Origin: an uncultured virus (IMG/VR IMGVR_UViG_2687453308_000004)
Taxonomy: Duplodnaviria; Heunggongvirae; Uroviricota; Caudoviricetes
Strand: one strand, 5' to 3'
DNA length: 26,732 bases
IMG/VR virus record: IMGVR_UViG_2687453308_000004
Both the position numbers and the translations under genes were made by a program. Below, one piece after another: positions 1 to 26,732 of this stretch. Every line of letters starts with the position of its first letter. The first letter of the stretch is position 1. Below the pieces are notes generated by a model. The model was not told the DNA's origin. It ran no database searches and was given only the letters and a program-made list of their open reading frames with translations.

Positions 1-111
1 CTGTTTTCTGACTTCAGTTAATGTCCACCCATACTGCTCCATACAGAAACGTTGTATTTTCTTAATGTTCGATAAAATGTCTTTTATTGAGATTGTTCTT
101 CTGTCTTTCCC
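1..111 (-). CDS. -1 frameshift extension of tail assembly chaperone (gpGT-like), truncated by window edge
   Basis: Slippery heptamer G GGA AAG at 105-111; -1 frame reads DRRTISIKDILSNIKKIQRFCMEQYGWTLTEVRKQ with no stop up to position 1. Confidence 0.8.
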
Positions 112-434
112 ATCTCTTCTGGTTCAGTTTCTGAATCTTCTTCATCTTCACCATTGATTTCTCGAAATATATCTTGTAAGGCTTTTGTATAAGTTTTAGT
201 ACTCATCTTGTTCAGAACATCTTCTTCAGTCAATCCTTCATCTTTAAATAAATCTACTAATAACTGTCGCTCTTTTTGTCTCATTTTTGTTGCGTTAGGT
301 GCTTCTTTTTTATTCTCTTGGTTTACTAATTCTAAATACTCATAGCATTTTTCTGCTTCGCCCATTGTTACATCTTCTTTTGTATAGCTCTCTGTTTTTC
401 CTGTTTTACGATCTTTAATTTCAAATTTAATCAT
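84..434 (-). CDS. Tail assembly chaperone (gpG-like)
   Basis: 116 aa acidic ORF downstream of tail tube genes, AAAAGGAG RBS, GGGAAAG near its 3' end. Confidence 0.85.
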   Translation of the reverse strand: MIKFEIKDRKTGKTESYTKEDVTMGEAEKCYEYLELVNQENKKEAPNATKMRQKERQLLVDLFKDEGLTEEDVLNKMSTKTYTKALQDIFREINGEDEEDSETEPEEMGKTEEQSQ

Positions 435-458
435 TGTATTAGCTCCTTTTATTCAAAT

Positions 459-485
459 AAAAAAGACGCAGATATACTGCGCCTT
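459..485 (-). terminator. Intrinsic terminator after Ig-like gene
   Basis: Minus strand AAGGCGCAG-TATAT-CTGCGTCTT followed by a T run. Confidence 0.75.
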
Positions 486-491
486 AAATCC

Positions 492-947
492 CTATCCGTT
501 TGTTACTGTCACTGAAATTTGTCCTGACTTATCGCTTCCATCAGTAGACATAGCAGTGATTACTGAAGTACCTTCAGCTACACCGTGAATTGCTCCTGTA
601 TTTTCATCTACAGTAACAAATTCTGGATGTTCACTTGTATATTTCAATATTTTATTCGTTGCTGTGCTTGGTGCAATGTTTGGCTCAACATTGTCATCGG
701 TATTTACCATAATTGATTTAGTTTCTGGTGTAAATGATACGCCTGAGACTAGAATTGGATTGGTTTTGAATTGAGGTACATCAACTTTACTAGATTCTTT
801 ACCATTTTCTTCCCATGCCACTTGGTAAGTACCTTTTGGATAAGTTGTATCCGCTTCTAAATTAGATAAAGTTACTGACACTTTGCCTTCACCTTGTTCA
901 GAAGCTACGACGTCGTCTCCTTTATAAACCTTTAAAGTTTTAGTCAT
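492..947 (-). CDS. Ig-like virion protein: N-terminal partial FN3-like region plus C-terminal Big_2-like domain
   Basis: N-half LKVYKG..VTLSNLEADTTY..YQVAW..ESSKVDVP; C-half VSGVSF..IAPSTATNK.LKYTS..VTVDENTG.I.GVAEGT.VITA; own RBS AAAGGAG. Confidence 0.85.
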   Translation of the reverse strand: MTKTLKVYKGDDVVASEQGEGKVSVTLSNLEADTTYPKGTYQVAWEENGKESSKVDVPQFKTNPILVSGVSFTPETKSIMVNTDDNVEPNIAPSTATNKILKYTSEHPEFVTVDENTGAIHGVAEGTSVITAMSTDGSDKSGQISVTVTNG

Positions 948-977
948 AAATTATTCTCCTTTGATTTATTTTGAAAG

Positions 978-1056
978 CCCCTATTCTGCTGAAACTGTTG
1001 CAGATTTTGAATTAACTGCTACTTCAACATTTTGGGGATTAGCTGGGTAACGAACC
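978..1056 (-). repeat. Frameshift cassette copy 1 (major tail gene 3' end; +1 extension 1046-981, PANPQNVEVAVNSKSATVSAE)
   Basis: Ungapped homology with 3139-3217; shared TTACCCAGCTAAnCCCCAAAAnGTT...TCAGCnGAATAGGGG. Confidence 0.9.
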
Positions 1057-1680
1057 TGCAGAATCCTCTGAATGATCTTCACTGTCCGTGTATCCAACGA
1101 ATACTTTTTTGAAGAATTCTGCTTCTCCTTCTTTACCTTCATGATAACCGTATACAATACCTTGTGACGTTCCATCAACATCAACTTTTCTATTCATCCA
1201 GTCACCTGTTAATTTTGTAGGTTCTGGGGCTTCTGCTTTTTCACCTCGTGTTTTAAATTCAATTGAATCTAAACTAAAAGTACCTTTAAGTAAGGCTACA
1301 TATACCGGCTGACCTGTTAAACCATCTTCCGATTCGCCAATTACTGTTACATACGGTGCTCTTGTATTCTCTCCTACCCAAGATGTACCATTTTTATCTT
1401 TAGTACGTCCAATAACTGTGTTTAAATCATCACTTGGAATATTGAAAATACTCATGTCAGACTTAACTTCATTAGTACCTTGTTTTTTCATCCATACACG
1501 TTTGTTAGATGCAAACATATCTACTAAATCTGGTGCTAAACCTGTGATATTTAGGTCAACTGTACCACCTTTTTCATCTTCCCATGTCATGCGTTTAACT
1601 ACTTTTGTTGCTTCTGGGTTAAAAACTCCAACGTATAATCTTTTAAAACCTACTTTATAAGAACCTTGTCCTTCTGCCAT
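1039..1680 (-). CDS. Major tail (tube) protein, phi13-family-like
   Basis: 213 aa, VGFKRLYVG N-terminus, position after tail completion genes, AAGGAGG RBS. Confidence 0.92.
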   Translation of the reverse strand: MAEGQGSYKVGFKRLYVGVFNPEATKVVKRMTWEDEKGGTVDLNITGLAPDLVDMFASNKRVWMKKQGTNEVKSDMSIFNIPSDDLNTVIGRTKDKNGTSWVGENTRAPYVTVIGESEDGLTGQPVYVALLKGTFSLDSIEFKTRGEKAEAPEPTKLTGDWMNRKVDVDGTSQGIVYGYHEGKEGEAEFFKKVFVGYTDSEDHSEDSAGSLPS

Positions 1681-1714
1681 TGCTTATTTCCTCCTTAAAA
1701 ATTAAAAAGCACAC

Positions 1715-2110
1715 CTATTCGATGCGCTGATTTTTATAATATATATTTTTGGGTATGCCTTGATATCGTCTCGACATCACATAACGTTTAGTTTCTTCAA
1801 AATAAGCATCTAACTGACTAGATGCTTGAATTAAATTTTGTTGATATAACAGGTATCTTATTCGTTTTGTTATATCAATTGTTTTCTGATTATTTGAAGA
1901 TTCTACATCTATTTGAATTAAGTATTCTTCACTGAGATATTTATCAGACATAAAGTCTGAAGGCAAATCATAAACAGGTGTAATAACAACAAAGGGTTTG
2001 GAAGTTTCAGCGTTTTCAGTGACTTTGTAATAGTATATTCTAGAATTTATATGTGTTTTGAGCTCTGCATCAGATAATAAAATTCCTTTTATGGTGTTTA
2101 ATATATTCAT
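1715..2110 (-). CDS. Putative tail terminator/completion protein
   Basis: 131 aa, PFVVITP..IQIDVES pattern, position directly before tail tube gene. Confidence 0.75.
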   Translation of the reverse strand: MNILNTIKGILLSDAELKTHINSRIYYYKVTENAETSKPFVVITPVYDLPSDFMSDKYLSEEYLIQIDVESSNNQKTIDITKRIRYLLYQQNLIQASSQLDAYFEETKRYVMSRRYQGIPKNIYYKNQRIE

Positions 2111-2512
2111 TTATCTGGCCAACTCCTTTTTTATAATTTCTCTATACTTACGTTCGCTAGCAGCTAATGTTTTTGCAATAACTCCAAAACCTCTTGGTGT
2201 ATATTTTTTTCCATCTCTTGTATAACCATGTTCATTCAAGTGAATAATGTTTTTGCGATTCATAGGGCCTACCCATTCAATTAAAACAGCCCTTTCTTGA
2301 CTGCCAACTTTTGTATAAGGCTTAGATTTAGTCATTTCTTCTATACTGGCACCCGTATCTTTAAAGCTCTCGAACTCTTTCTTTAAAGCCTTTATAAAAA
2401 ATTCAGATGCTTCATTTAAAGCTTTATCACTCTTAGCCTGCATTGCTTGTTTACCGTATACCGATTCTAATTTATTCAACACTTCAGGTATCCCTTTAAT
2501 TTCTACACTCAT
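2111..2512 (-). CDS. HK97 gp10-like neck/tail completion protein
   Basis: MSVEIKGIPEV start, DTGAS and IIHLNEHGY motifs, synteny. Confidence 0.75.
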   Translation of the reverse strand: MSVEIKGIPEVLNKLESVYGKQAMQAKSDKALNEASEFFIKALKKEFESFKDTGASIEEMTKSKPYTKVGSQERAVLIEWVGPMNRKNIIHLNEHGYTRDGKKYTPRGFGVIAKTLAASERKYREIIKKELAR

Positions 2513-2841
2513 TTTTCTGATAAAACCACTGTATTATAGCCAATATCTGGTGTATCAATTCTTATTTCTACAATGTTGAATAATTTATCGGAATATAATG
2601 CACTGTCAATTTTAACTAAGTGATTTGTTTGTGGTAGATATTCAGTTTTAGAAGACCTGACAATTATGGTTAATCCTGATTTTGATTCAGTCGCTTTTAA
2701 AATTTCTCTATCTTTCATAGAAGGATTATAAATTTTACAAAAGCAACTATACAATTTCATTTTTTCCTCTTCATCTGGATATGGTCCTTTGTTTATATAT
2801 TGAAAAAAATACGCGCGATCTTTAAATTCATTAAATTCCAT
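2509..2841 (-). CDS. Head closure / head-tail adaptor protein
   Basis: 110 aa, follows head-tail connector, ATGA-type overlap with next gene. Confidence 0.75.
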   Translation of the reverse strand: MEFNEFKDRAYFFQYINKGPYPDEEEKMKLYSCFCKIYNPSMKDREILKATESKSGLTIIVRSSKTEYLPQTNHLVKIDSALYSDKLFNIVEIRIDTPDIGYNTVVLSEK

Positions 2842-2852
2842 TTAAAAATCAC

Positions 2853-3131
2853 CTACCACTTTTTTAATTTCAAAATCATTTTTTGCAATCCTTTTTCATT
2901 AAACACCTTGCTTCTAGATTGGTCATTTGAGTATCCACGACTTTCATAATCTCTTGCAATGATATATTTAATCGCTGTACAAAAAAGCGGGTATTCCAAG
3001 TCATCTTTGTCATAATCTGGAACCCCACTTAATAGTAATTCAGACTTAGCCGATTGAATGAGACCTTCAATTAAATCATTTTCGAAATTATAGTCAATTC
3101 TCAACCACAATTTAATTTCTTCTAAACTCAT
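2853..3131 (-). CDS. Head-tail connector protein (HK97 gp6-like)
   Basis: MSLEEIKLWLRIDYNFENDLIEGLIQSA...YESRG pattern right after capsid. Confidence 0.88.
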   Translation of the reverse strand: MSLEEIKLWLRIDYNFENDLIEGLIQSAKSELLLSGVPDYDKDDLEYPLFCTAIKYIIARDYESRGYSNDQSRSKVFNEKGLQKMILKLKKW

Positions 3132-3138
3132 TTCATCA

Positions 3139-3217
3139 CCCCTATTCGGCTGATATTACAGCTGATTTAGCCTTAGCTGTTACATTAACCTTTTGGGGCT
3201 TAGCTGGGTAATGGACC
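3139..3217 (-). repeat. Frameshift cassette copy 2 (capsid gene 3' end; +1 extension 3207-3142, PAKPQKVNVTAKAKSAVISAE)
   Basis: Ungapped homology with 978-1056; fills the capsid-connector gap. Confidence 0.9.
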
Positions 3218-4363
3218 TGTATTTTCTTTTGCTTTTGCAATTCTGAATGCACTGTCTAATGTACGTTGCTGATCATACCATGCTGTTAATACAAACAAAT
3301 ATTCGCCTTTTTTAACATCTTTATCAGTGTCATAAGTTGTTCCATCATAGTTAATTCCAAAATAATTGAAATCTCCCACAATAGGTTTAACTGCTGCATC
3401 TGTAAATACTACTGGTTTGCCAAATACTTTTTCTGCTGGTGTGTCAAAGAAATTTGTTGTTCCATTTGAAAGAACACTAATAATTTTGACATAATCTGCA
3501 TATCGCATATAAATTGTTGCGTTATCACGATAATCTTCATGTAAATCTGCTAAAGCGTTAATAATAGCATCATACATGTCTGCTCCCTCAACTTCTTTAA
3601 CAGATCCATTATAAAATGACATGTGTTCTAATCCAGATTTAGGACTTACTGCTAAGGCATCTTTACGCTCTTTAGCTGCTAATCCTGATTGTAGTGCGTT
3701 TTCAACCCAGTTTACTAAATCTACATCTGATCCATGAATTACAGTATCTGAAATTGCAGCAAATACTTTGAATTTATTAGTAGTGAACTTGACTGTATCA
3801 CCTTTTGCTTTTAATTCTTTTGCTGTTTCTACGTCTGTAATGAAATCATCATCGTCTAAAGTGTATGAAACTCTTGGAATCTCTAAACCTTTAATGTTAG
3901 TTAGACGAGCTTTTTCACGTAATTGGTTTTTAGCAAATGGTTCTGAAACAATTTCTTTAGAAAGTGTTTTTGGTAAGAGCTTATCTCCACCTGAATCATT
4001 TCCTGTTGGTAAAGCGTGTAATAAACGTTGTGCCTCCATTGAAGGTTTTTCAAATTCATTTGGTAAAATCGCGTGACGATAAAACTCTGCCTTAGCTTTA
4101 ACCATCTTCTCATTATCACTTAAAGATTGATAAGCTTCTCCTTTATCTTTAACTTTCGCTTTTTCTTTCTCTTCAATGTCTTGCACTTGTCTTTCAACAA
4201 TGTTAAATCTTTGTTGTAAACCTGCTTTTTCTGTTTCTAGTTGTTTGATGTCTTCCATATCAATATTTGGATCTGTTGCTTTCTGACTCAATTCATCATT
4301 TTTATTTTTTAATTGTTGTCCAATCATACCTAAGGATTGTTTTAATTCATATAATGTCGGCAT
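3200..4363 (-). CDS. Major capsid protein, HK97 fold with N-terminal coiled-coil scaffold domain
   Basis: Start reassigned to MPTLYELK at 4363 (AGGAGG 7 nt upstream), 387 aa; GGDKLLPKTLS, VFGKPVVFTD, IVGDF motifs. Confidence 0.95.
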   Translation of the reverse strand: MPTLYELKQSLGMIGQQLKNKNDELSQKATDPNIDMEDIKQLETEKAGLQQRFNIVERQVQDIEEKEKAKVKDKGEAYQSLSDNEKMVKAKAEFYRHAILPNEFEKPSMEAQRLLHALPTGNDSGGDKLLPKTLSKEIVSEPFAKNQLREKARLTNIKGLEIPRVSYTLDDDDFITDVETAKELKAKGDTVKFTTNKFKVFAAISDTVIHGSDVDLVNWVENALQSGLAAKERKDALAVSPKSGLEHMSFYNGSVKEVEGADMYDAIINALADLHEDYRDNATIYMRYADYVKIISVLSNGTTNFFDTPAEKVFGKPVVFTDAAVKPIVGDFNYFGINYDGTTYDTDKDVKKGEYLFVLTAWYDQQRTLDSAFRIAKAKENTGPLPS

Positions 4364-4374
4364 TTCATTTCCTC

Positions 4375-5148
4375 CTAATAATTCATTGTCATTTTTAAAA
4401 TTTCGCATTCGCGTTTAATTTTTTCTCTTTTTTCTTTTTCTTCTAGTGACATACTTTCTTTAGGTGTTTCAACCAATTCAGATGTATCTACATCATCAAT
4501 TTTAGTGATTTTGTCTACATCTTTCTTTAAATCTTCTGGGACGTTCTCGAAACGCTTATATTGCTCTTTAGAGATACTAGCAGCTATTTCATTAGCTCCT
4601 AAAATTTCATCTATCAAGCCGAAAGACAAGGCTTCTTCTGCAGTAAGCCAAGTTTCTGCATCTAACATCTGTTTTAAGTGTTCTTGATCTAAATCTTTTG
4701 CTTTATCTAAATAAGCTGAATTACTAACAGCATCTGTTTTTTCAAGTAAATCCGCTGTCTTTCTTAATTCTTCTGCATTACCTACAGTCATAACCCATGA
4801 ATTATGAATCATTAAAAAACTGTTTTTGTGCATAAAAATAGTGTCACCACTCATAGCGATAACACTAGCAATTGATGCCGCTAAGGCATCGACATAGATA
4901 TTAATTTTTGCAGGATGCATTTTTAGCATATTGTATATTGCATGCCCTTCAAATACACTGCCTCCAGATGAATTTATATGAACATCTATTTCACTGATGT
5001 CTCCTAGTTCATCTAGTTTATTTTTGAAATCTGTAGCAGTTACATCACTTTCAAACCATTTATCACTTACAATATCACCATAAATAAATATTTCACCTTT
5101 ACTTTTTGATTTTCTTTTCATTTGAAAATACTTAGCTTTCATTGACAT
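4375..5148 (-). CDS. Prohead maturation protease, ClpP-like
   Basis: HINSSGGSVFEG, LAASIAS, LMIHN, ETWLTAEEA motifs; likely start MSMKAKY after AGGTGGTGA. Confidence 0.93.
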   Translation of the reverse strand: MSMKAKYFQMKRKSKSKGEIFIYGDIVSDKWFESDVTATDFKNKLDELGDISEIDVHINSSGGSVFEGHAIYNMLKMHPAKINIYVDALAASIASVIAMSGDTIFMHKNSFLMIHNSWVMTVGNAEELRKTADLLEKTDAVSNSAYLDKAKDLDQEHLKQMLDAETWLTAEEALSFGLIDEILGANEIAASISKEQYKRFENVPEDLKKDVDKITKIDDVDTSELVETPKESMSLEEKEKREKIKRECEILKMTMNY

Positions 5149-6370
5149 TTTTATCACCACCTTTCAAAGATTTTCTTAATTCAAGTGGCGTGTCAATTGG
5201 GTATAAATCACCGCTTATTAGCGGCTTATCTCCACCTTCAACTGGTGGTAAATCTTCCCACTCTCTAATGTCATTTATAGTGTAGTAACCACTACGAACT
5301 GCTTTAAAGTACACTTCTGCTTGTGTTGCACTATCAGCCCTTAAATAAGATTTAACGTTAAATTTAAAATACCTATTTTTTTCTCTGTCTGTTTTAGTAA
5401 GTAGTTTCCGATTAAATTCTTCTTCATACTGTTTGACGATTGGCAATAAGGTATGCTGCAAGTAAAATCTGTTTAACTCTTCATTTTTCGCGAAATTTGT
5501 ATTTGATCTTGCATTTAAGAATACTGAGGGCAATTGAAAAACGTTAGCTACTCTTTCTCTTGTTAAATTCTCGCTTGCCACTATATCTTCAGAGACATAT
5601 TTTTTAGGTAACGGTTCGATTTCAACACCAGGCTCTTGGAATAATATTCCACCGTTTTCTTCATAGTACTGTTTGAAATCTTCTAACACTTGCTGCCTTT
5701 TTTCTTTACCTACATTGGAACCATATTTAAGCATGAAAGAATCAGGTTTTTGCATTTCTGTAAGATTAAAGGTTCTTACTGCATTATCAAAATCAGTTGT
5801 ATTCTTCAACACATCAATCGGACTAATGCCTTGCACCATATTAGATGCCACGATGTGTTTAAAATGCAACATGTCCATATTATGAACAATCAATTTATTT
5901 CCAGTTGCAGCATGAATGGAATAATAAAGTTCACGTGATTGGTTTTCAATTAACATTTCAACAACATCTGGATTTAATAAGAAAAGCTTTGATGGTTGAT
6001 GATAGATGTCTCGTTCAATTAGCACATATGCATTACCTTTTTCATTTCTGATTGTTTCAATTTGATTAATAAAATCAAAACTGCTCAGAGAATTATTCGG
6101 TGACACTGTAAGTAAATCAGATACTTCTGTATTAACTACTTTATAATCTTCATACATTTTCAAGGGCAAACTAGCCATCGAATTAGATAACTTTGTAATA
6201 GCTGAAAATATCGTTTCATTAGTTTCAAGCGTATTATTGATTACACCCCAAAAAGATTTATTTTTCCATGGGCTAAAGTCATAAAGCTTAGAAGCTGACT
6301 GATCAATCCAATTGTCTATCAATTTTTTCTTTATGCGTGTGACAATATTCTCTTTTGCGATAACATTCAC
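5132..6370 (-). CDS. Portal protein, HK97 family (start codon uncertain)
   Basis: GNAYVLIER, GISPI, TINDIREWEDLPPVEGGD motifs; lies between TerL and protease. Confidence 0.95.
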   Translation of the reverse strand: MNVIAKENIVTRIKKKLIDNWIDQSASKLYDFSPWKNKSFWGVINNTLETNETIFSAITKLSNSMASLPLKMYEDYKVVNTEVSDLLTVSPNNSLSSFDFINQIETIRNEKGNAYVLIERDIYHQPSKLFLLNPDVVEMLIENQSRELYYSIHAATGNKLIVHNMDMLHFKHIVASNMVQGISPIDVLKNTTDFDNAVRTFNLTEMQKPDSFMLKYGSNVGKEKRQQVLEDFKQYYEENGGILFQEPGVEIEPLPKKYVSEDIVASENLTRERVANVFQLPSVFLNARSNTNFAKNEELNRFYLQHTLLPIVKQYEEEFNRKLLTKTDREKNRYFKFNVKSYLRADSATQAEVYFKAVRSGYYTINDIREWEDLPPVEGGDKPLISGDLYPIDTPLELRKSLKGGDKNVNES

Positions 6371-6374
6371 CTCC

Positions 6375-8066
6375 TTAACGCATTATATCTTTAATACTAA
6401 TAAATTCTATGTTTCCTTCACCCTTGTCAGAAACAACTTTATTCATAATATCTGTATATGTGTTTAAAAATGCTGCAAAGCCATCTATTTTACGATATCT
6501 GCTTTGCTTAGACGGCAACCAGTTTCCGTTTCTGTCTAGTTTCAACTGAACATTATTGATATACCATTTCATTAAAGGATTATTATTAAATATTATTTTC
6601 CCATCTAAAAACATTTCTTTTAAATCCTTCAATGCAGGGCTCAAGGTCAAAGCTCCTTGTCTTGTTTCTTCCGTTTCAAACCCGTAATTTTTTAACTCTT
6701 GATTTAGTTTGAATGCGTTCGCTCTATCATAAGTAATTTTTTCTACTACATAATGCTCATTCATCTTAATTATCCAATTTAAAACATCTTGGTAGTCAAT
6801 ATAAGGCTTATCTTGCACTGTTAATAAGCCATCTTCTTCCCATTCTCTATAGGGTATTTTTTCGTTAGAATATTCAACTTTGTGCTTAGGAATCCATGAA
6901 TGCGATAAAACTGCAACTTTACCATTATCTAACGCAAAAGTAGCACACGCGGCTGTAAAGTCCTCTGTTTCTGATAAATCATAACCAATCGTGCATGGTC
7001 TGCCTTCCAGCTCTTCTAAAGAAACAATTTCATTATTTTTTTGGAGTGTTGGGTAATCAATAAAACTCATCTCGTCATTATTAGCAAAGATATTAAACCT
7101 TTTGGTTATAAAATCTCCACGTTCAGCTGGTGTTCTCTTAGCTTTTTCCCACTCTTCTTTCATCTCATCTAAATTTATAGAGACACCTAAGTTGGGATTT
7201 GCTTTTATCCAGTTCGACGAATCATTAATATCATCGTCATCATCCAAAGATGCTAAATAATAAAAAGTTCTTTCGTCTTCTATGATTTGATCTAAGGTGT
7301 CTCTTCCCGCTTCTACCATATCAACAAGTGGACCATCTAATTGATACCCTGCTGTCGTAATGTAGATGAGAAGAGGTTGTAACCTTGCAGCTCTTGAGTT
7401 TTTTATAACTGAAATCAATTTATAGTCTTTAAATTCATGAATTTCATCAAAAATCCCCATGTGTGTATTCAATCCATCTAACTTATCGCTATCTGATGCT
7501 TGGGGCATAATTTTTGATATCGTTGCGTCATAATGGATTTCATCTCTTAATGTTCTGAAATTTTTATCAAGCTTTGGGCTAGCTTTTATCATCGCCTTAG
7601 ATTCATCGAATAATATTCTAGCTTGTTTCATTACGTTTGCTAAAAGATGGATTTCAGCGCCGTTTTCTCCATCTTGAGAAACAGCATAGTTAGCAACACC
7701 AGATATAGTAGTTGTTTTACCATTTTTTCGCCCCATAAATATCAAAGCTTCTTTAAACCTGCGCAGTTTTGTTTCTTTATGAACCCAACCAAACAAACTG
7801 CCAATAATAAAATGTTGCCATGGTTGTAATACAAGTTGACGTTTAGATCCTTTGGAAGGTTTACAAAACTTTTCTATGAATCGAATAGGACGATGCGCTA
7901 ATTCTTCATCAAATACCCATTTACCTCCATTTTCTAGATATCTAAGATGTCTCTCACATTCTTTTCTAACATATTTGCTTGTTTTTATTTTCCCTTGAGT
8001 GACTTGCTCTGCATACCATGTTGTTAATAGTTTTGGTGAAGGTTCATTTAAAACTTTAATAGTCAC
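6375..8066 (-). CDS. terL: Terminase large subunit
   Basis: Walker A GRKNGKT, Walker B GIFDEIH, YITTAG, GYDLS and KIDG nuclease motifs; likely GTG start at 8066. Confidence 0.97.
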   Translation of the reverse strand: MTIKVLNEPSPKLLTTWYAEQVTQGKIKTSKYVRKECERHLRYLENGGKWVFDEELAHRPIRFIEKFCKPSKGSKRQLVLQPWQHFIIGSLFGWVHKETKLRRFKEALIFMGRKNGKTTTISGVANYAVSQDGENGAEIHLLANVMKQARILFDESKAMIKASPKLDKNFRTLRDEIHYDATISKIMPQASDSDKLDGLNTHMGIFDEIHEFKDYKLISVIKNSRAARLQPLLIYITTAGYQLDGPLVDMVEAGRDTLDQIIEDERTFYYLASLDDDDDINDSSNWIKANPNLGVSINLDEMKEEWEKAKRTPAERGDFITKRFNIFANNDEMSFIDYPTLQKNNEIVSLEELEGRPCTIGYDLSETEDFTAACATFALDNGKVAVLSHSWIPKHKVEYSNEKIPYREWEEDGLLTVQDKPYIDYQDVLNWIIKMNEHYVVEKITYDRANAFKLNQELKNYGFETEETRQGALTLSPALKDLKEMFLDGKIIFNNNPLMKWYINNVQLKLDRNGNWLPSKQSRYRKIDGFAAFLNTYTDIMNKVVSDKGEGNIEFISIKDIMR

Positions 8067-8361
8067 CGAATCCACCTTCTTCTTGAACTATCTTTTTTCT
8101 TTGTGCTGCAGTTAAACCCATAGACTTGAGTAAGTTATTTAGTGTTTGAACTGTTTTTGTCAGTTCTATGCTTAATGGATTCTTAATAATATTGCTCGCA
8201 CCAGCCTTGTTTGTATGCTCTATCATTAAATCACTATTTTTAAGTTCATCTCTTAACCGACAATAAAATTCATATGTTTCTATATACAAATTAATTAATA
8301 TGTCATCAGATTTTTTGTAATCTTCTATATATTCTTTTAGCTGTTTTTTTGTTAACTTCAT
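8056..8361 (-). CDS. terS: Terminase small subunit (P27-like)
   Basis: KNP...LKSMGLTAAQR motif directly upstream of terL; start MKLTKK after AAAGGGGG. Confidence 0.9.
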   Translation of the reverse strand: MKLTKKQLKEYIEDYKKSDDILINLYIETYEFYCRLRDELKNSDLMIEHTNKAGASNIIKNPLSIELTKTVQTLNNLLKSMGLTAAQRKKIVQEEGGFGDY

Positions 8362-8390
8362 ATAAAGACCCCCTTTCATGAAAAATTTAT

Positions 8391-8460
8391 CCGCGTTGCT
8401 AGCGTTTGGGCCTCTCCGGTACCCGGCGAAAAAACATTTTAAGCCGATGGGCAGGGGGGC
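8391..8460. other. Putative cos packaging site region
   Basis: Short GC-rich island (minus GCCCCCCTGCCC...CCGGGTACCGGAGAGGCCC) in AT-rich spacer between HNH and terS, the usual cos position. Confidence 0.7.
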
Positions 8461-8489
8461 ATAAAATTTTATTTAAATAATTTTTTTAT

Positions 8490-8804
8490 TTAAATTTTTA
8501 GAACTCTAATTTTCTTAAGATTACTTTTGTCATTATCATTTGCATGAATTTTGTTATGACAGCTATAACAAACTGACATTAGATTATCTAAGTCTAAAGC
8601 TTTGTTAAAATCTTCATCAACATAAATAATGTGATGCACAATCTTTGCATCTGTTATAATATCTTCGCGTAAACACATTTGACAAAGATAATTATCTCTA
8701 TCTAATGCTATCTCTCTTAACTTCTTCCATGCTTTTGAATGATAGAACCAATCGTATTGATATGACTTACGACCATGCTTATAAATGTTATTATGCTTGG
8801 TCAT
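8490..8804 (-). CDS. HNH endonuclease (cos packaging cofactor)
   Basis: RDNYLCQMC, VHHI, NLMSVCYSCHNKIH; adjacent to terS. Confidence 0.93.
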   Translation of the reverse strand: MTKHNNIYKHGRKSYQYDWFYHSKAWKKLREIALDRDNYLCQMCLREDIITDAKIVHHIIYVDEDFNKALDLDNLMSVCYSCHNKIHANDNDKSNLKKIRVLKI

Positions 8805-8827
8805 CTCTTACACCTCTTTGATTGCAT

Positions 8828-8858
8828 AACAAAAGACACACCGCTTAGCGATGCGCCT
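8828..8858 (-). terminator. Terminator-like hairpin upstream of HNH
   Basis: AGGCGCATCGC-TAA-GCGGTGTGTCT followed by TTTGTT. Confidence 0.55.
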
Positions 8859-8900
8859 CATGTATTTATGTCGTATAACTTTATACATCTTTCCGATACT

Positions 8901-8948
8901 ATCATATTACTACAGATTTGTAGGCCTTTTGCACAATCTTTGCACAAT
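8901..8948 (-). promoter_or_regulatory. Putative RinA-dependent late promoter
   Basis: Tandem ATTGTGCAAA x2 (8939-8948, 8928-8937) right after rinA stop; -10-like TATGAT at 8901-8906; no good -35. Confidence 0.6.
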
Positions 8949-8949
8949 G

Positions 8950-9387
8950 TTATTTGATACCTGCATGATACGCTATCGCTTTAACAAAGTTCTTTCGTAT
9001 TGTAGTAACTGTATTGCGATGCATGTGACAAGCATCCCCTATTTGTTCTATCTTTAGCTTCTTATCTTTATTCCAATACTTTAACCTTATTACTTTCTTA
9101 TGATCTTCAGGTAACTTTAAGTACTCACTTTCAACTGCTTCAACCATCTCTTCTAAGTTACGTAACATCTTATTAGTCAATAACCTTGTCGCCATTAACT
9201 CAGTTGTTCTAACTGGCTCTCCTTTTTGTAACGGTCCATACACAATGTTGGTGTCTAGTTCTTTCGTTGGGTTAAGTATCTCCATTCTCAATCTATTTAT
9301 CTCTTTCTTGTTCTCATTTAAATTATATATTTCTGATTCAATATATTTAAATGTTCCTGGCTTAATATCATATGATGCCTTTCCCAT
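8950..9387 (-). CDS. rinA: RinA-family late transcription activator
   Basis: FKYIESEIY...LRNLEEMVEAVE...KVIRLKYW with C-terminal HTH; last gene before packaging module. Confidence 0.88.
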   Translation of the reverse strand: MGKASYDIKPGTFKYIESEIYNLNENKKEINRLRMEILNPTKELDTNIVYGPLQKGEPVRTTELMATRLLTNKMLRNLEEMVEAVESEYLKLPEDHKKVIRLKYWNKDKKLKIEQIGDACHMHRNTVTTIRKNFVKAIAYHAGIK

Positions 9388-9399
9388 CTTATACCTCCA

Positions 9400-10758
9400 T
9401 TACTTATGCTTAGCTATTCTTGCTTTAATAGCTTTCATCAATTCTTCTTGCGTTAGTTCTTTATTTTGTAAAGCTTTATATACTCTTTGATCTATTGTGT
9501 TATCGGTCATGATGTGATGAATAATAGTCGTATGATTTTGTCCTTGTCTATATAATCTAGCATTTGCTTGTTGGTATAATTCCAAGGACCATGTAAGTCC
9601 AAACCAAACAATAATGTGCCCACCTTGTTGTAAGTTTAATCCATGTCCTGCACTTGCTGGATGTGCTATAAGCAACTTAATGTCTCCACTGTTCCAACGT
9701 TCTTTATAGTTTGAATCCTCTAATGTGGTTGCTTCCTTAAACCTTTGAAGTATTCTTTCTTTATCGTGTTTGAAGTTATAAAACAATAGTATTGGTTGGC
9801 CTTGAGACTCCTCTATAATTTCCTCTAACTTATCTAACTTCTTATCATGTATAAGTCTTACATCTTCCTCATCTGTATAAACTGCGCCGTTAGATAGTTG
9901 AAGTAGTTTCTGACTTAATGATGCCCCATTTTGAGCTACAACTGTTCCTTCTTCTTCCGATTCTAAAATATAGTTTTTTTCTAATTCTTCATATACTTTT
10001 CTTTCTTTTTCTGATAAGACTACTGTTTGTTTAGTATCAACTCTGTCAGGCATATCCAGATAATCTTTCGCTTTCATGCTTAAACATATATCTTCTATTT
10101 GTTTATATATCTTTTCTTCAGATCCGTCTCTTAGCTCCCACTTAAAAATATGTTCGCTAACTTGATGAGTTGGTTTAAAGTACCTTTCTCGATAACGACT
10201 GAATGAAGACTCAAGTCTTTCACCTCTGTCTATCAAATAAACTTGAGCCCATAAATCCTGTAAACTATTTGGACTAGGTGTTCCTGTTAATCCTATAAAT
10301 CTATTAATGAGTGGTAATTTCTTTTTAATAGATTTAAACCTTTGACTCTTAGGACTTTTAAATGTAGACAGTTCATCAATCACAACCATGTCAAATGGCC
10401 ATTCTTTTTTATATTGATCACATAACCATTTAGTATTTTCTTTATTGGTTACATAGATATCAGCCTCTGTGTTTAATGCATCATTTCTTTCTTTAGGTGT
10501 TCCTAAGATTAAAGACACTTTCAGATGATTTAAATGGTTCCACTTATCAACTTCATCAACCCATGTATCTTTAGCAACTTGTTTAGGTGCTATAACTAAC
10601 ATTTTTTTAGTGTCTAACAACTGCAATTCACTAAATGCTGTAAGTGTTGATACTGTTTTCCCTAGACCCATATCTAAAAACAGACCGTATTTCTCATTAT
10701 CTATCACTTTATCTATTGCATACTTTTGATAGCTATGTGGTTTGAAGTCAATCGCCAA
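9400..10758 (-). CDS. SNF2-family helicase
   Basis: DMGLGKT, VVIDE, LTGTP, AGHGLNLQ, QANARLYRQGQ; likely TTG start at 10758. Confidence 0.93.
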   Translation of the reverse strand: MAIDFKPHSYQKYAIDKVIDNEKYGLFLDMGLGKTVSTLTAFSELQLLDTKKMLVIAPKQVAKDTWVDEVDKWNHLNHLKVSLILGTPKERNDALNTEADIYVTNKENTKWLCDQYKKEWPFDMVVIDELSTFKSPKSQRFKSIKKKLPLINRFIGLTGTPSPNSLQDLWAQVYLIDRGERLESSFSRYRERYFKPTHQVSEHIFKWELRDGSEEKIYKQIEDICLSMKAKDYLDMPDRVDTKQTVVLSEKERKVYEELEKNYILESEEEGTVVAQNGASLSQKLLQLSNGAVYTDEEDVRLIHDKKLDKLEEIIEESQGQPILLFYNFKHDKERILQRFKEATTLEDSNYKERWNSGDIKLLIAHPASAGHGLNLQQGGHIIVWFGLTWSLELYQQANARLYRQGQNHTTIIHHIMTDNTIDQRVYKALQNKELTQEELMKAIKARIAKHK

Positions 10759-11038
10759 ATGTTCCACCTACCATTCTGATAAAAGTATTTACTTGTTCTT
10801 TATTCCATAACACATATACTTTATGATCTCTATTTTCAAATTGTCTATGCACATATTTTTGTAAAGGATGCAACTTTCCTTTTTCTTGCTTCATTTCTAC
10901 AAAATATGTTTTTCCTTCTGGCATAATAATAATTCTATCTGGCACACCTCTTGTTCCAGGTGCAACCCATTTTAAACATAAACCGTTTAGCTTTGTTATC
11001 TCTTTCACTAAATATTTTTCTAATGTCGATTCTTTCAT
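10748..11038 (-). CDS. VRR-NUC domain nuclease
   Basis: GVPDRI...FVEMK...LHPLQ motif; start MKESTLEK. Confidence 0.9.
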   Translation of the reverse strand: MKESTLEKYLVKEITKLNGLCLKWVAPGTRGVPDRIIIMPEGKTYFVEMKQEKGKLHPLQKYVHRQFENRDHKVYVLWNKEQVNTFIRMVGGTFGD

Positions 11039-11077
11039 ATATTCACCTTGTATACAAAATTTATATTTGTGTTCCGA

Positions 11078-11349
11078 TGTTGCATCAATTCTTGCCAAAC
11101 TTTTAAAAATAGCTGTTAGAGGGTTACCCCTATACCCCTTTACTCCCTAACACTACTTTTTAAACTTTATAGTGAATTTGATGCAACATTGGAAACAAAC
11201 AGGGTTGAACCCTACAGCGAGAAGGGGAAGAGGTGTTGTATCATTTGTTGCATCAATGTTGCATCACCAAAAATGATACAACACCTAAGATTACTTTTTA
11301 CACCACCGTGTTGCATCACTCAAAAAATGATGCAACATTTGATACAACA
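11078..11349. repeat. Iteron-like array TGTTG(C/T)ATCA x9; putative replication origin
   Basis: Forward copies at 11078, 11234, 11246, 11257, 11309; reverse copies at 11179, 11274, 11328, 11340; lies in the gap after the primase/helicase. Confidence 0.8.
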
Positions 11350-11378
11350 TCTAAAAATGTATATTTATTCAATATTTC

Positions 11379-13826
11379 TTATATTAAATCCTCTAAACTT
11401 TCATCTCTTACATACGCTATCTGTACACCATAATCTTTTCCGAATCGAATTTTCCCACTTTTATTACCATCATATACAGACCAATTGTCTAATTGTCTTA
11501 AGATGTTTGAAATCTTTCTAATTTCCATAGATCCTCTACTATCTCCCTTATCTTTACCAAAACATTCAACAAACACTTCAAGCGCACAGACCTTATTTCT
11601 TTCAACGTAATCTACATTTCCTGTTGGTAACATATCAACATCACCTTGATAAAATCGTCTTCGTTCAAAGATAGTTAAGTCTTCCCAATTGCTTGGGATT
11701 GGCGTGTTAAGATATTCATCAATAATACCTGTATATGGAGATTCCTCAGTATGTTTGCTTTGGATTGAACGCATTTCTTCTTCTAGTTCAGGGTTAAGGA
11801 ATAACTCTTCTCCTTGTTCATAATAGTGTTTAGCTTCTGCCCAAATTTGGTCGATCTCATCTTTGGTTAGTTTAGACCAGTTCACTTCAACTCTCTCTGG
11901 ATTTACAGTCATTGGCCAAAAACGTCTTCCACCAGTTTCATCTCTTAAGAAATCAACTTTATTAGTTGTACCAATGAAAATACATTGCCTTGGAAAATCT
12001 TCAATATAATGCCCATAAGCAACACGAAATCGGTCAACTTGTTTAGATATGAAATGCTTAATAGCTTCAACTTCAGCTTTTCTTGTAGCTGCAAGTTCTG
12101 CCATTTCCATTAGCCAAACGCCTTGTAAGGCCTCATAAGCTTCTTTACCTGTAACAGAAACTAAACTGTCAGAAAACCATGCACCACCTAATTTTTTTAG
12201 CAAAGCAGATTTACCTACACCTTGAGGACCATAAAGTGTAAGCATATAGTCAAATTTACATCCAGGCTCCATTACTCGAGCGATTCCAGCAGTCAATGCT
12301 TTTTTGGTAGTTGTTCTATTCACTTCAGTGTCTTCAACACCTAAGTATTTGATAAATAACTTTTCAAGACGTTTATGTCCATCCCACGATATTTTATTTA
12401 GATAATCCCTTACTGGATGATAAGCATTTTGCATTGCTACGCTTATAATGGCATCTTTTGTTTTACCTGAATGGTGTATGTCATAAATCTTTTCGATATA
12501 ACTTCTTAAACTGCTATCATCACCGTCTTGCCATTGACGTGTCTTAAAATTAGTATTCCATGGCACTTTCCCTAAACATTCAATTTGTTTCGTAAATTCG
12601 TTAAAGGCTATTTTTCCTTTTAAATTTGGATCATTACGCAATATAATTTCTATATTTGGAATACTAGCTTTGAAAGTACCTTTCGAAGTAATTTCTAACG
12701 TTTCAGACCATGCATCATCGCTATTTTCTATTTCATCGAAATCCTGCATTGCATCAGACATTTTGTCATTAATTAATTGCTTTTTAACAACTTCATCATT
12801 TTGCGCTCTTTGCTGCATTGCTTTATAACTAGGTAGTCGATTAACCGGAGTATCTGTTTTAGCGTCTTCATCTTGAGCACCATATAAGTGTATGCGTACT
12901 AAATCAAAACTGTTCACAAGCATACCGCTTACGGGATCCGTATTATGATGAGAATAGGCAAACTTGTTATTTTCGTATAACACCAATCCACCTGCAGTTG
13001 AACCTTCATGATAGGTATAACGGTTAGTAGAATGTTTTTCGTATAAATCAGGAATAAAAGTTTCTATAGCTTCTTCTATCGTATAGGCTCTACAAAATGC
13101 GCCAACAATTCCCGGCTTTTCTTCTGGGTCACCTTGCTTATCTGCTAATCTTTTAGTCTTACTCTCTTCCCTTGAAGACGTTGGCCATTCTAATGTGTCA
13201 GTCCAATCAACATATTCATTTAATATTTTATCTGGATCTAACAAAGGTAAATCTTCATAGGTAAAGAAAAATTCTGCATCGTTGCTAGTTGAAGGCCAAT
13301 ACATTAACCTATGAGGTTGATAAGTTGTATCATCGAAGTAATCCATGCCAACGATATCTGCCACTTTACGTCCAATAGCTTCATACTCATCTGCATTTAC
13401 ATTTCGTTTTAAAGGAATCACTAAACGCAGTCTTGGACTTATCTCTCTATGCTTATGTGTTGAATATAAACAATATGCAAAATCATAAAACATAGATAAT
13501 ATGTCAGTCATATCTTGAGCAGCATAATCGATATCAAGTGTTAGCATTGAACGATTCATGACTTGACCAGCACGCCGTTTCCCTTCTTTTAAATATCCGC
13601 CGACAAATCCACCAACATCTTTTATATCGGCTTGTTCAGACTTAGACATTTTATTGTACTCAGTTAAATCTTCTTTAGTTCTAACTGTTTGTGCTAGCTT
13701 CTGCATAAAGTCAGACCAAGCCATATTGTGATTAGTCCAATATGTGGATAAACGACTAGCAGCATAAGAATATGAGACATCACGATCATATTTAATTGTT
13801 TCTATTTGAGTGACTTTGTCTAACAT
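11379..13826 (-). CDS. VirE/VapE-family primase-helicase-like replication protein
   Basis: N-terminal LTLDID, YSTHKH, RLRLVIPL (primase-like); C-terminal GPQGVGKS, FIGTTN, GGRRFWP (P-loop ATPase). Confidence 0.9.
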   Translation of the reverse strand: MLDKVTQIETIKYDRDVSYSYAASRLSTYWTNHNMAWSDFMQKLAQTVRTKEDLTEYNKMSKSEQADIKDVGGFVGGYLKEGKRRAGQVMNRSMLTLDIDYAAQDMTDILSMFYDFAYCLYSTHKHREISPRLRLVIPLKRNVNADEYEAIGRKVADIVGMDYFDDTTYQPHRLMYWPSTSNDAEFFFTYEDLPLLDPDKILNEYVDWTDTLEWPTSSREESKTKRLADKQGDPEEKPGIVGAFCRAYTIEEAIETFIPDLYEKHSTNRYTYHEGSTAGGLVLYENNKFAYSHHNTDPVSGMLVNSFDLVRIHLYGAQDEDAKTDTPVNRLPSYKAMQQRAQNDEVVKKQLINDKMSDAMQDFDEIENSDDAWSETLEITSKGTFKASIPNIEIILRNDPNLKGKIAFNEFTKQIECLGKVPWNTNFKTRQWQDGDDSSLRSYIEKIYDIHHSGKTKDAIISVAMQNAYHPVRDYLNKISWDGHKRLEKLFIKYLGVEDTEVNRTTTKKALTAGIARVMEPGCKFDYMLTLYGPQGVGKSALLKKLGGAWFSDSLVSVTGKEAYEALQGVWLMEMAELAATRKAEVEAIKHFISKQVDRFRVAYGHYIEDFPRQCIFIGTTNKVDFLRDETGGRRFWPMTVNPERVEVNWSKLTKDEIDQIWAEAKHYYEQGEELFLNPELEEEMRSIQSKHTEESPYTGIIDEYLNTPIPSNWEDLTIFERRRFYQGDVDMLPTGNVDYVERNKVCALEVFVECFGKDKGDSRGSMEIRKISNILRQLDNWSVYDGNKSGKIRFGKDYGVQIAYVRDESLEDLI

Positions 13827-13878
13827 GTTCGGCTCCTTTCATTATTTTAGATAGAGCAGAGAAGCCTATCGCCTCTCT

Positions 13879-14079
13879 TTAGCTTTTGAATCTTTTTCTA
13901 ATTCGTTCAACTTCATTTTCATAATCTTCTAAACCTTCAACACCATTATTTTTTACTAACTGCTTGAAAAGATAAGCATTCATATACTCCAATGCTTCTA
14001 TGGTTTTCATCTTATGAGAAATGCTACTTAACAAGATCAATAAAAATATAGATAAAACAATTGAAATGACAATCCACAT
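13879..14079 (-). CDS. DUF1514-like small membrane protein
   Basis: MWIVISIVLSIFLLILL start after GGAGGTG RBS. Confidence 0.8.
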   Translation of the reverse strand: MWIVISIVLSIFLLILLSSISHKMKTIEALEYMNAYLFKQLVKNNGVEGLEDYENEVERIRKRFKS

Positions 14080-14081
14080 AT

Positions 14082-14153
14082 TTACAACACCTCCAGTGCT
14101 ATTGCTAAACACATTAATATAATTAATTCAAAAATGATAATAGCTATTACCAT
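14082..14153 (-). CDS. Putative 23-aa hydrophobic peptide MVIAIIIFELIILMCLAIALEVL
   Basis: Translated by hand; overlaps rinB stop and ends 2 nt before the next ATG. Confidence 0.4.
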   Translation of the reverse strand: MVIAIIIFELIILMCLAIALEVL

Positions 14154-14299
14154 GAAACTTCAGCTCTGATTTTTTCAAAATCACTCGGCACCTCTACATC
14201 ATCATTAGCCGTCATCATAATATATACTTGCTCAGTTACATACTTACCTAGCTCATACATTGCTAGTAAGAATAATAGTCTTAATATTTGTTTAATCAT
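14147..14299 (-). CDS. rinB: RinB-family protein (50 aa, absent from ORF track)
   Basis: Hand translation MIKQILRLLFLLAMYELGKYVTEQVYIMMTANDDVEVPSDF... Confidence 0.88.
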   Translation of the reverse strand: MIKQILRLLFLLAMYELGKYVTEQVYIMMTANDDVEVPSDFEKIRAEVSW

Positions 14300-14685
14300 T
14301 GTTTATCTACCTTCTTTGCTTCGTATAAGACCGGATATAAATTTAAAAAGTGTATTCTATATCCAATCGTCTTAACTTCTACTTTGTCGCCTACTTTTAA
14401 CCTAGCTTGTATGTCTGCGCTATCAAATTTCTTTTTGAATAATAAGTCGGAGTTTTCAATGACTTGTTTGTTGTCTAATACAATATAGAACTTGTCTTCT
14501 TTATCTTGTCTCTTGTTATATTTATCTGTAATTGTCCCTTGATGTACTTCTTTGTTTTGGTAACTAGCCACTGTATAGATAGGCGATATGACAACAAGCA
14601 TCAGTGCGATTACGCCGAATAATCGCAGTATTCCAGCAATAAAGATATCGAACCAATCCATATTTTTAAGTTTTTTAATCATCAT
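14296..14685 (-). CDS. DUF1523-like membrane-anchored protein
   Basis: N-terminal TM segment then ITDKYNKR...IENSDLLFKKKFDSADIQA. Confidence 0.75.
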   Translation of the reverse strand: MMIKKLKNMDWFDIFIAGILRLFGVIALMLVVISPIYTVASYQNKEVHQGTITDKYNKRQDKEDKFYIVLDNKQVIENSDLLFKKKFDSADIQARLKVGDKVEVKTIGYRIHFLNLYPVLYEAKKVDKQ

Positions 14686-14914
14686 TGCCATCTCCAGTAT
14701 CAATTAAACTAGGCATCATTCTTAACATAGCCCTTAATTCATGTTCATTCATATTAGCCATCATAGGACTGTAAAATTCACTGTCTTTATCATTAATTTC
14801 TTTAATGAAATCATCTTCAATCTTAGCTTTTTCTTCAGGTGTTTTATTTTTATATTTTTTGATTATTTCAGTGTACTTTTTCGGGAATTTCATTTTAGGT
14901 ATGTTAATCATCAT
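14675..14914 (-). CDS. Hypothetical phage protein
   Basis: 79 aa, GAGGAGG RBS, overlaps both neighbours. Confidence 0.75.
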   Translation of the reverse strand: MMINIPKMKFPKKYTEIIKKYKNKTPEEKAKIEDDFIKEINDKDSEFYSPMMANMNEHELRAMLRMMPSLIDTGDGNDD

Positions 14915-15191
14915 CTGCCTCCTCGAATGGTTTCATTGTCTCAATATTAATATCCACCATACCCTCGTTTGGTTCGACTTTTTCAACGTGAAAGATACCA
15001 ATATTTGATTTGATATCGTTTAAGTTGGTCGCTCCATCAACTGGTTTGTTCCGTGCCTCATATTTCTCTTTCGCTTCTTCTTTACTCTCTGCCTCAACAA
15101 CTGTAAACCTTTGATTACTCTTAACTTTAGTTATGTGCGTATGTTTACGTCCTGTTGAATCTTTGAATGTTGTGACTAAATATTGTGTCAC
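14904..15191 (-). CDS. DUF1381-like protein
   Basis: MTQYLVTTFKDSTGR...FTVVEAESKEEAKEKYE. Confidence 0.8.
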   Translation of the reverse strand: MTQYLVTTFKDSTGRKHTHITKVKSNQRFTVVEAESKEEAKEKYEARNKPVDGATNLNDIKSNIGIFHVEKVEPNEGMVDINIETMKPFEEADDD

Positions 15192-15227
15192 TTCCCCAAA
15201 ACCTCCTTGACTCGATCTAAGATGTCT

Positions 15228-15758
15228 TTACACGTAACCTTTTTCTGTGTCTGCTGTTCCATCTTGTCTTGCATGATTTCGCTCCATTTTCTTTTTATAA
15301 GCTGAGATGAGTTTGTCGATAGTGTAGTATTGGATTGCAATAGCGAATGGTAAGAATAAATTAATACTAAACCAACCGTTGTATAATTCGTCTATATCTG
15401 ACATAAATTCATCAACTATATCACTGTCATTAAAATCAATTTCAACACTATCTATACAATCGGTAAAAATGCCATCTTCTACATAATCCAAAATTTCTTC
15501 CATATCGTCTGATTGTTGATTCGCAATACTCAATCCAAACGCCAACATGTCTGCTAACTCATCTAACTGCACATCTAATGGCTTACCTGGTTTCTTTTTC
15601 CAGTTTTTAAACGTTTCCAATGTATTAAACCATTCAAAGAATTCAACAACATACGCAACCTTACTATCTTGTAAATTAAGTGTTGGAATTCTATCGTCAA
15701 ACTCCTTTTGTATTTGTAATAACTCTTGTAACTGATCAATTGTTAATGTGTTAGTCAT
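15228..15758 (-). CDS. dut: Dimeric (all-alpha) dUTPase
   Basis: QKEFDDRI, VEFFEWFNT..FKNWK, DELADMLAFGLS, KMERNHARQD; start MTNTLT after GAGGAG. Confidence 0.9.
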   Translation of the reverse strand: MTNTLTIDQLQELLQIQKEFDDRIPTLNLQDSKVAYVVEFFEWFNTLETFKNWKKKPGKPLDVQLDELADMLAFGLSIANQQSDDMEEILDYVEDGIFTDCIDSVEIDFNDSDIVDEFMSDIDELYNGWFSINLFLPFAIAIQYYTIDKLISAYKKKMERNHARQDGTADTEKGYV

Positions 15759-16002
15759 TTTCCTGCTCCTCCTCATATTTATAGATAACTTGACCTGCCA
15801 TAATTCCTACTGCTTCATCAAGTTCAATACCTTCTTTAACTGAATGTTGAATAGCATTTGTCATTCCATCAAGTATTTCATCAAATGCTCGCGCTTTCTT
15901 ATACACGTCCTCAATCTCTTTTAGCAATCCCTCTGTGTCATTGCCGTTATACGCACTAGCACTTATAACGGATTGTTCAATTTGTTCACGATTATTCATC
16001 AT
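15751..16002 (-). CDS. DUF1024-like protein
   Basis: NNREQIEQSVISASAYNGNDTEGLLKEIEDVYKKA. Confidence 0.8.
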   Translation of the reverse strand: MMNNREQIEQSVISASAYNGNDTEGLLKEIEDVYKKARAFDEILDGMTNAIQHSVKEGIELDEAVGIMAGQVIYKYEEEQEND

Positions 16003-16013
16003 TTCCATCTCCT

Positions 16014-16256
16014 CTAAAATAAAGTTAGTTGCTTCTGTTCCTCGTATTCCAAACCATGTTGCTTTATATATATTTCGAGCTCTTCAGCAGTATCAAATGT
16101 CTTTTTAACGCTTTGCCAACCTGGCACGATATGCCCGTGAAAGTAATAAGTGCCATTCACTACATGGATATGTGCCACTCGTTCGTTATCCTGATACAGA
16201 TATCTCTTAGATCCGAAAAATTGGTTTAAGTATTCTTTGCGCGCGTTATATGTCAT
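16014..16256 (-). CDS. Conserved staphylococcal phage protein ending in QLTLF
   Basis: RYLYQDNERVAHIHVVNGTYYFHGH; start at 16256 or 16262. Confidence 0.8.
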   Translation of the reverse strand: MTYNARKEYLNQFFGSKRYLYQDNERVAHIHVVNGTYYFHGHIVPGWQSVKKTFDTAEELEIYIKQHGLEYEEQKQLTLF

Positions 16257-16258
16257 AG

Positions 16259-16516
16259 TCATTGCTCCCACAAGTCAAAAGCTCTTTGGACATAAAACTT
16301 CGCCTTTGCTAAATCCTCGTGTCCGTTTTTCAACGGTGCTCTAGATAGATATTTGATTGCATTACCTATTGCAAATGCTAATTGTGGTGGATACTGCGCC
16401 GTAACCTGTTCGATAAAATCTATAATTTCAATGTCGCCGTATGTGTAGTGCGCTGGTTGCTTAACATTGTCTTGTATTTCATTCATATCTACTTTTCTGT
16501 TACTGATTACACTCAT
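16259..16516 (-). CDS. DUF3310-like protein
   Basis: VKQPAHY..IEIIDFI..GNAIKYLSRAPLKNGHEDLAKAKFY. Confidence 0.85.
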   Translation of the reverse strand: MSVISNRKVDMNEIQDNVKQPAHYTYGDIEIIDFIEQVTAQYPPQLAFAIGNAIKYLSRAPLKNGHEDLAKAKFYVQRAFDLWEQ

Positions 16517-16920
16517 TATGCTTCACTCCATTTCTTGAACATTTGGTTATAAGTGACATCGAACCAGTACGGATCACGTGAATGTTTTTGAGGCGTTCCA
16601 TCATAAAGCCATGGTCTCAATCTTCTCTTTCTTTCTTCTTCATATTCCGCTCTCACATTTCGTTGGTATAGGTTCAAAATCGCTTTTTTTCTGATTTTTT
16701 CTCTCTCTTTTTCTTCATCTTTTATTTGACTCTTCATATATTCAACTTCATCTTTAGATTTTGAGTCTTTTCTTCCACACAATAATTCATCGCCGCGCAT
16801 TTTATGTTTGTATCTGTATCTAAGAAGTTCTGGAGATATATGATATTTTTCTGAAACTTCTCTCAATGTCATTAGTTTTCCTTTGATACGCACTCTTATA
16901 ACTTTTCTTCTAGCCATCAT
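16516..16920 (-). CDS. PVL ORF50-like protein
   Basis: Basic protein with HTH-like N-terminus and C-terminal TPQKHSRDPYW. Confidence 0.7.
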   Translation of the reverse strand: MMARRKVIRVRIKGKLMTLREVSEKYHISPELLRYRYKHKMRGDELLCGRKDSKSKDEVEYMKSQIKDEEKEREKIRKKAILNLYQRNVRAEYEEERKRRLRPWLYDGTPQKHSRDPYWFDVTYNQMFKKWSEA

Positions 16921-17102
16921 TCCACCTCTAAATCTAAAACCTTGATATTTATAACGTTATATTTTAATAGTTCACCTGGATTATTAAATAAATAGTCCGC
17001 CAAATTCTCTTTTTCTTTATCAATCTGATTGTAATTAACACTTTCGACTTCTGTAGGAATTCTAATGTCAACAGAAGCATTGATATAAGCTTGATGTTGC
17101 AT
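16917..17102 (-). CDS. DUF3113-like protein
   Basis: MQHQAYINASVDIRIPTEVE, 61 aa, AGGAGTG RBS. Confidence 0.7.
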   Translation of the reverse strand: MQHQAYINASVDIRIPTEVESVNYNQIDKEKENLADYLFNNPGELLKYNVINIKVLDLEVE

Positions 17103-17114
17103 TCAATCACACTC

Positions 17115-19076
17115 CTAATCCTTCATATAAAACGGAGAAGTAAATCCGTCACTATTCAAATTCAATCCTTTTGCCCAATCGACAGGCTTATTCATGATAG
17201 TTTCGATTTCCTTAAGTCCATTTGAACCTCTAGGTATTTCTACAATTACTTCATCATGGACATGTCCAACTATTTTAAAACCTGATGCTTCAAGCCTAGC
17301 TATAGAAATCGCAAGTAAATCCCTTGCAGTTGCTTGAACAATATTCTCGACTAACTTCCCACCATACGTTTTTAACTTTGACCATTTACGGTTAAGATCT
17401 AAGCCCATAAATTCAACAACTTGACTACCCCAACTATTTTCACCAACTGAAGCTTTTGGATAAGCTAAAGCTCTTCCACTAGGCAGTTCAATCATTAGAA
17501 AACCTTTTTTCATATAAAATCTAAGTCCATGCGTATGATGCGTCTTTCGGGATTTCACAGTATTAATTGCAGCCTCTTGGCAAGCCTTCCAAAAATTAAC
17601 TATGTTAGGATTTGCGTTACGCCAACTATCAACTAAACCTTGTAATTCATTTTCTTCAATGCCCATTTCCAATGCACCCATCGCTTTTAAAGCTCCAGCG
17701 CCACCTTGATAACCTAAAGCTAATTCGGACACTTTTCCCTTTTGTCTGAGAGGGTCGCCTTTAGTTATGCTTTCTACCGGGACATTAAACATTTGAGAAG
17801 CCGATGCTTCATATATCTTTCCGTGTGTGTTGAACACATCTAAACGCCATTGTTCTTTTGCATACCATGCTATGACTCTTGCCTCTATTGCAGAAAAATC
17901 ACTTACTGCTAGTTCATTACCTTCTTCAGCAGTAAATGTCGTCCTAACTAATTGACTTAATAAGTCTTGAGGATGAACATTGAGTAATAAATCTAAATCG
18001 TCAAAACGTTGTTCTTTAATAAGATCTCTTGCTATTTCTAATTCAGTATCTGAAATATAATGCTTTGTTAAATTCTGAAGTTGTACACCTCTACCTGCCC
18101 ATCTTCCAGTACCGGCACCGTAAAATTGAAACAGACCTCTTACCCGTTCATCACTGCACATCATGTCATGCATTTTGTTGTATTTTTTCACACTGGTTTT
18201 AGACATTTGCAATCTAATTTCTAGCATTTTTTTAGCTTTTCCTGTTGCTTCTTTTAAGTACTCCTGAACCGTTTTCTTTTGTAAATTAGGTATATCTAAT
18301 CCTTGGTCATCCTTTAACCAAGCCAATAATTGTGTAGGACTATTAGGATTTTCTAAACCTGTTATATGTTTAGCTTGATTAAGCAATTCTTCTTTACTCT
18401 GCTTATCGAGCACATTAGCTCCTAACATCAATGATTTAGAAAGCTTAATACCTCTGTCGTTTATATGTTGGTCAAAAACCCAATATGCTTGTTCAATTGC
18501 AGTTACTGGAAAGTCTTTAATTTTATGAGCAATCGTCATTTCTACTTCTACATCTCGAATACAGTAATCTATAAATTGTTGCCATTTTTCAAGATCATGT
18601 TCAGGCAAGTTTCTTGTTCTTCCTCCATTAACTTTTGTTGGTTTACAAGGTATAGAGAAATAACGAATTAAATTTTTACCTGCTTTATCTTTTTGGTTTT
18701 GTAGTCTTAAAACTTCTCCAACTTTATCAAGCGAAGCAGGTAAGCCAATACGCATTGAATTAACCATTGTGCAAATCCATTCTTCAGGTGGCATCTGTTT
18801 ATTAAAATGTTTAGCAAGACAAGTTCTTTCGAAATTAGCATTGAATGCATACTTTTTTACAGCAGGATCAAAAAGAGCAATTTTAAACGTCTCAAAATCA
18901 GCGTGGAAAGGCTCATTATCTACTTTAGTCATGTCAATCGCACTAATCGCTCCACCATCTATTGAATAAGCTATAATTAAAATTTCGAAATCTTCAGCTT
19001 CTGTGTATTTATAGGCACCACATTTCGAAATATCATTACTGCTATATGTTTCAATATCTATATTCATAAATCTCAA
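17115..19076 (-). CDS. Phage DNA polymerase, family A, with 3'-5' exonuclease
   Basis: ExoI DIET, AFNANFE, YCIRD; motif A SDFSAIEARV, motif B RQKGKVSELALGY, motif C VHDEV. Confidence 0.95.
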   Translation of the reverse strand: MRFMNIDIETYSSNDISKCGAYKYTEAEDFEILIIAYSIDGGAISAIDMTKVDNEPFHADFETFKIALFDPAVKKYAFNANFERTCLAKHFNKQMPPEEWICTMVNSMRIGLPASLDKVGEVLRLQNQKDKAGKNLIRYFSIPCKPTKVNGGRTRNLPEHDLEKWQQFIDYCIRDVEVEMTIAHKIKDFPVTAIEQAYWVFDQHINDRGIKLSKSLMLGANVLDKQSKEELLNQAKHITGLENPNSPTQLLAWLKDDQGLDIPNLQKKTVQEYLKEATGKAKKMLEIRLQMSKTSVKKYNKMHDMMCSDERVRGLFQFYGAGTGRWAGRGVQLQNLTKHYISDTELEIARDLIKEQRFDDLDLLLNVHPQDLLSQLVRTTFTAEEGNELAVSDFSAIEARVIAWYAKEQWRLDVFNTHGKIYEASASQMFNVPVESITKGDPLRQKGKVSELALGYQGGAGALKAMGALEMGIEENELQGLVDSWRNANPNIVNFWKACQEAAINTVKSRKTHHTHGLRFYMKKGFLMIELPSGRALAYPKASVGENSWGSQVVEFMGLDLNRKWSKLKTYGGKLVENIVQATARDLLAISIARLEASGFKIVGHVHDEVIVEIPRGSNGLKEIETIMNKPVDWAKGLNLNSDGFTSPFYMKD

Positions 19077-19099
19077 ATTCTTGACACCTCAATTTCTTT

Positions 19100-19128
19100 A
19101 AAATTAAAGTGGGGCTAAAACCCCACCT
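19100..19128 (-). terminator. Intrinsic terminator-like hairpin between SSB-like gene and polymerase
   Basis: AGGTGGGGT-TTTA-GCCCCACTT followed by TAATTTT. Confidence 0.6.
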
Positions 19129-19134
19129 ATTGAC

Positions 19135-19692
19135 TTATAAGAAATCCTCATCATCAGTGTCTAATTCATCGAAATCATCTTCTGCTGCACTTGCACCGCC
19201 AAGAGGTTCGCCTTTTTCTACAAGTTGAATGTTGTTCAATCCAACTGCGATACCCTTATTACCATTTGTGTTGAAAGGAAATAGATTAATTGAAGCTCTA
19301 ATATAATCACCACTTACAACAGTTCCAGAATCCGTTAATCTAATTTTGTTTTGGTCAATAATACCAGGTGCTTGTTTGCTTGATGCGTTAATAAAATAAG
19401 CGTCTTGATAATTGACATCATCTTCTCTTTCAGTATCTCCATCACGTAATGGAAGTTTCAGATTTGCAGGAACTTTGCCTCCAAACTTACTAACTTTTCC
19501 TTCTTCTTTAGCAGCTTCTATAGCTTGTTCAATGGCTTTTATCGTACTTGTATCTGATTTAGGAATGATTAAACTGATTGAATACTTTGATTCTTGCCCT
19601 TCTTGCATACTGTGAGGTTCAAAAATATGTGCATATGATGCTCTTACTTTTCCTGTAATCACTTTAGTTTTATTTAATACTTTTGCTTTCAT
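19135..19692 (-). CDS. DUF2815 family ssDNA-binding-like protein
   Basis: VRASYAHIFEP, PLRDGD, GLNNIQ, acidic tail ending DDEDFL. Confidence 0.85.
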   Translation of the reverse strand: MKAKVLNKTKVITGKVRASYAHIFEPHSMQEGQESKYSISLIIPKSDTSTIKAIEQAIEAAKEEGKVSKFGGKVPANLKLPLRDGDTEREDDVNYQDAYFINASSKQAPGIIDQNKIRLTDSGTVVSGDYIRASINLFPFNTNGNKGIAVGLNNIQLVEKGEPLGGASAAEDDFDELDTDDEDFL

Positions 19693-19717
19693 GTTTATAT
19701 ACCGTCCTTTTAAATTT

Positions 19718-20884
19718 TTATAGTTTGTCAAAATCATCTTCAGCAGATTGCTTTATAGCTGGTCGTTTATCCGACTCGGTAGCAAGTGTTAATTTACCTT
19801 GCGGCTTTTCTATAAAACCCTCTGTAATTTTAGAAAATGCTTTTTTACCAATTAATTTTTCTAAATTCGTAATGCTAAGTAACTTGGTTTCTGTAATATC
19901 TTCAGGTTTATAACCCGCTTCAACTAACTTTTCAAGCATTGCTTTTGTATCAGTTATCATTCTTCGTGAACGACCTTCTACAAGCTTCCACCCAGGATAG
20001 TTTTTATCATTTTCTTTCGCTTGATCTAACGCATAATGTTCTACTTCATCAGCCCATTTTTTGATATCAGGCAGTTTATATAAAAGTTCTGCAATCTCTT
20101 CATCACTTAACAAATGTGGTGGCTTTTGAGGCACATTTTGCATGTATTCTGCACGTGTTCTACATGAATGCTTTATCTTACAGAATCTACAATGACTACC
20201 TGCTTTAAACTCACCTTCACCGTTATAAGCAAGTCTGGCTAATGGTTTAACAAAATCGGTTCCCCATTGAAGTAATCTTGATATTGGTAACTCTTCAGTA
20301 GAAAAGTTATCTATTCGTGGTTGTATGATAGTCATGCGAACTGTATGAATGTCATACATTAAACTAAGCAGTTCATATGCGCCCAAGCCATATAATCTAA
20401 GTTGAGGATTATCTATAGCTGAAACTTCAATGCCTTTACCGTATTTAAGGTCAATAATTTCAAGTACACCACCTGAAAATATAATGACATCACCAGTACC
20501 AAAAGATTCAGGGACGTATTTACCTAAATCCAATTTTGTTTCAAATAAAGCTATTACATCGTCATCTCTACTCAAAGCTTCGTTATATTTTTCTTCTACA
20601 TTAGCTACGTACTCTTCAACATATTCGCGCAACTCTTCACTGTAATATTGATTTCGCTTATAATTTTGAAAAGCTTTATTAAACTCAAACTGTGTTAGGC
20701 CTTCATATTTAAGACTGAAATATAACTCACTTAACTCATGAGCGAATGTACCTTCTTCAGCAAAAACTGAACTTTTATCTGCAATACCTTCACTTGCCTT
20801 AATACTCGGTGGACAGTTTAGCCATTGTTTTGCTCCACTTGCACTAAGCTTTGCATGAGCTCTATTTGAGTGATCTAGCTTCAT
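19718..20884 (-). CDS. DUF2800 family PD-(D/E)xK nuclease (Cas4/AddB-like)
   Basis: LSAS..WLNCPPS, GTFAHE, FGTGD, IIDLKYG, QLRLY, HCRFCKIKHSC. Confidence 0.88.
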   Translation of the reverse strand: MKLDHSNRAHAKLSASGAKQWLNCPPSIKASEGIADKSSVFAEEGTFAHELSELYFSLKYEGLTQFEFNKAFQNYKRNQYYSEELREYVEEYVANVEEKYNEALSRDDDVIALFETKLDLGKYVPESFGTGDVIIFSGGVLEIIDLKYGKGIEVSAIDNPQLRLYGLGAYELLSLMYDIHTVRMTIIQPRIDNFSTEELPISRLLQWGTDFVKPLARLAYNGEGEFKAGSHCRFCKIKHSCRTRAEYMQNVPQKPPHLLSDEEIAELLYKLPDIKKWADEVEHYALDQAKENDKNYPGWKLVEGRSRRMITDTKAMLEKLVEAGYKPEDITETKLLSITNLEKLIGKKAFSKITEGFIEKPQGKLTLATESDKRPAIKQSAEDDFDKL

Positions 20885-21243
20885 GCATTGATTCTCGCCT
20901 TCATAAAATCAACAATTTTTTCATAATACTCTTCTTTGATAGTAGATAGCTTATCCGCGCCAAGTTCGTTAAGTTTATTTCTAAATTCTTTCTTATCAGA
21001 AGTGTCTGCTTTTTTAAGGAACTCTTTTCCTACTGATAAAACATAATCTTTAGTCAAATCAGCAGAAGTTTCCTTAACTTCTTCAATTGATTCCAGTTGA
21101 GCTGTTTCTTCTTTTGGCATTGGTGCTTCTTTAACTTTCTCTTGTACAATTGATGAATCTACAGTTGATAGTTCAGTGTTTAACACACGTAAATTCTTAT
21201 TTAATAGTTTTAATTCTTCAAAAATATCTTCTAATATTGCCAT
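20881..21243 (-). CDS. Hypothetical phage protein
   Basis: 120 aa, AAGGAGGAG RBS, ATGA overlap with nuclease gene. Confidence 0.8.
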   Translation of the reverse strand: MAILEDIFEELKLLNKNLRVLNTELSTVDSSIVQEKVKEAPMPKEETAQLESIEEVKETSADLTKDYVLSVGKEFLKKADTSDKKEFRNKLNELGADKLSTIKEEYYEKIVDFMKARINA

Positions 21244-21257
21244 TGATTAACTCCTCC

Positions 21258-21581
21258 TTAAAATTGGTTAGCTAGACGAATCATTAACTTGATACGTTCT
21301 TCTATTTCTCTAGGGTCATCACTTTGTTCATTTAATCTTGCTAACAATTCAAATTGTTCTTCTAAAATTTCTTTTTTACGTTCGACTACACTTAAATGCA
21401 ATTGCGATTCAATAACACGCCAGATACCCCAACTTTCCATTTCAATCTTTCCTTTTTTCTTAAGTTTTGAAAGAGTGGATTTTGCATGTGTTTTAGATAT
21501 CCCAAAAGTTTCAACAACATCATCAGAATTGAAATTGTCATATGTTGCAAAATGTGATAGTATTTTTTGTTGTAAGGTCAT
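21258..21581 (-). CDS. Hypothetical winged-HTH-like protein
   Basis: DDVVETFGISKTHAKSTLSKLKKKGKI pattern; AAGGAG RBS. Confidence 0.75.
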   Translation of the reverse strand: MTLQQKILSHFATYDNFNSDDVVETFGISKTHAKSTLSKLKKKGKIEMESWGIWRVIESQLHLSVVERKKEILEEQFELLARLNEQSDDPREIEERIKLMIRLANQF

Positions 21582-21659
21582 ATTAATAACTCCTTATATA
21601 ATTATTTAAAACAATTGCTCATCTTGCACTGTTACTTGCTCCAACAAGTAGCAGTTTCT

Positions 21660-21821
21660 TTATTCTTCATAAAAGTATTCCTTATAAAATATGAATGTTG
21701 CGATACTTGCGAATCCCGCAATTGACCATGCTGTAGTGAAGTATAGAAACGGCATAAGCACAATCGCTAAGACTGTGAAGCACAGTACTGCTAATAGGTA
21801 GCTTTTATATGTGTCGCTCAT
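21660..21821 (-). CDS. DUF1270-like small membrane protein (53 aa, absent from ORF track)
   Basis: Hand translation MSDTYKSYLLAVLCFTVLAIVLMPFLYFTTAWSIAGFASIATFIFYKEYFYEE; AGGAGG RBS. Confidence 0.85.
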   Translation of the reverse strand: MSDTYKSYLLAVLCFTVLAIVLMPFLYFTTAWSIAGFASIATFIFYKEYFYEE

Positions 21822-21833
21822 TTGATAATCCTC

Positions 21834-22097
21834 CTAATACCATTTTTTATGCTTTCTGATCAAATACTCTTCTAATTTAGAAATATTAATCAATGTTCCC
21901 GTTGCTGAATAATCAATGTATAAATTTTCTACACCTAAATTATCTTCACGGTAATATTTCAACCAGTTGTATACTGTACTTCTACATACTCCAAACAATT
22001 GATGGATTTGTGTAGGTGTTGCGTATAACTTTTTCACAAATTTTTCTTCGCCTCGATATGTGTTTTCTAGTGTTGGTGGTATTATGATTTTTGGCAT
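21834..22097 (-). CDS. HTH DNA-binding protein (excisionase-like fold)
   Basis: ATPTQIHQLFGVCRSTVYNWLK HTH; AAAGGAGTGA RBS. Confidence 0.75.
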   Translation of the reverse strand: MPKIIIPPTLENTYRGEEKFVKKLYATPTQIHQLFGVCRSTVYNWLKYYREDNLGVENLYIDYSATGTLINISKLEEYLIRKHKKWY

Positions 22098-22121
22098 CTC
22101 TATCACTCCTTTAGATAAATG

Positions 22122-22337
22122 TTAAAGTTTGTTATTATTCGCCCTGTATTGAAGTTCTCTATCTAATGCATAGAAAACTTTGTTTATTTCTAAGTAGCTG
22201 TAATCACTTTTTTTAATAAGCTCTAATATTTCCGCTCCTAAGTTACGTTCCTTTTCCGTTAAATAGGATGAAGAAGCATCAGCTTTGCTAGAAACTTGTG
22301 GGACGCCTATACGCAATCCTTCTGATCTTGTGTTCAT
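22122..22337 (-). CDS. Hypothetical phage protein
   Basis: 71 aa, AAAGGAG RBS. Confidence 0.7.
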   Translation of the reverse strand: MNTRSEGLRIGVPQVSSKADASSSYLTEKERNLGAEILELIKKSDYSYLEINKVFYALDRELQYRANNNKL

Positions 22338-22391
22338 TTGTTTATGCTCCTTTCGTGTATAATGTTGTTATCAACCTAAGGAGGTGATAAC

Positions 22392-22757
22392 ATGCCCTTG
22401 ATATCTGATGAATTTGATACACTTACTAAAGACCAACAATATATCTTGTCCGTACTCTACAAAGATTATTTAGAATGTGTAAAGTTAGGTTCGGTTAAAT
22501 TAACCTGCAATAATTTTGGAAGTGCTAAAGATATACATACAAAGTATTTTCAAAAACTACATTTCGAAGATGTAAAATACGATTTAAATAAACTTAAAAA
22601 CTCTGGGTTCCTAAACGGCGTGTATGCTAGTAACACTATTTATCATGTAACAATTTCAGACAAGACTGTTGTTTACTTTGAAAATGAGTTTAAAAACAAT
22701 TTAAAAAGTATCATTGATAGCATTTCTAAAATTGCTTCAATAATTCCTGGTCTCTAG
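22392..22757 (+). CDS. Accessory hypothetical protein on opposite strand (winged-helix-like)
   Basis: AAGGAGGTGA RBS, TATAAT at 22358-22363, 121 aa. Confidence 0.8.
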   Translation: MPLISDEFDTLTKDQQYILSVLYKDYLECVKLGSVKLTCNNFGSAKDIHTKYFQKLHFEDVKYDLNKLKNSGFLNGVYASNTIYHVTISDKTVVYFENEFKNNLKSIIDSISKIASIIPGL

Positions 22758-22971
22758 TTGGGTTTATAACTTCCCAATCATTTGCCATGAGGTCATCGGC
22801 TGAAGGTTGCCAATATCTGATAAGGTTTGTCCCATCGCTATTTGAAATGATGCATTGTAAAAAACTATCATTTGTTGGTAATATCTTAGTTCGATGACTT
22901 TCTTTCCAATCTTTCCGTGTCATAGAGACAAGATTTTTTGTAGCTATCTTAGTTGCTTCTTGAATGTTCAT
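22726..22971 (-). CDS. DUF2829 / Tad2-like protein
   Basis: MNIQEA...RKDW...WQPSADDLMANDWEV signature. Confidence 0.8.
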   Translation of the reverse strand: MNIQEATKIATKNLVSMTRKDWKESHRTKILPTNDSFLQCIISNSDGTNLIRYWQPSADDLMANDWEVINPTRDQELLKQF

Positions 22972-23037
22972 TTGTTATTCCTCCTTTTAAGATGTTTATG
23001 ATCCTTTCTGCTATACTCCTGTTATGGAGGTGATAGG

Positions 23038-23418
23038 ATGAAACTTAATCACGATTGCGTTAGACTCTTGCTCTTAGAAATAGAATCTAATAAGAAAATA
23101 GGTGAACCACTTACTCGACATAATTTCAACGATAATATTATTTTTGATAAATATGATTTTGAAACAGTAATGTACTCACTTTTAAAATTAGAAGAAGCTA
23201 AATTTATTTGTTGCGATCTGAAATTCATCGAAGGCAGGGTCGTTTCTTGGATTATTGATGACATCACTTGGTCTGGCCATGAATTTCTCGATAATATTAG
23301 AGACAATAAAACTTGGAACGAAGTTAAAAGAGTCGTTAACAAAACATCCAGTATGTCTCTTAATCTTATGGGGAAATTAGCTTTTCAATATCTTTCTCAA
23401 AAATTCAATCTAACTTAA
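23038..23418 (+). CDS. DUF2513-like protein
   Basis: MKLNHDCVRLLLLEIE...ITWSGHEFLDNIR; GGAGGTGA RBS; TGcTATACT extended -10 at 23009-23017. Confidence 0.85.
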   Translation: MKLNHDCVRLLLLEIESNKKIGEPLTRHNFNDNIIFDKYDFETVMYSLLKLEEAKFICCDLKFIEGRVVSWIIDDITWSGHEFLDNIRDNKTWNEVKRVVNKTSSMSLNLMGKLAFQYLSQKFNLT

Positions 23419-23602
23419 ATTCATAACCATCAACCAAGGCATATAAGTTATTATTTACGTATGGTATTTCTTCAATGGTGTTGTTGATGAAATGAGATCG
23501 GACCATCAGTTCATATCCGTCATTAATTTGAATATCTAATGGTCGCCTATTACCTTCTTCGTCATAGTAGTAATAGATGACTTTTTTGTTTTGAGCTTGC
23601 AT
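23405..23602 (-). CDS. Hypothetical phage protein
   Basis: MQAQNKKVIYYYYDEEGNRRP; AAAGGAGG RBS. Confidence 0.75.
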   Translation of the reverse strand: MQAQNKKVIYYYYDEEGNRRPLDIQINDGYELMVRSHFINNTIEEIPYVNNNLYALVDGYEFKLD

Positions 23603-23671
23603 TTGTCGTTCCTCCTTTAAGTTGTTTTGTTATATAATTTAGTTATCTCCCAGTGGAAGGAGGTGAAATTT

Positions 23672-23884
23672 ATGGATTTAGAGAAAATTGCTCACGATAT
23701 TACAATCTCGCTATTACCTAGAGCTCTAGATAGACATAAGATTCATAACGAATGGCAAGAAGTCGGTGATGACGTAATTGCATTCGCTAAAGATAGCGTT
23801 GCTCGTGACTATTTCAGCATTTACTCTTCTGTGTTATTGGGATTACAAGAAGAAGAAAAAAGCAGAAAAGATTTAGGATTGTAA
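23672..23884 (+). CDS. Accessory hypothetical protein (70 aa, MDLEKIAHD...)
   Basis: AAGGAGGTGA RBS; TATAAT at 23633-23638; hairpin downstream. Confidence 0.75.
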   Translation: MDLEKIAHDITISLLPRALDRHKIHNEWQEVGDDVIAFAKDSVARDYFSIYSSVLLGLQEEEKSRKDLGL

Positions 23885-23890
23885 GGCAAT

Positions 23891-23925
23891 AGCGCACTTG
23901 ATTACTTGCACTAATTAAGTGCGCT
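23891..23925. terminator. Hairpin between convergent genes (possible terminator)
   Basis: AGCGCACTTGATTA-CTTGCAC-TAATTAAGTGCGCT, 14-bp stem, followed by TATTT. Confidence 0.65.
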
Positions 23926-24074
23926 TATTTAATTAGATATTTCTTACCTTCTCTATCCGAGACCACTTTATATTTTTTTAATTTGCTTTCTTTCACTTTT
24001 AACCATTGATTTCCATGCCACACGTCAATTAAGTTTTCGTGTTTTTTATTGAATAGCCTTCTTAGTAGTTTCAT
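23925..24074 (-). CDS. Small basic hypothetical protein (49 aa, absent from ORF track)
   Basis: Hand translation MKLLRRLFNKKHENLIDVWHGNQWLKVKESKLKKYKVVSDREGKKYLIK; AAGGAGG RBS. Confidence 0.75.
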   Translation of the reverse strand: MKLLRRLFNKKHENLIDVWHGNQWLKVKESKLKKYKVVSDREGKKYLIK

Positions 24075-24088
24075 TTGTAGTTCCTCCT

Positions 24089-24532
24089 TCATTCGAAATC
24101 ATCGATAGTTAATTCTGAAACTCTCTTTTCATAGATGTATAAATAATAGTTTTTGATTTCTCGATAAACTTTTGCTGCTAGGTTGTATTCACTTTCACTC
24201 AAGTCTGAATTAAGTGTCACTCCAAAAATTGATAATGTTAATTTTCTAATATGGTCATGAACATCTTGTACATAAGCTTTTTGATGAATTGATTCGAAGC
24301 CATGCTGATACTTTTTTAGCGGAATCGGATGATTGAGCTTCCTCAATCTTCCTAGCGACAAATCTTTTGCGAAATTGAGTTTTTTATTGATTTCTTCTAA
24401 ATCGTCATTATTGATTCTTACTTTACTGAAAATTGCACCTGAGCTGATTGGTTTCTCGCCTTTTATAGCATTTCTAACTTCTTTCGCTATAATTTCTTTC
24501 AACTCTTCTTTGGTTAACGTTATTTGTTCCAT
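24089..24532 (-). CDS. Hypothetical early protein downstream of cro
   Basis: 147 aa, AAGGAGG RBS. Confidence 0.8.
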   Translation of the reverse strand: MEQITLTKEELKEIIAKEVRNAIKGEKPISSGAIFSKVRINNDDLEEINKKLNFAKDLSLGRLRKLNHPIPLKKYQHGFESIHQKAYVQDVHDHIRKLTLSIFGVTLNSDLSESEYNLAAKVYREIKNYYLYIYEKRVSELTIDDFE

Positions 24533-24555
24533 AGTGTCCTCCTTATTTTTATTTA

Positions 24556-24572
24556 GTTGTCACTTTCGAAAC
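24556..24572. promoter_or_regulatory. Putative operator downstream of cro
   Basis: Reverse complement GTTTCG-AAAGT-GACAAC matches the switch-region repeats. Confidence 0.6.
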
Positions 24573-24579
24573 TTAAAGT

Positions 24580-24792
24580 TTAAAAAAAATCATCAACTTT
24601 AACATTTAAATGATCTGCTAATTTTTTAGCTTCTGAAGTTGTAAAATCTCTGCCATTAATTCGATTTATCTTTATACTCAATAAACTTCTACTCATTCCG
24701 ATTGCTTTAGCAACTTCTTTTTGGTTAGTTCCTTTAAGTGCAATCAAGCTTTTTATTTTTAAGTATGGTTTATCTGCTACACTAGTTGTCAT
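24580..24792 (-). CDS. cro: Cro-like XRE HTH regulator
   Basis: NQKEVAKAIGMSRSLLSIKIN HTH; divergent from repressor. Confidence 0.88.
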   Translation of the reverse strand: MTTSVADKPYLKIKSLIALKGTNQKEVAKAIGMSRSLLSIKINRINGRDFTTSEAKKLADHLNVKVDDFF

Positions 24793-24808
24793 TGAACCCC
24801 CTCCTTTT

Positions 24809-24905
24809 GTTTCGTTTGTAACAACTTGATTTAAGAATACATCATAAAAGTTTCGATGTCAACAACTTTTGCAATAATATTTTCCTTGCGTTTCGTTTTC
24901 GAAAC
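24809..24905. promoter_or_regulatory. Putative CI/Cro operators
   Basis: GTTTCG-N5-AACAAC at 24809-24825 and 24850-24866; palindrome GTTTCG-N4-CGAAAC at 24890-24905. Confidence 0.7.
24834..24862 (-). promoter_or_regulatory. Lytic (cro) promoter
   Basis: TTGACA-17 nt-TATTCT. Confidence 0.75.
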
Positions 24906-24914
24906 TTTTATAAT
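24886..24914 (+). promoter_or_regulatory. Repressor (cI) promoter
   Basis: TTGCGT-17 nt-TATAAT. Confidence 0.75.
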
Positions 24915-24943
24915 GAAATTATCTTATATAAGGAGGGTTTCGT

Positions 24944-25675
24944 ATGGGTATTGGTGAAGGTTTAAAGAAGCTAAGAAAAAATAAAAATATGACTATGGAA
25001 CAATTAGCAACTGATCTTAATAATAAATATCCCGACTTAATGAAATTAACGAAAGGCAAGATATCAAAATGGGAAAATGAAAAGGAAGAACCTCGATTAT
25101 CAACTGCCAAAATTTTGGCTGAGTACTTCAATGTGAAGATTAATGATTTGTATAGTGAATCAAATACTACATACAAAGACGATAACGACATCACTTCCAT
25201 ATACAACAAACTCACACCTCCCCGCCAAGAAAACGTACTTAACTATGCAAATGAACAATTGGAAGAACAGAATAAAGTCACTTCTATAGATGGATATAAA
25301 GAGTCTAAACTAGTATCGTATATTGCATGTGGTGCAACTGGTGCTGGCATAGGAGAAGAATTATATGATGACATATTGCATGAAGAAGTATTTTTTAAAG
25401 AAGACGAAACGCCATCAAATGCTGATTTTTGTATTTTAGTTAATGGTGATTCAATGGAACCTATGTTAAAACAAGGAACATACGCTTTTATTAAGAAAGA
25501 AGATTCTATTAAAGATGGTACAATTGCACTCGTTGTATTAGATGGAGTAAGTCTTATCAAGCGTGTAGATATATGCGAAGACTATATTAATTTGGTATCT
25601 CTAAATCCGAAGTATGATGATATCAAAGTCGCTTCGTTTAGTAATATTAAAGTAATGGGCAAAGTTGTATTGTGA
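24944..25675 (+). CDS. cI: CI-like repressor (XRE HTH plus S24 autopeptidase)
   Basis: N-terminal HTH (ISKWENEKEEP), Ala-Gly site in GATGAGIG, VNGDSMEP serine, LIKRV lysine. Confidence 0.95.
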   Translation: MGIGEGLKKLRKNKNMTMEQLATDLNNKYPDLMKLTKGKISKWENEKEEPRLSTAKILAEYFNVKINDLYSESNTTYKDDNDITSIYNKLTPPRQENVLNYANEQLEEQNKVTSIDGYKESKLVSYIACGATGAGIGEELYDDILHEEVFFKEDETPSNADFCILVNGDSMEPMLKQGTYAFIKKEDSIKDGTIALVVLDGVSLIKRVDICEDYINLVSLNPKYDDIKVASFSNIKVMGKVVL

Positions 25676-25744
25676 TTAATAGCGCCTATATGGCACTTTA
25701 ATATAAAAGACGTCTATTTCATCAGTGTTTAAAAGGAGTTTATA

Positions 25745-25912
25745 ATGAAAATAACTAATTGCAAAATAAAAAAAGAAACTATAGTATATGAAGTTTTAAC
25801 TAGTGGTAATCAACCATTCACTTATGAGTTACCTAAAGATTTATCGTCACATAATGCGCGTAAATACTTGGAATTTATTTCACAAAAAATAGATGGCGAT
25901 AAGTTAAATTAA
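25745..25912 (+). CDS. Small hypothetical protein (55 aa, absent from ORF track)
   Basis: Hand translation MKITNCKIKKETIVYEVLTSGNQPFTYELPKDLSSHNARKYLEFISQKIDGDKLN; AAAAGGAG RBS. Confidence 0.75.
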   Translation: MKITNCKIKKETIVYEVLTSGNQPFTYELPKDLSSHNARKYLEFISQKIDGDKLN

Positions 25913-25929
25913 TTCAAAGAATAAAGTAA

Positions 25930-26022
25930 CTTCATAAAGAGTACGAAGAAAACGATCTAATGACCGAACTTATTCTTGAATATTTAGTAAAAAAGTATGT
26001 TGAAGAAGAATATAAGAAATAA
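25930..26022 (+). pseudogene. Possible 3' gene remnant (LHKEYEENDLMTELILEYLVKKYVEEEYKK*)
   Basis: Protein-like open frame without RBS, ending just before the repeat. Confidence 0.3.
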
Positions 26023-26051
26023 ACGCCTATATGGCGTGAGGAGGATGAGGG

Positions 26052-26732
26052 ATGGAAGAGAACGCACCTTTAGAAACAGCAGTTAATAATTTTAAAAAGA
26101 TTCAAAATAGCGAGATTTACAAATTTAAATATATGAATTCATGGTGTCTTGAATATTCAGAGTTTTTATTGGATGAAGTTAGATTGTTAAAAGAAAACAA
26201 AAGTTACACCAGATATAAAAAAGGCACTATAATTTATGTAAAGTTAGGTGTTAATGTTGGCAGAGAGTTTTCTGGAAACCATTTTTGTATGGTACTTAAT
26301 AATCACGATTCAAATAAAAATCCAATATTAACGGTAGTTCCACTTACATCTTCCAGAAGTAAATTCAATGTGCATATCGAAGAAGATTTGTTACCTTTAG
26401 TATTGGAAAAAATGGACGTAACGGGTAAGGATTTAGCTAAAAAAATCATGAACAATCTTGAAAAGGTGTCAAAAGCAGAAAACCCATACGATCAAAAATT
26501 ACTTGATGAAAACAAATCGCTGAATGACGACTTCAAAAAATATTCGAAGGTTCGCAAAAGATATGAGCGATTCAAGTATAAAAAGACCTATGCTAACGTT
26601 TTAAATATCACTACAATCAGCAAGGATAGAATATCGAAAATTAATAGGTATGACCCTGCCGGAGAAATATCATATTCAAAAGAAACAGTAGATAAAATTG
26701 AAAATAGTATAAAAATTAGATTTCTTAGTTAA
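26052..26732 (+). CDS. PemK/MazF-like endoribonuclease-fold protein with helical insertion
   Basis: KGTIIYVKLGVNVGREFSGNHFCMVL..D..ILTVVPLTS and ANVLNITTISKDRI; GAGGAGG RBS; stop at the last 3 nt of the window. Confidence 0.8.
   Translation: MEENAPLETAVNNFKKIQNSEIYKFKYMNSWCLEYSEFLLDEVRLLKENKSYTRYKKGTIIYVKLGVNVGREFSGNHFCMVLNNHDSNKNPILTVVPLTSSRSKFNVHIEEDLLPLVLEKMDVTGKDLAKKIMNNLEKVSKAENPYDQKLLDENKSLNDDFKKYSKVRKRYERFKYKKTYANVLNITTISKDRISKINRYDPAGEISYSKETVDKIENSIKIRFLS

Follow-up and report, generated by a model that had tools for sequence, protein, structure and literature searches.

A candidate FN3 domain split between frameshift tags on head and tail subunits and a free Ig-like protein in a Staphylococcus aureus Triavirus prophage

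In phage SPP1, a minority of tail tube subunits (gp17.1*) gain a C-terminal FN3 domain by programmed frameshift, and phage T4 Hoc attaches to the lattice of the assembled capsid by a capsid-binding domain of its own. For phage Ig-like domains, a weak adhesion to carbohydrates of the cell surface or matrix has been proposed. Chaperone-usher pilins lack one C-terminal strand, which is donated as an N-terminal extension with a chaperone and an usher taking part, and SpyTag/SpyCatcher is an engineered split CnaB2 domain locked by an isopeptide bond.

For SPP1 gp17.1*, the passages of PMC5221750 that deal with it report two bands and a 9.1 kDa extension; those on phiEf11 report a capsid protein running as two bands about 3 kDa apart, for which a 21-residue extension by -1 frameshift was proposed. 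T4 Hoc is named as an Ig-like capsid decoration in the relevant part of PMC13370021. [quoted passage not shown]

Here, we analyse a window of 26,732 nucleotides, the whole stretch of DNA in IMG/VR record IMGVR_UViG_2687453308_000004, which is a Triavirus (phi12/47-like) prophage of Staphylococcus aureus. An earlier note, made from the letters of this DNA, had proposed that an FN3 domain is split here between frameshift peptides on capsid and tail subunits and a free Ig-like protein, and knew of no description of such an arrangement; our literature search likewise found no description of a split domain or of a trans-docking tag.

Gene layout, proposed shift sites and tags

The features that the argument needs are as follows, all on the minus strand.

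1039..1680, minus: major tail (tube) protein gene, 213 aa (Pfam Phage_TTP_1, 51.8 bits; mass match)
1039..1050, minus: proposed +1 shift site TTA CCC AGC TAA, with CCC at 1045-1047 (the same 12 bases end the capsid gene)
984..1043, minus: tail tag, 20 codons in the +1 frame, predicted FN3 strands A and B (translation; tag profile i-E 6.8e-07; read-through fold)
978..1037, minus: predicted RNA hairpin around the tail tag, with CCCC 1034-1037 paired to GGGG 978-981 (MFE, consensus fold)
948..983, minus: spacer with three in-frame stops (TAG, TAA, TAA) and the RBS AAAGGAG at 956-962 (sequence)
756..947, minus: candidate catcher, the N-domain, residues 1-64, predicted FN3 strands C, C', E, F and G (folds, VIA matches, homologues)
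495..755, minus: putative displayed cargo, a Big_2 Ig-like domain, residues about 65-151 (Pfam Big_2, 37.3 bits; Foldseek, VIA)
3200..4408, minus: major capsid protein gene, 402 aa, HK97-like with delta domain (Pfam Phage_capsid, 59.3 bits; mass match)
3200..3211, minus: proposed +1 shift site TTA CCC AGC TAA, with CCC at 3206-3208 (sequence; alignment of cassettes)
3145..3204, minus: capsid tag, a +1-frame stretch of 20 codons closed by TAG at 3142-3144 (translation; tag profile i-E 1.4e-07)
3138..3199, minus: equivalent predicted RNA hairpin enclosing the capsid tag (MFE, consensus fold)

The capsid and tail tube genes share the 3' end TTACCCAGCTAA, beyond which the +1 frame of both holds related 20-codon tags: ANPQNVEVAVNSKSATVSAE from position 1043 in the tail tube gene, whose last bases are TTA CCC AGC TAA, up to a stop TAG at 983-981, and AKPQKVNVTAKAKSAVISAE after the identical final 12 bases of the capsid gene, up to a stop TAG at 3144-3142. 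The tail +1 frame runs in frame into ORF 492-947, which starts with ATG at 947-945 and encodes a 151-aa protein consisting of a 64-residue N-domain and a Big_2 domain; as first noted from the sequence, TAG and two TAA codons break this frame within 36 nt, and the ORF has an AAAGGAG of its own. The capsid copy of the tag was likewise correctly described as having no downstream partner, the gene after it being that of the head-tail adaptor.

Both sites read CCC AGC TAA, whereas SpP, VP16 and EG103P3 have CCC TAA or CCC TAG, and the CCC is invariant across five aligned Staphylococcus-type cassettes. At PSA-type sites a stop or a slow codon comes next after CCC and the +1 frame stays open past it, a pattern found at both sites here, and we infer a +1 shift at CCC by analogy with the CCC_N sites that a review passage describes for Listeria phages. 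Hairpins are predicted to begin 7-8 nt past the CCC, with MFE -18.1 kcal/mol (z -2.8) over the tail tag and -22.4 kcal/mol (z -2.1) over the capsid tag. A consensus RNA fold, drawn from five cassettes only, has 17 pairs, six of them changed on both sides; the hairpin is a possible stimulator of frameshifting.

Capsid and tail tags of this phage are 57% identical. Across phages, tags are 60% identical within one phage versus 32% between phages, a difference reached in 0 of 10,000 shuffles. High identity within a phage could also come from recent duplication instead of a shared partner. At the protein level, what is conserved is a hydrophobic residue at every second position. A tag profile built from 34 tags has no other match in the window (next best E about 5). 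When it was run over 80 IMG/VR loci (1.88 million six-frame residues, cut-off i-E < 0.01), 130 matches were obtained: 123 are +1-frame matches that straddle the 3' end of an ORF at least 100 aa long and the remaining seven are in-frame C-termini, with none elsewhere or on the opposite strand in these six-frame translations. The Trp usual in FN3 strand B is missing from the tags of this phage, in agreement with the first reading of the frameshift peptides, and the Enterococcus phages EG103P3 and EF653P1 have it in theirs. The EG103P3 tags, which contain Trp, escaped the first tag profile (E 9.7) and were identified by eye; the second gives low scores to the capsid tags of EF36P3 (i-E 0.28-0.39), phiEf11 (0.081) and L074 (0.45), and the phiEf11 tail tag, which is in frame, is not among its matches.

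Predicted fold of tag and free protein

Folded alone, the product of ORF 492-947 is predicted at pLDDT 96.7, with strands at residues 3-9, 12-19 and 42-47 and with residues about 20-34 outside any strand. AlphaFold models its N-domain as one sheet plus an unpaired strand E (VSVTLS) at pLDDT 92-97, a confidence so high that the N-domain may be stable without a tag. The tag was modelled by read-through, as a single chain of tail tag, spacer and ORF with the stops entered as Q and with no alignment rows over the tag; this fold thus concerns the tail tag only, joined through its natural spacer, which favours docking. The read-through model (pLDDT 94.7) places the tail tag on the N-domain as two strands, residues 4-10 and 15-20 (block pLDDT 88 and 94), and VSVTLS, unpaired in the ORF alone, becomes strand 54-59. 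The seven-strand FN3 sandwich, with sheets A-B-E and C'-C-F-G, appears only in the model of tag plus N-domain, and the N-domain alone is without A-B.

VIA-align matched residues 1-95 or 1-97 of the read-through model to entire single FN3 domains, with Z from 9.5 to 10.2 and rmsd from 2.3 to 2.6: 2w1n (Z 10.2, rmsd 2.3, 83 aligned), 7y8h (Z 9.9, 83 aligned, target length 92), 5x83_C (Z 9.7, 86 of 95) and 4n68 (Z 9.5, 87 of 99). Foldseek matches at E <=0.001 rose from 79 with the model of the ORF alone to 464 with the read-through model, when tandem FN3 pairs appear; the Big_2 domain dominates the search with the whole ORF-alone model, which is uninformative on the N-domain. A PDB profile search with the N-domain matched FN3 domains, aligning query residues 20-51 to residues 52-81 of a 91-residue FN3. 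Pfam fn3 (PF00041) gave the read-through chain 14.3 bits (E 0.049), under the 25-bit gathering threshold, in an alignment of residues 2-68 to profile positions 2-62; in the 151-aa protein the Pfam scan found no family for residues 1-66, and the N-domain alone had no fn3 match. These models, together with the contiguous homologues described below, bear out the assignment in the earlier note of the tag to FN3 strands A-B and of the start of the next gene to the remaining strands. Its expectation from structure prediction held in that a completed FN3 forms with the tail tag in the single-chain read-through model and strand E is unpaired without it.

The Big_2-like domain said to follow is clear from Pfam Big_2 (PF02368), which covers ORF residues 67-140 at 37.3 bits against a cut-off of 22.8. 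In Foldseek and VIA the C-terminal domain is best matched by Big_2 domains, among them ones from T5 pb6 and lambda gpV, and 7r3t_B superposes at Z 14.8 and rmsd 1.3.

Tags and catchers across phages, and published virion masses

Capsid and tail tags together with a free, N-terminally truncated protein recur in Staphylococcus and Enterococcus phages, with a +1, a -1 or no frameshift. Shift sites vary accordingly among phages, from CCC_N for +1 to G_GGA_AAG, GGGGG, A_AAG or A_AAA_AAA for -1, and the tag is in frame on tail proteins of SN8 and phiEf11. The tagged proteins span unrelated capsid (PF05065, PF25209) and tail tube (PF04630, PF06199) families. In ten catcher-bearing siphophages, a capsid tag was found in all ten and a tail tube tag in nine, the exception being EF36P3, in which no tail tag was found; the free gene follows the capsid gene in six and the tail tube gene in four. 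These counts speak, at the level of sequence, for the suggested action in trans on both head and tail, and the co-occurrence check came out as hoped: tags and free gene are together in 10/10 siphophages and both absent in 2/2 controls, neither tag nor catcher being found in 80alpha (whole genome) or PSA (first 20 kb). The L074-L083 lineage has a weak capsid tag only (i-E 0.45) and no clear tail tag. In phiEf11, the capsid extension proposed by its authors is a tag of this family, and the catcher gene comes after the tail gene. In this phage and in IME197, tag and catcher ORF are separated by one stop and five codons.

Compared across phages, tags end exactly at the end of strand B and the catcher begins at the start of strand C. 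Of 83 representative homologues, 61 have the start of the N-domain no further in than residue 14, and 14 of these 61 catchers have a C-terminal tag of their own. There are catchers made up of just the N-domain, at 73 aa in VP16 and 76 aa in phage 812 (gp157), so that the N-domain is the conserved unit. Among ten contiguous relatives listed, the nine phage-type multi-domain proteins have a tag-like segment and BC loop, 24-42 aa in all, before every C-G block; with Pfam fn3, the contiguous relative P0105 reaches 64.7 bits and P0093, likewise contiguous, 83.7 bits. The neck decoration proteins of phage 812 were considered as relatives and set aside: they have been identified as gp164 and gp56, in a paper that does not mention gp155-157.

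Published spectra of intact phages assign a MALDI peak of 15,871 Da to the Ig-like protein in 3A, 42E and 47 (Table 3), and report a common unassigned peak at 25,208 in Triavirus phages (section 3.3) (PMC8569155). The free 151-aa protein is hence a virion component, as had been surmised, and its phi12 counterpart gp38 (16.0 kDa) was recovered with 96% peptide coverage. The tail tube protein without Met has a calculated mass of 23,294.7 (published 23,295 and 23,293), and the mature capsid protein from L129 one of 30,374.8 (published 30,374). For the frameshifted tail protein of phage 47 we calculate 25,204.7, which is 3.3 Da from the 25,208 peak, so that, by whole-protein mass, the short tail protein agrees with the published peak at 23,295 and the long one with that at 25,208. 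As another source of this peak, no other ORF in the phage 47 genome lies within 15 Da, and the internal-start ORF 9400-10053 of the window (25,194.2) is 14 Da off. For the mature capsid protein with the frameshift we calculate 32,310; the listed MALDI signals common to Triavirus phages do not include a species of 32.3 kDa. The phi12 capsid protein gives bands of 29.5 and 32.6 kDa, explained by the phi12 authors by a second cleavage; the words decoration, frameshift and Ig-like are never used in the phi12 cryo-EM paper.

Proposed mechanism, alternatives and known systems

As a whole, the best explanation, and one in which we have good though not full confidence, is that frameshifting adds A-B tags to which a free C-G protein docks on head and tail. 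The phage would make two forms of its head and tail subunits: most ribosomes would stop at TAA, and a fraction would shift to +1 at CCC_A, which lies two codons ahead of the stop, and add 20 residues. That such a slip tags some head and tail subunits is probable from the sequence and the published masses. The 20 residues would form FN3 strands A and B, ending right after strand B; the first 64 residues of the free 151-aa protein would supply C, C', E, F and G, with its Big_2 Ig-like domain making up the rest, and the N-domain would take the tag hairpin of a tagged subunit as its missing A-B strands to build the A-B-E sheet. This split-FN3 reading is well supported by computation, and fold prediction together with comparison of other phages indicates that the free protein probably docks onto the tags. 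If it does so on both subunits, a single gene would therefore decorate capsid and tail with Big_2 domains, and the slip frequency would set the number of decoration sites.

The free protein could instead decorate the virion through another surface, of the Big_2 domain or a face of the N-domain, while the tags do an unrelated job such as tuning assembly or stability. The confident fold of the N-domain by itself agrees with this, as does the catcher of EF36P3 without a tail tag. Against it stand the catchers reduced to the N-domain in VP16 and phage 812, the joint occurrence of tag and catcher in all ten siphophages and their joint absence from both controls, and the exact fit between the end of the tag at strand B and the start of the catcher at strand C; we regard it as unlikely. 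Still less probable is that the locus is an evolutionary remnant, an FN3-Big_2 frameshift extension broken by stops, with decaying tags and an accidental downstream ORF. The tail tag is indeed in frame with the ORF across three stops, and in IME197 and phiEf11 just one stop and five codons intervene. Yet Staphylococcus and Enterococcus phages retain this layout with shift sites that differ, the catcher gene has its own RBS and a product abundant in virions, and the capsid tag is conserved with no ORF downstream; nor can decay explain catchers with C-terminal tags of their own.

The least probable of the alternatives, and one to which we give very little credence, holds that no frameshift takes place, the +1 ORFs being untranslated and their conservation that of an RNA hairpin element at the 3' end of both genes. 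A hairpin is predicted over the tag region, with its z-scores of -2.8 and -2.1 and six of 17 pairs changed on both sides. Against an RNA element speak the 25,208 Da peak, so close to the frameshift product and to no other phage 47 ORF, the two capsid protein bands in both phi12 and phiEf11, the same peptide encoded in frame on SN8 and phiEf11 tail proteins and on catchers, and the every-second-residue hydrophobic pattern of the tags.

Docking of the free protein onto frameshift tags, if binding is confirmed, would be an undescribed way of attaching decoration proteins to virions: a structural subunit would hold one part of a fold and a free protein the other, the two would be brought together in trans, recoding would set the number of sites, and a single gene would serve head and tail. 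If true, it would explain why the capsid proteins of phi12 and phiEf11 run as doublets, what the 25.2 kDa peak of Triavirus phages is, and why small 'major tail proteins' are abundant in Kayvirus virions; genes labelled 'major tail protein' or 'hypothetical' would be re-annotated in their hundreds, and cargo display on phage particles would gain a natural pair of peptide and domain. A wider reading, for and against which we see the balance as even, is that Gram-positive phages have a tag-and-catcher kit that is natural, modular and non-covalent. Any structural protein could be given a two-strand tag, by a +1 shift, by a -1 shift or in frame, and the five-strand catcher would hold cargo of different kinds, Big_2 domains or, in P0086, a GDSL esterase. 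Tagged catchers would form chains of beads, in phage 812 a non-covalent chain in the order gp155, gp156, gp157, and the Staphylococcus-type RNA encoding the tag would also fold into the hairpin that causes the slip.

Among known systems, SPP1 gp17.1* is alike in that FN3 sequence is added C-terminally, here by a proposed frameshift, and that the decorated share would follow the shift frequency. In SPP1, however, the whole domain is on the same chain, whereas here the chain would carry strands A-B only and the rest would come from a separate, Big_2-bearing gene product, and the capsid protein gets the same tag as the tail protein. The extension, 20 residues and two predicted strands up to the stop TAG, thus does not match the whole-Ig-domain type of SPP1 gp17.1*, A2 and T3. 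PSA shares the CCC near the 3' end of both a capsid and a tail gene in one phage. Its extensions differ from FN3 tags, that of cps (47 aa) scoring as SAP/HeH (27.8 and 24.9 bits) and that of tsh (24 aa) being acidic, and with neither tag nor catcher in bases 1-20,000 it was rejected as a member of the system. With its capsid doublet and proposed -1 extension, phiEf11 is a member of the system and not a precedent for the mechanism; in the sections of PMC5221750 that treat the extension, its authors did not link it to a fold or to a neighbouring protein.

The proposed completion of an Ig-like fold without some of its strands by another polypeptide resembles donor-strand complementation, and tagged catchers could form head-to-tail chains as in chaperone-usher pili; unlike in pili, two N-terminal strands are missing here and would come from a C-terminal tag, no helper being known, the module of this phage containing no chaperone or usher genes. 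As in SpyTag/SpyCatcher, a short peptide tag and a truncated Ig-like domain would reconstitute one fold, but nothing suggests a covalent bond here, and MALDI gives one mass of 15,871 Da for the free protein and a separate one of 25,208 Da, which argues against a covalent link. Like T4 Hoc, the free protein would display Ig-like domains on the virion surface; unlike that of Hoc, its site would be a peptide on single subunits, on head and tail both.

Proposed shift sites, tags and the adjoining gene

The best reading of our analyses is that an FN3 domain is split and rejoined in trans: frameshifting would give some of the head and tail subunits its A-B hairpin as a C-terminal tag, and a free protein, the catcher, would supply strands C-G and a Big_2 domain. 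Bases 1-4500 of the window matched 107 phage records (102 of them covering 80% or more of the query); 104 of the 107 were Staphylococcus phages of the genus Triavirus, akin to phi12, 47, phiSLT and phiSa2. The minus strand encodes the structural module.

Features of the structural module
6375-8075, minus strand: large terminase
5132-6370, minus strand: portal
4375-5160, minus strand: protease
3200-4408, minus strand: major capsid protein (Phage_capsid)
Within the module: connector genes
1039-1680, minus strand: tail tube protein (Phage_TTP_1)
492-947, minus strand: putative catcher gene, the ORF in question
84-434, minus strand: tail chaperone (Phage_TAC_19)

The earlier note's description of the frameshift peptides and of an in-frame ORF 492-947 with its stops and RBS holds. 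The last 12 bases of the capsid gene, TTA CCC AGC TAA, are also those of the tail tube gene; the +1 frame of each runs on for 20 codons to a TAG, giving the tail tag ANPQNVEVAVNSKSATVSAE and the capsid tag AKPQKVNVTAKAKSAVISAE, which are 57% identical over aligned 21-residue stretches (each tag plus the preceding Pro). The tail tag is indeed in frame with ORF 492-947, with TAG, TAA and TAA within 36 nt in between, and AAAGGAG lies 8 nt upstream of the ORF's ATG. In the 151-aa product, Pfam detects a Big_2 domain at residues 67-140 (37.3 bits) and no family in residues 1-66; residues 1-64 are hereafter called the N-domain.

The RNA of each tag region is predicted to form a hairpin (978-1037 for the tail tag and 3138-3199 for the capsid tag, both minus strand), at whose base an invariant CCCC, 7-8 nt past the CCC shift codon, pairs with an invariant GGGG right after the tag stop; across five Staphylococcus-type cassettes, both partners differ in 6 of its 17 pairs. 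The hairpin may be a frameshift stimulator, in which case the tag sequence would act both as peptide and as signal. Shift site, tag, GAATAGGGG and spacer, adjoining the catcher gene, form a cassette whose DNA is similar in phage SN8, where it stands behind the capsid gene (L004, 6370-6500), and in the window, where it stands behind the tail gene (948-1050); the cassette appears to have been transferred whole.

In the near-identical phage P240 (L001, 1539-2181) the tail tube gene is annotated in two pieces, GP10 and GP11, probably owing to an indel or sequencing error in that record. For window 1-434 (minus strand), related records also have a small ORF between the tail chaperone gene and the tape measure gene, where the conserved -1 chaperone frameshift normally occurs.

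Predicted fold and relatives of the N-domain

Sequence comparison and modelling together show predicted complementary halves with conserved boundaries, which co-occur, and a confident model of the two docked in a single chain. Modelled alone with 52 aligned sequences, the 151-aa protein reached a pLDDT of 96.7, and the N-domain was likewise predicted confidently without the tag, with strands at 3-9, 12-19 and 42-47 plus short bridges and no strand at residues about 20-34, VSVTLSNL included. The read-through model was a single chain of 183 aa (natural tag, spacer and ORF, the three stops read as Q by table 6) with zero alignment rows over the tag. In it the tag formed strands 4-10 and 15-20 (block pLDDT 88 and 94), the spacer was the least confident part (pLDDT 71), and VSVTLS turned into strand 54-59, as the FN3 fold demands because strand E pairs with strand B only. 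A completed FN3 domain, as the earlier note had expected, was predicted with the tail tag in a single chain.

Superposed with VIA-align, residues 1-95/97 of the read-through model aligned with individual, complete FN3 domains: 2w1n (Z 10.2, rmsd 2.3, 83 residues), 7y8h (Z 9.9, 83 aligned, target of 92 residues), 5x83_C (Z 9.7, 86 of 95) and 4n68 (Z 9.5, 87 of 99). Foldseek matches at E ≤0.001 rose from 79 for the protein alone to 464 for the read-through, now including tandem FN3 pairs. Pfam fn3 aligned to read-through residues 2-68 (profile positions 2-62) at 14.3 bits, under the 25-bit threshold, and did not match the N-domain alone. Searched with an N-domain profile, the copy of PDB sequences contained no close relative with a solved structure; FN3 domains ranked first (1fnh, E 5.2e-4), and query positions 20-51 aligned to residues 52-81 of a 91-residue FN3 (6hnf), hence the N-domain begins about 30 residues into the FN3 fold.

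A HMMER search with residues 1-66 gave 83 cluster representatives at E ≤0.001, of which 72 score with the catcher profile and 61 have the domain starting within their first 14 residues; 14 of these 61 N-terminal catchers carry a C-terminal tag of their own. The homologues, about 65 to over 600 aa long, include the N-domain alone, the N-domain with one to three Big_2 domains, and P0086 (622 aa), whose N-terminal catcher is joined to a GDSL esterase (lipase/acylhydrolase domain, 69.3 bits), so that catchers may bring enzymes to the virion and not Ig-like domains alone. In nine of ten multi-domain relatives inspected (P0025, P0027, P0043, P0052, P0056, P0060, P0066, P0068 and P0072), a tag-like segment and short loop, 24-42 residues, precede some or all C-G blocks; P0068 has widely spaced blocks, and the long stretches between them end in tag-like segments retaining the FN3 Trp. 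The tenth, P0104, is another kind of repeat that matches the profile only partially, and the 60-61-residue repeat in front of its blocks is not tag-like. Tag and catcher together therefore correspond to a single domain of this FN3 subfamily, divided at the B-C loop. Every aligned tag ends two or three residues past strand B, in which buried positions alternate; the last of these is the FN3 Trp position, occupied by W in 4 of 19 tags and otherwise by A, L or V.

Tags and catchers across phages

Co-occurrence of tags and the free gene, which the earlier note named as a check, was seen in the ten siphophages with a catcher that the analysis covered (the window, SN8, VP16, IME197, EG103P3, EF653P1, SpP, phiNASRA1, EF36P3 and phiEf11): all ten bear a tag at the capsid gene's 3' end and nine bear one on the tail tube protein, EF36P3 having no tail tube tag. 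The tag profile was built with tags of the window, VP16, IME197, SN8, EG103P3 and phage 812; EF653P1, SpP, phiNASRA1, EF36P3, phiEf11 and the IMG/VR loci are independent of it. The capsid tags of EF36P3 (i-E 0.28-0.39) and phiEf11 (i-E 0.081) score weakly, at exactly the expected place. The shift needed is +1 (CCC, then a stop or one codon) or -1 (G_GGA_AAG, a run of five G, A_AAG or A_AAA_AAA), and the tail tags of SN8 and phiEf11 are in frame with no shift. In six phages the catcher gene comes after the capsid gene, in the other four after the tail gene. Tagged capsid proteins belong to unrelated families (PF05065, PF25209), as do tagged tail tube proteins (PF04630, PF06199); 14 of 16 scanned ORFs carry one of these, the other two being phage 812 gp155 and its IMG/VR homologue.

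On 80 IMG/VR loci the tag profile gave 130 matches, 123 in the +1 frame across an ORF 3' end and seven at in-frame C-termini, with none elsewhere in 1.88 million residues. Both tags are present in 47 of 50 near-identical Triavirus loci, the other three being contigs that end early upstream. In one lineage (L074-L083) the only tag is a weak one on the capsid protein (i-E 0.45), the tail protein having a low-complexity in-frame tail without a clear tag. Neither tag nor catcher was found in the whole genome of 80alpha or the first 20 kb of PSA. Mean tag identity is 60% within phages (11 pairs) versus 32% between them (160 pairs), a within-phage value reached in 0 of 10,000 label shuffles; common descent could also account for the difference. 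The +1 extension already known from the capsid protein of PSA (L011, 5126-5287) gave scores for a SAP/HeH motif (27.8 and 24.9 bits) and for the endonuclease VII dimerisation motif (32 bits).

Virion proteins and known systems

Published data support the presence of the free protein in virions, and one mass fits the long tail protein. Intact-virion MALDI of phages 3A, 42E and 47 assigned 23,295 to the tail protein and 15,871 to an 'Ig-like domain' protein (PMC5923470); we calculate 23,294.7 and 15,871.2 for phage 47. Signals at 25,208 and 12,598 are among those common to six Triavirus phages and are left unassigned in that paper. The +1 tail product of phage 47 without Met has a calculated mass of 25,204.7, and no ORF of its genome, from any start, falls within 15 Da of 25,208. 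The mature phi12 capsid protein measured 30,374 Da (PMC8569155; calculated, 30,374.8), and capsid protein ran in two gel bands of 29.5 and 32.6 kDa, for which the authors invoke a second cleavage; the mature form with the frameshift extension is calculated at 32,310 Da. Their phi12 gp38, a 16.0-kDa 'minor tail protein', had 96% peptide coverage, and the words frameshift, decoration and Ig-like are absent from that paper. For phiEf11, two capsid protein bands and a proposed 21-residue -1 extension are described (PMC5221750); this extension we identify as a tag, and a catcher gene follows the tail gene. The phiEf11 tail protein (ORF15; L094, 9121-9714), 21.5 kDa but migrating at 28-30 kDa on SDS-PAGE (PMC5221750), has its tag in frame, so every tail subunit would be tagged.

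Three adjoining genes of phage 812 (L006, 8337-9746) have a chain-like look: gp155 has an N-terminal domain of no recognised type and a C-terminal tag, gp156 combines a catcher with a Big_2 domain and a tag, and gp157 (76 aa) has a catcher only. Their masses of 23,069, 17,718 and 7,818 are among the listed Kayvirus virion peaks (PMC5923470).

We infer that the tag and catcher halves bind each other and that the capsid tag works as the tail tag does; decoration occupancy would presumably track shift frequency. Whole Ig-like domains added by frameshift are already known in SPP1, A2 and T3, as is fold completion through donated strands in pili. Paired capsid and tail frameshifts are likewise known, from PSA, A118 and A500, according to a review. 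None of the papers retrieved in our literature searches describes a domain whose parts sit on a recoded structural subunit and on a separate decoration protein. In contrast to SPP1, A2 and T3, where the frameshift adds the domain entire, here the domain would be split, with a free protein holding the rest.

Follow-up and report, generated by a model that had tools for sequence, protein, structure and literature searches.

The capsid and tail-tube genes and their 3′ cassettes

The window, by which we mean the whole 26,732-nt stretch of DNA analysed here, is a Staphylococcus aureus prophage of the phi12/phiSLT-like type (Triavirus), and the DNA of its tail-tube gene is 100% identical to that of phi12, phage 47, phi2958PVL and others. 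phi12, phiSLT, phage 47 and those phiSa2 phages that carry PVL count among the S. aureus prophages that have been studied best and are most common in the clinic. All features described below lie on the minus strand. They comprise the gene of an HK97-type major capsid protein (402 aa, positions 3200..4408, taken from the list of open reading frames; Pfam Phage_capsid, PF05065, E 5e-16), the gene that encodes the major tail (tube) protein (213 aa, 1039..1680; Pfam Phage_TTP_1, PF04630, E 9e-14) and a gp38-like gene (151 aa, 492..947), which adjoins the tail-tube gene downstream. A terminator-like hairpin with a T-run (463..485) 3′ of the gp38-like gene closes the block that runs from the capsid gene to gp38. 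Equivalent hairpins are located 3′ of the gp38 homologues in the relatives L001 and L004-L008, and a search for a third cassette at this position in the homologues returned none, only the terminator hairpin.

The capsid gene ends with GGT CCA TTA CCC AGC TAA (3217-3200) and the tail-tube gene with GGT TCG TTA CCC AGC TAA (1056-1039). In both cases the final CCC AGC TAA (3200..3208 and 1039..1047, respectively) constitutes a putative slip site and contains the sole CCC codon of the gene. CCC and CCG are the rarest proline codons, CCC accounting for 9 of the 85 proline codons in 11 structural ORFs with 2587 codons. Read in the +1 frame from CCC, the capsid gene yields PAKPQKVNVTAKAKSAVISAE followed by TAG GGG (3207-3139) and the tail-tube gene PANPQNVEVAVNSKSATVSAE, likewise followed by TAG GGG (1046-978). 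Each predicted extension consists of the proline codon CCA, 20 further codons and TAG (3142..3207 for the capsid, 981..1046 for the tail tube), and is recognised by its coding signature and by a profile of the extension peptides, hereafter called tags, which the capsid extension matches with E 7e-12. The cassette at both gene ends measures 70 nt and has the layout CCC-N7-CCCC...TAGGGG. An RNA structure is predicted within it, namely a CCCC:GGGG clamp which encloses a hairpin; in the capsid cassette (3139..3198) the clamp is formed by 3198-3195 and 3142-3139 around a 17-bp hairpin (3190-3148), and in the tail-tube cassette (978..1037) by 1037-1034 and 981-978 around a hairpin at 1029-987. As a separate observation on the slip site, the A-site codon in the window is the sense codon AGC and no stop, which we counted against recoding.

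A preceding sequence-only reading of this DNA had drawn attention to the common ending GGT nCn TTA CCC AGC TAA and to two homologous +1 peptides. On re-reading of the minus strand, the endings were located at the same positions, and the peptides have 21 aa each, without gaps, with 12 of 21 residues identical and with TAG GGG behind both. The codon pairs that it had called synonymous (TCT/TCA, GCA/GCT, GCA/GCC) are so. Its remark that annotation treats both stretches as intergenic is mostly right: none of the four GenBank records examined contains a slippage feature, and two of the four list the capsid +1 ORF as a hypothetical protein of its own.

Conservation of the +1 frame

For a comparison at the codon level, a set of genomes was assembled through homology of the tail protein (61-73% identity), consisting of the window, phage DS12 and five prophages. 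All seven contain exactly two 70-nt cassettes without indels, approximately 2.1 kb apart (14 cassettes). The column entropy at the first, second and third codon positions of the +1 frame is 0.52, 0.48 and 1.11, which is, at the level of sequence, a coding signature in both cassettes. The sequence-only reading had named conservation of this frame as a check, and in all relatives examined the frame is open and conserved, with neither indels nor stops. The 0-frame C-termini of the relatives vary widely, while the +1 peptide stays conserved. The cassette is also located 3′ of capsid genes which belong to the same Pfam family and which tblastn does not link to the capsid gene of the window.

A wider census by pattern search gave 176 further matches, in which 60 cassettes and 52 peptides are distinct; no peptide is interrupted by a stop, a count that is partly circular because the search pattern fixes 28 bases. 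A 0-frame stop (TAA or TAG) follows CCC immediately in 46 of the 60 distinct cassettes, and in the remaining 14 one sense codon stands between. The +1 codon overlapping the slip site, CCA in the window, is CCA or CCT in 60/60. Of 89 distinct contexts, 4 have a +1-frame stop two codons upstream of the slip, so that there the shift can take place on ACA-CCC only. A further 21-residue match in a Planctomycetales MAG (L009) was discarded as spurious.

Within a genome, the tag of the capsid and that of the tail tube are no more alike than tags taken from different genomes (0.67 within and 0.72 between genomes; permutation p 0.996; 17 distinct pairs, drawn from 35 genomes or contigs), so that co-evolution with one common partner is not indicated. 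The same figures rule out recent gene conversion between the two tags, which are old and separate lineages. Taken together, the sequence data identify a cassette for +1 programmed frameshifting of the type of Listeria phage PSA and of SPP1 at both genes, and the extension is very probably made and selected as a peptide.

The gp38-like protein as candidate partner of the tag

The gp38-like protein contains an FN3-like part (residues 1 to ~64) and a Big_2 Ig-like part (residues ~65-151). An AF2 model of the entire protein reached a pLDDT of 96.1 and a model of the N-domain alone 93.5. Pfam assigns residues 67-140 to Big_2 (PF02368, E 3e-9, 37.3 bits at a cut-off of 22.8), and the fold of the C-domain matches 7quz (Z 14.6) and T5 pb6 (Z 12.7). 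The fold-search list for the N-domain is made up mostly of FN3 domains with Z between 4.5 and 7.3, a modest range for which the tool cautions that a match can stem from a common arrangement. Single-domain FN3 entries align to the N-domain only from their residue 28-36 onward (7jgu 31-91, 3pe9 31-90, 3pdg 30-90, 8oty 36-102, 3teu 28-94). The best match is BppA of phage Tuc2009, residues 227-286 (Z 7.3, rmsd 2.3 Å, 60 aligned residues with 30% identity), and a BLASTP comparison of gp38 with BppA gave 36% identity over 44 aa (E 0.007). On these models the N-domain, or catcher, is an FN3-like sandwich without strands A-B that keeps strands C to G.

The extension peptide looks like the counterpart of these strands A-B. 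Its pattern agrees, by eye, with the C-terminus of Tuc2009 BppU (KPPTNLIVSDVTSTSAKISWENGG), with the start of the SPP1 extension and with unsplit relatives. Pfam returned no family for the 21-aa tags at E <= 10, and for the catcher weak partial matches to Big_3_5 (positions 30-79 of 88, E 0.003) and to a TcfC E-set domain (E 0.019). The tag profile had no match in Tuc2009 BppU at E <= 10 and none in PSA, LP-101 or phi6229. The catcher profile gave 257 matches, the catcher beginning at residue 1 in most of the short ones; at least 16 of the matching proteins carry, in addition, a tag-like frame-0 peptide at their end, as do P0021 and P0022. In unsplit relatives a tag-like stretch is located immediately N-terminal to the catcher-like part. 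A word-based search for such longer, fused forms found none; an exhaustive profile search recovers them.

As the tag resembles the first two strands that gp38 lacks, it probably clips gp38 onto head and tail, and we regard gp38, by analogy with the BppU-BppA pair, as the probable partner of the tag. The expectation of the sequence-only reading that a short tag is added rather than a whole domain is thereby borne out and sharpened, the tag probably corresponding to strands A and B of an FN3 domain that is split, with the rest on gp38.

It is unlikely that the frameshift is real and the tag functional but that gp38 is not its partner. The tag might then provide a strand for a neighbouring capsid or tube subunit, serve as a signal in assembly or for a protease, or attach directly to a component of the host surface, with gp38 held in some other way, which would be in keeping with the lack of co-evolution between the two tags of one genome and with the label "minor tail protein", the sole description of phi12 gp38 in the protein-composition section of the phi12 particle study (PMC8569155). 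Several observations speak for gp38 nevertheless: one catcher is present in 7/7 tag-bearing genomes and in 0/3 of the tag-less relatives (LP-101, phi6229, PSA), the strands missing from the catcher are exactly those which the tag resembles, the closest solved relative, BppU-BppA, provides a crystal precedent, and many relatives carry catcher and tag on one protein.

Products in phi12 particles and the proposed position of the shift

Published particle data of phi12 can be compared with the predicted products. The mass computed for capsid residues 129-402, 30,374.8 Da, equals the mass of the capsid protein (CP) given for phi12 in PMC8569155. According to the section of that source on protein composition, CP runs as two bands of 29.5 and 32.6 kDa, both without the delta domain, for which it offers no explanation; the major ESI-TOF peaks are the 0-frame products CP 129-402 and MTP 2-213 of the major tail protein (MTP), and the minor peaks carry no assignment; gp38 is detected in the particles among the major bands (its Table 1); and a 25.2-kDa MTP band, in line with the 25,205 Da computed for extended MTP, is not reported there. 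With a computed mass of 32,310 Da for extended CP, the doublet is compatible with a mixture of extended and unextended CP, the gap being 3.1 kDa on the gel versus 1.94 kDa predicted; a second cleavage site for the delta domain could be an alternative source of the two bands. The computed gain over the 0-frame forms is +1935 Da (CP) and +1910 Da (MTP) for a +1 slip.

A gain of +1639 Da (CP) and +1628 Da (MTP), to about 32,014 and 24,923 Da, is calculated for a short hop, in which peptidyl-tRNA-Pro would jump from CCC to the CCC 10 nt downstream and continue in the same frame, minus the first three residues of the extension. The second CCC is situated exactly 10 nt past the slip codon in 14/14 cassettes, in PSA cps and tsh, in SPP1 17.1* and at the capsid site of phi6229, and the two codons between both CCCs are the most variable of the peptide. 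We consider the hop improbable all the same, as the need for a 5′ arm in the invariant CCCC:GGGG clamp accounts for the second CCC, the +1 frame invariably reads a proline codon (CCA or CCT) across the slip site, and PMC6316719 describes the SPP1 shift as +1, from CCC to the overlapping CCU.

Predicted RNA structure and its covariation

Clamp and hairpin are predicted to begin 7 nt past the slip CCC. The structure accounts for 89.1% paired cells, compared with 80.6% in shuffled sequences, and none of 500 shuffles reached 89.1%, a control from which no probability can be derived because the sequences are related. When the partners were slid along each other, pairing dropped to 33-48% of cells. 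Compensatory changes are present at 10 of 21 pairs. Covariation was observed in all seven pairs that join third codon positions but in three of ten pairs that involve first or second positions (hypergeometric test by hand on the covariation table, p = 0.006), and this concentration in wobble-to-wobble pairs indicates selection on both peptide and stem. The z-scores of single-sequence folds of the two window cassettes are unremarkable (-1.7 and -1.2); the predicted structure is supported by comparison rather than by stability. Rfam reported no family at E <= 1 over positions 900-3300.

In view of this well-supported structure, the cassette could be an RNA element only, with a function in mRNA stability, processing or regulation and with the +1 frame as an untranslated relic of an FN3 extension, and the masses assigned for phi12 in PMC8569155, all of 0-frame products, would suit such an element. 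We judge this very unlikely, given that covariation is mainly between wobble positions with codon positions 1 and 2 nearly fixed, that 0/52 distinct peptides contain stops, that both the slip codon and the place at which frame 0 terminates are conserved, that other proteins end in tag-like peptides encoded in frame 0, and that Rfam gave no match. It is hardly credible that the frameshift mainly regulates the next gene, read-through opening the clamp and freeing TAGGGG as a ribosome-binding site with the peptide as a by-product, for although TAGGGGTGA is positioned 7 nt upstream of the head-tail connector ATG 3′ of the capsid gene, TAGGGG is retained 3′ of the tail-tube gene as well, where the next gene has an AAGGAG of its own ~25 nt further on, and both the peptide-level conservation and the tag-catcher logic would be left unexplained.

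Proposed mechanism and implications

The favoured reading, that a +1 slip tags a fraction of the subunits for gp38, can be formulated as a sequence of steps. A ribosome holding the rare CCC in its P site would meet the CCCC:GGGG clamp 7 nt ahead and pause. By analogy with the description of SPP1, tRNA-Pro would then re-pair one base forward, with CCA in the window and with CCU in the CCC_UAA relatives, and the shifted ribosome would read 20 further codons and end at the TAG within the 3′ arm of the clamp. As a consequence of the slip, a fraction of capsid and tail-tube subunits would end in a 20-residue peptide. This tag may supply in trans what the gp38 sandwich lacks, much as BppA domain 2 is completed by the hairpin of BppU in the Tuc2009 crystal, and head and tail would then hold the Ig-like domain by a non-covalent clip, in a copy number that the slip frequency sets. 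We hold the full scheme, in which frameshifting adds an FN3 A-B tag to capsid and tail-tube proteins and the tag docks gp38 on both, to be reasonably likely.

A broader version, for which we see slightly better than even chances, is docking rationed by the frameshift, in which the slip rate sets the number of tags, free gp38 decorates both structures, and the cassette belongs to a mobile module and to a wider tag/catcher family. One gp38 would be captured per tag by fold complementation and be fused to neither head nor tail. The identical 51 nt would encode both the β-hairpin of the peptide and the RNA hairpin provoking the slip, wobble positions pairing with wobble positions. Slip site, RNA clamp and tag would travel jointly, in Staphylococcaceae phages, from one diverged capsid or tail gene to another, and they would belong to a wider, undescribed tag/catcher family, whose members bearing both ends could form chains.

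What is new here is the probable identity of the extension as FN3 strands A-B, which would be delivered by frameshift to capsid and tail tube. A recoding annotation in the two most abundant structural genes is absent from 4/4 GenBank records examined, and a literature search found no description of this recoding; earlier papers on Staphylococcus or Listeria phages may mention such sites. The proposed reading would explain the capsid-protein doublet of phi12, the abundance of the small "minor tail protein" gp38 in particles, the presence of TAG GGG at both cassette ends and the invariable use of the rare CCC for the second proline. In annotation, the capsid and tail genes would have to be joined with the stretches now taken as "intergenic" and with the "hypothetical proteins" of 36 aa that are listed there occasionally. 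If the reading is true, a natural 20-residue tag and a 64-residue catcher on the phage surface would provide a ready display system for engineering.

Comparison with known systems

In Listeria phage PSA, +1 programmed frameshifts in cps and tsh were reportedly described by Zimmer et al. in 2003. The GenBank record NC_003291 annotates "ribosomal slippage" at both genes. The match to known shifts at CCC that the sequence-only reading had cited holds for the layout, which is shared by PSA, with its annotated slippage, and by SPP1 as described in section 3.2 of PMC6316719. PSA resembles the window in that the capsid and tail-tube genes of one phage are both extended at the 3′ end, in the slip at ACA CCC, behind which come N7 and a predicted CCCC...GGGG stem, and in its tail-tube protein, which is homologous to that of the window; tblastn with the latter found 14 Listeria phage records, the best being LP-101 at 37% identity. 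PSA differs in its two extensions, which are unrelated to each other and to the tag, comprising ~47 aa on cps, SAP/HeH-like by eye, and a 24-aa acidic peptide on tsh. The window, in contrast, carries the same putative FN3 half-domain on both genes. No gp38-like catcher was detected in the first 12 kb of PSA. PSA cps and tsh, SPP1 17.1* and the capsid site of phi6229 all have CCC-N7-CCC(C) and a predicted CCCC...GGGG stem.

In Bacillus phage SPP1, ribosomes that shift by +1 at CCCUAA extend the tail-tube protein gp17.1 by an FN3 domain of 87 aa, gp17.1 and gp17.1* being made in a 3:1 ratio (PMC6316719, PMC8718954). The slip codon CCC, the layout CCC-N7-CCCC and a similar predicted clamp are common to SPP1 and the window. 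The SPP1 extension begins with PNAPQNLTYTATTDSVTVKW, sharing the P..PQN motif and the A-B strand pattern with the tag, and its residues 26-72 are matched by the gp38 catcher profile, which marks it as the putative unsplit counterpart of tag plus catcher. Its FN3 domain is whole, covalently attached and restricted to the tail tube, whereas in the window a stop cuts the domain after strand B, the remaining strands would reside, fused to Big_2, on another protein, and the capsid would be tagged as well.

For the baseplate tripod of Lactococcus phage Tuc2009, PMC4742702 (PDB 5E7T) describes residues 296-321 of BppU as a hairpin that completes a sheet of BppA domain 2, the composite resembling a titin FN3 domain. 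Among solved structures, BppA domain 2 comes closest to the N-domain of gp38, and its FN3-like sandwich is completed by a C-terminal 25-residue hairpin of another protein, an arrangement that we propose for the window with the 20-residue tag. The BppU hairpin is, however, encoded in frame 0 and belongs to the baseplate, with no frameshift and no role in capsid or tail tube, and the catcher is C-terminal in BppA but N-terminal in gp38.

The C-domain of gp38 superposes on the C-domain of lambda gpV (2L04, Z 9.1), on T5 pb6 (5NGJ, 12.7) and on the phi29 capsid protein (6QVK, 10.3), all of which are located on the surface of tube or head, where the Ig-like domain of gp38 would be expected. In lambda, T5 and phi29 this domain is part of the structural protein, whereas in the window it would be supplied in trans. 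The FN3 extension of SPP1, the double frameshift of PSA and the BppU-BppA hairpin of Tuc2009 would thus be joined in one mechanism, a split domain assembled by way of recoding.

Organization of the late gene region

The region is the late, structural-gene operon of a Triavirus prophage in Staphylococcus aureus and is encoded on the minus strand. Its 741-nt tail-tube region matched 104 phage records with Staphylococcus as the sole source genus, at a query coverage of at least 80% in 103 and an identity of at least 99% in 89 of them; these include phi12, phage 47, phi2958PVL and the phiSa2wa phages. The capsid region matched 106 records. According to Pfam, the minus strand encodes an HK97-type capsid protein (CP, 3200-4408), a head-tail connector (2853-3131), the tail tube protein (MTP, 1039-1680), a Big_2 Ig-like protein corresponding to gp38 of phi12 (492-947) and a tail chaperone (84-434).

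Terminator-like hairpins with T-runs are located on the minus strand immediately 3′ of gp38 (463-485) and slightly upstream of the tail-tube gene (1708-1728). The former is kept 3′ of the gp38 homologues in six relatives and may reduce how much transcription reaches the chaperone and tape-measure genes. In phage P240 (NC_055042.1), two CDS of 396 and 159 nt are annotated in place of a single tail-tube gene, and this part of the record has 742 nt, 1 nt more than the corresponding 741 nt in the window; the split annotation likely reflects an indel or sequencing error and not biology.

Predicted slip site and conservation of the cassette

The capsid and tail-tube genes share the ending GGT NCN TTA CCC AGC TAA, and a +1 shift after CCC yields 20 more codons followed by TAG GGG. 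All of this had been proposed in the sequence-only reading, together with 12 identical residues out of 21 between the two +1 peptides (tags) and several synonymous differences, and it was recovered from the sequence with exactly matching positions. CCC accounts for 9 of the 85 proline codons in 11 structural ORFs, and its single occurrence in each of the two genes is the slip codon itself. The A-site codon at the slip is a sense codon, which was counted as not in favour of frameshifting. The description of both extensions as annotated intergenic space holds for the most part: slippage is annotated in none of four Triavirus records, but the capsid +1 ORF appears as a separate hypothetical protein in two of them. 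The gp38 start codon lies 36 nt past the tail tag and in its frame (947-983, minus strand), with three stops intervening; this is probably accidental because it is out of frame in the S. gallinarum prophage.

A search based on the tail-tube protein, which has no bias toward the cassette, provided five usable prophages with 61-70% identity (S. gallinarum, S. pseudoxylosus, S. nepalensis, Staphylococcus sp. S9 and a Pseudogracilibacillus MAG), while a sixth locus with a 21-residue match was left out. Together with the window and phage DS12 of S. pseudintermedius (73% identity), a set of seven genomes was obtained. Conservation of the +1 frame, suggested earlier as a check, is borne out in all seven: the pattern CCC-N7-CCC-N51-TAGGGG is present exactly twice in each, as 70-nt cassettes without a single indel, one 3′ of the capsid gene and one 3′ of the tail-tube gene. 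In four genomes, the capsid is a 374-aa protein of the window's Pfam family which is unlinked to the window capsid by tblastn, and the cassette is still present; the cassette of slip site, RNA and tag therefore acts as a module common to diverged head genes. This capsid lineage (Phage_capsid) is found in loci L001, L005, L006 and L007, with the gene at about 1085-2455 of each.

The tail proteins vary freely at their frame-0 ends, and the +1 peptide stays near P-x-x-P-Q-N-V-E-V-x-A-N-S-K-S-A-x-I-S-A-E, with entropies per column of 0.52, 0.48 and 1.11 at +1 codon positions 1, 2 and 3. The two tags within one genome are not more similar to each other than tags between genomes.

In addition, a census was performed with a pattern in which 28 bases are fixed, so that it is partly circular. 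It gave 14 sites in a one-genome-per-species collection, paired in six prophages and single in S. pettenkoferi and S. argensis, and at least 162 sites in IMG/VR. The matches listed from both collections comprise at least 60 distinct cassettes and at least 52 distinct peptides. Frequent +1-frame stops had been named as evidence against the frameshift; within the limits of this partly circular census, zero internal stops occur in 52 distinct peptides among the matches listed. Among these matches, CCC is followed immediately by the frame-0 stop in 46 of 60 distinct cassettes; in the other 14, one codon (AGC, AGT, AAG, TCA or TCG) intervenes. Of the 89 distinct contexts, four have a stop in the +1 frame two codons ahead of the slip, which limits the shift to ACA-CCC. 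The cassette is a real and non-random feature.

Predicted RNA element within the cassette

Two elements are invariant, the second CCC at 10 nt past the first one and the GGGG at the end; they are predicted to pair as a 4-bp clamp enclosing a 17-bp hairpin. Across 14 cassettes, 89.1% of cells are paired compared with 80.6% in column shuffles, and 0 of 500 shuffles attain this value, a figure that should not be taken as a probability given the relatedness of the sequences. Sliding the partners by 1-3 columns lowers pairing to 33-48%, and compensatory changes occur in 10 of 21 pairs. Seven hairpin pairs connect third with third positions of +1 codons and all seven covary, compared with three of ten pairs involving first or second positions (p = 0.006, hand hypergeometric test). 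This pattern is expected if stem and peptide are both selected, which also accounts for the common TAG GGG ending and for the fixed rare CCC as second proline codon. The predicted structure starts 7 nt past the slip codon; from general ribosome geometry, this is where it would be encountered when CCC occupies the P site. Rfam contains no family matching the cassette RNA.

Published protein data on phi12

The computed masses of the window proteins equal those of phi12 (PMC8569155), and the predicted +1-extended forms would have 32,310 Da (CP) and 25,205 Da (MTP). The CP of phi12 was described as two gel bands of 29.5 and 32.6 kDa, both without the delta domain, for which the section “Protein composition” gives no explanation (PMC8569155). 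This doublet is compatible with frameshifting; another cause is possible. The protein data of the same paper list gp38 among the major bands, with 96% coverage, and report no extended MTP for phi12 (PMC8569155).

The tag and the proposed split FN3 domain

The gp38 gene 3′ of the tail cassette is conserved in all seven genomes. In the confident AlphaFold model (pLDDT 96.1), the C-domain is an Ig-like decoration domain of the kind classically found in phages (T5 pb6, Z 12.7; phi29 capsid, Z 10.3; lambda gpV, Z 9.1). For the N-domain (residues 1 to about 64, here “catcher”), modelled alone with a pLDDT of 93.5, FN3 domains dominate the fold-search list; single-domain FN3 entries match only from about residues 28-36 on, with modest Z scores of 4.5-7.3, and strands A and B are therefore absent from the catcher. 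Its best fold match is Tuc2009 BppA residues 227-286 (Z 7.3, 30% identity), which BLASTP also detects (36% identity over 44 aa, E 0.007).

When the catcher was used as the profile in an exhaustive search, 257 proteins were recovered at E <= 0.001. In most of the short ones the catcher starts at residue 1, at least 16 also carry a tag-like C-terminal peptide in frame 0, and in long unsplit relatives the catcher-like part is immediately preceded by a tag-like stretch. Small proteins with both elements are P0021, P0022, P0031, P0033, P0035-P0037, P0042, P0049, P0065, P0069, P0095, P0098, P0108, P0134, P0146, P0162 and P0171, some consisting of 86-93 aa only with nothing in between. Since catcher and tag-like end reside on one protein, head-to-tail chains could form. 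In local profile scans, every one of the seven tag-bearing genomes had a single catcher and two tags, whereas LP-101, phi6229 and PSA (first 12 kb) had neither element. No Pfam family was recognised in the tags.

The sequences are best read as a +1 frameshift of the PSA/SPP1 type whose product would be a hairpin that docks an Ig-like protein acting in trans, and not a domain. In the openly searchable literature, we found no description of such a frameshift in Triavirus, phiIPLA35, phi12 or S. aureus siphophages, nor FN3 strand complementation of a decoration protein.

Comparison with known systems

In Listeria phage PSA, GenBank annotates ribosomal slippage on both cps and tsh, and these sites share the layout ACA CCC-N7-CCCC with a downstream GGGG, tsh having CCC_TGA. 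By eye, the PSA cps +1 extension (L010, 5148-5290) resembles a SAP/HeH-type helix-extended-helix motif. The capsid gene of Mammaliicoccus phage phi6229 (L003, 5192-5273) ends with ATG CCC TAA followed by a CCCCC:GGGGG hairpin; its +1 extension also ends at TAG GGG but is a different, acidic peptide of 25 aa, and the phi6229 locus lacks both a cassette at the tail-tube gene and a gp38-like catcher.

For Tuc2009, a 25-residue C-terminal extension of BppU was described as a hairpin completing a sheet of the BppA domain matched by the catcher, the composite being likened to a titin FN3 domain (PMC4742702). The C-terminal end of BppU follows the tag pattern, although a tag profile search did not detect it. 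The N-terminal domain of a 477-aa protein in the tail tip of mycobacteriophage Bxb1 (9d93 chain Sa, residues 4-73) can be superposed on the catcher of gp38 with Z 6.7 and may be another solved N-terminal partial FN3 domain completed in trans.

In SPP1 17.1*, as reported in PMC6316719, a +1 shift from a rare CCC to the overlapping CCU within CCCUAA adds 87 residues with an FN3 motif, at a form ratio of 3:1. Its DNA shares CCC-N7-CCCC, and the minimum-energy fold contains a GCCCC:GGGGC clamp around an inner hairpin. The extension starts with PNAPQNLTYTATTDSVTVKW, after which the catcher profile matches its residues 26-72; SPP1 therefore has the unsplit version.
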